Shown here one piece after another: positions 1 through 64,000 of a DNA stretch of 64,000 nucleotides. Numbering within the stretch: position 1 is the first letter of the stretch; each line of letters begins with the position of its first letter. The stretch lies in NCBI GenBank assembly GCA_043228905.1, contig JBHGNT010000005.1, forward strand, positions 18,352,001 through 18,416,000, written 5' to 3'. The translations under genes were made by a program, and so were the position numbers. The stretch comes from Azolla caroliniana (taxonomy: Eukaryota > Plantae > Polypodiophyta). The notes beneath the pieces were generated by a model. The model searched no databases, was not told where the DNA came from, and saw only the letters and a list, made by a program, of their open reading frames with translations.

Positions 1-194
1 GGGATCCATAGCGGGAACCTCCGTACCTCCGTGACCGAGTTACAGTCGGGCTTCATAGCGGAGATGGCTTCCACCTTAGCCGGAGACGGTTTCCGGCCAT
101 ACGGTCCGCATAGATGTCCGACGACCATGATCTCTGATTGCCCGAAGGCCGATTTTTCCCCGGAGAAGGTGAGCCTCGCGTCCTCTAGCCTCTG
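1..194 (-). pseudogene. Gypsy A RT C-terminal fragment
   Basis: Reverse complement matches element B 22825-23039 (RLEDARLTFSGEKSAFG...). Continuous with 5674 onward once Copia 1 is removed. Confidence 0.9.
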
Positions 195-483
195 TGTCGA
201 ATACATGTGTATAATGGACGTATTCACACTATCCCGTTTTGGCCATTTATGTAATTAGCATAAAGGGTAGTTGCCCTAAGTCGGTCCCTATATATAGTGA
301 CCTTGTAACCTTTTTGTAAGGTTGGTTGTTGTATTGCTTTGTGAATAAAGAAACTCTTTTGTGTCTCTCTCTCTCTCTCTCTCACACTCTCTCTGTGCAA
401 CGACATAGAAACAGTCATACGCAGGTACTCTACAGCACTCGAATGCTCCTTGATCTTCCGCAAAGACGACCTTGTCCCCAACA
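195..483 (+). repeat. Copia 1 5' LTR
   Basis: TGTCGA...CCAACA, with CCTATATATAG TATA-like box, AATAAA and a (CT)n tract. Direct repeat of 5385-5673. Confidence 0.97.
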
Positions 484-485
484 TC

Positions 486-497
486 TGGTATCAGAGC
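486..497 (+). other. Primer-binding site, tRNA-iMet
   Basis: TGGTATCAGAGC, 2 nt after the LTR; the canonical plant Copia PBS. Confidence 0.96.
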
Positions 498-1177
498 CTG
501 CACAGTAGTCGGTCCTTCAATCCGCTGTCGGCCGTCGTCTCAGCATTCGGTTTCCTGCGTCATTCGAAAAAGAGAGAAGAAGAACAAAAGAAAAAACGAG
601 GTTTTGCACCTCATCGCGTTAGATCCTCTTGCTTGGAGTAAGCCATCAGGTTGTACTCTGTTCCTTGTGATCGTAACCGCTCGAGGTGAAATCCCCTTGT
701 GTATCATTGACACGATCGTGCTCCATTCGGTTAAACGGCATCCGAAGTAGTCAACAAATGCTGCTCGCCGCTCGTTGTAACCACTCGGTGCAGATCGGTC
801 TCAAGACAACAACCCCAATTCGTGCTTCATCCGGCTGATCGACATTCGAGAGGATCAGTTGGATCTGTCTCTCTCGTCGCTGCAGCCACCCGAAGCAGAA
901 TCGGTCCAGATAATCGGTTTCAATAATCGGTATTCGGCATATATATCCGAAGCGAACCGGGCTCACTCCGACTCGGCAACATCCGGGAAGACCAGTCGGT
1001 TCTGTCCCTCAAGCTACCGGAGTCAATTCGAGCAAGTTCAACAAATACATATATCCGAAGCCGAACCGACTCGGGTTCAAATCCGACTAGAACGATATCG
1101 GGTGAGCCAACCAGCTGCACTCCTTCAAGGTTCGTAGTCAACTCCGAACCGAGCTTCGCCAACCGAAACCAAATTTG

Positions 1178-4100
1178 ATGGCATCAACATCCGGCTCGTC
1201 AGAAATGAGTCTACGAAAGTTCGATGGATCGAACTTTAACTTCTGGAAGGAGCAAATGCAGGACTATCTCATAGTCAAGGGGCAAATCGATCCCATCGAA
1301 AATGAAGAACCTCCAGAAGGATACAAACCAATTGAGTGGCAGAAGCTGGACAGAATCGTCCGCGCCACGATTCGGATGCACCTATCGGAATCGGTATACT
1401 TTACGGTGCAATCGTGTACGACAGCATTCGAACTGTGGAAAACACTGTCGGACACTTACGAAAAGAAGGTCGCCGCAACGAAGATGTTTCTGATCCGGCG
1501 CCTCTATAACTTGCGGATGAAAGAATCCGATTCGGTCCAAGCACACCTCAATGAGTACGAAAGTATAAGCTCCCAAATCTCATCTCAGGGGACGGCAATC
1601 GAGGATGAACTCAGAGCAATGATACTCATGAGTAGCCTTCCCTCATCATGGGAAACTTTCGTCACAACCGTGTGCAACGCGTCAACCACGGCTGTTAAGT
1701 ACTCCGAAGTCACGAGCGCAATCCTGACCGAAGCAGCTCGGAGAAAGTCTTTCGCCAAAGACTCAACAGACGACGCTTATGTAGTACAAGGTTCGACAGA
1801 CCGATCGAACATACGAGGAAGAGATTCCTCACGGCCGCCGAACAATCAACGAAGACGGAGCCAGTCACGGGATAACCGAATCTGCAACTATTGCAAGAAA
1901 CCCGGACACATCAAAGCCGACTGCCGCGCACTCAAGAACAAGAACAACAAGAAGAGTGGCCGGCATGAGGAGATCAATTACGTCAGCTTCTCAGCTGATG
2001 TACTACCGGACGACTCGAATATACTATCAATCGAAAATCCAGTCGGATCAGAAGTTCTACTCACGACTGAAGAATCGAGCACATGGCTCTTAGATTCGGG
2101 CGCGTCATTTCACGTGACTCCTCATCGATCCCAATTTCGGCAATATACGATCCGTCACTCCGACTCAGTTCGAGTCGGCAACTCACAACACTGTGACATC
2201 ATCGGAATCGGCACAGTAGAGCTCAACCTTGCAGGTGGCTCTACACTTGTACTCCACAATGTCCGACATGTACCCGAGCTCTCAAGGCCATTGATCTCAG
2301 TCGGACAACTAGATGAAGACGGCATTCGTGCCGGTTTTTCTTCGGGAGGGTGGACACTCCACAGGGGGAACCTCCTGCTTGCTAGAGGACCCAAGATACA
2401 CTCACTGTATCCGTTACATGTTACGCTCAGAGAGGGTAACCTGTTTTTGGTGGATATTCCTGTGTCATCACTATGGCACAGAAGATTAGGACACCTCAGC
2501 AAGGCCGGCATTACGCATCTATCTAGAGCCGGATACATCCCTAAACTCTCCTTCTCCGACCATCAATTCTGCGAGCATTGCCAGTATGGCAAACAAGTAG
2601 CCGCATCACACCCGACATCAGCACCAAGAGAAACGAGACCTCTCGATTTGGTCCACTCGGACGTCTGTGGCCCAATGCCGCATCAGTCTCTCGGCGGTGC
2701 CTCTTACTTCGTCACTTTTATTGACGATTCGACTCGAAAGGTGTGGGCTTATCCGATTCGCACCAAAGATCGGGTCTTCTCGATCTTCTCAGATTGGCTC
2801 GCTACGGTAGAAAATCAAACCGACCGAAAGCTGAAATGCCTTCGGACCGACAACGGGGGAGAGTTCAAATCCGAAGAATTCGTCAAATTCTGCCGACAAC
2901 GCGGCATCCGACGTGAACTTACGGCACCACACAGTCCGGAGCAAAACGGGATTGCCGAACGCATGAATCGGACAATCCAAGAACGGATAGTTTCCATGCT
3001 CCAACACTCCGGACTGTCGGATGGCTTCTGGGCAGAGGCTCTACTCACGGCAGTACACATAATCAATATGTCGCCAAGTAGACCTCTAGGACTTCAAATT
3101 CCTCAGGAACTATGGATCGGCAGTAAGCCGAATTACGACAAGCTGAGGATCTTCGGATGCGAGGCGTACGCCCTCATTCCGAAAGATGATCGCCGAAAAC
3201 TTGCACCTCGGTCCAGGAAATGCATTTTCCTTGGATATGGATCAGACGGCGAAATGGGATACCGACTCTGGGACCCCGAACGCAGACTAATCGTTCGAAG
3301 TTCGGACGTTGTGTTCAACGAGTCGGCTATGAATCCATCAATCGAAAAACCGATCGAAGTCCGAAGGGTAACATTTTCCGATGTGCCGACCCTTCAAGAA
3401 GGCCCCGCTCTCAACACACGGTCAGCTTCACGGGTAGCTGAACCTTACACCACCGACTCGGACAACCCCGACTCGGCACAGCAGAACAATCCGCTTTCGG
3501 ACCATCCGACCTCGATACTTGATGCGACCAGTCCAATCATACCTCGACGATCCGAGAGACTGTCGCAACCTCCGGAGAGGTACTCTCCTGGAATTTTCTT
3601 CACCGACGCCGGCGAACCGACGTCTTACGAAGAAGCATCGACATCTGTCGATTCAGCCACCTGGCATCTGGCGATGGAGTCGGAAATGCACTCCATTCGG
3701 GCAAACAAGACTTGGGATCTGGTCGAATTACCTAGGAACCGACGTGCTCTTCCTTGCAAGTGGGTTTATCGACTAAAAGAGACGTCTGATTCGACCACCC
3801 CAAAGTACAAGGCCAGATTAGTTGCGAAGGGCTTCCGACAAGAATATGGCGTCGACTTCGACGAGATTTTTTCACCAGTGGTGAAAATGACAACCCTTCG
3901 TTTCCTACTCGGCGTAGTGGCAGCCGACAACTTGGAGCTGATTCAGCTAGATGTCAAAACAGCCTTCCTCCATGGTGATCTCGAAGAGGAAATTTATATG
4001 GAGCAGCCAAAAGGCTTCGTGGCAACTGGCCAAGAACATCTAGTCTGCCGACTCAGGAAGAGTCTATACGGCCTCAAACAGGCACCACGACAATGGTACA

Positions 4101-5191
4101 AGAAGTTCGACGACTTCATCCAATCGATCGGCTTCTCAAGAAGCGATGAGGACCATTGTCTCTTCACCAACACAGCTCAAGATGGATCACCCATCTTCCT
4201 CATCATTTACGTGGACGACATGCTAATTTCTGGACGCCACGCGGGCGAACTTGCCGATCTCATTCGGCAACTGCGGTTGAAGTTTGCCATGAAGGACCTC
4301 GGTCCGGCACGACACATACTCGGCATGAAGATTAGTCGGCATCGCGATAAACGACATCTGTTTTTGTCTCAGACCGACTATATCGGACGTGTCTTGGCAC
4401 GCTTCAACATGCAATCAGCCAAATCTGCTTCAACCCCGCTCCCCATGAATCTTCGGCTCTCTCAGCGAGACTGCCCGACATCCGATCCGGAGGGGGAAGA
4501 TATGAAGTCGGTACCGTATGCACCGGCAGTCGGCTCCCTTATGTACCTGATGGTCGCGACACGGCCTGATATTTCTCACGCCGTAGGAGTCGTTAGCAGA
4601 TTTATGCACAATCCTGGCCGATCGCATTGGAACGCAGTCAAGCATGTGTTCAGATATCTGGCTGGCACAAAAGACCATGGCATTCTTTTCGGTCCGAACC
4701 GAACCTCAGGCGTAGTCGGCTACACCGACTCGGACTTCGCCGGCTGTATAGACAGTCGGAAATCAACAACCGGATACTGCTTCAAATTCGGCAATGGAGC
4801 AATCTCGTGGAAGTCGAAACTTCAGGAGTGCACAGCGACCTCAACGACCGAAGCAGAATATGTAGCTGCGTCCGACGCAGCAAAAGAAGCTTTGTGGCTC
4901 GGTCGGCTGGCGCACACGTTTCGACAAGTCGACCATGACTCGGCTCCAGTTGTCTACAGCGACAGTCAAGGTGCTGTTGCCTTGTCGAAAAATCCGGTTC
5001 ACCACAACGCCTCCAAACATATCGACGTTCGATATCACTTCGTTCGGGACTGCGTCATTTCAGGGAAAATCGGTCTAGAGAAAATATCCACAACCGACAA
5101 TGTCGCAGATGGAATGACCAAGTGTCTTTCGGCAGACCGTTTTCGGTCTCTTCGGCATCAGATGGGCGTAACGACAAACCAGTCCGGTTAG
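1178..5191 (+). CDS. Copia gag-pol polyprotein (GAG-ZnK-PR-INT-RT-RNaseH)
   Basis: CNYCKKPGHIKADC, WLLDSGAS, HHCC plus VHSD/TDNGGEF/AERMN integrase, YVDD RT, YTDSD/TEAEY RNase H. First ATG at 1178. Confidence 0.97.
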   Translation: MASTSGSSEMSLRKFDGSNFNFWKEQMQDYLIVKGQIDPIENEEPPEGYKPIEWQKLDRIVRATIRMHLSESVYFTVQSCTTAFELWKTLSDTYEKKVAATKMFLIRRLYNLRMKESDSVQAHLNEYESISSQISSQGTAIEDELRAMILMSSLPSSWETFVTTVCNASTTAVKYSEVTSAILTEAARRKSFAKDSTDDAYVVQGSTDRSNIRGRDSSRPPNNQRRRSQSRDNRICNYCKKPGHIKADCRALKNKNNKKSGRHEEINYVSFSADVLPDDSNILSIENPVGSEVLLTTEESSTWLLDSGASFHVTPHRSQFRQYTIRHSDSVRVGNSQHCDIIGIGTVELNLAGGSTLVLHNVRHVPELSRPLISVGQLDEDGIRAGFSSGGWTLHRGNLLLARGPKIHSLYPLHVTLREGNLFLVDIPVSSLWHRRLGHLSKAGITHLSRAGYIPKLSFSDHQFCEHCQYGKQVAASHPTSAPRETRPLDLVHSDVCGPMPHQSLGGASYFVTFIDDSTRKVWAYPIRTKDRVFSIFSDWLATVENQTDRKLKCLRTDNGGEFKSEEFVKFCRQRGIRRELTAPHSPEQNGIAERMNRTIQERIVSMLQHSGLSDGFWAEALLTAVHIINMSPSRPLGLQIPQELWIGSKPNYDKLRIFGCEAYALIPKDDRRKLAPRSRKCIFLGYGSDGEMGYRLWDPERRLIVRSSDVVFNESAMNPSIEKPIEVRRVTFSDVPTLQEGPALNTRSASRVAEPYTTDSDNPDSAQQNNPLSDHPTSILDATSPIIPRRSERLSQPPERYSPGIFFTDAGEPTSYEEASTSVDSATWHLAMESEMHSIRANKTWDLVELPRNRRALPCKWVYRLKETSDSTTPKYKARLVAKGFRQEYGVDFDEIFSPVVKMTTLRFLLGVVAADNLELIQLDVKTAFLHGDLEEEIYMEQPKGFVATGQEHLVCRLRKSLYGLKQAPRQWYKKFDDFIQSIGFSRSDEDHCLFTNTAQDGSPIFLIIYVDDMLISGRHAGELADLIRQLRLKFAMKDLGPARHILGMKISRHRDKRHLFLSQTDYIGRVLARFNMQSAKSASTPLPMNLRLSQRDCPTSDPEGEDMKSVPYAPAVGSLMYLMVATRPDISHAVGVVSRFMHNPGRSHWNAVKHVFRYLAGTKDHGILFGPNRTSGVVGYTDSDFAGCIDSRKSTTGYCFKFGNGAISWKSKLQECTATSTTEAEYVAASDAAKEALWLGRLAHTFRQVDHDSAPVVYSDSQGAVALSKNPVHHNASKHIDVRYHFVRDCVISGKIGLEKISTTDNVADGMTKCLSADRFRSLRHQMGVTTNQSG

Positions 5192-5375
5192 AGCCGGACA
5201 CAGAGCAGGATGGTTCCCGACAACCGACATCAGTTCCTTAATGATCGGCTTCAACTGTTCCGACCCGACCAGTTCGGTCTTCTGCCTTCGAACCCTGCCG
5301 ACTCGAACAAAGCTGATATGTCCGAGAACCTAAGTCTATACCTGTAATCTTAGATAACCCATGTATACGCCCATT

Positions 5376-5384
5376 ACGGGGGAG
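5376..5384 (+). other. Polypurine tract of Copia 1
   Basis: ACGGGGGAG directly before the 3' LTR. Confidence 0.85.
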
Positions 5385-5673
5385 TGTCGAATACATGTGT
5401 ATAATGGACGTATTCACACTATCCCGTTTTGGCCATTTATGTAATTAGCATAAAGGGTAGTTGCCCTAAGTCGGTCCCTATATATAGTGACCTTGTAACC
5501 TTTTTGTAAGGTTGGTTGTTGTATTGCTTTGTGAATAAAGAAACTCTTTTGTGTCTCTCTCTCTCTCTCTCTCACACTCTCTCTGTGCAACGACATAGAA
5601 ACAGTCATACGCAGGTACTCTACAGCACTCGAATGCTCCTTGATCTTCCGCAAAGACGACCTTGTCCCCAACA
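5385..5673 (+). repeat. Copia 1 3' LTR
   Basis: Identical by eye to 195-483. Confidence 0.97.
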
Positions 5674-6968
5674 CTCTGCAGCACCCTCTCACAGTCGTCA
5701 ATGTGTGTCGCCACGAATTTCCGGCATCCGTCCGGTCCGATTGTTTCGTCCTTTTCCTCCACCGGACATCCCTTGATTGGGATGTCATCCAAGAATGGCA
5801 TGGTGATGTCTGGGATACAATCCCTCAGCACCTTGTTCATCGCATTCACCATGTGGGCCACCGAGTTCGTCCCTCCTTGCGGCAGGGTGCACATCCGCAC
5901 TAGGCCGAGAGGAGTCTGCATCGTCGTAATGTCTCTGCTCTCTACGGCTAGTTGGAACTGATCGTACCCCGAGTACAGATCACCGACTGAGTAGATCGAC
6001 CTTCCGGCGAAGGCCTCCGCGAACTCGTCTATCGTTGGTCCGATTCCTACGTTCCGAATGGTCACTCTGTTGACCGGCTGCAGGTCTTGAATGAAGCGCA
6101 ACGTCCCATTCTTCTTCGGTACAGTAAACCACCAGTTCGAGTACGGGGCACTCGACGGTTCGAGGATGCCCATATCAACTTTCTGCCTTAAAAGCTCCAT
6201 CAGCTCCGGGATGTGAGCTCTCGGTACCGAAATTGGTTTGAGATTCCATGGTACATGCGGTACTGTGAATATCACCATCGGCTTCACGACTGTCAGGTCT
6301 ACGCACCCGATTTCTTCCGGCGAGAATGCGAAGGCTTTCCCGTGCCTTTCGAGCATTCTCCGAAACCGGTCTTCTTCCGCCAGCAGTAGGAACCCGCCCC
6401 CACCGATTTTGAGCTCCCGTAGCGTTCTGTCGGTGAAGGTGTGTCCTATGCAGGCCGGATCACGTAAACTGGGGTCCGACGCGACCCCCTTGATTCGTAA
6501 CTCGCTGCCCTCCGGTAAGGGTGCCGCGACTGGCCTTACCTTCCGGTCCGCAGTCTTGTACTTCGTGTTTACCTGGGCCGTCCGATCCGACTCGAGCGCC
6601 CGACTGAAGTCCGCGATGACTCCATACATCTCTTCTGAACAAACTGGTATCGTCTGGTCCTCTTTAAGGCCCGCTCCGACCACCTCTCGCAGTATTCCCA
6701 AGGTATCGTCGAAGGAGACCGCCTCCACGGCTCCGTTGATTTCCTCGCTGGGCCCGAGAACTCCGCACGCCCGAAGTCGCTCTTCCGCCCTTGTCTTTTC
6801 TTGACCTACGACGCCGACTATCGTACACCCTCCGTTGTTGGAGAAACAAAACTTCCTACTTATGGTACAAGGATTCTTTGGTTTCGCTTTTATCGTACAT
6901 TTGTGGGGTTTTCCTGGAGTGTCCGGACTGTCGCGGCCCCACGCCTTGGCAGCCCTCTCTAAAACTCC
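5674..6968 (-). pseudogene. Gypsy A pol (RT N-terminal part), cut by Copia 1
   Basis: KYKTADRKVRPV, WFTVPKKNGTLRFIQDLQ, GDLYSGYDQ, FLDDIPIKG within ORF 5478-7268. Confidence 0.9.
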
Positions 6969-8986
6969 TCTCGGTTCTCGCCACCGAGGGACTCGCGGTT
7001 TCGCTTGTGGTTGGGTCGTACCGTCAGTAACTGGACTGAATGACGCCCGTCTTGGCTCTTGACCCTCGCGTAAGCCGACCCGTTGTCCAACACCTTGGTC
7101 TCCATTCGCGCCGCCGTAATGTACGGTTCCCCTAAAATGACCGGGTGCGAGGACGTTTCCTGCACAAAGAAGTGTTGGTCTATTTCGACGTCGTCGATCT
7201 TGACTCGTACGTTTGGGCATGCCCTGTGTAGTTCCTCGGTGGCGCGCGTTGCCGCCCGTATCTTCCACCCGTGCTTAGTGTTGATTGGCCATTTCCCCTT
7301 TTTGTAGAAATCCATGGACATAAGGTTTATTTCCGAACCGTGGTCCACCAGTGCCACCACCGGTTCCTGAACATCTCCGATTTTCACCGGGGTTTCCGTG
7401 GTCGCTCGGGCCCAGTGTGGCCTCGAATAGTGGCTCTCTGCCCACTCGTCTTCCAACGCCATGTCCTCTATGTGCGCTGTCCGCACTTCCACCGGCCTTT
7501 CCGGTTCTACCTCCGTCGACAGCCTCTTCCTCTTCACCAAGTCCACGATGGAGTCGTGGAACTCCTTCTTGGCTATCCTGAGCACCTCTCGCAACGACAG
7601 TTCCACCTTGCTGTCGAGGATTCGTTCTTCCAGGACCTTTCGTAGGTCCGTGGTCCTTTCGATCTCCGTGCCCAACCGGTATCCGCCCTTCTTGTGGTTA
7701 TCCCGGGCACTGGACTCACCGACCTCGTTCCTTTTCGGCCCGAATCGGGTTTCGTATCTCTGTGAGGGTCTGGTCCCTCCGTTTCTACCCACCCGTTTGT
7801 AGCGAGGCCTTCCAGCACTGTCGGCCAAAACTCGGCTTTGCTCTCCTTCCGGGCCCCGCTGCCCCCGACCCGAATACCGGCTGACGCTGAGTAGTGGACG
7901 GTTTCCACGTGCCGGGCTGCCGCCTCTTCCATCAGCCTTTTCATTTCCTCTCTTCCATCGTTTCGGTTCAGGGCCCTCCGGGTATCGTTGGCGTGCACCC
8001 GACCCTCCCACAGGTACACTACCCGGCTTCTCAAAGCCTCCATAAAGTCCCCGCAGTCTTTCCGGATGTGGCCGACCTCGTCGCACCACATGCACCTACT
8101 TCCTGCCGGAAACCGTCGGTCACGAGCCTGATCGCCACCTTCCCTCCGAGCCTGGGCAATCTGGAGATCCTTTACCGCTCGTGTCAACTCCTCCAGAGCT
8201 GTTCCCCCGGACGAGCCTTTGATCATGCCGGTCGAAGACGAACCGGTTTCGAGCCACTCCCGGGTCTCTTCCCCTCGTGCCTATGGTATCGGTTCGAGCT
8301 TCCTTGCTGCGACAGGTCCCGCCCCGGTCGCCTCCCACCGTTTGTCAAAACGGCACACTCCCACCGTTTGTCAAAACGGCACACTCCCACCGTTTGTCAA
8401 AACGGCCGCAGACTCTCTTTACCGCAGCCCAGTCGGTCATCAGCCCGTCTTTGGTTTCCAGTAAGGAGCCAACTTGCCCCCGATCCTGTGTGTCAACCGA
8501 TTTCACAAATAGTAGGACACGACTTGTGTCCAGAACAGTCCGATCGAGCGCCGAAAGGCGCGCAAAGTGTTCCTCAAACTCCTGGAGGAGTACCGACGCA
8601 TTTCTTCCTTTGTTGGGGGACTCCACCCATTCCATGAAGCTTCGCTTCGTAAGTCGAAGCGCGTCATCCAGCCCGTATTTCTCCAGGAGCCGTCCTTCGA
8701 ACTCTTCCCAAGTCCGGCTCTCCGCCCGGATCTCGAGCACCTCCGCATGGATGCCCCGCATCGCCACTCGAGGGAATCCGGCAAGACGCCTCTCTTCCGG
8801 GATATCCCTCATCAACATCTCCGCCCGGTAGGACGCCAAATAACTCGTGGCATCCTTTCCGCTGAACCGGCCGATCGTACCGACGATCGCCTCAATAGCC
8901 CTGTCAAGGGCGCCGGTGCCCTCGCGCGCGCTCACTATCCGGTCCACGGCCGAAGCCATGGCCTCTGCAAGATCCGACCCCCTCAT
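6959..8986 (-). pseudogene. Gypsy A gag-protease, frameshifted
   Basis: Pieces in ORFs 8345-9013, 7573-8226 and 6959-8095. CCHC knuckle and DHG aspartic-protease motif. Broken by indels near 8330-8406 and 7800. Confidence 0.88.
8332..8406. repeat. 26-bp tandem triplication in Gypsy A gag
   Basis: CTCCCACCGTTTGTCAAAACGGCACA x ~2.9; single copy in element B. Confidence 0.92.
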
Positions 8987-9008
8987 CTTTTGCTCCTCTG
9001 CCGCTTGT

Positions 9009-9026
9009 TTCACGTCGGGTTCACCA
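9009..9026 (-). other. PBS of Gypsy A, tRNA-Trp type
   Basis: Minus strand TGGTGAACCCGACGTGAA, 4 nt from the LTR end. Complementary to the plant tRNA-Trp 3' end as recalled (...UUCACGUCGGGUUCACCA). Confidence 0.85.
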
Positions 9027-9133
9027 AAGATGTCGCATTGTTACGCGCGTGCGTGGAGAAACAAGGCGGGACCATCGAGGTCTTGAACCGAAGAGTAGGT
9101 GATAGAAGGGGAAAGAGAAAGAGAGAGACGCTC

Positions 9134-9686
9134 GGGTACAAAGGTATATCCTAGGTAGTTAGATTCGGTAGGTAGGAAGTTAATAAGGGAAACGGCTCCC
9201 CTCTTGAAGCTATAAAAGAGAGGGAGACGCGGGGAGACAAGGCATTAAATTTTATTGAGGACGAAGTGCTGGCGGACCGAAACCGAACGCTTCTCCTCTG
9301 TTCGTTCTGCATCGCTCTTCTCTGCAGGTTTTCGGGAGGCTCACGCTGCTTCGAGGAACGCCCGTGTGCTTCTGGCAGCACCTCCATCCTATCCCCTTTC
9401 GTGCGCAGACGAGCAGGCATCGACATCTGTTCGCCGGCCTGTTAGGTTGTAACCGCTCGCGTGCTCTGTTGTTTATTTGTCATTCATTAATATACAAACA
9501 TTCGTGTTTCTCTGTCTCTGTGTCCATTCGTGTCTTCTGCGTTGACAGGGCCATGTCCCTAAGTTTCTTTGCTCATACGTAACCGAGCGTCTCTCTCTTT
9601 CTCTTTCCCCTTCTATCACCTGCTCTTTGGTTCAAGACCCCGGTGGTCCCGCCTCGTTCTCCACGCACGCACGTAGTAACGCGACA
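9134..9686 (+). repeat. Gypsy B 5' LTR lacking its first ~98 bp
   Basis: Matches 25212-25767 and ends GCGACA. TATA-like GCTATAAAAG near 9208. Confidence 0.92.
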
Positions 9687-9690
9687 TCTT

Positions 9691-9708
9691 TGGTGAACCC
9701 GACGTGAA
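9691..9708 (+). other. PBS of Gypsy B, tRNA-Trp type
   Basis: TGGTGAACCCGACGTGAA, identical to the PBS of element A. Confidence 0.85.
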
Positions 9709-10188
9709 CAAGGCGGCAGAGGCGCAGAAGATGACGGGGTCGAATCTTGCAGAGGCCATGGCTTCGGCCGTGGACCGGATAGTGAGCGCGCGCGAGGGCA
9801 TCGGCGCCCTTGACAGGGCTATTGAGGCAATCGTCGGTACGATCGGCCGGTTCAGTGGAAAGGATGCCACGAGTTATTTGGCGTCTTACCGGGCGGAGAT
9901 GTTGATGAGGGATATTCCAGAAGAGAGGCGTCTTGCCGGATTCCCTCGAGTGGCGATGTCGGGCATCCATGCGGAGGTGCTTGAGGTCCGGGCGGAGAGC
10001 CGGACCTGGGAGGAGTTCGAAGTACGGCTCCTGGAAAAATACGGGCTGGATGACGCGCTTCAGCTTTCGAAGCGGGGCTTCATGGAGTGGGTGGAGTCCC
10101 CCAACAAAGGAAGAAATGCGTCGGTACTCCTCCGGGAGTTTGAGGAACGCTTTGCGCGCCTTTCAGCGCTCGATCGGACCGTTCTGGA

Positions 10189-10607
10189 TGTTGTTCTCTG
10201 ACCGGACAAGGCCTAACACAAGGTGTCACGGAGACACTTCACCAAAGGGTGATTACGGCATAGGATTATGACTCAACGATTACACCGACTTAAGTAGGTT
10301 ACACGATTAGAGCGCTTTTGTTAATTACACGCGTAAGATATAACAGTAATTACAGAACGGAAATCAACACAGAAGTATAAACACCATACGCTCTATTAAT
10401 TATCCGCTGCGATTACAATGGGGTCCGGGCCTTTAAATAGGTTTCCGGCCCGTAGTACAAAACGGTGCCTATCGCACCTATTCGGGATCCGTCCGGATCT
10501 GGAACGGCATACCGTTTCCAGTCCGTCCGTCCATACTATGCTTATTTACAACCATACTTAATTAATTCCTTCACTCCGTATTTTGGACTCCTTGCCGGCC
10601 GATAACA
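10189..10607 (-). repeat. Gypsy C 3' LTR
   Basis: TG..CA. CCTATTTAAAGG TATA-like box reads on the minus strand. Confidence 0.96.
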
Positions 10608-10609
10608 CA

Positions 10610-10647
10610 TGGCACGCCCGTGGGACAGTACCTTGTACGTCGAACCC
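10610..10647 (+). other. Second PBS-like site (tRNA-Arg UCU-type 3' end) at the position where the PPT is expected
   Basis: TGGCACGCCCGTGGGAC-(13 nt)-TCGAACCC, 2 nt from the LTR boundary. The element sense strand reads GGGTTCGA...GTCCCACGGGCGTGCCA. Confidence 0.75.
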
Positions 10648-10659
10648 TTCTCGGCCCCT

Positions 10660-13629
10660 TCATTGTTCACCCAAATTGTCCAAAATACTTTGTTCCAGAG
10701 TTTCCAATTGTTCTTCCGGTTGTGGTTGTTGCGGCTGTGCTTGCTGCTGCTGTTGTGGTTGCGGTTGGGACTGAGACTGCTCCGGCTGCTCTATAGGCGG
10801 CTGCTCCGTTTGTTTCTCTGACTCCGGCATCCCCGTTTGACTGCTTCCGGTCCGGTCTCCTTCCAGTAACGGTTCCTCATCACTGAGGTTGACCGTAACC
10901 GGTTCTCGTGCTTTCTCTTCCCGGATCCGGGACCTCTCGTAGCTTTCAAACTGGATCTGCGCCTCCAGCCTGTCATCGTCCAGCTGAGCTACAAGTTGCC
11001 GGACTTGCCCTAGTTGGTCCTCTGCCAAGGCTTGAAAGTCTTCGGCCAGCTCATCTCTTATGCCGGTGAAGTCTTCGGAAGTCAGCATATAGCAATCATC
11101 TCCCTCCTTCCGCCGGTTCTCTACGTCGGCCCGGAGCAATTGGAGTTCCGCCGCGTTCGGGGCCCACTTGGTCCACCATTTGACGGAACCGTTGTCAATC
11201 AAGCTCTTGTTCTGGTTCAACCAGGCCCGCATGATATCCTGGATGCGACTTGCTCCCATTTGCGCTCTACTTTCCACAACTTGTCGTTCCTCCTTCAACT
11301 GCTTGATGAGATTAGCCGTATCCTCCGCCTGCTCTCTGTAGCGCGTCAGCTGCCCTTGATATGTTGTTTGCAGCCTCTGCAGTACCTCCGCCGCTCTTTC
11401 TTTTTCCGCCTGTTGTTGCCTGAGGAGCTCTGTCCGAACCTTCTCCGCCTCTTCCAACCGTCTTCTGGTTTCCGCTTGTTCATTAGCGTATGCCGTTGCG
11501 GTCCGATCAACTGCTTGTCGGAGATCATCCGTCTGTTCCTTGTGCTCCGTTTGCAACCGTTTATACTCCCGGTGCAAGTGCTCAAATTCCTCCGTTTTTT
11601 GTTTGAGCTTGCCGTTGATCTGGCGATGGTTCCGGTCCTCCCGGTCCTTTAGCTGCCGGAGTTCCTCTTTCAGGCGCTCTACTTCTGTTTCGGCGTTTCT
11701 CCGGAGCCTGTCCTTCTCTTGCAGCATTTTCTCCTTTTCCTCCTTGAGCCGGTCGTACGCTTGGTGGCCTTTTCGTAAGCTCTCCTCGGCCCGGCGTAGA
11801 TTCTCAGCAGTCTTTTTGAGTTCTGCCTCCGCTGCTGTCTTCAACTCTCTTTCGCGGCTCCTCAGCGCTTCATGGGCAGCTAGCTCATCCTTTAAGTCCG
11901 CAAGCTCTTGGGCTTGTGCCGCATTTCTCTCCGGAACGGTTTCCGTTGCCGGGGTCTGATTGCTATGTACAGGTTGATCTGACGCTTTATTCTGTACATT
12001 GCCCGGAGTCACCGGTGCTTGGACTTGTGTTGTCAAAGCCAATTGAGCCATTTCCCTTGTGACCCTGTCCAAGTCTTGTTCAAGGCTCCGGATTCTGGAC
12101 CGGGCCGTCTCTAGATCTACGGTTGTGACGAGCAACCGTTCGTGGTGCACTCTCTCCTCCGCCTCTATGTACTCGACCGCTCCGGCGATCTGCTCGCCTA
12201 CCCACCGTAGCCACATGCTACTGGTGCCTTGCTGCTGTACTGGTCGGGTCGGCTCGTTCACTGTGGAATTGTCTGGCCTGAGTGCCTGTATCTGCCGTTC
12301 TGGTTCTACTCCTTGGCCATTGTGTGCGCTGGCTGGGCTCGCCGGCTGTTGAGTTCCGGTTCTCGCCATCTCCGGAGCCGTTGGAATGACTTCTTGTATA
12401 GAAGTCGACAAGGCCGGTTCTATACGCACCGGTTCCGGTTCCTCCCTTGTGGTTTGCTCAGGTTGAGTTGGGGGTGTTTCTTCCTTTTGCGGGTCCGAAC
12501 GCTCCCCCGCTGTCCCGGCGGTCCTACTTCTTGACCGTCGTTGGAGGTGCTCTACTGGCTCCTCCGTTTCCTCTTCCTGGGTAACGGCATGTATCTGTGC
12601 CGTCAAGGGTTCCGGTTCCTTCTGTCCCGGTCGCCGTATGGTTATCTTAACGGGTCGGACCGGTGACACCTCCTCCGGTTCTGGGAGCCGTTTCTTCCCT
12701 TTCGTCGCCTTCGACGCCAGCAGCTGCTGTCGTTTGGACGCGGGTTTCGAGGTGCTTCCTTCCGATAATCTTGGCCGCTTCTTTGGCTGGACGGTCTCGA
12801 CCGGCGGCGCGAGCAATGTTATCCACTGAGCTACGGCATGCCACAGCTTCCGGCCCTCCTTGCCGTCCTTTCCTCGTATCGTGTCGATTGCCGCGCACAA
12901 ACCGTCTGCAATCAACACCAGCCAATCCACCTTGATCCCTTCATAGGTGGCTATGATCATCCCTGCCCGATTTTTTGGCATGACAAGGGGTCGGGGGTAC
13001 ACGTGGCCGTACTCATGGAGCACTCGAGCTATCTCCCTGAATAGCGGATCTTCGCCGCCCTGCGTTCGATAGCCTTTGCCGGCTAGAGAGTACTCACCGA
13101 AATATCGGATGAGTTGCTCCGAGGTTGGGTTATCGATCTGAAAAATACCTCCCTCCGGAAGGCCTGTTAGCGCACGGATCGCTTCCTCGGTGATGACTTC
13201 TGTGTCGAGCTCCTTGATGACCCGGTCGGCTTCTTTGTGCGGTGGTGCCTCCATGATGGTCAAGAACCCATCCAGTCCGTGTTGCCTGAGCCATTTCCTG
13301 GCCGCTTCCGACAGCGTTTGTGGGTCCATGTCTGCTTCGAGGTCGAGGAAAGATGGCGAGGTAGAGTGGTGATGAGAGTGAGAGCGAGAGAGAGAGAGTT
13401 CCGAACGTGGGGGTTCTCTGAGTGCAAGTTCGCGTTTGCTAAGCTTCCACCGCCTTGGTGCTTCTGTGCTTCTTGGCTCGCGAAATGAAAAGGTCTCCAT
13501 GCGTTCTGCTTTTTCTCTGTGCGTCTTGGCGCCTTTTCCGAGCATGCGCACGTCGTGTACCAATTTAGTATTAAGTAACGTGACGGCTCTTAAAGGCCCA
13601 CTACGTACCTTTTCGCTCCTTGCTTTCAC
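10660..13629 (-). CDS. Extra 3' ORF of Gypsy C: conserved N-terminal globular domain, disordered linker, long coiled coil, Q/P/E tail
   Basis: Open for 989 codons; true start may be a later Met (METFSF or MDPQTL). Homologous fragments at 61985-62560. No obvious signal peptide or transmembrane helix. Confidence 0.85.
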   Translation of the reverse strand: MKARSEKVRSGPLRAVTLLNTKLVHDVRMLGKGAKTHREKAERMETFSFREPRSTEAPRRWKLSKRELALREPPRSELSLSRSHSHHHSTSPSFLDLEADMDPQTLSEAARKWLRQHGLDGFLTIMEAPPHKEADRVIKELDTEVITEEAIRALTGLPEGGIFQIDNPTSEQLIRYFGEYSLAGKGYRTQGGEDPLFREIARVLHEYGHVYPRPLVMPKNRAGMIIATYEGIKVDWLVLIADGLCAAIDTIRGKDGKEGRKLWHAVAQWITLLAPPVETVQPKKRPRLSEGSTSKPASKRQQLLASKATKGKKRLPEPEEVSPVRPVKITIRRPGQKEPEPLTAQIHAVTQEEETEEPVEHLQRRSRSRTAGTAGERSDPQKEETPPTQPEQTTREEPEPVRIEPALSTSIQEVIPTAPEMARTGTQQPASPASAHNGQGVEPERQIQALRPDNSTVNEPTRPVQQQGTSSMWLRWVGEQIAGAVEYIEAEERVHHERLLVTTVDLETARSRIRSLEQDLDRVTREMAQLALTTQVQAPVTPGNVQNKASDQPVHSNQTPATETVPERNAAQAQELADLKDELAAHEALRSRERELKTAAEAELKKTAENLRRAEESLRKGHQAYDRLKEEKEKMLQEKDRLRRNAETEVERLKEELRQLKDREDRNHRQINGKLKQKTEEFEHLHREYKRLQTEHKEQTDDLRQAVDRTATAYANEQAETRRRLEEAEKVRTELLRQQQAEKERAAEVLQRLQTTYQGQLTRYREQAEDTANLIKQLKEERQVVESRAQMGASRIQDIMRAWLNQNKSLIDNGSVKWWTKWAPNAAELQLLRADVENRRKEGDDCYMLTSEDFTGIRDELAEDFQALAEDQLGQVRQLVAQLDDDRLEAQIQFESYERSRIREEKAREPVTVNLSDEEPLLEGDRTGSSQTGMPESEKQTEQPPIEQPEQSQSQPQPQQQQQAQPQQPQPEEQLETLEQSILDNLGEQ

Positions 13630-13701
13630 GTCCGTTCATACCTCGATTTTTAATGATTTCTCTTTTTTTTTTCTTTTTTTTTTTAATGACGGTATGTGAT
13701 C

Positions 13702-16700
13702 TTACACATCCGTAGGTCCCTTCGGACACTTACCGTTTTCCTTACGGGTTGCCATGTCTTCCTTCGCCTCTGCTATGGGTTCCCCGTCGTCTTTTTCTTC
13801 CATCCGTACCGTTCCCGGTATAGTGCCGGTGGGCTGCATAAACGGGTTACTTGGCATCGGTCCTTTATAGGGCTTTAGTCTAAATCCGTTGACCCACTTG
13901 CCTAGCACTTCACCGGCAAGTGTCCCTAACTGATAGGACCCGTTGTATTCCCGTGTCAGCCAATACGGGCCTGTCCATCTAAACCGGAGTTTACCCGGCA
14001 TCTTGCCCATCCTCGTTTGGAATACTAGCACCGGCTTTCCGATTTCGAACATCTTCTCATTACCTTTCCGGCGACGGTCAACGAACGATTTCCTTCGTCG
14101 TTGCTCCAGTTCCATGTGTAGGATGCTGGCAAGCCGTTGCTCCTCCAGTTCGCATAGTGCTGCTAGCCGCATTTCCTCCGACTCCTTTTCATTCAGCCGT
14201 TCCCGTAGTTGGATCCGTAAGCTTGGTACCTGAAATTCCACCGGCATGACCGCCTCTAAGCCGAACGCTAACCGGAACGGCGTTGTCCGGATACTTGTTT
14301 TGTATGCCGTTCGGTACGCCCATAGCGCGCTATGGAGCTTTGTATCCCAGTCCGTCCGGTTTTCATTGACGATTTTGCGGAGAATGTTCTGGAGCGTTTT
14401 GTTGGTTGACTCTGCTAACCCGTTTGCTTGTGGGTAGTACGGTGTGCTCCGTTTATGGACCACGGCATAGAACGTTGTTAAGCTTTCAACTACCTGGCCG
14501 AGGAAGTGCCCTCCTTGGTCGCTGATTAATTCAATCGGACATCCATATCGGCACCAAATGTTTTCGTACAGGAATTTTGCTGTGGATGACGCGGTGTTGT
14601 CTCTCAAGGCCTTAGCCTCCACCCATTTAGTGCAATAATCTGTTGCCACGATGACATAACGATTACCCGTTCTCATTGCCGGTGGCTTGAACGGTCCGAC
14701 AAAATCCAACCCCCACTTCTGGAATGGCTCTAGTGGAAGTACCGGTTGGTGTGGCATCCGTGCTTGCTCCGTAGGCTGGCCCATTCGTTGGCATAGGTCA
14801 CATTCCTTAGCATACTTGACGGCGTCTTTTAACGTCGTGGGCCACCATAAGCCGCTTTGCCATACTTTCCTTGCCGTCGCTTCCCCGGCATAGTGTCCTC
14901 CGGCAACCCCACAGTGTGCTTCCCGTAAGATTACTTGTTTCTCGTCACTACGGACTGCCCGTCTCCATATTCCATCTGCTCCCTTGTGGTAGAGAGTGTC
15001 CCGTAACAGACAGAAATTGCGGCTCTGTACCGCCAGTCGTTTCCTCTTGTCCCGGTTCATTTCCTCCGGTGGCAGGCCCGTGCTTAGGAACTGGTGCATG
15101 TTTGTCAGCCACCTATCTTCTGATGCCACCGTGTCGTCCGCTGCCGTTTCCGGGGTGATACGGAATAACTCTGCGTCCGGGAATTCATCCGATACTCCGA
15201 CGCCTGATTCTCCGGACTCTAACCGGCTCAGGTAGTCTGCTACGGCATGCTGGATACCGGGCCGGTGGAAGATCTCGAATTCGAACTCCTGCAACAGCAA
15301 GGTCCAACGGGCCAACTTACCGGTCAGGGACGCCTTGGACACTAAGTACAGGAGCGCCAAGTGATCCACATGAAAGGAGAACTTCCTTCCCAATAGGTAA
15401 TGACGAAACTTTGTTACACTGTAGATCATGCCCAGGGCCTCCCGTTCCGTCGTCGAATAGTTCTTCTCCGCTTGGGACAGCTTCCGGCTGGCGTAATATA
15501 CCGGCCGGTACCATTTAGGCTCCGTAAGTTGCATTAAGGCGCTGCCGATAGCGATGTCGGAAGCGTCAACGAACACATGAAATTCCTTGCTCCAATCCGG
15601 AGGCTGCACGACAGGTGCTTGCGACAAAAGTACCTTCAGGGCATTGTATGCCTTATCCTCCGTATCCGTCCATTGGAACGGTGTCCGATGTACCGCGGTG
15701 TGTAATGGTGTAGCCAAGTCAGCCAAGTGACGGAGCATCCGGCTGTGCCACCGGATCTGTCCTAAGAATCGGCTTAGTGCTTTGGCCGTTTTCGGCGCCG
15801 GTGCCCCTAGTATCGCGTTTACTTTGTCCGGGTCGACCGCAATGCCCTCCTTACTTACAATGTGTCCTAGTAATATTCCACTTGAAACCCCAAAGATGCA
15901 TTTTGCTGGGTTTAAGCTTAGCCGGTATAACCTACACTTTTCAAGGCATAACCGTAGGTGTTGCAAATGGTCTTTTTCCCGGCTATAGACTGCAAAGTCA
16001 TCCAGGAAAACCTGCATGAAGGCTGGAATGTATTCGCCGAAGATCTCCATGATGATTCGCTGGAAAGTTGCTGGTGCCGTTTTTAGTCCGAACATCATTA
16101 CTACGGCCACAAACACTCCCCATTCGGTTATGAACGTTGTCTTCTCCTGGTCGTCAGGGTGCATCCGGATTTGATTGTATCCGCTGAACCCGTATAAAAA
16201 GCTATAAACTTCATGGCCGGCGACGGCATCCAGTACTCCATCCGTGAACGGAAGAGGGAATGGATCCGTAATTGTGGCTGCATTTAGTTTCCTGTAATCT
16301 ACACACATGTGGATTTTACCGTTCTTCTTTGGGACGACGACGATGGGGCTCAGCCACGTCGCTTTCTTTACCGGCCGGATGAAGCCCACTCTTAGGAGTT
16401 TGTCGATTTCCTCCTTCACTTTGGCGGCGTAGTTGGGGTTCATTCTGTAACGTCTTTGCGCCACTGGTTTCGCGTCCTTGCCTAAGTGGATCTGATGCTG
16501 ATATAATTGAGGGTCCAGCCCTCGCATGTCTTCGTATGACCAGGCGAATACGTCGCGAAACTCCGTGAGAAGTTCGATCATCGCCGCTTTATCTTCCGGC
16601 TTCATTTCTTTGGCGATGTGTACCGGCTTTGATTCGTCCTTGCTTCCTAGGTTCACTTCGTCGAGCTGGGATGTTTTTACCCGTTGGGAAACGGCCATTT

Positions 16701-19476
16701 CCCGTTCCAACGCTTCCTGTGCTTGCCGTAATTCCCGAATCGAATCTTTGTCTGGTTCGGCTTCGGTTTCGTCCCGCTGCGGCAAGTATGGCGCTACGGC
16801 TTCAGCCACGTCAATCTCGAAAAGTGGTACGATCTTCGGGTGTTCCTCCAAGTACTGGGCTTCTTCGTCGTCTGCCAACCCTTCAAGCATGTTCACGCAT
16901 TCCTCATACAGCGGTGTGCATTCCTTACCGTTGCTCGTCCGTGGTTGTGTCGGTACCCGGACCTTGGCTTTTCCGCGCCGGAAGGTAATCATATTTTTCC
17001 GCCAATTTTGCTTGATGTGTGCTGTTTTCAACCATGGTCTGCCCAGCAACAGTGGGTACGCTCCTTGTGCCTGTAGCTGCAGCACTACAGCCGAGATGTG
17101 AAATGTGTGACCTCCTATGGTGACTTCCAATTTCCGTATTAAGCCCGTCGGCCGTACAGAGCTCGTATCCGCCATCCGTAGCCAGAACGGACATGGCTCC
17201 CATTCATGTATACCCAAGGCATCACACGTGCGGAGGCTTATTACGTTCACCCCAGAACCTCCATCGATTACTGTGCCGGGAAGTTCGTGCCCTTTGACAA
17301 TAGCTGTAATCACCGGACTACTAGTGTCCACCACCGTCGGTCCCTCCTCCGGATTCGAGAAGAGGACTGGTGCCGGTGGGGCTATACCGTCTGTCATGAC
17401 CGTTTTTAGTCCTTCCGTAAATCGCGGCACGAGCTGCAAGAGTCTTCCTAATGGCAACGTGATCTGACATTCTTGCAGTGCTTGCCATGTCTCGTTTTCT
17501 ACGTGGCTACCGCCGGCACTCCCTATGGTATTCGCCGTTTGCCGTTCCGCGTCCGCGACGTTCCTTTCAATGGCTTCCTTCACCCATTCCGTCGCCTGTT
17601 TTCGTATGGCCTCTTGTGTTTCCCACTCTTTGGCCATGCCTTTCGACCGTGTGGTTACTTGCTGTAAATCCGCCACTTCCGGAACCACCATATTAACTGT
17701 TGGTCGTTTATCGTAGCTCTTTGCCGGGCACTGGTTACTGTAGTGGCCTTCTTGCCTGCAGTAGTAGCAGTACTCTTTACGGGTATTACTGGATTCAGCA
17801 TTGCTGGTAGCCGGAGTCGGTCCCGTAGTGAGTGGTGCGTTCTGTGCCGGTTGGCTCCTTGGGGTTCCATGTTCCGGGTCCCTAGGGTGACCACCTTTCT
17901 TGAAATTACGTTTCTTATTATTCCTATTTTTATTTCGGTAGTCCCGTCGTGGTGGATCGTAAAATCGGCCGTAGTCCTCCTGGTGCCTTTGGTAACCAGG
18001 GGAATGGTCTCTGTCGTATTGCTCGTGTCGTCTGTTGGACTCCCGATAACGGTCTGATCGCTCATACCGGTCGTAGTTATCATGCCGATCCCCGTACCGG
18101 CCATCATTCTCTTGTCTGTCTCCGTACCGGACATCCTATGCCGGTCGGTACCGGTTCATTCTTTGCCAACGATCTTCATCTTCGTCTCGGCTGCTTCTTG
18201 GCTCGATCCGTCGGACGGGTGGTGCTTGTCGGTTTAGCAGGTTATACTCGCACCGGTCCGTTGTATGACTCTTGGATTGACAAATCACACACTGGGTTCG
18301 CATGGTGCACTCCACTGCCGAGTGTCCGGCATTCAAGCAGATTGTGCATTGAATTGCCTGCCGGAACCGGAGATCTTCATCTGTGGGTAACGCCCGTTGC
18401 AGTGCTCCCAGTGTAAGCCATGAGCTTGACTTTTCCATTTCTCTGACCCGGTCAATGACCTGGTCAATGGTGCTTCCTCGAAAGTCGATCACCGTACACA
18501 CCGTGCGTAACGGTTCCCGGAGTGCGTTTAAAAATATCGTCCGTAATTCCTCCTCCGGGGGTGCACGGGCAAGCTGGCTATGTATTCGTTGGAAACGGAT
18601 GACGAATTGGGGAATGCTTTCCCCTGCCTCCTGTCGGATCGTATAAAACAGGCCCACCATCGTCGTCTGGTCGACCTCCTTGTGGAAAAAATGCAAGAAT
18701 TTTGCTTTTAATTCTGCAAAGGTTGTGATGGTTGCCGAGTCCTGCGTCCGCCGCCATCGTGCCGCTGGTCCTTCCAACGTGACCCCGAATTCCGCTATCT
18801 TCGAGCGTTCTTCTTCCTCCGGTGTCAATCGCTGGGACGCGTGATTTGCTTCCCATGTCTGCTCGAAGGCATGAACATGCGCTTCCACGTCCGGATCATC
18901 GCGATACTTTGAGTATTGGAACGGCATGTCGTCGTCCAGTATTAGGCCGCGGTTTAGTGGCGTTTGTTGATATCTTTCCGGTTTTCTCTCCGGTTCCACG
19001 TCCGGTTCTTTTGCCGGTGCTTTTTCCGGTTCCTTCACCGACTCTTCTTCCGGTTCCTTCACCGGCTCTTTCGTTGGTGTCGGTGGATTTGCTTCTTCCA
19101 CTTCCGGTGTTGGTGGGTTGACGGCTTCCGTTTGCGGTTCCGGATAGCCCTGGTCGAACGGTTCCGGTTCTGGAGTCGGCACGGTATCCGACCCGTCGTC
19201 CTCCGGGCCGCCGGGGGTATCGTTGCTGCTCCGGTAGTTCGTGTGCACGCTGTATCCCCCGTCGGAATCCGATTCGTAGGCTGAAAAGGCTTCTGCCTCG
19301 TTTTCTCCGCTTGCCAGCGCCTCGAGGAGGCGTTCGGTTTCCCGGAGACTACTTAGACCGCTTCTGTCGTCCTGGTCGCGAGTTTGCTGTAACCGAAGAG
19401 ATTCCTCCGTCTTTGTCGTTCGGCGAGGCGTCGAGCTCGGTCTGTAACCAGGTCGTGCGTTGGTCTCGTCATCCAT
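13702..19476 (-). pseudogene. Gypsy C gag-pol (GAG, 3 Zn knuckles, PR, RT, RH, INT), single frame with one internal TAG
   Basis: ORFs 18136-19566 and 13702-17691 share a frame and are separated only by TAG 18136-18138. VIDGGSG, FLDD, VDASD, WGLDFVGP, ISDQG, AESTN motifs. First RT catalytic Asp appears mutated (SFLYGFSG instead of FLDG). Confidence 0.92.
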
Positions 19477-19507
19477 TAAGCCGTTGTTCGCTGCGAGAAA
19501 GCAGGAA

Positions 19508-19519
19508 TCGTGGTCGCCA
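19508..19519 (-). other. Canonical-position PBS of Gypsy C, tRNA-Arg UCG-type
   Basis: Minus strand LTR-CAGTTT-TGGCGACCACGA. About 10-11 nt complementary to the recalled tRNA-Arg(UCG) end ...GUGGUCGCCA. Confidence 0.75.
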
Positions 19520-19525
19520 AAACTG

Positions 19526-19944
19526 TGTTGTTCTCTGACCGGACAAGGCCTAACACAAGGTGTCACGGAGACACTTCACCAAAGGGTGATTACGGCATAG
19601 GATTATGACTCAACGATTACACCGACTTAAGTAGGTTACACGATTAGAGCACTTTTGTTAATTACACGCGTAAGATATAACAGTAATTACAGAACGGAAA
19701 TCAACACAGAAGTATAAACACCATACGCTCTATTAATTATCCGCTGCGATTACAATGGGGTCCAGGCCTTTAAATAGGTTTCCGGCCCGTAGTACAAAAC
19801 GGTGCCTATCGCACCTATTCGGGATCCGTCCGGATCTGGAACGGCATACCGTTTCCAGTCCGTCCGTCCATACTATGCTTATTTACAACCATACTTAATT
19901 AATTCCTTCACTCCGTATTTTGGACTCCTTGCCGGCCGGTAACA
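19526..19944 (-). repeat. Gypsy C 5' LTR
   Basis: Direct repeat of 10189-10607. Confidence 0.96.
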
Positions 19945-21545
19945 CTGGACACGAGTCGTGTCCTACTGTTTGTCAAATCAGTTGACGCACAGGATCGGGA
20001 GCAAGTGGGCTCCTTACTGGAAACCAAAGACGGGCTGACGGCCGACTGGGCCGCGGTAAAAAGAGTCTGCGGCCGTTTTGACAAACGGTGGGAGTGGGCT
20101 GATGCAGGGGCGACCGGGGCGGGTCTTGTCGCAGCAAGGAAGCTCGAACCGATACCACAGGTGCGAAGGGAAGAGACCCGGGAGTGGCTCGAAACCGGTT
20201 CGGCTTCGACCGGCGTGGTCAGAGGCTCGTCCGGGGGAACAGCTTTGGAGGAGTTGACACGGGCGGTAAAGGATCTCCAGATCGCCCAGGCTCGGAGGGA
20301 AGGCGGCGAACAGGCTCGTGACCGATGGCCTCCGGCAAGAAATAGGTGCATGTGGTGCGACGAGGTCGGCCACATCCGGAAAGACTGCGGGGACTTTATG
20401 GAGGCTTTGAGAAGCCGGGTAGTGTACTTGTGGGAAGGTCGGGTGCACGCCAGCGATACCCGGAGGGCCCTAAACCGAAACGACGGGCGAGGAGGAATGA
20501 AAAGGCTGATGGAAGAGGCGGCGGCCCGGCACGCGGAGACCGTCCAATATTCGGCGTCGGCTGGTATTCGGGTCGGAGGCAGCGAGGCCCGGAAGGAGAG
20601 CAAAGCCGGGTTCTGGCCGACGATGCTGGAAGGCCTCGTCGGTGCCCGACTAAGGAAAGACGAGGCGGACCGCGTGGAGAAGCGGGTCCAAGAGGTAACC
20701 GGGTGGAGTGACCCGGTCGAAGAAAAGACGGGTTTCGTCGAAGCAGCTTGCCAGAACTACGAGGCTCTGGTTGAAGACAAACGGGTAGGTAAAACCGGAG
20801 GGGCCAGACCCTCATAGAGATACGAAACCCGATTTGGGCCGAAACGGAACGAGGCCGGCGAGACCAATGCCCGGGATAACCACAAGAAGGGCGGATACCG
20901 GTTGGGCACGGAGATCGAAAGGTCCTGGAAGAACGAATCCTCGACAACAAGGTGGAACTGCCGTTGCGGGAGGTGCTCGGAATCGCCAAGAAGGAGTTCC
21001 ACGACTCCATCGTAGACTTGGTGAAGAGGAAGAGGCTGTCGACGGAGACAGAACCGGAAAGGCCGGTGGAGGTGCGGACGACGCACATAGAGGACATGGC
21101 GCTGGAAGACGAGTGGGCGGAGAGCCACTATTCGAGGCCACACTAGGCCCGAGCGACCACGGAAACCCCAGTGAAGATCGGAGATGTTCAGGAACCGGTG
21201 GTGGCGCTGGTGGACCACGGTTCAGAAATGGCCGATCAACACCAAGCACGGGTGGAAGATACGGGCGGCGACGCGCACCACCGAGGAACTACACGGGGCC
21301 TGCCCAAACGTGCGAGTCAAGATCGGCGACGTCGAGATAGACCGGCACTTCTTTGTGCAGGCCTCGCACCCGGTCATACTGGGAAAACCGTACATTACGG
21401 CAGCACGGATGGAGACCAAGGTGCTGGACAACGGGTCGGCTTACGCGAGGGTCAAGAGTCAGGACGAGCGTCATTCGGTCTAGTTCCTGACGGTGCGACC
21501 GAACCACGAGCGAAACCGCGAGTCCCTCGGTGGCGAGAACCGAGA

Positions 21546-21611
21546 GGATTTTTAGAGAGGGTTGTCAAGGCGTGGGGCCGCGATAGTCCGGACACTCCGG
21601 GAAAACCCCAC
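21546..21611 (+). promoter_or_regulatory. Putative -1 ribosomal frameshift signal (G GAU UUU plus pseudoknot)
   Basis: Heptamer 21546-21552 immediately before the gag-PR stop, 6-nt spacer, stem 1 21559-21566/21582-21589, stem 2 21572-21577/21606-21611. pol is in the -1 frame. Confidence 0.75.
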
Positions 21612-24600
21612 AAATGTACGATAGAGGCGAAACCGAAGAAACCTTGTACCATAAGTAGGAAGTTTTGTTTCTCCGACAACGGAGGGTGTACGATAGTTGG
21701 CGACGTTGGCCGAGAAAAGACAAGGGCGGAAGAGCGACTTCGGGCGTGCGGAGTTCTCGGGCCCAGCGAGGAAATCAACGAAGCCGTGGAGGCAGTCTCC
21801 TTCGACGATACCTTGGCAATACTGCGAGAGGTGGTCGGAGAGGGCCTTAAAGAGGACCGGACGATACCGGTTTGTTCGGAAGAGATGTACGAAGTCATCT
21901 CGGACTTCAGTCGGGGGCTCGAGTCGGATCGGACGGCCCGGGTTAACACGAAGTACAAGACTATGGACCGGAAGGTAAGGCCAGTCGCGACACCCTTACC
22001 GGAGGGCAGCGAGTTGCGAATCAAGGGGGTCGAGTCGGAGCCCAGTTTACGAGATCCGGCCTGCATAGGACACACCTTCACCGACAGAACGCTACGGGAG
22101 CTCAAAATCGGTGGGGGCGGGTTCCTACTGCCGGCGGAAGAAGACCGTTTTCGGAGAATGCTCGGAAGGCACGGGAAAGCCTTCGCATTCTCACCGGAAG
22201 AGATCGGGTGCGTAGACTCGACAGTCATGAAGCCGATGGTGATATTCACGGTACCGCATGTGCCGTGGAATCTCAAACCAATTCCGGTACCGAGAGCTCA
22301 CATCCCGGAGCTGATGGAGCTGTTGAGGCAGAAAGTCGATATGGGCATCCTCGAACCGTCGAGTGCCCCGTACTTGAACCGGTGGTTTACCGTACGGGAC
22401 GTTGCGCTTCATTCAAGACCTGCAGCCGGTCAACAGAGTGACCATTCAGAACGCAGGAATCGGACCAACGATAGACGAGTTCGCGGAGGCCTTCGCTGGA
22501 AGGTCGATCTATTCGGTCGGTGATCTGTACTCGGGGTACGATCAGTTCCAACTAGTCGTGGAGAGCAGAGACATTACGACGATGCGGACTCCTCTCGGCC
22601 TAGTGCGGATGTGTACCCAACCACAAGGAGGGACGAACTCGGTGGCCCACATGGTGAATGCGATGAACAAGGTGCTGAGGGATTGTATCCCAGACATCAC
22701 CATGCCATTCTTGGACGACATCCCGATCAAGGGATGTCCGGTGGAGGAAAAGGACGAAACGATCGGACCGGATGGATGCCGGAAATTCGTGGCGACACAC
22801 ATTGACGACTGCGAGAGGGTGCTGCAGAGGCTAGAGGACGCGAGGCTCACCTTCTCCGGGGAGAAATCGGCCTTCGGGCAATCAGAGATCATGGTCGTCG
22901 GACATCTATGCGGACCGTATGGCCGGAAACCGTCTCCGGCTAAGGTGGAAGCCATCTCCGCAATGAAGCCCGACTATAACTCGGTCACGGAGGTACGGAG
23001 GTTCTTGGGAGCATGCGTGTTCTACCACATATGGATCCCGCATTACGCCCACGTTGCCGAGCCGCTATACGGGTTGCTGAAAAAGGGGCGAAAATTCGAG
23101 TGGCGAGACGAGCATACAGAGTCGGTCCGAAAGATGAAGGAGGCTCTTGCTGCAGCTCCGGCACTCCGGAAGGCTATCTACGAGAAAGGCACTCCCATCT
23201 ACATAATGGTAGATACAAGTCCGACCGGGATCGGATGGGTCGTCAACCAAGAAGATAAGGACGACATTCGGTTCCCAATCCGGTTCGGCGCGAAGGTCCT
23301 CAGCGAGCGACAGCAAAGATACGCCCAGGTTAAATGTGAACTCTAGGGTATTGTTTTGGCGGTGAAGGCCGATAAAGACTATCTGATCGGGACAGAGGTG
23401 ATTATCGAGACGGACTGCCTGCCGATTCTCGGCATGGTTTCCGGATGCGCAACCCCAGACCTGGCAATGCTCGGGTGGATAGCGTACATCAAGTCCCTGG
23501 ATCCGGAAATACGACACATTTTCGGGAGAGACAATGCCATGGCCGACATGCTTTCGAGGGCGTGATTCGACGACGACGGCGGCATGGTTTCGGAGGACGA
23601 GGAAGTCGGCGTGGACTTCTTCGAGGTGGCTTACATAACAACCGAGGGAGGGAGCACTCTGGCGCTTAACGATTTCAACGAGAGCAAGTACGACGGAGAG
23701 TGGCTGTAGATTGGGGGATTCTTGAGGACGATGACGTCGGACGCGTCATGGACAAAGAATGAGGCCAACCGGATCCGGAGGAAACCATATCGATTCTTTC
23801 TCCGGGACGGATACTTGTGGAAGCACCCGAAGAAGAGAAACGGCATCCCGCTCCGAGTAGTGGCAATGGAGGAGGAACAGGAGGAGTTGGTGAAGGCCTA
23901 CCACGACATCCCCTGGGCTGGACACCGTGGGACATGGGCCACGTTCGAGAAGCTAAAGGGGAAGTACTGGTGGTCGGGACTGTACCGGGACGTGCATCGG
24001 TTCGTGAAAACTTGTGAGAGCTGTCAGATACACTCCATAGTCCGACATCGGGACGAGCTTCACCCTACATACCCTCCGGCCATCCACTTCAATGGATGGT
24101 AGATTTGGTGACGATGCCGATGGGCGTAGGGCAGATGCGATATCTGGTGTTGGCCCAGGAGGACCTGACGAACCAGGTGGAAGGCCGAGCCCTGCAGAAC
24201 AAAATGACCGCGGTCGTGTGTCAGTTCCTGATCGAGGACGTGATATGCCGGTACGGGTGCGTCGGGAAGATCATGGCTGACCGCGGGGAGTTGGACGCCG
24301 AAGAGGCCGAGGAGCTGTTCGACCGGTTAGGGGTCAAGCTCTCGCTCACCACAGCGTACAATCCGGAGGCGAACGAGAAGGTGGAGCGCGGACACGGACC
24401 GATCGTCAAAGCGCTAGTCCGGGCGTGCGGAGGCCAGGTCGGGAACTGGCCACGACTGTTACCTTATGCCTTGTGGGCGGACCAGACAACGCATAGTTCA
24501 GTAACCGGGTTCATGCTGTCAGAGCTCATGTTCGGACAGAAGCCGATCATGCCGATGGAACGGACGATCTCCTCTTGGGCGACAGTGGTATGGAGAGACG

Positions 24601-25121
24601 AGATGAGCCGGGAAGAACTGCTAACGGCGCGTATACGGCAGCTCGAGCGGAGGCCAGAGGACGTGGAACGAGCGGCGGAGAGACTTCAGACGGCGAGGAT
24701 GAGGAACAAAGCTCGATTCGACCGAACGCACCGGCTCCGACCAAAGAAAATCGAGGAAGGCGACTGGGTACTAGTCTACGACAGCAGCCTTGACAACCAG
24801 CACCGGGCAACACGGAAGTTTGCAAAGCGGTGGTTCGGGCCTTACGTGGTAACGAGCGCCAACGACAACGGGACGTATCACCTGGCGGAACTCGACAGTA
24901 CGAGGATGGCGATACCGGTAGCAGGGAAGCGGATCAAAGCGTTCAAGAAGCGCCACGACGGCGAACCAGATCTAAGAGGCCTGGACAGCGACGACGAACA
25001 GTCCGAAATGAAGGACGAACCGATGGGCGAGGAACCAGAACCCGGACCGGTTTTCTCCAACCAGAACCCAATTTTGGCGCATACCGGTCGATGCGTGGTT
25101 AGGTGGGGGCGGATGTCGTGA
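21546..25121 (+). pseudogene. Gypsy B pol (RT-RNaseH-INT), disrupted
   Basis: GDLYSGYDQ, FLDD, VDTSPTG, ETDCLP, HHCC (GHRG..CESCQ), ADRGE, KVERGH, GPY module. Stops and frameshifts near 22395, 23344, 23563, 23707 and 24095. Confidence 0.92.
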
Positions 25122-25767
25122 AGAAAACCGTCCCTTAGCGTAATTGGTGCATAGCGCGCGTGAACCGGCTCTTCACGCGTGCGCACCCTTTAATGTATAT
25201 AGTAGAGAATTGGGTACAAAGGTATATCCTAGGTAGTTAGATTCGGTAGGTAGGAAGTTAATGAAGGAAACGGCTCCCCTCTTGAAGCTATAAAAGAGAG
25301 GGAGACGCGGGGAGACAGGGCATTAAATTTTATTGAGGAGGACGAAGTGCTGGCGGACCGAAACCGAACGCTTCTCCTCTGTTCGTTCTCCATCGCTCTT
25401 CTCTGCAGGTTTTCGGGAGGCTCGCGTTGCTTCGAGGAACGCCCGTGTGCTTCCGGCAGCACCTCCATCCTATCCCCTTTCGTGCGTAGACGAGCAAGCA
25501 TCAGCATCGGTTCGCTGGCCTGTTCGGTTGTAACCGCTCGCGTGCTCTGTTGTTTATTTGTCATTCATTAATATACAAACATTCGTGTCTCTCTGTCTCT
25601 GTGTCCATTCGTGTCTTCTGCGTTGACAGGGCCGTGTCCCTAAGTTTCTTTGCTCATACGTAACCGAGCGTCTCTCTCTTTCTCTTTCCCCTTCTATCAC
25701 CTGCTCTTTGGTTCAAGACCCTGGTGGTCCCGCCTCGTTCTCCACGCACGCGTGTAATAACGCGACA
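25114..25767 (+). repeat. Gypsy B 3' LTR (654 bp)
   Basis: TGTCGTG...CGCGACA, preceded by purine-rich AGGTGGGGGCGGA. Confidence 0.93.
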
Positions 25768-28300
25768 GCGTAAGTTGAGACGTCGTTTTTGACGAGTCGG
25801 CATCCTGGTACGCACCAGAGACAACTTCGACTCTGATTCCGCTCGACCCGGAATCCGCCGAACAAGAGATAGAGGATGAAGATCGCTTTACACGCATGTT
25901 CGAAGAAAGTCTGATCACGACCCGACTGAGCGGACCACAAGAGTCTCCGAGCGATCAAAGCACATCTCGACCAAGTCCGAAGCTAGACAAAGGGAAGGTC
26001 AAAATGCCGGAGTATGAAGACGATCATTTCGACGGCATCGAATTGACTCACTCTCTTGATAGTGAGTTCGAAGGCCTTGACATCTGGACAAATGGAGTGA
26101 AGAAAGCCTTAGAATCCGCAAATGAGAAGCTCCGTTGATCCACCCGTGAAAAGAACCCCGTAAGCCAATTCGGCTATGATGAGTACATGGTGTACCATTA
26201 CGCATTTATGATGAAGGTGGCAACAGTACGGGGGCCGGAAACCTTTTCCGAACCCGCGAAGGACCCACGATGGATAGAAGCAATGAACGAGGAGATGCGT
26301 CCATTACGCAAGAACGAGACATGGGATCTCGTTCCCCACTCACCGCACAAGAAGGCAATTGGTTGCAGATGGATCTACAAGGTGAAGTATAATGCCAACA
26401 GCTCCGGCAACCACTACAAAGCTCGACTCGTAGTGAAAGGATACGCACAAACACATGGAGTCAACTATGAAGAGACCTTTGCCCCGGTGGCAAAGATGAC
26501 GACGGTGCGAACCATGACTGCACTCGCACTTGGACGTCAAGAACACCTTTCTTCAAGGCGAATTAGACGAGGACGTGTACATGGTACAACCACCCAGCCT
26601 CGAATCGTGCATTCATCCAAAAGCCATATGCCAACTCAAGAAGCCTCTCTACGGCCTCAAGCAAGCACCACGTGCTTGGCATTCGAAGATTACGCATTAT
26701 CTTCATCAAATCGGCTTTTGAATGTCAAAATCCGACAACTCCTTCTACGTACGACACGACTCTAGAAGCCTAATTGTCATCATCCTATACGTGGATGATC
26801 TGGTAATTGGAGGTGAAAGTCTAGTCGACATCAACAAGGTCAAATCCCTCCTCTCCGGAAAATTCGAGATGACGGACATGAAGGAGCTCCATTACTTCCT
26901 TGGCATCGATGTAATTCGGATTCCGGCTGGCATTATGATCTCTCAACGACACTACATTCTCAACTTGTTATACAAGTTCTGGATGACTGAGTGCAAATCA
27001 GTCGCTACGCCTCTCGATCGAAACCTCAAACTAGATGCTGACTCTGGCACAGACGAGTGCGAGCTGACCCAATATCGTCAACTGATCGGGAGTCTCATCT
27101 ATCTCACGATCACCGAACCCGACCTTAGCTATCCAGTCGGACTCCTCAACCAATTCATGCAAAAACCATGCGACATTCACTTGGATTGCGCTAAGCAAGT
27201 ATTACGATATGTGAGCGGCACAATGGATTACGACGTTCTCTACGCATCGACCACACCAATACGACTCGAAGGGTACACTGACGCGGACTAGGCAGGCTAC
27301 AAAGCTGATTGACAATCGACCTCTGGATTTGTCTTCTCGCTCGATAGCGGAGCAATATCTTGGAGTAGTAAGAAGCACCCTATCGTCGCACTTTCGAGCA
27401 CGGAGGCTGAATACAGGGGCGCAGCCGTAGCTGCATGTGAAGCCGTATGGCTCAAGAGGATTTTGAAGGATTTGGGTATCCCCATCAAGGATCCGACTCC
27501 CATTTACTGTGACAACTTGAGTAGTATATATCTGGCTCGGAACCCGGTGTTCCACACGCACACAAAGCACATCGAAGTGCACTATCACTTCATTTGAGAG
27601 CGTGTACAGGCCGGAGATGTCGACCTTCAACACATCAACACGAAGCCTTAGGAGCTGACAAGCTTCGGCAATTCATGTCAGACCTCGGATTGACGATCCC
27701 TGACTTGCCAAGCGGGGGAGTACAAGCGAGAATTGGATACCGTCCGAACCGGGTACGAGCTGAAGCGGACACCGGAGATCGTTTGAACCAGATACCAGCC
27801 AAAGAGGACATCAATCAAAAGGAACCGACCCGAGTTGAGCTTGAGGGGGCGTGTTGAGAATCAAGCTCAACATAGTGCAACGTGTGAACACACCTTTTGA
27901 GAATCCATGATTACTCAAAGGTCAAGAGTCACACCACTACTCTCTACACATTCACTATGTCTCATAGAATCATATTCTATGACACATAACTAGTGAGTTA
28001 CATATTCCCCATGACTATGGGTCTTCACATTCCCCAAGAGAGAGAGTGGTTGTTACAAGTTAATGAAGAGAGAGGGTGACTCTATATAAAGCACCCTCCT
28101 CATACTTCATACTAAGTCTGTTGTGACTGAGTTATTATGCTACATTTTGTAATTCTTATTCTACTTGTGAAATATACACCTTCTTGAGTATTATTTTTTC
28201 TATCTATCTAGTGTTCTCTCATCTCTCCTCTAATTCCTCTCACACATACACATAATACACATCTCTTCCGCTACACAAGAATCTTCATTGATTCTTTACA
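25768..28300 (+). mobile_element. Copia D 3' half (end of INT, RT, RNase H, PPT, 3' LTR), decayed
   Basis: Starts at S*DVVFDE. KARLVVKGY, YGLKQAPR, YVDD and GYTDAD motifs with stops. PPT TTGAGGGGGCG. LTR 27852-28300 (TGTTGAGAATC...GATTCTTTACA). Confidence 0.9.
27852..28300 (+). repeat. Copia D 3' LTR
   Basis: Follows the PPT. Imperfect 11-bp terminal inverted repeat and CTATATAAAG box. Partner LTR is not in the window. Confidence 0.78.
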
Positions 28301-28792
28301 ATAGGGAAGGATGCACCGGAGTCGATCAACCAAGTGCAGTCTTCACTTGCAAGATTTTCACTTGCATGGTCACAAATAAACAAGATCTCCTCTTCACTTC
28401 TGGCTATGGCTGATGTGACCTTCTCCTCAAAAACCTTTTTGGGTTCGGCATCCTTTGAAGCACCTTTATCCTGCTTGAGGTGTCGACGGTCCTTTTGGAA
28501 ATGTTCAGGCTTTCCACAATAAAAACACGTCAGCATTCCTCTGGACTTGGATCTGGCATAGGATTTGTTCCTTCTTTGTTGGTTCCTTCCTCTGTCCGAA
28601 TGTTGTGTCACATTCGCATCTGCCTGGGACAAGACACCCGTGTCCTTCCTTCTTGTCTCTTCGTTCAAGATGCTTGTCTTTACCACTTGCAAGGACAAGT
28701 TTTCTTCTTGACACGAGGTGCTGAGAGTCATCACCAGGTTCTCCCAATTGTCTGACAGGGTAGACAATAGTAGTAGGGCTTGCATAACATCC
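28301..28792 (-). pseudogene. Copia E1 gag/protease fragment
   Basis: CFYCGKPEHF and WLIDSGASFP. Near-duplicate of the E2 gag region. Confidence 0.85.
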
Positions 28793-28947
28793 AAGCAAAT
28801 TCACACTTGGCCTAATAGGTTGTCCCTATCCCAAGGATTAAAAGTAATCATTTCCTTCTTTACACTCTCGTTTAACCCTCACACTTTATCCACGTGTATA
28901 GAATACTACGGTAAAACTTACCACGGGATATGGTCATGGCCGTAACA
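28793..28947. repeat. Possible fragment of an unrelated LTR
   Basis: Non-coding insert ending GGCCGTAACA, resembling the Gypsy C LTR terminus GGCCGGTAACA. Confidence 0.35.
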
Positions 28948-29537
28948 CTTATGCCATATCTTTCCATTCGAGTCGGTTGCTACGTTTGATTCCGACTTGC
29001 AGAACTTTTCTTGCATAACATATAGAGTGCCCTATTTCTGTGCTCAGGCCACTATGAGGTTTCCTTGACTAAACTTCCACTTGCCATTTCAAAAACTACC
29101 ATTATAGCCTTCGTCATCCATCCATCCTATCAATATCATATTCAACTTGATATCAGACACGTGTTGGACATCCTTCAAGATCAGCCGAGAACCGGTCGAC
29201 GTTGTCAGACATACATTTCGAACACCGACTATCTTGCATTCCCCGTTATCTCCCATCTTCACATAGCCATGATCCCCGATTGTGTAAGTCGAGAAACACT
29301 CTCTCGAGGGAGTTATAGGGAAAGATGCACCGGAGTCAATCACCCAAGTGCACTCTTCACTTGCAAGATTTTCACTTGAATGGTCACAAATAAACAAGAT
29401 TTGCTCTTCACTTTTGGCTATGGCTGATGTGCCCTTCTCCTTAGAAACCTTTTCGGGTTTGGCATCACTCTTCACATTCATGGTCACAAATAAACAAGAT
29501 ATGCTCTTCACTTCTAGCTATGGCTAATGTGCCCTTC

Positions 29538-30198
29538 TGTTGCAAACGGTGCTCGGCCACAACCGAGGAATAGGATCAACTCACAGAAAATAGGAAATAC
29601 AAAGTACACGAAGACTTTAGAGAGAAGAGTACACAGGATATTTTACGTGGAAAACCCTAAATGGGAAAAACCACGGGAGTCCTCAAACTCCAACTATCAC
29701 TATGAACAGGGATGTACAATGGTGAAGCTTCAAGGCAACAACCTTGAGCTCACTGTCTTCGCCACAGGCGGCGGTAATACACAGAGGCAACGACCTCTTC
29801 GTCTCTCTCTCTCTCTCTCGCGGCTGCTCTCTTCACTCTCTCTAAGTGAAAACAGAAAAAAATAAGCAACAACACTAAACTGTTTGCCCTAAGTCATATT
29901 TATACACATATGACTTTTCGGGCTATTTACAAATATAGCCTCAAGGGCCCTTGGCAAACATATTCACAAATATGTCCCCGCATCCGGATCTCTCTCCGGG
30001 TACATTCATCATCCGGCTCCGTAGCCGGGGTCTTCATCATCCGGCTCCGTAGCCGGGGTCTTCATCATCCGGCTCCGTAGCCGGGGTCTTCATCCGGCTT
30101 CATGCCGGGTACTCTTCATCCTCCGGTTCCGTAACAGCCTCCGGGCTTGCCGTCATTCATCTCCGGACATCCCATCCGGAGGGACCGAAATCCCAACA
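29538..30198 (-). repeat. Copia F 3' LTR
   Basis: Three 28-bp U3 units at ~30005-30098. Confidence 0.96.
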
Positions 30199-30208
30199 AA
30201 CTCCCCCT

Positions 30209-33200
30209 TCACTTCGGCATGGGATGTCTCTCCAACCCGATCCTCTTCCGGCATGCTTCCAGCTTGTCGGGTGTGAGCACCTTGGTCAGCATATCCGACC
30301 CGTTCTCGTCCGTGTGGATCTTCGTCAGCACGAACTCCTTGTCTTCTATCCTTTCCCGGATCCAGTGATATCTACGCTGGATGTGTTTCGTCCGGGAATG
30401 GTAGGCCGCGTTCTTCGCAAGGTGGATGGCACTCTGACTATCGCAGTAGAGCCGGTACTCCTCCTGCCGGATACCGAGCTCTCTAATGAAGTCCTTCATC
30501 CATATTATTTCCTTACAGGCTTCAACAGCCGCCATGTACTCCGCCTCCGTGGTTGACAACGCAACCGTCTTCTGCAGCCTCGACTGCCACGAAACAGCTC
30601 CCCCTGCATACGTCATCACATACCCTGATGTGGACCGGCTGGTATCTGCATCAGCCGACATATCCGAATCGGTAAAGCCGTCGAGTTCGGGCTTACCGGA
30701 GCCGAATCGGAGGCACATGTTTGCCGTGCCCTTCAGGTATCGGAGTATCCACTTGACCGCGTTCCAGTGCTCTTTGCCGGGATTACTCATATACCGGCTC
30801 ACCACTCCAACTGCATATCCTATGTCCGGTCTTGTACACACCATTGCGTACATCAAGCTTCCGACGGCAGAGGCATATGGTACTTTCATCATGTCCTCCT
30901 TCTCAGCCTTTGTCTTGGGGCTTTGCTTGCTGGACAACTTGCAGTTTGCCGAGAGGGTTGACCCGACCGGTCTTGCTTCCGACATGTTGAACCGGTGAAG
31001 CACCTTTGTCACGTACTTCTCCTGTGACAGCCACAACTGCTTCTTCTTCCGGTCCCGGATGATGTGCATCCCTAGTATTTGCCTCGCCGGACCCAGGTCC
31101 TTCATTGAGAAGGTTCGGTGAAGAGCCTTCTTCAGCATCCGTATCTTGACCTGGTCCCGTCCGACGATCAACATGTCGTCCACGTACAGGAGGAGTATTA
31201 GAGAGTCTCCTCCTTCGAACTTCTTCACAAACACGCAGTGGTCGGACTGCGTTTTGAGGTACCCTTCCTCGGTCATGAAGGAGTCGAACTTCCGGTACCA
31301 TTGCCGGGGAGCCTGCTTCAGTCCGTAAAGGCTCTTCTTCAACCGGCATACCAGGTGCTCCTTCCCTTTCTTCTCGAATCCTTCCGGTTGCTGCATGTAG
31401 ATCTCTTCCTCGAGGTCACCGTGAAGGAATGCCGTCTTCACGTCCATCTGTTCTACCTCGAGGTCCATGCTTGCCGCTATGCTCAGCACCGTCCGGATGG
31501 AGGTCATCTTCACTACCGGGGCAAATATCTCGTCGAAGTCGACGCCCTTCTTCTGCTGAAACCCCTTCACCACGATCCTGGCTTTGTATCTCGGGGGGTT
31601 TCCGGCATCTCCCGGTTTCAGCTTGAACACCCACTTGTTTCGAAGTGCCCGCTTTCCTTTTGGCAACTCCACAAGTTCATATGTGTGGTTCTCATGCAGG
31701 GAATCCATCTCGTCCTGCATGGCACTCAACCACCTGCGGCTCTGGGTGTCATGCTTTGCTTCTTCAAAGCTCTCCGGCTCCCCCTCGTCGGTTAGCAGCA
31801 CGTGCTCTGGTTCCGGAAATCTCCGAGGGGCCCTTCTCTCTCTTAGAGGATATCTCCGTTCCGGAGCTTCGGTAACCGGTTCTTCCGATTCTTCTCCATC
31901 CGAATCCATTTCGGGATCGGGGCCGGTTCCGGTATCTGTTTCATCTTCCTCGGCCGGTTCTGTTTCTTCACCGTCTTCGGCCGGATCCTCGAGTGCTAAC
32001 CGGTCCCTTGCCGGTCGGGACTGCTCCTCGTAGAGTTGATTCTCACCGGTCGACTTGGAGCTCTTCATCTTCTTCTCCGACTCCCAGTCGGCGAGTGTCT
32101 TGTCCTCCATGAAGATGATATCTCGACTCCTGAATATCTTCTTGTCGACCGGGTCCCATACTCGGTAGCCGAACTCGTCATCGCCGTAACCGAGGAATAT
32201 GCATGGCCGGGTCTTTGGATCTAGCTTTCCTCTCCGGTCCTTTGCCACATGCACGTATGCGAGACACCTGAACACCTTCAGATGCCGGTAGGATACTTCC
32301 CTACCGGTCCACACTCTCTGCGGCGTGTCTCCGTCCAAAGGTACTGAGGGTGATCTGTTTATCACGTATGTCGCCGTCGACATTGCCTCAGCCCAGAACC
32401 CCTTGGGTAATTTCGCATGCGCCAGCATACTCCGGACCCTCTCCATTATGGTCCGGTTCATCCTCTCGGCCAGCCCGTTCAGTTCCGGCGTCTTCGGCAC
32501 AGTAAACTCGAGCCGGATTCCCTTCGAGCGACAGTACTCCTGGAACTGCCCCCGGTATTCCCCTCCGTTATCCGCTCGTATCGCTTTCAGCTTCTTGCCG
32601 GATTCCCTTTCCACTCTCGCGTGGAGTTCTTTGAAGACAGACAATACTTGGTCCTTTGTCTTCAACGGTGCCGTCCACAGCTTCCGGCTATGGTCATCTA
32701 TGAATGTTACGAAGTACTGGGCTCCGCCATGTGACTTCGTTTCTACCTGACACACATCAGTGTGTACCAACTCCAATGGTACACTACGTCTCATCGGTGG
32801 TCTTGAGTGGAAGGAGGTTCGGTTCTGCTTACCGGCCAGGCAATCGGTGCACTTCTCCAGGTGCACATGCTTCACTGGAATAAGGTTGTCTTCTGCAAGC
32901 CTCTTCATCCCCTTCTCACTCATGTGGCACAGTCTCTTGTGCCACAGCTCACCGGCAGTGTCGGCTGCCACATTCAGCTCTTCCGGACATAACCGGGCAT
33001 TCATAAGGTACAATGTGTTGCCTTTCCGGACCCGAGCCACTATCAGGCTCCCTTTGCTGAACTTCATGACACCGTTCCGGATGCTACCCGTGTAGCCTTC
33101 ATCATCTAGCCTCCCGGCCGAAATCAGGTTCAGTCGAACCTCCGGAACGTGTCGGACATCCTTCAGCAGCATCTTACATCCTATGCCGGCAATCCGGCAT

Positions 33201-34255
33201 GTACCTTCATTTCCCATCCGGACACAGCCATGCTCACCGGCTGTGTAGGATGAGAAGTATTTCTTCTCCGGGGTCAGGTGGAACGACGCTCCGGAATCGA
33301 CCACCCAGGTCATCTCTTCACCGGCAAGGTTCAGCTCCCTCTCTTCGGTAATGAGCATTATCTCTTCTTCACTTGCCGCGAGTGTCGTCGTTCCTTTCCG
33401 GTCCTGCCCTCGCCGATCCAGACCTCTCCGGTCCGTGGCTCCCCGGTATGCACCGTTTCTCTCCGGTGACTTCTTCGAATCGGTGTCGTCGGCTCCGTTG
33501 TCTTTTCGGTAATGCCGGCAATTCTTCCAGAAGTGCCCCGGCTTCCCACAGTGGAAACATGTGGGTCTTCCTCTTGACTGCGACCGGGTCCCCGACTTCT
33601 CCCGTCTTTGCGGACTCCGGTTCCATTGTCTTCCCCGTTCCGATTCGGTAAGCAGCGCCTTCGAGTCGGAGGCCGGTTCTTTATCTCTCCGACGCGCTTC
33701 TTCGTTCAAAATACTTGTCTTTACCGTTTGTAGGGACAAGTTATCTTCGGTGCAGGAGGTGCTGAGAGTCACCACCAAGTTCTCCCAGCTGTCCGGCAAT
33801 GTACACATCAGGATGATGGCTTGCATTGCATCCTCCAACGGGAACTTGATCGCCGCAAGCTGGTTCACGAATCCCATGAACGTGCTTACGTGTTCCACCA
33901 TACTCTCGCCGTCCCGGTACTTGAGGTTCACTATCTTTCTCATCAGGGAGGTCCGGTTCAACGCATTCTTCCTCTCGTAGAGGCCCGACAGCTTCCTCCA
34001 CATCTCATATGCGTTGGTGTCGTTCGCCACGTGTTGTAGAACGCTCACGTCAACGTATTGCCGAATGGTTGCAACGGCTTTCCGGTTCAGAAGCCTCCAT
34101 TCCGTCTCAAGTACCCCCTTGGGTATTTCCGACCTGTCGATCGGTTCATACAGGTCCCGAACAATGAGCAGGTCCTCCATCTTTATCTTCCAGTCGGCGT
34201 AGTTCTGCGCATTCAGCACCATCATCCCCAGCTGCCCACTGCTGCCGCCTTCCAT
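30209..34255 (-). CDS. Copia F gag-pol polyprotein, open but with a 9-aa deletion in the protease
   Basis: CFHCGKPGHFWKNC, WVVDSGAS, ADNGGEY, YVDD, FTDSD. ATG at 34255; stop overlaps the PPT. Confidence 0.95.
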   Translation of the reverse strand: MEGGSSGQLGMMVLNAQNYADWKIKMEDLLIVRDLYEPIDRSEIPKGVLETEWRLLNRKAVATIRQYVDVSVLQHVANDTNAYEMWRKLSGLYERKNALNRTSLMRKIVNLKYRDGESMVEHVSTFMGFVNQLAAIKFPLEDAMQAIILMCTLPDSWENLVVTLSTSCTEDNLSLQTVKTSILNEEARRRDKEPASDSKALLTESERGRQWNRSPQRREKSGTRSQSRGRPTCFHCGKPGHFWKNCRHYRKDNGADDTDSKKSPERNGAYRGATDRRGLDRRGQDRKGTTTLAASEEEIMLITEERELNLAGEEMTWVVDSGASFHLTPEKKYFSSYTAGEHGCVRMGNEGTCRIAGIGCKMLLKDVRHVPEVRLNLISAGRLDDEGYTGSIRNGVMKFSKGSLIVARVRKGNTLYLMNARLCPEELNVAADTAGELWHKRLCHMSEKGMKRLAEDNLIPVKHVHLEKCTDCLAGKQNRTSFHSRPPMRRSVPLELVHTDVCQVETKSHGGAQYFVTFIDDHSRKLWTAPLKTKDQVLSVFKELHARVERESGKKLKAIRADNGGEYRGQFQEYCRSKGIRLEFTVPKTPELNGLAERMNRTIMERVRSMLAHAKLPKGFWAEAMSTATYVINRSPSVPLDGDTPQRVWTGREVSYRHLKVFRCLAYVHVAKDRRGKLDPKTRPCIFLGYGDDEFGYRVWDPVDKKIFRSRDIIFMEDKTLADWESEKKMKSSKSTGENQLYEEQSRPARDRLALEDPAEDGEETEPAEEDETDTGTGPDPEMDSDGEESEEPVTEAPERRYPLRERRAPRRFPEPEHVLLTDEGEPESFEEAKHDTQSRRWLSAMQDEMDSLHENHTYELVELPKGKRALRNKWVFKLKPGDAGNPPRYKARIVVKGFQQKKGVDFDEIFAPVVKMTSIRTVLSIAASMDLEVEQMDVKTAFLHGDLEEEIYMQQPEGFEKKGKEHLVCRLKKSLYGLKQAPRQWYRKFDSFMTEEGYLKTQSDHCVFVKKFEGGDSLILLLYVDDMLIVGRDQVKIRMLKKALHRTFSMKDLGPARQILGMHIIRDRKKKQLWLSQEKYVTKVLHRFNMSEARPVGSTLSANCKLSSKQSPKTKAEKEDMMKVPYASAVGSLMYAMVCTRPDIGYAVGVVSRYMSNPGKEHWNAVKWILRYLKGTANMCLRFGSGKPELDGFTDSDMSADADTSRSTSGYVMTYAGGAVSWQSRLQKTVALSTTEAEYMAAVEACKEIIWMKDFIRELGIRQEEYRLYCDSQSAIHLAKNAAYHSRTKHIQRRYHWIRERIEDKEFVLTKIHTDENGSDMLTKVLTPDKLEACRKRIGLERHPMPK

Positions 34256-34286
34256 TTTCTGTGTTAACCTCGCTCTGATACCACTT

Positions 34287-34919
34287 TGTTGCAAACGGTG
34301 CTCGGCCACAACCGAGGAATAGGATCAACTCACAGAAAATAGGAAATACAAAGTACACGAAGACTTTAGAGAGAAGAGTACACAGGATATTTTACGTGGA
34401 AAACCCTAAATGGGAAAAACCACGGGAGTCCTCAAACTCCAACTATCACTATGAACAGGGATGTACAATGGTGAAGCTTCAAGGCAACAACCTTGAGCTC
34501 ACTGTCTTCGCCACAGGCGGCGGTAATACACAGAGGCAACGACCTCTTCGTCTCTCTCTCTCTCTCTCGCGGCTGCTCTCTTCACTCTCTCTAAGTGAAA
34601 ACAGAAAAAAATAAGCAACAACACTAAACTGTTTGCTCTAAGTCATATTTATACACATATGACTTTTCGGGCTATTTACAAATATAGCCTCAAGGGCCCT
34701 TGGCAAACATATTCACAAATATGTCCCCGCATCCGGATCTCTCTCCGGGTACATTCATCATCCGGCTCCGTAGCCAGGGTCTTCATCATCCGGCTCCGTA
34801 GCCGGGGTCTTCATCCGGCTTCATGCCGGGTACTCTTCATCCTCCGGTTCCGTAACAGCCTCCGGGCTTGCCGTCATTCATCTCCGGACATCCCATCCGG
34901 AGGGACCGAAATCCCAACA
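34287..34919 (-). repeat. Copia F 5' LTR
   Basis: Two 28-bp U3 units; 2 substitutions versus the 3' LTR by eye. Confidence 0.96.
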
Positions 34920-35525
34920 CCTTCTCCTCAGAAACCTTTTCGGGTTCGACATTCTTTGAAGCACCTTTATCCTTCTTGAGGTGTCGACAGTCCTTCTTGA
35001 AATGTCCAAGCTTTCCACAATAAAAACACGTCAGCATTTCTCTGGACTTGGATTTGGCGTTTGGGACAAGACATCGTGTCCTTCCTTCTTGTCTCCTCGT
35101 TCAAGATGCTTGTCTTTACCACTTGCAAGGAGAAGTTTTGTTTTCTACACAAGGTGGTAAGAGTCACCACCAGGTTTTCCCAATTGTCCGGCAGGGTACA
35201 CAATAGTAGTAGGGCCAGCATAGCATCATCAAGGGGGAACTTGGCTACAATAAGTTGATTTACATACCCCATGAATGTGTTTATGTGCTTCACTATGCTT
35301 TCTCTATCTCTATACTTCAAATGTATGATCTTCCTCATCAAGGATGCTTTTTTTAGGGCATTCTTCCTCTCCTATAGCCCTGACAACTTCTGCCACATCT
35401 TGTAAGCATTTGTGTCATTCGCCACATGTTGAAGGACACTGACATCTATGCAATGTCTGAGGGTAGCCACTGCCTTCTCATTGAGGAGTTTCTATTCAGA
35501 CTCTAATATCCCCATGGGTATTTCC

Positions 35526-36224
35526 TGACGAAAACTCAACGCTCCTTATGCACAACGCTCGGCCACAACCGAGCTTAGAATGATACACAGAAAACGGGAA
35601 ATAAAACACGACACAAAGAAGAGGAAGATAGACAGGATGCTTACGTGGAAAACCCAAACTGAGGGAAAAACCACGGCAGCCCACAGGCTGCAAACTATCA
35701 CTATATTGGAATTTACAAACAGTGAGTTCACGGAGGCAACGACCTCGTGCTCACGATCTTCGCCACAGGCGGCGGTTACAACAGAGGCAGCGACCTCTTT
35801 CTCTCTCTCTCTCTCTGTACAATTATGCACTCTCTCTTTTCTTGCACCAACAAGAAAAATAACAACTACAACAATAGTCAACAACAACTAAAAAAGGTTT
35901 GCCCTAAGTCATATTTATACTAATATGACTTTTCGGCTATTTACAAATATAGCCTTGATGGACTCTCAGAAACATATTTACGAATATGTCTCTTCATCCG
36001 GTTCTCACCGGGTCTGCACCATCCGGCTCTCCGTAGCCGAGTACTCCTCTTCCGGTTTCGGCCTCGGCCTATCAGCCTCGACCGAGATTGTTCGTTGGCA
36101 CTCCGTATCTGCACCATCCGGCTCTCTGTAGCCGGGTACTCCTCTTCCGGTTTTGGCCTCGGCCAAGATTGTTCGTCGGCACTGTTCTTCTCCCTTCCCA
36201 TACGGAGGGACCTGTCTCCCAACG
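35526..36224 (-). repeat. Solo LTR of an F/G-related Copia
   Basis: Shares F-LTR blocks (GGCCACAACCGAG, TTACGTGGAAAACCC, GCCCTAAGTCATATTTATAC). Flanked by TSD TTTCC (35521-35525, 36225-36229) inside E2 gag. Confidence 0.9.
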
Positions 36225-36381
36225 TTTCCTCTCTATAGATGGGCTCATATAGATCTTTGACTATGAGAAGACTTTCCATCTTGATCTTCCGGTTTGTGTA
36301 GTTGTGTGAGTTCAGGACCATCATTCCTATGAAGCCGCTCACACCTCATTCCATCTTTAACCTCGTGCTCTTATACCAGTT

Positions 36382-36639
36382 TGTCGAGATGAGATCACAG
36401 ATCTATGAGAAAGATATGCAAAAATACACAACTTAGAATAGAAAAACAACAAATGCACAATATACAGACAACATAGGTTTTACGTGGAAACCCTAAACCA
36501 GGGAATACCCACGGGAGAACAGATCTTCACTATAATAGTGGGTATACAAGAGAAGGAAAACAGATTACAACCTCTACACAACAGAGTATTCACCTTAGGG
36601 TTTAGACACAAAGTAGCTCTCTAACTGTGTCTACGCACG

Positions 36640-36675
<36 letters not shown>

Positions 36676-37040
36676 ACAACCTTCATTGTGTTCTATTCTA
36701 CATACATATTGTTTGCCGTAGGTGTATTTATACTCATACATAGTATGGGAAATTTACAAATAAGTAACAATCGCTAATCAACCAATTGATAGACTAGTCG
36801 ATTCGACTAAATAACTCCTTTGTCGATTGTTTGGTTGGCCCGACTAGTCGGCCTTGTCGTCGACTATCTGGTCGGCCCAACTAGTCGGCCCAACTAGTCG
36901 GTCTTGTCTTCGACTTGGATCATCTATTGTCGACTCGCACCATGTTGACTCTCTCAGTCAACTCTTTCATGTCTTCGATAGTGGGCTCTTACTCAACCCG
37001 ATCAATCGACTCCTCCCATAGGAGGGACATATTTCTAACA
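36382..37040 (-). repeat. Copia E2 5' LTR
   Basis: TGTCGAG...CTAACA next to the PBS, with (CT)n and repeated ACTAGTCG motifs. Confidence 0.85.
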
Positions 37041-37987
37041 CACAACAAGTAATAATGTTGTTGTGGATCATGACGTCCTTTGTACCAAGTTTATTATGAC
37101 AAGACAATCCAACCACAACCAACAAGACATATGATTGAGTAGCCAAGAAGACATAAAATTGAGAACATTTGAGTCACTAGACCATAGCTAAGGATACGTC
37201 AGATTCAGTACTATATGACCAAGAAGATCGCTTCAAAATCCATGTATGTACTACAACAACCATCATCAAGAAGGAAATGCAACATATCTCATTGATAATG
37301 GTGGTACTAGATATGCACACGCACATATACAGGTGTGTGAAGAGTTCTAGTCGAAGCTCAATTGGGTTAGAAAGCCCTCAATTGGGTCAGAAAGCCATAG
37401 AAGCACACCAAGCACTCATAACACCCTACATCCCTAAACAGAGATAAATGCAGATAAGCAAAAGAAGAAAGTATTTACCAGGTGGAGGTGGAGGTTCAAG
37501 TATAGGTGTAAGTGTGGGCGTGGGTGCAGGTGGTTGAGTGCAGGTGTATCAGGTTTCAAAAACTTAAAAATAGGCGAAAAAATGTAAATGTTTAGGGTTT
37601 GAACAACATTATTGTTATGCCCGGGTTAGGTATACCATGATGCCTGGGTTAGGTAAGAAGGTCCGGGTTAGGTTTGCAGAGTCTCGGTTAGGTTTAGAAA
37701 ATTACGCTACCCGAGTTAGATTGGCATAGTTCGGGGGTTAGGTAATGTCATGGTAGGATGTGGCCGGGTTAGAAATTGAAATGTCTGGGTTGGAAAATGC
37801 CAGTGAGTGGATTAGAAGTGATGGAGGCTCATCAGAACCAAGTAGGGTGAGTTTCTAGGGAAGCAGTTTTTGCGGATAGAGATCGGAACGGTGCAAATCG
37901 CACGTGCCTTTCAAAATGCATGATTTCCTCACTTTGGCCTCTCTTTATTATTTATGTATTTGGTAGAAAATAGGAAAACATCTTGCA
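37041..37987 (-). mobile_element. MULE M1: left end only, head-to-head with M2, truncated by Copia E
   Basis: Inverted homology to the M2 left end (GATAGAGATCG.AACGGTG.A.ATCGCA, GATTTCCTCAC) and a cluster of CCGGGTTAGGT motifs at 37620-37795. Confidence 0.7.
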
Positions 37988-38027
37988 TGTTGTGTGTAAA
38001 ATGTATTGTTATGTGTAAAATGTGTGT

Positions 38028-38057
38028 TATGTATGTATGTATGTATGTATATGTATG
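38028..38057. repeat. (TATG)n microsatellite between M1 and M2
   Basis: Direct reading. Confidence 0.9.
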
Positions 38058-38192
38058 CGACGTTTCTATTTGCTACCAAATAATAATTAGGCTTGGTGAG
38101 GAAATCTCGGACATGGATGGTGCAGAACACGTTTTGAATGGCGCATGCGATCTACACCGTTCGATCTCTATCTATAAAAAGCGCGCGCTTAA

Positions 38193-38410
38193 AACCTAAC
38201 CCAGGTCTGACGAGCCCCTGTCACATCTAACCCGAGCAGTGACGATGCCATTTGATTACCTAACCCGGGGAATGTAATTATCTAAGCCTAACCCGGAGTC
38301 TTCACCTAACCCGGGCCTTATGATCCTATAATCCCAACCCGGAGTCCTTTCACCTAACCCGAGCCTTATAATCCAATTGTCCTAACCCAGTCCTTTGAAC
38401 CTAACCCAGG
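38193..38410 (+). repeat. Subterminal ACCTAACCCGGG motif cluster of M2 (~9 copies)
   Basis: Same motif recurs at 41560-41697 (+) and 44995-45063 (-). Confidence 0.88.
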
Positions 38411-38627
38411 CACAACTCCAACATGATTAAAACCCTACATAAATTCTTTTTCCTCAAATTTTCAAAATTTGTAACCTACACCTGCATCTACAAGTGCATT
38501 AGAACCAAAAGCTACCCCCCCCACCTACATCAGAATAGCTACTGGATACACGGTAAGGTACATTCTTTCCCTCTTTTCTCTCTTTACCTCTCTATCGTTA
38601 TTAGGCATCCAAGACTCTGTGCATATG

Positions 38628-39134
38628 ATCTTTCATCTTAGTTGAAAAATTAAAAAACATTGATCATCATATGTCTTTCCCACCATTAAGAACTATGCCC
38701 CATCTCTTATGCATTTGGTATGCTATTTATTTCTAAATCGTATATCTACTAGCAAATGTATGTGGCTGATTATATAACTAGTTATAAATTATTATTCTAA
38801 AAATTTAGAACATATGGTATATTTTGCTTTTGGATGGTCATTTTATAGAGTTGCTTGGCTATGGATGAGGAACAGATTATATTATCTTTCATCTTAGTTG
38901 AAAAATTGAAAAACATTGATTATCATATGTCTTTCCCACCATTAAGAACTATGCCCCATCTCTTATGCATTTGGTATGCTATTTATTTCTAAATCGTATA
39001 TCTACTAGCAAATATATGTGGCTGATTATATAACTAGTTATAAATTATTATTCTAAAAAATTAGAACAGATGGTATATTTTGCTTTTGGATGGTCATTTT
39101 ATAGAGTTGCTTGGCTATGGACGAGGAACAGATT
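38628..39134. repeat. ~251-bp tandem duplication inside M2
   Basis: 38628-38878 repeated at 38884-39134 with few differences. Confidence 0.92.
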
Positions 39135-39670
39135 TTTTTGTCATAGCCCTATGATGTTTTCAAATCCATTTTTTTTTGTCATGTGACATTTTCAAAGGCC
39201 TTAGATGGATGGATTGGCATCAAATTCTCATGTTGGTAATTGCCATCAAATTCTCTAAACACACAAAAGGCTCTATTCTATATGAGTTAACAAGTGCTTA
39301 ATACATGTGACACCTCATGGCTAATAATATCATAGCTCTCGGCTAATATTGTAGCTCCTCCATGTGCACTGATCCTTACACACCCATATATGTATTTTCA
39401 TTCGCATTTTTCTTAACCTCCTATGATATTCTGCTAACACTACTTTTAAAGAGTTATTCTCTTAATTCTATCCTCTTTAGGCTACGTAATTAAGGGCCCC
39501 AATTTTCATACAGTGTACAACAAATCAAGACCGTCAAGTAATATTTTGGTCAATACATCAAGGATCAAGGATGAGTTGGTTCATATCTAGCCAATTATTG
39601 TTGACTTATAATATGTACTTTGTCTCAAGAAGTGTTTCTAGAACTCATAAGAGGAAAACCCACGATCAAA

Positions 39671-41068
39671 TGTCGAGTATGCATAGTTGCAAAGTCGTGC
39701 TAGGAAAACCCACGATGGTTTCACAAGAAAATGGATCTGGAGGCACATTTATTGAAGGAACATGGCGTTAGGACCGTGCTTCCAAGAGGGTTGAAGATAG
39801 TGGAAGAGGAGGAAGCATTGGAAGGTAGTCCTAGATACTTCAGCAACTACGAACGAGAGAGATCAATCAATCACTTTTTTAATGTTGATCAAAAATATAA
39901 TAGAGCTTGTCTGTCCCACTTAAGAACAATAAAGCAAAAAGCACTCACGGAATACAATGCAATCCATAATGATCTCCGATCCTGCACAGAGGCTGAATTT
40001 GTACAAAACTTTACACGCCACGAGATCGAGAAATATGATTCTACAAAAGAGAAGCGGATAGAGAAGATTAAAGCTAAGATTGCAAAAGGTTACGATTTTT
40101 ATGTAAGTATTTTATTTTGGATTTAGGGTATTTTTAATAATACTCATCAAACTAATAATATGTTGCCAATTTGATACCTTATAGTGTAGGGCTCAAAAGG
40201 TGCAAATAGACAAAGAAGATTGGAACATCTCAACTAGCGGTGGGCATAAGACACAATTTAACTTGGAAGCATACCCGCTGCGTAGAGCCAAAATCCCAGT
40301 GAGACGGCCAAAGTTGGACCCGACCTTATGGGTACATATTCCATCTGAGTCAGAGGAGGATTATGAAGATGTCGGCTACGTTCAGATTGCATACGGGGAA
40401 GTCATAAGATCCTTATCCATGACAAATGGAAAGACATTCACCAAGTATTTTGGTTGTACAATCGATGATTTAGTGTCCTAACAATCAACATTCGAAGGGT
40501 ATTCTCATTTTGTAATATTATGATGCAAAACATATTCCAACTTTTTTGTAGAAGGCTGAATTTGTCTATTTACATCGGGGAACGCGAATTGCAATCAACG
40601 TGAACCCACGGAGAGATGGCATCGACATGGTCCATGAATGTCTTCCATATGTGGATGGAATACACCCAACCACAACACATATCCGACCTATATTGGATAG
40701 TTGATCCACTTTGGGTCCAACTATACAAGCAAACCAATAAGGCCAACGACATCCTTGGACAAGTGCCAGAATGTGATTTTGTATTCATACCCATAGTGCA
40801 TGAAGGGCATTGGGTCCTCTGGGTAAAGATGCGACATGCTCCAACCGATTTACATGCAGACAAGGTAACAAGTCCAGTTGTATTTATTGACCCAATGAAT
40901 AATCCAGCTAATAGGGAATTGAAGAGTTTGGCAAAAAGGGCTATAACCATAGTCACAAGCACCGTCGCAGACCATAAAATCATACCGTCGCATTGGTACG
41001 ACGATGATGACGTCTACCTTCTATGCGTTACAATTGCTAAGAGGGCACGACGTGTTTTGGGTTTCTGA
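39671..41068 (+). pseudogene. M2 C2H2-like zinc finger plus Ulp1/C48 peptidase gene, spliced, disrupted
   Basis: CIVAKSC*ENPRWFHKKMDLEAHLLKEH. Intron donor TAT|GTAAGT shared with M3. FIPIVHEGHWVLW and FIDP present; catalytic Gln/Cys segment deleted. Confidence 0.78.
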
Positions 41069-41973
41069 ACTTGTAACCTGATCCTGTTTTCTACCATCCT
41101 CTATATGGCTTGTACATGTTTATTATACCCCTCAGTATTGTAATTGGGTTTATTGTAATAGCCACACTTGTATCTCAGAGACGTAATATTTGTCCATTTG
41201 TTAAAGCCATATGGCATGTGTAAACAAACTTGTAGGTACTCTCGGTATTAAAGTAAATTGTCTTGCAATTTTGGACAATATGAATGCCTTGTAGGTATTG
41301 TAAATTTCGGCATGTAATTTTGCCCACAATATATTGTATTTTACATGTCAATACAAAGCCACACTTTTTGATAAATTCTTGTGCATATTGTAGTAACTTT
41401 TGTTTGTGCGTATAACGCTATAAACAATGAATCAGACGTGTTGATTCTTTCAATATTATGTCATAATTGGGCAAACGGATATCTGTCAATAATTTAGTAT
41501 ATATGGAACTTGAAAATTGATGTTAGATATATATGGTATATATGTTGTACATTATCACGTAACCCGGAAAGTAACCCGGAAAGTAATATTTGCACCTAAC
41601 CCGGGAAAGTAATGTATGTCTACCTAACCTAGGGAAAAAGTATTTGTCTGCACCTAACCCGGGATCAACTTACTGAATCCTTCCACCTAACCCGGGGCCA
41701 GATTCAATCTTGCTATGTTGATTCTGGTTCAACGTTTAGAAAACGGTCACCTCCATCAGAGGATTATATAATGCCGATACAGAAGTAATTAACTCTATTA
41801 GGGCTACCATAATCACATGATTTGAATCAGAAGATTATAATTGCTCTGATTAGGATCATATTATTGCCCTCATTATCATATTGCTCCACATTATCATACT
41901 ACTCACATTATCATATTGCTCTCAATTACACATTGTTATTGTTAACACTTTGCTCTCATTCCAAACTTGTGAT

Positions 41974-44847
41974 CATGGATGATTCATGTGGGTTAATGGA
42001 TGAAACACAATTTCTATTTGACTCAGAATTTGAATTGGAGGATTCGTTCTCAGATTCAGAAACTTCAATGAATCAATTGATGGTCAAGGGTCTGACGATG
42101 TCGACATCGAGGACGACTTGGATCCCTTCATGTTTTGTTCGCCAAGGTATTTTGTGTTTAATGAAGGTACGTATAAATTAATGGTTAATGATTTATTAGG
42201 AAACATAAAGGTTACGATAGAATCTTTAAAAGAGACCTCAAAGGGAGCACCTCTCACGATCTTAACCTGGAGGCGCATGAAGACTCAACTCATGCTAAAA
42301 AATGAGCATGAACTCTACTTGAAGTTGTCGCCACATCTAAGGGTATCATATGTAGAGCAATGGTGGTCTATCATATTGCACACACGCATTGGGGGGACAT
42401 CCCATTACCCACTCTCACAAACTCTTAAAGAGTTGAAGAAACATTGGCCATGGATCTTCGCAATCATGGAATAGCTAGTTCATACGTAAAAGCACTAATT
42501 GACCAATGTGAATGTCAGATAATACAAAAGGTGAATTCTATTGACATGTTAGGCACAAGTGTAAGTAAATATGATAAGACTACAATGCCCACTGAAGTGA
42601 TAGAGATAGAAGCTAGTAAGTTAGATGATACTTTGGCAGAGATTCAAATCAAGTATCATACATGCTTGCGGAGAGGAGTCCTAAAAGGCAAGCATGTGAC
42701 TAGATATGATTGTCATCGCGCAGGTGTGCCTCAACGAGTGGTCGGATGCTCTCGCTTGCGCAAGGGTTCAAAGCGTTCTGGGTGTAGTTTTCATTTGAAT
42801 GTAAGAGTGAATGAAGGGGATAAACATGGGATCGTGAGCATTTATGTATACAGATGCCATTCAAGTCATGTCCCAGGAACGAGACCTGACGTGTACCACT
42901 TGCGGGTCCATCCTAATGTAATAGAATGTTGTAAAGATGATCTTTTTTATGTTCGTTGTGCGAGGCATGTTGCACGGATGAGCATGCGAAAAGAAGCATA
43001 TCACAAGTCCAAGGCTACTCCATTAGAACTTGTCACTTTTAGATTCTTTATGATACCAAAGGAGGTACATAACATGGCCAATACATTAAAAATAGGTAGT
43101 GCATTGTCGCAAGTTGATTGGTCATTGATGATGCAAGATGCCTATGCACTTCGAGATCTAGGCAAAGTGGCACATGTGCAACCCTACTTGCCTGGTCCAA
43201 ATGGGTCTCCAGCTCGACAACCATTTATCTTGATACTTCAAGATAAATGGATGTTGGAAATGTGTGAGCGATTGTCACAAAACAACTCTTGGGCAATCGA
43301 CTCCACATTTAAAACTAATCAATTTAGGCTCCCATTATATGCAGCGATTGCACCAAATGCCATGGGAATAGGGATCCCACTATGGTATATGATTTGTAGT
43401 TCTGATAAGGGCTCAAATCATGAGCAAGTGGCATTAGAAACTTGCTTGAAAGTCATATTTGCTAGGATGCCTAGGACAAGGCCAAATGCAATAGTCATTG
43501 ATAAATCTTGGACATCATATAATGCCATATCTAATGTAATTGCTCAAGACCGTGAATCTTGGATTGTCACAAATGGTGAATGCTCACAAACACGTTGTCG
43601 TCTTTTATTGTGTCAGTTCCATGCAAAAAAGTCATGGGTTGACAACTTATTGCCCAAAGTGAGTGCCGCCGAAAGAAACCCCCTCTATCAAAGGATGTGC
43701 CAACTCATGCATTGCATTAGCGAATCATCCTTCAATGTTATGTGTGAGGAGGTAAGGCAAGAATACTCAAACAAACCCGGGGTTTGGCAACATATTGAAG
43801 GTGGATGGTGTGGACAAACATGTTGACACTACCAATCTTGTGGAGAGACATTGGCAATTTCTCAAGTACACTGCTTTGAGAGGAAGAATAAACCGTTCTA
43901 TTACTGATCTTGTGCATGTTTTAATTGGGGACAGTGTCTCTGGCACTTGCATCGGTGGGACCGTGGTAGAATGGTGCATGCAACGACAAGAGATATGTGA
44001 GAGTGGTAGATTCCAACCCCGTGCAAATTGTAATGATCAAAGGTCAAGACTTAAAGAGGCCGAGAGGATACTAGAAAGATATGTGACCAATAACAACTTG
44101 GTATTTATTGTGGACGAGGCCCGATATTGGTTTCGAATATTGAGCATGACCACTCCCACTGTATGGTACAATGTCTCACTCCAATGTTCATATTGTGATT
44201 GTCAAGACTTTGCAAGTAAATGTAAGCATTTTCTTGCGATTCGGATGATCGTTGAGAGACATATGCCATCACTATGTGGATCATTACCATTTATAGATCA
44301 TGCAACCCAAATGTGAATGGATGATGCCACAATGGATAGAGAACTAAAGTCGACACAAGAAGCAAAAGTTGAGATGAATTTAGAAATTGACGAAAGGGAA
44401 GAAATAAAGTTAGAAGCACATCAACCTATGGAAGCACTTCAACTTCTCGAGCAAGGATGGGGAGCAATGAATAGTGCGGCTCTTGAGCGTTGTCGGCAAC
44501 TCATGGTAGATTTTCGAAAGGAGTTGCTCTTATCTATGGGTGCATCAACAACAACCAATATGGCATCGGGAGGTTCAATAAGTCAAAAGCAACAAATTGG
44601 TGTGAAAAGAGGAGCCATGCCCAACATTTCACAAGAACTTATTGGCAGCTCCCCAGACATGACCAAAACGCACACTGGCAGACTACAAAGAGGTGCTCGT
44701 CATGCTAAGAGGCGGTTGCCAATATGTGACACTGAGAAGGTTCAGTGTTTGCATTGTGATGGTTTGACATTGACTTCAAGAGACTCCAATGCAAATTGGT
44801 GCAAAAATTGTGGGTGTATCTTGCCATGCTTTGAACAAGAGCCTTGA
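41974..44847 (+). pseudogene. M2 MULE DDE transposase with SWIM finger and C-terminal Zn ribbon
   Basis: WAIDSTFKTNQFRLPLY, IVIDKS, LLCQFH (CxxH), TTNLVERHW, CDCQDFASKCKH (SWIM), CLHC..CKNC. Frameshifts near 42076, 42445 and 43820; stop at 44314. Confidence 0.9.
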
Positions 44848-45097
44848 TCTCATAGTTTTTATTACATTACATCATGTGATTATTATATTATATGTAAAAT
44901 CGTGCAATTTTGTATTATAAAAATTAGGCTTGATATTTTTGAGTAATCTTAGCATCTTTTTTTAACTATGATCTCTTCAGAAATTTTAATCGGGTACCTG
45001 GGTTAGGTGCATGCACCCGGGTTAGGTTTGTGTACCCGGGTTAGGTTAGACCTGGGTTAGGTGTCCGCGATTACCTCACCAAATAATAATTAGGCTT

Positions 45098-45179
45098 GTA
45101 TGTATGTATGTAGGGTATGTATGTATGTATGTATGTATGTATGTATGTATGTATGTATGTATGTACGTACGTACGTACG
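45098..45179. repeat. (TATG)n/(TACG)n microsatellite between M2 and M3
   Basis: Direct reading. Confidence 0.95.
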
Positions 45180-45328
45180 AACGACGTGTCTATTATGACA
45201 CAAATCATAAAGAGGGCTGGTGAGGGAATCACGACCACAAATGGTGCAGGTTGCTCAGAGAAGGCGCGTGCAATCTGCATCGTCGAATTTCGATAATGAA
45301 GAAGGCGCGAAAAATAAAGTTGTGCAGA

Positions 45329-45664
45329 GGTCGCCCAACCGTTGGGTGACCAGTTTAAGCAGGTTGCCCAACTGCTTTAGGGCTTATATTGAGTTGGTCA
45401 CCCAACCAACTCAATAAAAGATGTAGGTCGCCCAACCGTTTATTTTTAAAGCGGTTGGGTGACCAGTTTAAGTAGGTTGCCCAACTGCTTTAGGGTTTAT
45501 ATTGAGTTGGTCATCCAACCAACCCAATAAAAGATGTAGGTCGCCCAACCGTTTATTTTTAAAGCGGTTGGGTGACCAGTTGAAGCAGGTTGCCCAACTT
45601 CTTTAGGGTTTATATTGAGTTGGTCACCCAACCAACCCAATAAAAGATGTAGGTCGCCCAACCG
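45329..45664. repeat. 113-bp tandem repeat x ~3 rich in GGTYRCCCAA motifs, upstream of a TATA-like box
   Basis: GGTCGCCCAACC at 45329, 45426, 45539 and 45652. CTATAAAAG at ~45669. Confidence 0.92.
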
Positions 45665-48304
45665 ATGACTATAAAAGCCTAAAACCTGTCATTATCTCTC
45701 ATTTTTTCAAACAAGATTGACAGGTTTCTTTTGTCGGGAAAGAGTTGGGCGTCAGGCGGCCTGCAATCAACATACACAACAATCAATCTCCTCCATCACT
45801 ATTCCCAGGTATGTACTAAACCCTATCACATCACTTTTTCTGTTTTTTTTACATGTGGTAGAAATAGTTGAGGGATTAGGGTTTGGAGTAGTTGAGGGAT
45901 TTTGTTTCTTGTTGAGGGATTACAAGGATAAGGATTCATTACTAAAATCATGTAGAAGGCTCTACCTCAGACATGAAATCTATGCATTGAATAAGGTAGC
46001 AGTATTCGATATTGCATCCTGAGTCTTTTAACTGCATAGTTAAGATACAAAACATGGATATGCCATCACTATTATCCCCCCAAAACAAATGGAAAAAATA
46101 GTAATAATAATCACGAAGCTACATTTGAATTGTCTCAATCCTTGGTTTGATTGATTCAAAAAGGGGTATTTCAATCTTCCCCCTAAGATCATCCACATCA
46201 ATTACCACATTTTTTTAATCTTCTTCGAGAATGTGTAACACTTTTCGCTGAGCGGCATGCAAACAACCTCTACATAACGGAAGGAAAACTTTCTTATGTT
46301 CTATCAATTACACATTCACTCATCATCATAATCATGGTTCCATACCATCATCAATAGCCTTACCCCCTCTTCATAAACCTTCTTACTTCTTTAATCATGT
46401 ACTCTCTCTAGTTTACCAACACTAGAGACTCTGGCTTTGATTCAATTAACTCTCTTTTATTGTCAATCCCCAGAGACAACTCTGTGCCATGTTTAAACTG
46501 TCTCAATCCTTGGTTGATTCAGAATGGCATTGATTTAACCCTGAAGTCATTCATATCATTATCATCACATTTTTTTAGTCATCAACAATGTGTAACAATC
46601 TCATCGTCATCTTTTCTTTTCTTCATTTTTTTAGTCATCAATAATGTGTAACAATGGCACTAAAGCATTGCCATTTTCCATTTTCCCTCTTTTTTTTATG
46701 AGAAGTTAAGTAAGCCAGATTTCCAAACACACTTTCATTAATTGCCATTTTTCCATCGTAATAATCCTTTCTTCTTAGACGTTACATCAACCAATTTTTC
46801 ATTGCCATTGTTCCATCCTCATCTTTTTTTCTTAGAGGTCACATCAACCACATTCACTGCAACACATCTTCATCTTCATTTCTTCTTCTTAATCAACCAA
46901 TATTTACTGAAGATGTCTCATTTTACATTCATTTTCTCTTTCTTAGATCATCCACGTTTTACCAAAAGCATTCTCATTCTAATCTTCTGACTTTTCCTCT
47001 TAGGACAAACCACATTTACTAAATCATTTAACCTTCATCTGTTGTTTTGCACACAATCCTTACATACAGGGATGGTCACCACCATCATCATTATATTCCT
47101 CCTCTTCTGAACTGCTTATTCGTCATCATGTAAGCTGAGCATTTTCTCCAATCATCACTTACATGTATACTACCCTCATAAATTGTGTGCATCTTAAACT
47201 CAACCATGAAGAGCTCCATGAGCCCTAGAACCCAGAAATGAAATTTCAAGACCTAGAGCATTTTTGAAACAGAGAAGCAAAACCTTCCATGGAATGATGA
47301 CATATTCCTATAAACAGAAAGAACAAAAAGAGAGAAAAACAAGAGAAAAGCCAAGGAAACCAACATACCCTGATACAGGCACCAAAAATTTCTAGAGTTG
47401 TGAAGATTGAGGATGGATACTGAGAGGAGGATGAACCCACAAAGAAATCTAATAGAGCCAAAATTAAAAAATTAAAAAAAATCTAAAGAGTTGTTTCCTT
47501 ATCCATATCCAACCACTCAGAGATATTGTTCTTTTGGGACAGAGGTTCTCATATTCCCCTCATGATTCCTTCCATTTTACTAGGGGTACCCTTTAGAATT
47601 CAGATAAACATGCCCAAAAACTTCTCTCTTTGCTAAGATTCTCACTACACAACAATGTGACATCAATATCTCTAGTGATATTCATAGGGATAGTGTTTCT
47701 ATCATAGATCAAACTAATCATGGGCAAATGAATAATGTTATCTGTTGCAAGGTATTAGTCATCCCAATATCTGTTGGTATGGAATGTTGGTGGTAGGTTG
47801 GCTATGTCTTGATTATAGCTTGGGGGTGGACTTCTATACGATGAGGTTGGGCTACCAACATTACAAAAGCCATCTACCTTCTAGTTTTGGGTGAGATTTA
47901 TTCTATTTCCCTTTTTCTAATATTCCTTTTGAGCTTCCTATGCATTCTAGTGTCAATGTCTTTGTGTTTCTTTTCCTAAATGGTAGGTACTTAACAATCT
48001 TTGGCATTCTAAGAACTCACATCTCCCTTAAGTCCCCAAAACTTCATGTCTCTTGATTAAATATGAGGTTGAAACAATCAATTTAAACAATCAATTCTTA
48101 CAACTTAGACATTGGGATTTGAGTCTCATTCCTGCTTAATCTAATTATTGCAACATGATAAGTAGGATATAACATATGGGGAGATTTGGAAGTGAGGGAT
48201 TAGGGTTTCGGGTTTAGGGTTTAATGATTTGCTTGCTTAAACTTAATATTGTGTGTGTTTGAGTATTAAATTCAAAAAATGTTTGATTACTTGAATGGTG
48301 GTAG

Positions 48305-50019
48305 ATGGCTTCCAAGTCCAAGTACAAAGATTGGTGGGATTTCGATAACAGTGACATATATCCAACTCAAGAGAGGTATGTCACGAACCAATCTCCCCTA
48401 ATACTAGTTTAGGGTTTGATGCATGTATGTTGACTCGTGATTTGTTAAAGGGTCTTCGTTAGAAGACATTGGCGAAGTTCGTCAGTCGACATGTGTACGA
48501 GTGGGGACAGAATGGATCAAACACATACGCCTCAGATCGAGCCCATACAGGCCATGGCAACATTTGACCAAGATGCTCCTCCAAATGGTATGTGGATTTG
48601 GTGTCGTTCCAATATGCCAATCTTTATGTCAATCTTAAATATGTAACATATACAGAAGGAACAGATGCTCCTCACCCAGACTCGTTGTATAAGGTTGGAA
48701 GAGATGCAAATAGGAACAAGGCCCGTGCGTGTATCTATATTGAGTATTGCCGTCTCTCGCCAAGGTGGTATCGCAAAAAAAGTGACATGGAATCACATTT
48801 ACGCAGGGAACATGGAATAGACATAGTCCTACCACGAGGGATGCGTATAGAGGAGGAGGAGGGTATTCCAGGGGTATGCTTTAATAACTATGAGCATCAG
48901 AGATCACTTAGAAGATTCGTGGACCCCGAAATCAAGTACAACAAAAATCGGCAAACATATATCCAGAAGTTGAAGGTTAGGGTTGTTTCGAGGTACCACT
49001 CTATTCCGTCTGAACTCCGTCTTGACACAGAGGCAGAGTTCGTGGCGCAATTTATGGACAATGAGATGGCCACATACGACTCCAAAAAGGATGAGCGTTT
49101 GGAAATGTTGACGAAGAAGATATCATCCGGTTTGGATTCTTATGTAAGTATGAGCAAGGTTTTCATTTCATATATGTGTTGGAGGGTTTATTGGTAGAAT
49201 TCAGATAATAACATGTGTCTTATTGTGGTGAAACAGTGTAAAAAGGCGGGGATATTTCTATGCATTCAGGTACCAGCTGACCTGCCAACGTCTCGATTTG
49301 GCCCTTGACGTTACCGAGTCATATCTTGAGACCATGTGCAAGTGTCGTGAAATGGCATCGACGTGGACTATGACCTTATTCACGTTGTGGATGGAGTATT
49401 CGTTGCCACTCGAGGTGACAGAACGCTTCACCGTCGTCGACCCACTGTGGGTGACGCTACACCAACAGACGATGAAGGGGCAAGCCATCCTTAGGAAGGT
49501 GGCTGAATGTGATTATATGTTCATTCCGATTGTGCTTGACGGGCATTGGGTGTTGTGGACAAAGATGCAACAGAAAGTTTCTAAGCTAACTAGCAAAGTA
49601 GTCTTCTGCGATCCATTGAACAACGCAGCGACTGACAACGTGTGGAGAATGGCAGAGTTGGCGATTCGGGAAATTTCATCTGAACCGTTAGACCACACCA
49701 TTGTGCCCGAGGGTCAACATCACGTATTGCACATCCCAACTCAGCCAAATTGTTGGGATTGTGGCTTTTACGTCATGAAGACTATCCAAATGTTGGTGGG
49801 GGAGTTCTTACAAGGATGGATATCTCCGACTTTTGTAAGTGTAATTGCAATGCCTTATTCATGTGGATTGTGTATAGATGTGTTCTTATACATATTTGGT
49901 GACAGGGCACAGAGATGTGGTTCACCAAACACGAAGTGGATTCACTTCGGAATCATATGGATGAGTGGGCACGAAGGATACTAGGATTTGCACCTGCGAC
50001 CGGTGGCTCCATATTGTAA
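48305..50019 (+). pseudogene. M3 spliced C2H2-like zinc finger plus Ulp1-like SUMO protease gene, probably missing a middle exon
   Basis: Phase-consistent exons 48305-48375, 48451-48587, 48656-49143, then ~49270-49834 and 49906-50019. CIYIEYC..WYRKKSDMESHLRREH; complete GHW / FCDP / QPNCWDCG catalytic motifs. Phase mismatch across 49143-49270. Confidence 0.8.
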
Positions 50020-50248
50020 ATTTTGTGAATGTTGTTTTCAGCACACATTTTGCTATAGAGCTTATGTTATAACTATATTTTGGAATCCACACAAATTTTG
50101 TATAGCGAGAATCGACTCATTGTATATCGCGATTACTTATTAATGGAAATGTTGTTTACAACAAGTGTTTATCTCAAGTTGATTTGTTGTTTTAAACCAA
50201 TCACAAGTTGTGATCTAAAGGTGATTTGTTGTTTTCAACCAATCTAAG

Positions 50249-50842
50249 TGTTGGGATTATGGTCCCTCCGGATGGGATGGTCGGATGTCCGGGAATCGGG
50301 AATGAAGACCCGGTTCCGGAGCCGGATGATGAAGACCCCGGCTACGGAGCCGGATGACGAATGTACCCGGAGAGAGATCCGGATGCGGGGACATATTTGT
50401 GAATATGTTTGCCAAGGGCCCTTGAGGCTATATTTTTGTAAATAGCCTGGAAGTCATATGTGTATAAATATGACTTAGGGCAAACAGTCTTTGTGTTGTT
50501 GCTTATTTTTCTGTTTTCCACTTAGAGGGAGCGAAGTGAGAGCAGCCGAGAGAAAGGGAGAGAGAGAGGAAGGAAGAGGTCGACGCCTCTGTGTAATACC
50601 GCCGCCTGTGGCGAGGACAGCGAGCTCAAGGTCGTCGCCTTGCAGCTCGCCATTGTACTTTCCCTGCGTATAGTGATAGTTGGAGTCTTGCACTCCCGTG
50701 GTTTTTCCCGTCTAGGGTTTTCCACGCTAAACCCTGTGCATTCGAGTCTCTCTCTGTGTTTTCGATTTACTGCTGCATTGATCCGTGTTTCCTCGGTTGT
50801 GGCCGAGCGGTGAAGGTTTTCGAAACCGTTGATTTCCTAACA
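50249..50842 (+). repeat. Copia G 5' LTR
   Basis: TG..CA; 28 bp shorter than the 3' LTR, 2 substitutions by eye. Confidence 0.96.
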
Positions 50843-50873
50843 ATCTGGTATCAGAGCGACGGCAGTGCAGAAA

Positions 50874-53800
50874 ATGGAAGGCGGCAGCAGCGGGCAGCCG
50901 GGGATGATGGTGCTGAATGCGCAGAACTACGCCGACTGGAAGATAAAGATGGAGGATCTGCTCATTGTTCGGGACCTGTATGAACCAATCGACAGGTCGG
51001 AAATACCCAAGGGGGTACTTGAGACGGAATGGAGGCTTCTGAACCGGAAAGCCGTTGCAACCATTCGGCAATACGTCGACGTGAGCGTTCTACAACATGT
51101 GGCGAACGACACCAACGCATATGAGATGTGGCGGAAGCTGTCGGGCCTCTACGAGAGGAAGAATGCGTTGAACCGGACCTCCCTGATGAGGAAGATAGTG
51201 AACCTCAAGTACCGGGACGGCGAGAGTATGGTGGAACACATAAGCACGTTCATGGGATTCGTGAACCAGCTTGCGGCGATCAAATTCCCGTTGGAGGATG
51301 CAATGCAAGCCATCATCCTGATGTGTACATTGCCGGAAAGCTGGGAGAACTTGGTGGTGACTCTCAGCACCTCCTGCACCGAAGATAACTTGTCCCTACA
51401 AACGGTAAAGACAAGTATTTTGAACGAAGAAGCGCGTCGGAGAGATAAAGAACCGGCCTCCGATCCGAAGATGCTGCTTACCGAATCGGATCGGGGAAGA
51501 CAACGGAACCGGAGTCCGCAAAGACGGCAGAAGTCAGGGACCCGTTCGCAGTCAAGAGGAAGGCCCACATGCTTCCACTGTGGGAAGCCGGGGCACTTCC
51601 GGAAGAATTGTCGGCATTACCGAAAAGACAACGGAGCCGACGACACCGATTCGAAGAAGTCTTCAGAACGGAACGGTGTTTACCGGGGAGCTACGGACCG
51701 GAATGGTTCGGATCGGCGAGGGCAGGACCGGAAAGGAACGACGGCACTCGCGGCAAGTGAAGAGGAGATCATGCTCATCACCGAAGAAGGTGAACTAAAC
51801 ATTGCCGGCGATGAGACCACCTGGGTGGTCGATTCCGGAGCGTCGTTCCACCTGACCCCGGAAAGAAGATACTTCTCATCCTACACAGCCGGTGAGCATG
51901 GCTGTGTTCGGATGGGAAATGAAGGTACGTGCCGGATTGCCGGCATAGGAGACGTGTGGTTGACAACCTCGACCGGATGCAAAATGTTGCTGAAGGATGT
52001 CCGACACGTTCTGGAGGTTCGATTGAACCTGATTTCGGCCGGGAGGCTAGACGATGAAGGCTACACAGGTAGCATCCGGAACGGCGTAATGAAGTTCAGC
52101 AAGGGGAGCCTGATAGTGGCTCGGGCCCGGAAAGTCAACATACTGTACCTTATGAATGCCTGGTTGTGTCCGGAAGAGTTGAACGTGGCAGCCGACACTG
52201 CCGGTGAGCTGTGGCACAAGAGACTGTGCCACATGAGTGAGAAGGGGATGAAGAGGCTTGCAGAAGAAAACCTCATTCCAGTGAAGCATGTGCACCTGGA
52301 GAAGTGCACTGATTGCCTGGCCGGTAACCAGAACCGAACCTCCTTCCACTCAAGGCCACCGACGAGACGTAGCGCACCATTGGAGTTGGTGCACACTGAT
52401 GTGTGTCAGGTAGAAACGAAGTCACATGGCGGAGCCCAGTACCTCGTAACATTCATAGATGACCATAGCCGGAAGCTGTGGACGGCACCGTTGAAGACAA
52501 AGGACCAAGTATTGTCCGTCTTCAAAGAACTCCACGCGAGAGTGGAAAGAGAATCCGGCAAGAAGCTGAAAGCACTACGAGCAGATAACGGAGGAGAATA
52601 CCGAGGGCAATTTGAGGAGTATTGCCGTTCGATGGGAATCCAGCTCGAGTTTACTGTGCCGAAGACGCCGGAACTGAATGGGCTGGCCGAGAGGATGAAC
52701 CGGACTATAATGGAGAGGGTCCGGAGTATGCTGGCGCATGCGAAATTACCCAAGGGGTTTTGGGCTGAGGCAATGTCGACGGCGACATACGTGATAAATA
52801 GATCACCCTCAGTACCTTTGGACGGAGACACGCCACAGAGAGTGTGGACCGGTAAGGAAGTATCCTACCGCCATCTGAAGGTGTTCGGGTGTCTCGCATA
52901 TGTGCATGTGGCAAAGGACCGGAGAGGAAAGCTAGATCCAAAGACCCGGCCATGCATATTCCTCGGTTACGGCGATGACGTGTTCGGCTACCGAGTATGG
53001 GACCCGGTCGACAAAAAGATATTCCGGAGTCGTGATATCATCTTCATGGAGGACAAGACACTCGCCGACTGGGAGTCGGAGAAGAAGATGAAGAGCTCCA
53101 AGTCGACCGGTGAGGATCAACTCTACGAGGAGCAGTCCCGACCGGCAAGGGACCGGTTAGCACTCGAGGATCCGGCCGAAGACGGTGAAGAAACAGAACC
53201 GGCCGAGGAAGATGAAACTGATACCGGAACCGGCCCCGATCCCGAAATGGATTCGGATGAAGAGGAAACGGAGGAGCCGGTTACCGAAGCTCCGGAACGG
53301 AGATATCCTCTAAGAGAGAGAAGGGCCCCCCGGAGATGTCCGGAACCAGAGCACGTGCTGCTAACCGACGAGGGGGAGCCGGAGAGTTTTGAAGAAGCAA
53401 AGCTTGACACCCATAGCCACAGGTGGTTAAGTGCCATGCAGGAGGAGATGGATTCCCTGCATGAGAACCACACATATGAACTTGTGGAGTTGCCGAAAGG
53501 AAAGCGGGCACTTCGAAACAAGTGGGTGTTCAAGCTGAAACCGGGAGATGCCGGAAACCCCCCGAGATACAAAGCCAGGATCGTGGTGAAGGGGTTCCAG
53601 CAGAAGAAGGGCGTCGACTTCAACGAGATATTTGCCCCGGTAGTGAAGATGACCTCCATCCGGACGGTGCTGAGCATAGCGGCAAGCATGGACCTCGAGG
53701 TAGAACAGATGGACGTGAAGACGGCATTCCTTCACGGTGACCTCGAAGAAGAGATCTACATGCAGCAACCGGAAGGATTCGAGAAGAAAGGGAAGGAGCA

Positions 53801-54947
53801 CCTGGTATGCCGGTTGAAGAAGAGCCTTTACGGACTGAAGCAGGCTCCCCGGCAATGGTACCGGAAGTTCGACTCTTTCATGACCGACGAAGGGTACCAC
53901 AAAACGCAGTCCGATCACTGCGTGTTTGTGAAGAAGTTCGAAGGAGGAGACTTTCTAATACTCCTCCTGTACGTGGACGACATGTTGATCGTCGGACGGG
54001 ACCAGGTCAAGATACGGATGCTGAAGAAGGCGCTTCACCGAACCTTCTCAATGAAGGACCTGGGTCCGGCAAGGCAAATACTAGGGATGCACATCATCCG
54101 GGACCGGAAGAAGAAGCAGTTGTGGCTGTCACAGGAGAAGTACGTGACAAAGGTGCTTCACCGGTTCAACATGTCGGAAGCAAGACCGGTCGGTTCAACC
54201 CTCCCGGCAAACTGCAAGTTGTCCAGCAAGCAAAGCCCCAAGACAAAGGCTGAGAAGGAGGACATGATGAAAGTACCATATGCCTCTGCCGTCGGAAGCT
54301 TGATGTACGCAATGGTGTGTACAAGACCGGACATAGGATATGCAGTCGGAGTGGTGAGCCGGTACATGAGCAATCCCGGCAAAGAGCACTGGAACGCGGC
54401 CAAGTGGATACTCCGATACCTGAAGGGCACAGCAAACGTGTGCCTCCGATTCGGCTCCGGTAAGCCCGAACTCGACGGCTTTACCGATTCGGATATGTCG
54501 GTTGATGCAGATACCAGCCGGTCCACATCAGGGTATGTGATGACGTATGCAGGGGGAGCTGTTTCGTGGCAGTCGAGGCTGCAGAAGACGGTTGCGTTGT
54601 CAACCACGGAGGCGGAGTACATGGCGGCTGTTGAAGCCGGCAAGGAAATAATATGGATGAAGGACTTCATTAGAGAGCTCGGTATCCGGCAGGAGGAGTA
54701 CCGACTCTACTGCGACAGTCAGAGTGCCATCCACCTTGCGAAGAACGCGGCCTATCACTCCCGGACGAAGCACATCCAGCGAAGATATCACTGGATCCGG
54801 GAAAGGATAGAAGACCAGGAGTTCGTGTTGACGAAGATCCACACGGACGAGAACGGGTCAGATATGCTGACCAAAGTGCTCACACCCGACAAGCTGGAAG
54901 CGTGCCGGAAGAGGGTCGGACTGGAAAGACATCCCATGCCGAAGTGA
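50874..54947 (+). CDS. Copia G gag-pol polyprotein, intact ORF
   Basis: All GAG, PR, INT, RT (YVDD) and RNase H motifs present. ATG at 50874. Confidence 0.96.
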   Translation: MEGGSSGQPGMMVLNAQNYADWKIKMEDLLIVRDLYEPIDRSEIPKGVLETEWRLLNRKAVATIRQYVDVSVLQHVANDTNAYEMWRKLSGLYERKNALNRTSLMRKIVNLKYRDGESMVEHISTFMGFVNQLAAIKFPLEDAMQAIILMCTLPESWENLVVTLSTSCTEDNLSLQTVKTSILNEEARRRDKEPASDPKMLLTESDRGRQRNRSPQRRQKSGTRSQSRGRPTCFHCGKPGHFRKNCRHYRKDNGADDTDSKKSSERNGVYRGATDRNGSDRRGQDRKGTTALAASEEEIMLITEEGELNIAGDETTWVVDSGASFHLTPERRYFSSYTAGEHGCVRMGNEGTCRIAGIGDVWLTTSTGCKMLLKDVRHVLEVRLNLISAGRLDDEGYTGSIRNGVMKFSKGSLIVARARKVNILYLMNAWLCPEELNVAADTAGELWHKRLCHMSEKGMKRLAEENLIPVKHVHLEKCTDCLAGNQNRTSFHSRPPTRRSAPLELVHTDVCQVETKSHGGAQYLVTFIDDHSRKLWTAPLKTKDQVLSVFKELHARVERESGKKLKALRADNGGEYRGQFEEYCRSMGIQLEFTVPKTPELNGLAERMNRTIMERVRSMLAHAKLPKGFWAEAMSTATYVINRSPSVPLDGDTPQRVWTGKEVSYRHLKVFGCLAYVHVAKDRRGKLDPKTRPCIFLGYGDDVFGYRVWDPVDKKIFRSRDIIFMEDKTLADWESEKKMKSSKSTGEDQLYEEQSRPARDRLALEDPAEDGEETEPAEEDETDTGTGPDPEMDSDEEETEEPVTEAPERRYPLRERRAPRRCPEPEHVLLTDEGEPESFEEAKLDTHSHRWLSAMQEEMDSLHENHTYELVELPKGKRALRNKWVFKLKPGDAGNPPRYKARIVVKGFQQKKGVDFNEIFAPVVKMTSIRTVLSIAASMDLEVEQMDVKTAFLHGDLEEEIYMQQPEGFEKKGKEHLVCRLKKSLYGLKQAPRQWYRKFDSFMTDEGYHKTQSDHCVFVKKFEGGDFLILLLYVDDMLIVGRDQVKIRMLKKALHRTFSMKDLGPARQILGMHIIRDRKKKQLWLSQEKYVTKVLHRFNMSEARPVGSTLPANCKLSSKQSPKTKAEKEDMMKVPYASAVGSLMYAMVCTRPDIGYAVGVVSRYMSNPGKEHWNAAKWILRYLKGTANVCLRFGSGKPELDGFTDSDMSVDADTSRSTSGYVMTYAGGAVSWQSRLQKTVALSTTEAEYMAAVEAGKEIIWMKDFIRELGIRQEEYRLYCDSQSAIHLAKNAAYHSRTKHIQRRYHWIRERIEDQEFVLTKIHTDENGSDMLTKVLTPDKLEACRKRVGLERHPMPK

Positions 54948-54957
54948 AGGGGGAGTT

Positions 54958-55579
54958 TGTTGGGATTACGGTCCCTCCGGATGGGATGGTCGGATGTCCG
55001 GGAATCGTGAATGAAGACCCGGTTCCGGAGCCGGATGATGAAGACCCCGGTTACGGAGCCGGATGATGAAGACCCCGGCTACGGAGCCGGATGACGAATG
55101 TACCCGGAGAGAGATCCGGATGCGGGGACATATTTGTGAATATGTTTGCCAAGGGCCCTTGAGGCTATATTTTTGTAAATAGCCTGGAAGTCATATGTGT
55201 ATAAATATGACTTAGGGCAAACAGTCTTTGTGTTGTTGCTTATTTTTCTGTTTTCCACTTAGAGGGAGCGAAGTGAGAGCAGCCGAGAGAAAGGGAGAGA
55301 GAGAGGAAGGAAGAGGTCGACGCCTCTGTGTAATACCGCCGCCTGTGGCGAGGACAGCGAGCTCAAGGTCGTCGCCTTGCAGCTCGCCATTGTACTTTCC
55401 CTGCGTATAGTGATAGTTGGAGTCTTGCACTCCCGTGGTTTTTCCCGTCTAGGGTTTTCCACGCTAAACCCTGTGCATTCGAGTCTCTCTCTGTGTTTTC
55501 GATTTACTGCTGCATTGATCCGTGTTTCCTCGGTTGTGGCCGAGCGGTGAAGGTTTTCGAAACCGTTGATTTCCTAACA
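54958..55579 (+). repeat. Copia G 3' LTR
   Basis: Extra 28-bp unit at ~55031-55058. Confidence 0.96.
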
Positions 55580-55839
55580 CTAAGTTGTGATCTAAAGTTG
55601 ATTTGCTGTTTTAAAAGTTTCTCAAGTTGTGATCTCCAATAGATTTGACGTTTTAACCAATCATCTACTTAATCCTTTCTCTATCTTATTAGTAAATTCT
55701 AATTTCACACAGCTCCTAGTTCCTAAAAGACTTTCAATTGACTTTAGCAACGTTCCTAGAACCTTCCTCGCATATGTCTAAAAAAAGGACTTTTTTTATT
55801 TCTTTAATGAACTACGATTTTTCATTCAACGGAGAAACC

Positions 55840-56240
55840 AAGTTGCCCAAACATCTTTAAATTAATTCTCTTTTGATATGGTCACCCAACCAGGTTACCC
55901 AAACCTCTTAAAATTAATTCTCTTTTGATATGGTCACCCAACCAGGTTGCCCAAACCTCTTAAAATTAATTCTCTTTTGATATGGTCACCCAACCAGGTT
56001 GCCCAAACCTCTTAAAATTAATTCTCTTTTGATATGGTCACCCAACCAGGTTGCCCAAACCTCTTAAAATTAATTCTCTTTTGATATGGTCACCCAACCA
56101 GGTTGCCCAAACCTCTTACAATTAATTCTCTTTTAATATGGTAACCCAACTAGGTTGCCCAAACCTCTTAAAATTTATTCTATGTTGATATGATCACCCA
56201 ACCAGGTTGCCCAAACCTCATAATCCAGGTCGCCCAACCT
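55840..56240. repeat. 52-bp tandem repeat x ~7 between the M3 Ulp1 gene and transposase
   Basis: AAATTAATTCTCTTTTGATATGGTCACCCAACCAGGTTGCCCAAACCTCTTA, two GGTYRCCCAA motifs per unit. Confidence 0.95.
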
Positions 56241-56448
56241 GTTACCTAAACGGCCAAAAAAACGGTCATATTAACATGTAAATTAATCACATTTTAAGTC
56301 ATATTAAACCCTTCACTGTCATTTTAATCAAAGTTGATTCCATCTCCAGTTAATTACCTTTTAAGATCAGATTCAATTAATCACATTCTCTATCTTAATC
56401 CGAAGCAATTAATCACATTCTCTGTCTTAATCAAGTTCTTATAATCAA

Positions 56449-57562
56449 GTCATCGATAAAAGTTGGACATCATATGATGCCATAAGTAATGTGGTTGCAA
56501 CAAACCGATTATCTTGGATAGTTACAAATGGGCAAAGGTCGCAAACACATTGTCGACTTTTGTTGTGTCACTTCCACGCAAAAAAAGCATGGTTGGACAA
56601 TTTGTTGCCAAAGGTAAGTGCAACTGAGAGAAACCATCTTTATAATCGGATGTGCCAACTCATGCAATGCATTACGGAATCCACATTCAATGCCCAATGT
56701 GATGAGTTAAAGGTAGAATATGCAAACAAGCTAGGTGTTTGGCAATATATAGAAGGAGGATGGTGTGGCTTGACATGTGTGTGGAGGAAACTGTGGCCCA
56801 AATTTGGTAGAATGTTCAACTACGGACATGTTGACACTACCAATCTCGTGGAGAGACATTGGCAGTTTATCAAATATACTGCCTTAAGAGGGAGGATAAA
56901 CCGATCAATTACTGATCTTGTGCATGTTTTAATCGGGGACAGTCAAACTGGCACTTGCATCGGGGGTACTGTTATTGAATGGTACAAGCAACGACAAGAA
57001 ATATGTGAGAGTGGTAGATTTGCACCACGTGCAAATTGTAGGGATCAAACAACAAGACTTAAAGAGGCCGAAAGGCTACTAGAGAGGTATGAAACTAATG
57101 ATGTGACAATGCATATTGTGGACGAGCCCCGATATTGGTTTAAAATATTGAGCTTGACAAAACCGAATGTATGGTATAATGTATCGCTCCAATGTTCATA
57201 TTGTGATTGCCAAGACCCTACGAGTAAATGTAAGCATATACTCGGCATCAGGATGATTATTGAGAGGCACATGCCACATCTATGTGGGTCCCTCGACCGT
57301 GCAACAATTTTGGCATGTATGGAGTCCATTGAAGAAATAGGTCAGACGCTGGTGTATCACCTAGGTGCATCGAAACCAACCAAAGAAGAAGACCGTGGAT
57401 CCATAGGGCGTAAGCAAGCAATTGGTGCAAAAAGGGGAGCATCAATCAACATTTCACAAGATCTTATTGGCAGCTCCCCAAACACTTGCAAGGCACACAC
57501 AGGAAAAATGCAAAGAGGCGCAAGTCGAGCTAGGAGGCGGTTGCCAATATGTGCAACAGAGG
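56449..57562 (+). pseudogene. M3 MULE transposase, 5'- and 3'-truncated
   Basis: Begins at VIDKSWTSY. LLCHFH, TTNLVERHWQF and SWIM CDCQDPTSKCKH present; clearly homologous to M2. Confidence 0.88.
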
Positions 57563-57746
57563 CGGTTGGGCGACCTCTGCACAACTTTATTTTTCGCGCC
57601 TTCTTCATTATCGAAATTCGACGATGCAGATTGCACGCGCCTTCTCTGAGCAACCTGCATCGTCTGTGGCCGTGATTCCCTCACCAGCCCTCTTTATGAT
57701 TTGTGTCATAATAGACACGTCGTTCGTACATACATACATACATACA
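57563..57746 (-). repeat. Inverted copy of the M3 left end including flanking microsatellite
   Basis: Reverse complement of ~45158-45341 with few differences. Confidence 0.92.
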
Positions 57747-57800
57747 ACCGCGATTCCCTCACCAGCCCTCTTTATGATTTGATGCAGAATAGACACGAGC

Positions 57801-57885
57801 ATGTATGTATGTATGTATGTATGTATAGACACGAGCATGTATGTATGTATGTATGTATGTATGTATGTATGTATGTATGTATGTA
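57801..57885. repeat. (TATG)n microsatellite at the M3 right end
   Basis: Contains a slipped second copy of the terminal ATAGACACGAGC. Confidence 0.95.
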
Positions 57886-58430
57886 GGCGAGGGCTGAAAC
57901 GCCGCTAACACACACACACACACACTTTCCCTGCCTTGCCCGCAACAACTACTGAGAAGAGGAAAACACAGAAAAGCAGAAAACAGGAAACCCTAAAAAC
58001 GAGAGCAGATCAGGCTGCCTGCTCCGTGAACAGGAGTGTCAGCAATCCATTAAAACTGCGCAGATTTGCCTGCTCTCGAACCCTAAATTATGTTGGAGAG
58101 CCTGCAAAACAGAGAGCAACACACACATACACACAAATTCACACGACAAAAGGCATACTCAGGAGAGTAAACCCGATCACCAAAGATACAGAGATACAGG
58201 AGATGAAACACTAAAGCTGGAGAAGAAATCCTCGCAGTGAGGAGGCAGGAACATGGGGGGAAGCCCCGAAACATGGGAAATGATCCTAAAACATCGGGAA
58301 AAACCCCTGAAGCAAGGGGGACTAGCAGTGTAATAATCCCCCCCCTTCCCCACACAGAAAAAGTGCACAAAAACCCTAAAACAAAGGGCCACGAAACCCT
58401 AAGAAAGAGAAGTAACGAAGCACATAGTGG

Positions 58431-60440
58431 ATGATGGGGCAAACTGGGGGAGGATCTTTTTGTGACTCACAAGAAGGAAATTCTGAAGACGCATCAATTA
58501 GGCCTGACATCATTGACGGATTTGAACGCGAAAGTGTGGCTCTTCTAGACTATGTTAACAGTCTCGAAGCTCAACTAGAGCAACAGAAGGTTAGCTTCGA
58601 ACATCGAGAAGGACGTCTGAAAGCCGATAAGAAAGCTCTTGAAGAAGACTTTGCTCAACGTGAAGCTACGCTCAAGGCGGAGAGAAGGGTTCTTGAAGAG
58701 AAGCTTCATCATACACTTGATCAACTTGGTCGAGCCCAGAAGGCGATTGCACATGAGGATCGTAAACGGTATGCCCATGTTGAAACCATTCGTAATCTCA
58801 AGCTTGATGTTCGAGCTGCCCAAGAACTCCTTCAAAATGAACGGGAACGGTCTAAGGTATATGATTAGATAGATGACTGTATATGTAGATAGTACATAGA
58901 TATATAAATGTATGTCTGGGTCTATAAGGAGATAAGATTTTGTGGTCTTCCTTGGTATATGTGCAGCATCTGATCACAGATGGATACGTTTCACTATTGT
59001 CTTCAGATGTCAAATATGAACTATGGTACCAATAAGAAAGAATGAAGATATATGAATGTCTTTTAGGGGCTAGAATGGCCCATGACATCGAGCAAGAAAT
59101 TAAGACGATATTGTTGTCTCATCTATGGGTTAGATTAGACATTGCTTCTCAGCAGGGTACAACCCTTATAGGATAAAAAGAAGGAGATCTGGACCCAAAT
59201 CTATGGGTTATTAAAAGCAGCGCTTACCACTGTGGTAATGGCCCAAATATGTGAAAGACATAAATATTTGCTGCTGTGAAGGCAGAGAGACTAGAATATT
59301 TATCATTCAAAATAGAATGAAATTGATGCACTTCGTGGAGGAGAGGATGAATGTAGGCATATGCAGACATTAATGAAAAACGAAGTTTTTAATTCCGATA
59401 CTATTAGTTTTGATGCAGATATTAATGAAGCTAGGTGTGCATTAGAAGAGAAAAAGACATAAATGGTATATTAACTTACTTGTCATATAAGTAGCTCAAG
59501 ATAATTGTAGTGGAGTCCTTGTCTCAGAAGGAAGATGTTTCTCAAAAACTTGCATTTTGGGAAAATTTACATTCTTTCGTTTTGATCCTGGCAATAAAAT
59601 GTTACTACGTTACAGGGGTTAGAAGACCAACTTGTTGAGTTCAAAGAACAATTTAGGTTGAGAGAGCAAGCACACAATAGGAGGCATCTCAAGTATGAAA
59701 TGGAAAAGGCGAAGCTGGAGGAAGAGACAGCTACACTGAAAAAAAAAGTTACACTTGGTTGGATATTGGGTTGCTTGTCAGGTACATAAAAAACTGAAAA
59801 AACAAGAGAACACAAAAAAGACATAAATGGTCAGGAACTTCAGGATTCCCTTAATATTAATGATTGGATGAATTGATGTGTTATGACACCCTAAACATTA
59901 GGATAGAAAATGAGGCTTGCCTTTCGAAAGTTTCAAAATTGCTATTCAATGATAAAGAGCCACTAATTTTATTCCCCCTCTAAATTCTAATCCTGGATCT
60001 TTTAGTTTAGTTTGGAATCTGAATGTTGCTTATTGATGGCCATGCTTCTATGTATGGCAGAGGTTTATCTCCGCATGGAGAATGAATCTGAGCCTGAAAA
60101 GGGTGTTAAGGTAATAGGTCAGCTATTTAAAGATGACGGGAAGCTTGCTAGGCTTGAATCTATCGAAAAAGAAGTTAAAAGGCTAATCAGTGATCCGGTT
60201 GCTAATCATAATCAAAAGCATCCTGCCACATCTCCAAGGAAGGTAGTTTTTTCTGTTATTTCATACATCAAAGGTTGTCTTTCGTTTGGTTATTGCAGTA
60301 CATCAAATGTAGTCTTTTTCAGTTTATCTTCATATAACGAAGGTAGGTTTTTGTTTGTTTCTCCATTTACTGTGTACATCAAATGTAGTTATTTTGGTTA
60401 CTAGTTTTCACAATTATGAAGGATAATGAGTAAATATATA

Positions 60441-60471
<31 letters not shown>

Positions 60472-60690
60472 TGATGAGGTCCATCTGTTCAGGTGCAAGG
60501 AGGTTTTGTATTAGAAAGTGAAGGAGATTTGGAATTGGATGTGTACTTGGACACATCCATTACTGTTGGGGCAACACATGGGATTAGTAGGCCGTTTCGA
60601 TATGTTCGATCTGTGATGGATTTAGAGCATGAATACCATCACCATCTACATGGAACCCAGAGTGTCTCACCTTGCCCTTTGGAAGACTAA
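58431..60690 (+). CDS. Predicted 4-exon gene for a ~323-aa coiled-coil protein of unknown function
   Basis: Exons 58431-58856, 59616-59781, 60061-60242 and 60493-60690 with GT-AG sites and matching phases (0,1,0). Several AAACCCTAA telo-boxes upstream (57988-58402). Confidence 0.7.
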
Positions 60691-61164
60691 AGAATGGCAA
60701 AATCCACTTCAAATCTATGCGAAGGATCCAAAGTTTCTTTTACTTTATTGTTGATTTTTGACTTAATTCTTGGAAGCATTTTTTATTACATAATGTAAAA
60801 CCTCAAATCAAATTCGGCTTTTTGAAAAGCCGAAGGTACGACTGAGAAGAGGAAAGATGCAATGTTGAAAAGCACTCAGGAAATGCATTATATGCTCGTA
60901 TGAAAGAATGTGATGATACTCGAGGCTTTGTACCAACTTATGGTGTCAAACTCAAATTACAATCGAGTTGTGTATCAATACCATGTAAGATAAAACAAAT
61001 TTTCAAGGAAAATAAGTTTTTATTGATTGTACTCTCTATCTTGTTGGCCATAATAACATCTACACATCTATGTCTCATACCAGGTTGATGTATAGGGAGG
61101 AGGTAGGACGGTCATAAATCAGTTTCATGTGTAGGGAAGAGGTGGGATGGTGCTATGAAGCAAT

Positions 61165-61658
61165 TGTATCATGATATAAAAACGAATTCAAATATTATAT
61201 TGAGTGAGATTTGTGAGGCTCGAAACTAAAACTTGTGTCAAGCATCGAATCGAATACAAACCATTATGATAAGGTTTTCTTTATGTCTCATTATTATAAT
61301 TGCATCTTATGTATATTCCATATGTGGTGATTGTGTCATGCATCACATGTATGCCACTTGGTGGTTATACATCACATGCATTGCATGCATTCTTACATAC
61401 ATCACATGCATGGGAAGCATGTAGTCATGAAGGAATCAATTAATCAAGTGGTTGAGAAGAAAAATACATTTATCAAGGTATTAAGTTAGCTCATTTGGAA
61501 AGTACCTCATGTCTCATGATCGAAGTCAAGGGTTGAGTCGGAGTTTGGCATAGATAAGGTGATTTTACAATTGACTATTGTAATTTTTGTAAAATCTTGT
61601 ATTCTCAATTTAATAAAGCTTATTTTTATCAATTACTCTTTACTTTTTGAATGATACA
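61165..61658 (+). repeat. Candidate solo or orphan LTR
   Basis: TGTATCAT...ATGATACA 8-bp inverted ends, AATAAA near the right end; no matching TSD. Confidence 0.35.
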
Positions 61659-64000
61659 TTATCTCCATCTCGTTGGTGCTTGTCTCTCTCATTTTCATTA
61701 CAAACTCCTTGTTCATAACCTTGATGGTTCGATGCATTGATCACGAACTTTGCGATAAAAAATTGGTGAACCCGACACGAAGTGTCAACGAAGGAGTCTT
61801 CGATAGAAGAAATGCCTAAGAGTGGCTTCAATGCAAATATGGTCAACTTCATGATTACCAGGACGAGCTGAATGGTACAAAAGCAAACTGTGGCTAACTG
61901 ATTGGAAAGTGAGTTGACACTTGTTGGTACAATCGTCGCGGGGGTTGGTTCTTGCCACTCCTCCTGTGTAAACTGCAATGCCCGCTAGCATTTAGTCTCA
62001 ATAGGCGGGGTGGATAGTGCCAAGGGCTTCTTGGAGTCGATGGCCAGGTGAGGTAGGTAGAGCACCGAGAGATAGTGAACGACTATGGCCAACAACTTCT
62101 TTCCCGCTTGTAGTGCCAAGATCCCTATGTAGAGAGCCTCTCCTTTCACAGAGCCCCAATCAATTCTCTCCCCTTGATATGCCATTGTGATGAAACCTAC
62201 CTTCTTCTTGGGCATGGCGTATGTGGTGGGGTGGACACTGGCTACTTCGAGTAGGAATTTTGCGAGTTCCTAGAAGAACTCATTTGGTCCTGCCTACTTT
62301 TAGTATGCCTTGGCCGAGGTGGAGTACACCCCAAAATATGCTTCAAGGAAATTTGGAGGTGGAACCTCCATATCATGATGGCCGCCATGTTTCAGGTTGA
62401 GTGTTGTACGAAGTTGGTCGTTGGTGAGGCGGTCGGCATTGATCCTCATACTAACCTTGTGAGTTTCTAGGTGAGGAGGCGCATTAACAACTTTGAGGTA
62501 ACCACCTAGGCCATGCCTCCTTAGCCAGGTGTGAAGCTCGTAAGAGATGTCGATTGGCATGATGTTGGCTTCTTCTGCGTTGGGAGATGCAGGGGGTGAA
62601 GAACTTTGTCAGAGAACTTGGAGAGTTTGTGCTTCTGCTACTTCTTCTTCACTCAAAATGAATCTATCCCTATGCAAAGACGGTTTTTGTAGACATTGCT
62701 TTTCCTGAGGTGTGGATGTGTGCCCTACATTCAGAATCCTTTTTGCCATTACGTTGTGTAAATGCCACACATCGGGAAAGAACTTGTACTTGCTTTCTTG
62801 AGTGTAACTGTGCATGCTCATGCAGTTAAATACTTCTTGGTGGGGTTTTGTCTTTTCATAATTACACCTAATTTACAAGTTAGGGTAGGTGGGGTCCCTA
62901 TCATGATTGTGGCGGGATGGTACCATCATCCCCTTTTTTACCTACTTTTGTCAACTCATTGTCTCGATTTTTGTTTATGAATGGATTTAGGGGTGTGGGC
63001 CAGAGATAGGGTTTCAATCTGAACCCATTGACCCATTTCAACATTACTTCTCCAGCTAAAAGTACCGATCTAATATGTCCTGGTCCATCGAAACCGTAAT
63101 GTCCCCAACATTTGTCGGAACCGTGTCTGAAAGACCAAAATACTTCTTTGCCAATGCCAAAGGATTGCTCATTACCTTTTTGGTGCCAATTGACAAAGGC
63201 TTTCTATCGATGTTGGTTCTGTTCGAGTTTGTTCAAGCTTGTGATTCATGCTTCCTCGAGCTGAGTAATTGCTCTAAATGTCTCTATTCAGACTCGGCTT
63301 CCGGTAATCACTCAATTGTCTGAACCCGCAAATTCGGCACTTGAAATTCAATTGGCATGACTACCTCCAATCCGAACGCCAATCAAAACGGGGTCGAATT
63401 TATGCTTGTTTTGTATGTCATGCGATATTCCCAAATAGCACTTTGCAATTTCTAATCCCAATCCATTCCATTCTCGTTCACGATTTTCTTTAGGATGGTT
63501 TGTAGGGTCTTGGTGGTCAATTCGGCTAGACCATTCGCTTGGGGGTAGTAGGGTGTGCTCTTCTTATGAACCACGACATAGTGATTCATGAGGTCGTGTA
63601 CCAAGTTGTTGAGGAAGTGGCTCCCCTGGTCACTTATCAATTCGATCGAACACCCATAACTGCACAAATGTTTTCATCGATGAATTTGGTCGTAGATGCA
63701 ACTGTGTTATCCCTCAGTGCTTTGGCTTCGACCCACTTGGTGCAGTAATCCGTCACAACAATGATGTAACGATTTCCCATTCGTGCCATACCCGGTTGGA
63801 ATGGGCCCACAAAACCGAGACCCCACTTTTGAAAAGGTTTGAGTGGTAGGATAGGTTGATGAGGCATTCGTGCTTGTTTTGTCGGCTACCCCATTGGCAT
63901 AAGTCACATTGCTGACAGAACTTCACCGCGTCCTTTTGCATTGTTGGCCTCCAAAAGCCACTCTTCCATACCTTTCGGGTTGTTGCCTCTCTAGCATAAT
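61659..64000 (-). mobile_element. Decayed Gypsy H, relative of C (integrase plus extra-ORF remnants), runs off the right edge
   Basis: [56 protein letters not shown] and MPKKKVG..YQGERIDW match the C extra ORF. Confidence 0.9.

Follow-up and report, generated by a model that had tools for sequence, protein, structure and literature searches.

Decayed Mutator-like transposons in Azolla caroliniana with a finger-Ulp1 gene and family-private motif arrays

Results

Two neighboring elements and their parts

We analyzed a 64,000-nucleotide stretch of the Azolla caroliniana genome (assembly GCA_043228905.1, contig JBHGNT010000005.1, positions 18,352,001 to 18,416,000 of the forward strand), hereafter the window. 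Positions are counted from its first letter, and features lie on the plus strand unless marked minus. Two elements, M2 (approximately 38034-45100) and M3 (45158-57746), were located side by side. These are decayed copies from two sister families of a fern-lineage Mutator-like transposon (MULE) with terminal inverted repeats (TIRs). Pfam detected the MULE domain PF10551 in an M2 open reading frame (ORF) at 42444-43826, scoring 39.1 bits against a cutoff of 27.6, and the long TIRs of MULEs were observed in M3, whose 184-nt arms are 96% complementary. All element ends run into a (TATG)n microsatellite, so that a target site duplication of 8-11 bp was not readable. Beside M2 lies the right end of another element, M1 (37620-37975, minus), recognized by motif matches and inverted similarity. 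It consists of a CCTAACCCGGG-type array (37620-37790) and a TIR related to the M2 left end, M1 37809-37916 showing 71% inverted similarity to M2 38233-38132.

The left terminus of M2 (38034-38190) comprises a (TATG)n tip and a TIR, and was identified from an inverted repeat (38034-38125 versus 57655-57746 of M3, 73%) and from a match to the related public contig L003, where 6689-6862 corresponds to M2 38234-38061. The M2 left end thus pairs with the right end of L003; in the window, M2 has a shortened right end. Array A (38195-38410) contains six CCTAACCCGGG copies with at most one mismatch, together with degenerate ones. The gene that follows, which we call the helper, is without its first two coding exons. 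Its finger exon remnant (39664-40102) starts where homology to the intact L003 begins, carries a TAG codon at 39701-39703 directly after the second Cys of the finger, and ends in TAT|GTAAGT. Exon 4 and a truncated C48 exon (40185-41068) keep the catalytic His and Asp, while approximately 200 bp holding the Gln, the Cys, and an intron were deleted at 40984-40990; the M2 helper ORF of the window alone gave no Peptidase_C48 match in Pfam. Array B (41559-41696), supported by motif and tandem-repeat matches, lies upstream of both TATATAAT (41765), at a distance of ~70 bp, and the transposase ATG (41975), at ~280 bp. The transposase (41975-44847) is split into at least four ORFs, and array C (44994-45062, minus) occupies the right end in the opposite orientation to array A. 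With a stop in the finger, no catalytic Cys, and a fragmented transposase, the M2 copy is dead.

M3 starts with a left TIR of 184 nt (45158-45341) with one GGTCGCCCAA at its inner end. Array 1 (45329-45679) is built from 2.9 copies of a 113-bp unit with four motif copies each, after which comes TATAAAAG at 45670. The finger-Ulp1 gene (48305-50019) was delineated by projecting exons from the intact L001 model, together with Pfam and alignment. Its exons are 48305-48375, 48451-48587, 48656-49143 (with the C-x5-C-x15-H-x4-H finger at 48735-48818), 49237-49251 (a remnant of exon 4), 49270-49834 (C48, catalytic residues intact), and 49906-50019; Pfam found Peptidase_C48 in the ORF at 49298-49984. 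The frame breaks at 49251/49252 because 254 nt of exon 4 and the next intron are deleted. Between the helper gene and the second array, a young Copia LTR retrotransposon of 5.3 kb (50249-55579) with an intact 1360-aa ORF and the duplication CTAAG has inserted. The empty site is visible in L001, and the insertion is not part of the system. Array 2 (55836-56237) consists of 7.5 copies of a 52-bp unit, each with two motif copies 13 bp apart. It is followed by a transposase remnant (56448-57570) that covers just the C-terminal part and shares 78% identity with the M2-family protein, and by the right TIR (57563-57746, minus), found as an inverted-repeat match. The first ~500 transposase residues were deleted from M3; this N-terminus exists in the family (L002). 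The frameshifting deletion and the loss of ~500 transposase residues leave the M3 copy dead, the Copia insertion being also present. Since both window copies are pseudogenes, any activity would have to come from other copies.

The first-pass annotation had described a common layout for M2 and M3 (end, motif array, spliced finger and Ulp1/C48 gene, motif array, transposase), and all of these parts were seen in the sequence. In M3, what was called the transposase is only its C-terminal third, from 56448. With such caveats, the description of the sequence was confirmed.

Family-private motif arrays

As shown by motif counts, CCTAACCCGGG (at most one mismatch) had 16 matches against 0.82 expected, a number reached in none of 100 shuffles. 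These matches were distributed over 37620-37672 (M1, minus), 38195-38410, 41595-41696, and 44997-45061 (minus). GGTYRCCCAA had 26 exact matches against 0.64 expected, confined to 45329-45661, 55880-56237, and the right TIR of M3 (57566). The claim that M1/M2 and M3 use different motifs at equivalent positions therefore stood, both motifs being far above chance and strictly family-private, as did that of 113-bp (x2.9) and 52-bp (x7.5) tandem repeats in M3. A third family (L004, outside the window) has a third motif, CAAGTAAACC, and each of the three motifs occurs only in loci of its own family. Within a family, one 10-11-bp word recurs at two or three separate sites per element and across all copies, and persists between subfamilies that differ at a dS of 0.16. 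TIRs are alignable between families (73-77%), but arrays are not.

Arrays are located just inside the element ends and upstream of each gene start, and they end ~10-70 bp before TATA-like boxes. The array at the right end of M2 and L003 is inverted, with no gene there to regulate. L004 shows no such inversion between its two end arrays, and the M3 right end has no array beyond the one motif in its TIR. The telobox AAACCCTAA was found 14 times against 0.5 expected, with copies within every 113-bp unit and near the start exon of M3. We also observed that the M2 motif contains GGGTTAGG, a telomere-repeat-like word, and that other, unrelated short tandem repeats occupy the same intergenic regions.

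The helper is a single gene under purifying selection

Public contigs L001, L002, and L003 carry clean six-exon GT-AG frames of 546, 530, and 545 aa (coding sequences of 1641, 1593, and 1638 nt) with no internal stops and identical intron phases (2,1,0,2,0). In three intact relatives, drawn from two families, finger and protease thus share a single six-exon ORF, which upheld their assignment to one gene, and the intact family member has this helper as a separate gene beside the transposase. The common intron position was likewise verified, TAT|GTAAGT being followed by AG|TGT at 40102/40185 in M2 and 49143/49237 in M3. The conserved GTAAGT donor after the finger exon is read through ('VS') in many distant fragments. 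A finger exon followed by C48 segments on the same strand was also found in L004 and the distant L007, and the architecture is kept in at least four divergent lineages, down to 25% identity.

The dN/dS ratio between L001 and L002 fell from 0.40 overall to 0.24 across the finger exon and to 0.07 in the core of the finger, indicating that the helper ORF is under purifying selection as judged from coding sequence. A single conserved ORF under such selection, with invariant catalytic residues, indicates that finger and protease form one protein. In this protein of ~545 aa, a variable N-terminus is followed by the finger and a helical module, a linker with basic (NLS-like) and acidic-Ser/hydrophobic (SIM-like) segments, and the C48/Ulp1 protease. 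A search of RNA data recovered only DNA-like contigs.

Peptidase_C48 (PF02902) scored 38.6-42.1 bits against a cutoff of 20.7 in M3 of the window, L001, and L003. The C48 exon aligns to yeast Ulp1 (1EUV), and His92, Asp114, Gln158, and Cys164 are invariant in all nine aligned sequences, window M3 included. By Pfam score and catalytic residues the helper belongs to the Peptidase C48 (Ulp1/SENP) family, and SUMO cleavage is its putative activity.

The finger, C-x5-C-x15-H-x4-H, is single-copy and lineage-restricted. Its module had only 56 matches among 1.84 billion proteins, the sole named one being from a fern. Of 29 aligned sequences, among them many decayed copies, most retain the putative Cys2His2 ligands, and the AF2 model of the finger exon (pLDDT 84) has a fitting secondary structure, with a predicted beta-beta-alpha finger followed by long helices. 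It resembles classical C2H2 fingers (PF00096) in the Cys2-His2 order, in a predicted beta-hairpin followed by a helix carrying both His residues, and in weak similarity to fungal C2H2 models and to Atlas clusters with C2H2 families. It differs in spacing (C-x2-4-C-x12-H-x3-5-H in the classical form) and in its single copy, and neither canonical spacing nor a Pfam zf-C2H2 match was observed. No Pfam family reached threshold, the best being the fungal Rua1_C and Zap1_zf1 models at E 0.07-0.16, and fold searches of PDB and Atlas gave no structural relative at E<=0.001. With neither family nor relative, DNA binding by the finger is an assumption. A lone C2H2-like finger, which usually recognizes 3-4 bp, is a weak candidate for reading a word of 10-11 bp.

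The transposase

An intact relative of the transposase (P0082) is a single 798-aa ORF with a WRKY/FAR1-like finger, a MULE domain (34.7 bits in Pfam), and a SWIM-like CxC..CxH motif. The intact-element transposase is of the MURA type and combines an N-terminal WRKY/FAR1-like finger with a MULE DDE domain and a SWIM-like finger. Between families its N-terminus is 53% and its C-terminus 78% identical, and the helper diverges faster (41%). The closest proteins are from ferns and lancelets, not angiosperms; lancelet relatives show 34% identity. The closest relatives with annotation come from Adiantum, a fern genus.

Discussion

Ulp1-bearing Mutator elements have been described in hydra, lancelet, and several plants (PMC2836005), and the literature (melon CUMULE, rice, maize, grapevine, hydra, lancelet) agreed with the first-pass annotation on this point. 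As in those elements, a MULE transposase and a C48/Ulp1 domain occur together in the fern elements; they differ in that Ulp1 has a gene of its own, joined to a finger seen only in fern-like sequences, and in their family-private arrays. The VANDAL precedent also held. VANC binds tandem family motifs (PMC5735166), and, according to a review (PMC13317346, citing Sasaki et al. 2022), VANC genes with an Ulp1 domain recognize family motifs and cause family-specific hypomethylation, so that a targeting domain, Ulp1, and family-specific tandem motifs are reported together for eudicots. VANC has a MAIN-like structure and is said to be confined to dicots, and a review calls VANDALs non-TIR. Like VANDALs, including the Ulp1-bearing KAONASHI/KIU, the fern elements combine a Mutator-superfamily transposase with a fast-evolving accessory protein, Ulp1/C48 joined to another module, and short family-private motifs amplified as tandem repeats in the non-coding sequence upstream of genes. 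Unlike them, they have long TIRs, a fern host with a transposase nearest to fern and lancelet proteins, and a C2H2-like finger instead of the VANC domain; no helper exon matched the VANC-type DUF1985/DUF287 in Pfam at E<=1 or a MAIN-like fold in PDB and Atlas searches at E<=0.001. The combination is thus already known from eudicots, and the fern finger version is new; no description of fern elements of this kind was found in the literature searched. TnpA of En/Spm, a CACTA element, is an accessory protein distinct from the transposase; it binds repeated subterminal motifs that overlap the promoter, and it counteracts methylation. The helper resembles it in proposed mode only: the two are not homologous, their elements belong to different superfamilies, and TnpA has no protease domain.

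We propose that the arrays may mark 'self' copies for an element-encoded DNA-binding protein. The favored reader would be the finger-Ulp1 helper, acting like VANC or TnpA and carrying SUMO-protease activity to cognate copies at their promoters and termini. Chromatin or silencing factors, or else the transposition machinery, might then lose SUMO, so that the family would stay transcribed and mobile, with motif and reader turning over together between families. The window copies are unable to supply the proteins and would be at most targets of proteins acting in trans. The interpretation given in the annotation is partly supported: its structural premises hold, and finger binding to the arrays, deSUMOylation, and reversal of silencing are putative. 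A private motif for each family was found as predicted, and motif-finger co-variation itself was not demonstrated, because there are three families and every protein part diverges. Taken as a whole, we lean to this helper-reader proposal tentatively, and it may well be wrong.

The transposase is an equally good candidate for the array reader. It has its own WRKY/FAR1-like finger of the CxxC..HxH type besides the MULE and SWIM domains, its N-terminal part (53%) is much more diverged than its C-terminal part (78%), and the arrays adjoin both ends, the inverted right-end array of M2/L003 resembling transposase-binding or synapsis-type subterminal repeats; these points count against the helper. 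The arrays could then be subterminal transposase sites, Ac- or TnpA-synapsis-like, read by the WRKY/FAR1-like finger, and the helper, having no DNA targeting, could act, for example, on SUMOylated transposase, repair factors, or chromatin proteins reached via its SIM-like motif. A role of Ulp1 in transposition or repair was proposed earlier (PMC2836005), and a 2026 preprint reports that transposases, and TnpA itself, can be sequence-specific activators of cognate copies. However, the TIRs, where MURA usually binds, stay alignable between families while the arrays are wholly replaced, the M3 right end has only its TIR motif, and the L004 end arrays are not inverted. We consider this account possible, if somewhat doubtful.

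If the arrays were ordinary repeats of promoters or enhancers, recognized by host factors and turning over fast as unstable tandem repeats with no element-encoded reader, this would fit the telobox enrichment, the telomere-like word in the M2 motif, and the unrelated repeats in the same regions. Yet one word recurs at two or three places per element, is shared by every copy of its family and absent from the other families, and survives between subfamilies; we consider this account quite improbable. Least probable in our view is that the helper is a passenger, a captured host ULP gene without a role in the element, its finger a protein-interaction module. MULEs commonly capture genes (review), both window copies are pseudogenes, and the finger matched no DNA-binding family in Pfam; but the conserved architecture, the purifying selection and invariant catalytic residues within transposon copies, and the repeated occurrence of Ulp1 in Mutator elements, known from hydra, lancelet, and several plants, argue against it.

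The Ulp1 domain recurs in plant and animal Mutator transposons, and in Arabidopsis it is joined to VANC, an anti-silencing protein reported to be eudicot-specific. A fern lineage that has Ulp1 with a different, unrelated putative DNA reader and private tandem motifs is an independent natural replicate. That ferns independently built the eudicot VANDAL device, with a new C2H2-like reader fused to Ulp1 and co-evolving with private arrays, is unlikely in our estimate; if such convergence were true, local deSUMOylation would be the effector step of Mutator silencing escape across land plants. If the finger reads the arrays, tethered deSUMOylation would be the common denominator, open to direct testing in three pairs of motif and protein; should the transposase be the reader, the helper must work in another way, and either answer would narrow down the role of Ulp1. 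The intact L001, L002, and L003 supply the reading frames for such tests.

The finger-Ulp1 helper gene and its intact relatives

The element cluster at 37620-57900 begins with the right end of M1 and continues with M2 and M3, these neighboring Mutator-like elements (MULEs) being separated by (TATG)n microsatellites. Pfam searches placed a MULE transposase domain in an M2 ORF (42444-43826) and a Peptidase_C48 domain in an M3 ORF (49298-49984). The first-pass annotation had described one layout for M2 and M3, in which motif arrays accompany a spliced gene for a finger and an Ulp1/C48 SUMO protease (hereafter the helper gene). The layout proved real, and the common intron was recovered with a TAT/GTAAGT donor and an AG/TGT acceptor in both window elements.

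The helper genes of both window copies are pseudogenes, which could serve only as targets. Window M2 lacks the first two coding exons, since similarity to an intact relative begins only at 39664. Furthermore, a TAG (39701-39703) is the codon following the second finger Cys, and ~200 bp including the catalytic Gln/Cys and an intron were deleted at 40984-40990. Window M3 is frame-shifted because 254 nt of exon 4 and the next intron were deleted at 49251/49252. The first intron of this M3 gene is long and includes ~1 kb (47108-48140) that is absent from the related contig L001, and contig depth in sequencing run X1 showed a sharp peak at 47538-47877, which fits a high-copy repeat inserted in this intron.

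Intact helper genes were found on public contigs. L001, which belongs to the M3 family and is 96-98% identical to window M3 over the helper-gene region, carries a gene of six exons (1641 nt, all introns GT-AG) with one terminal stop, encoding 546 aa. L002, of an M3 subfamily, kept all splice sites and encodes 530 aa. The M2-family contig L003, 94% identical to window M2, encodes 545 aa, and its intron phases (2,1,0,2,0) and 71-nt first exon are the same as in the M3 family. These intact reading frames put the finger and Ulp1 domains in one gene, as had been annotated. A finger exon followed by C48 segments on the same strand was also observed in L004, a third family whose helper gene is convergent with the transposase, and in the distant locus L007, where the finger exon is just 25% identical. 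No finger or C48 similarity was detected in L005, a more distant transposase locus. In the protein fragment P0024, from another family, a single ORF joins the finger exon directly to the catalytic C-terminal portion of C48; this fragment is a deletion derivative, again putting finger and C48 in one gene. Donor read-through ("VS") recurs in many distant ORF fragments, indicating that the helper intron position is old. Contigs from three sequencing runs (small word shares, none recorded as RNA) were DNA-like pieces of related copies with no joint at the predicted introns, and are neutral on splicing. A word search with the C48 exon returned unnamed ENA fragments only.

Searches and fold predictions were run exon by exon, and the joined coding sequence was used only for length, stops and dN/dS. 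Comparison of L001 with L002 gave dS of 0.156 and dN of 0.063 (dN/dS 0.40), with 48 synonymous differences over 344 sites and 75 non-synonymous differences over 1243 sites. By region, the ratio fell to 0.07 over the 36 codons surrounding the finger, compared with 0.24 across the finger exon and 0.45 in the C48 part. Across nine aligned C48 exons, drawn from both families, His92, Asp114, Gln158 and Cys164 were invariant, and the C48 exon aligned to yeast Ulp1 (1EUV), including HW, D and QPNxxDCG.

Family-specific motif arrays

The motif counts were far above expectation. The M2 motif CCTAACCCGGG, allowing up to one mismatch, occurred 16 times against 0.82 expected, a count reached in 0/100 shuffles, and all copies were confined to M1/M2 at 37620-37672 (minus), 38195-38410, 41595-41696 and 44997-45061 (minus). 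The M3 motif GGTYRCCCAA occurred 26 times against 0.64 expected, with M3 as the sole location. It lies in a 113-bp unit repeated 2.9 times at 45329-45661 and in a 52-bp unit repeated 7.5 times at 55880-56237, as first described, and a single copy lies in the M3 right terminal inverted repeat (TIR). Its forms are GGTCGCCCAA plus TG/CA variants; the variable YR is CG, TG or CA, a CpG and the two dinucleotides that its deamination yields, and each form keeps a fixed place in every repeat unit of both arrays. A near-palindromic motif pair lies at 45329-45351, and 13-bp-spaced pairs repeat in the 52-bp unit. The YR variants and the pairing suggest past methylation of the M3 motif and possibly a dimeric reader.

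We then checked motif privacy across seven related loci from public assemblies. The M3 motif was restricted to the two M3-family loci, L001 (19 copies) and L002 (7 copies), and the M2 motif to the M2-family locus L003 (10 copies), so that the arrays are indeed family-specific. L004, the third family, carries a word of its own, CAAGTAAACC, in 9 copies, with arrays at both ends. Taken with the helper-gene data, the structural basis of the annotated system, namely a single constrained finger-Ulp1 protein with private arrays, is well supported.

Other short elements were observed in and near the arrays. TATA-like boxes lie just past the M3 array (TATAAAAG at 45670) and past the second M2 array, before the transposase ATG at 41975 (TATATAAT at 41765). 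The plant telobox AAACCCTAA occurs 14 times in the window against 0.5 expected, at 45490, 45603, 45876, 48200, 48214, 48409 and 8 other positions. Six copies lie in the M3 5' part; among them, two of the 113-bp units hold one each and three are near the start exon. In L001 and L004, too, the telobox is common ahead of the helper gene. The M2 motif itself includes a telomere-repeat-like word, GGGTTAGG. Gaps after the helper gene and before the transposase start are filled by other, unrelated short tandem repeats that differ between families (window 50158-50235, 55577-55654, 41862-41921 and 56290-56440; L002 3936-4290; L004 3650-3880).

Candidate readers of the arrays

The finger has the pattern C-x5-C-x15-H-x4-H, with an extra Cys three residues upstream in the M2 family. 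No Pfam model matched the finger module above threshold, the best being two fungal C2H2 models (E 0.07-0.16), and no VANC-type domain was found in the Pfam search of the helper exons. HMMER, run exhaustively against 1.84 billion representatives, yielded 56 matching proteins, all short genomic ORF fragments; just one of them has a name, a hypothetical protein from the fern Adiantum capillus-veneris. AlphaFold2 modeling of the finger exon from a 29-sequence alignment (pLDDT 84) predicted a beta-hairpin and then a helix bearing both His, from which a disordered acidic loop leads into ~80 residues of long helices. Fold searches with this model (Foldseek against PDB, wide VIA and Atlas shape) returned nothing more specific than generic helical proteins or very small zinc-ribbon ribosomal proteins, and the Atlas feature search produced no more than weak leads of C2H2 type. 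A homodimer prediction for the finger exon scored 0.00, which carries no weight either way. In both families, exon 4 (L001 2813-3079; L003 1348-1607; window 40185-40452) encodes a basic stretch, after which come a cluster of Ser and acidic residues and V-x-(I/Y)-V-Q-I; from its resemblance to known motifs, we take this segment as a candidate nuclear localization signal plus SUMO-interaction motif.

Between the M2 and M3 families, identity was 78% for the transposase C-terminus, 73-77% for the TIRs (over ~95 nt), 53% for the transposase N-terminus, 51-52% for the C48 exon, 44-46% for the finger exon and 41% for the whole helper protein, and the arrays had nothing in common. A slow pair, the catalytic transposase and the TIR, therefore stands beside a fast helper protein, transposase N-terminus and arrays. 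P0082, the intact M2-family transposase, is a single ORF of 798 aa in L003 that contains the MULE domain; by sequence reading, a C..C..H.H segment of WRKY/FAR1 type precedes this domain and a SWIM-like C-x-C...C-x-H lies near the end. The window M2 transposase is split into at least four ORFs, and of the M3 one only the portion from 56448 onward remains. The M3 family does possess a transposase N-terminus, as seen in L002; no complete M3-family transposase including the DNA-binding region was among the matches. Among annotated sequences, the closest relatives come from Adiantum nelumboides and A. capillus-veneris (hypothetical proteins, 42-50% identity), with lancelet proteins next (34%), so that a fern is the most likely host.

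Ulp1 domains are known in Mutator elements of Arabidopsis (KAONASHI), melon, rice, maize, grapevine, hydra and lancelet (PMC13317346, PMC2836005). The VANC accessory protein of Arabidopsis VANDALs binds short motifs particular to each family, which evolve through tandem-repeat formation in non-coding regions, and strips methylation from cognate VANDAL copies (PMC5735166). A 2026 review, citing Sasaki et al. 2022, attributes an Ulp1 domain and the same family-specific action to some VANC genes (PMC13317346). VANC has a MAIN-like structure and is described as dicot-specific (PMC13547354). Our literature search found no report of fern elements combining a finger-Ulp1 protein with private arrays. 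Against this literature, the tethering idea of the first-pass annotation is the known VANDAL scheme moved to a fern element; the scheme is the same, but the putative reader domain differs. In the proposed chain, the finger would bind the arrays, tethered deSUMOylation would follow, and silencing would be reversed. This chain is plausible and we hold it tentatively, at somewhat less than an even chance. Alternatively, the transposase, not the finger, may bind the arrays; a 2026 preprint describes TnpA and a Mu transposase as sequence-specific activators in their own right. We consider transposase binding only slightly less likely than the finger-binding mechanism.

Element ends and the Copia insertion

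The M3 TIRs (45158-45341 and 57563-57746) are 184 nt each and 96% complementary. The M2 left end (38034-38125) matches the M3 right end at 73% complementarity and pairs with the M1 right end as well. M1 was considered as a complete small element, and this was dropped because the right end alone is present. An additional 50-bp TIR-tip copy lies immediately outside M3 (57748-57797). All element ends pass into (TATG)n/(CATA)n (window 37988-38058, 45097-45177, 57727-57745 and 57801-57885; L003 240-290), and the M3 TIR alignment reaches into it, so the microsatellite seems to belong to the element tips and not to be target only. This bears on the separate first-stage observation of MULEs chained through (TATG)n. 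In L003 (1-400), unrelated flank leads through (TATG)n directly to the first helper exon, without left TIR or array; window M2 is the converse, with TIR and array present and the first two helper exons absent. Either both are rearranged or L003 is chimeric at the microsatellite.

M3 is interrupted at 50249-55579 by a Copia LTR retrotransposon of 5331 bp with a 5-bp target site duplication, CTAAG. Its 1360-aa ORF (50865-54947) is a complete, intact Copia polyprotein by Pfam. A 300-nt stretch of the LTRs is 100% identical, and the full-length LTR alignment reaches only 95% because of an indel. The related copy L001 retains the empty site, and the Copia element is a young insertion into M3. A second Copia copy, ~92% identical, lies upstream in opposite orientation at 29551-34814.
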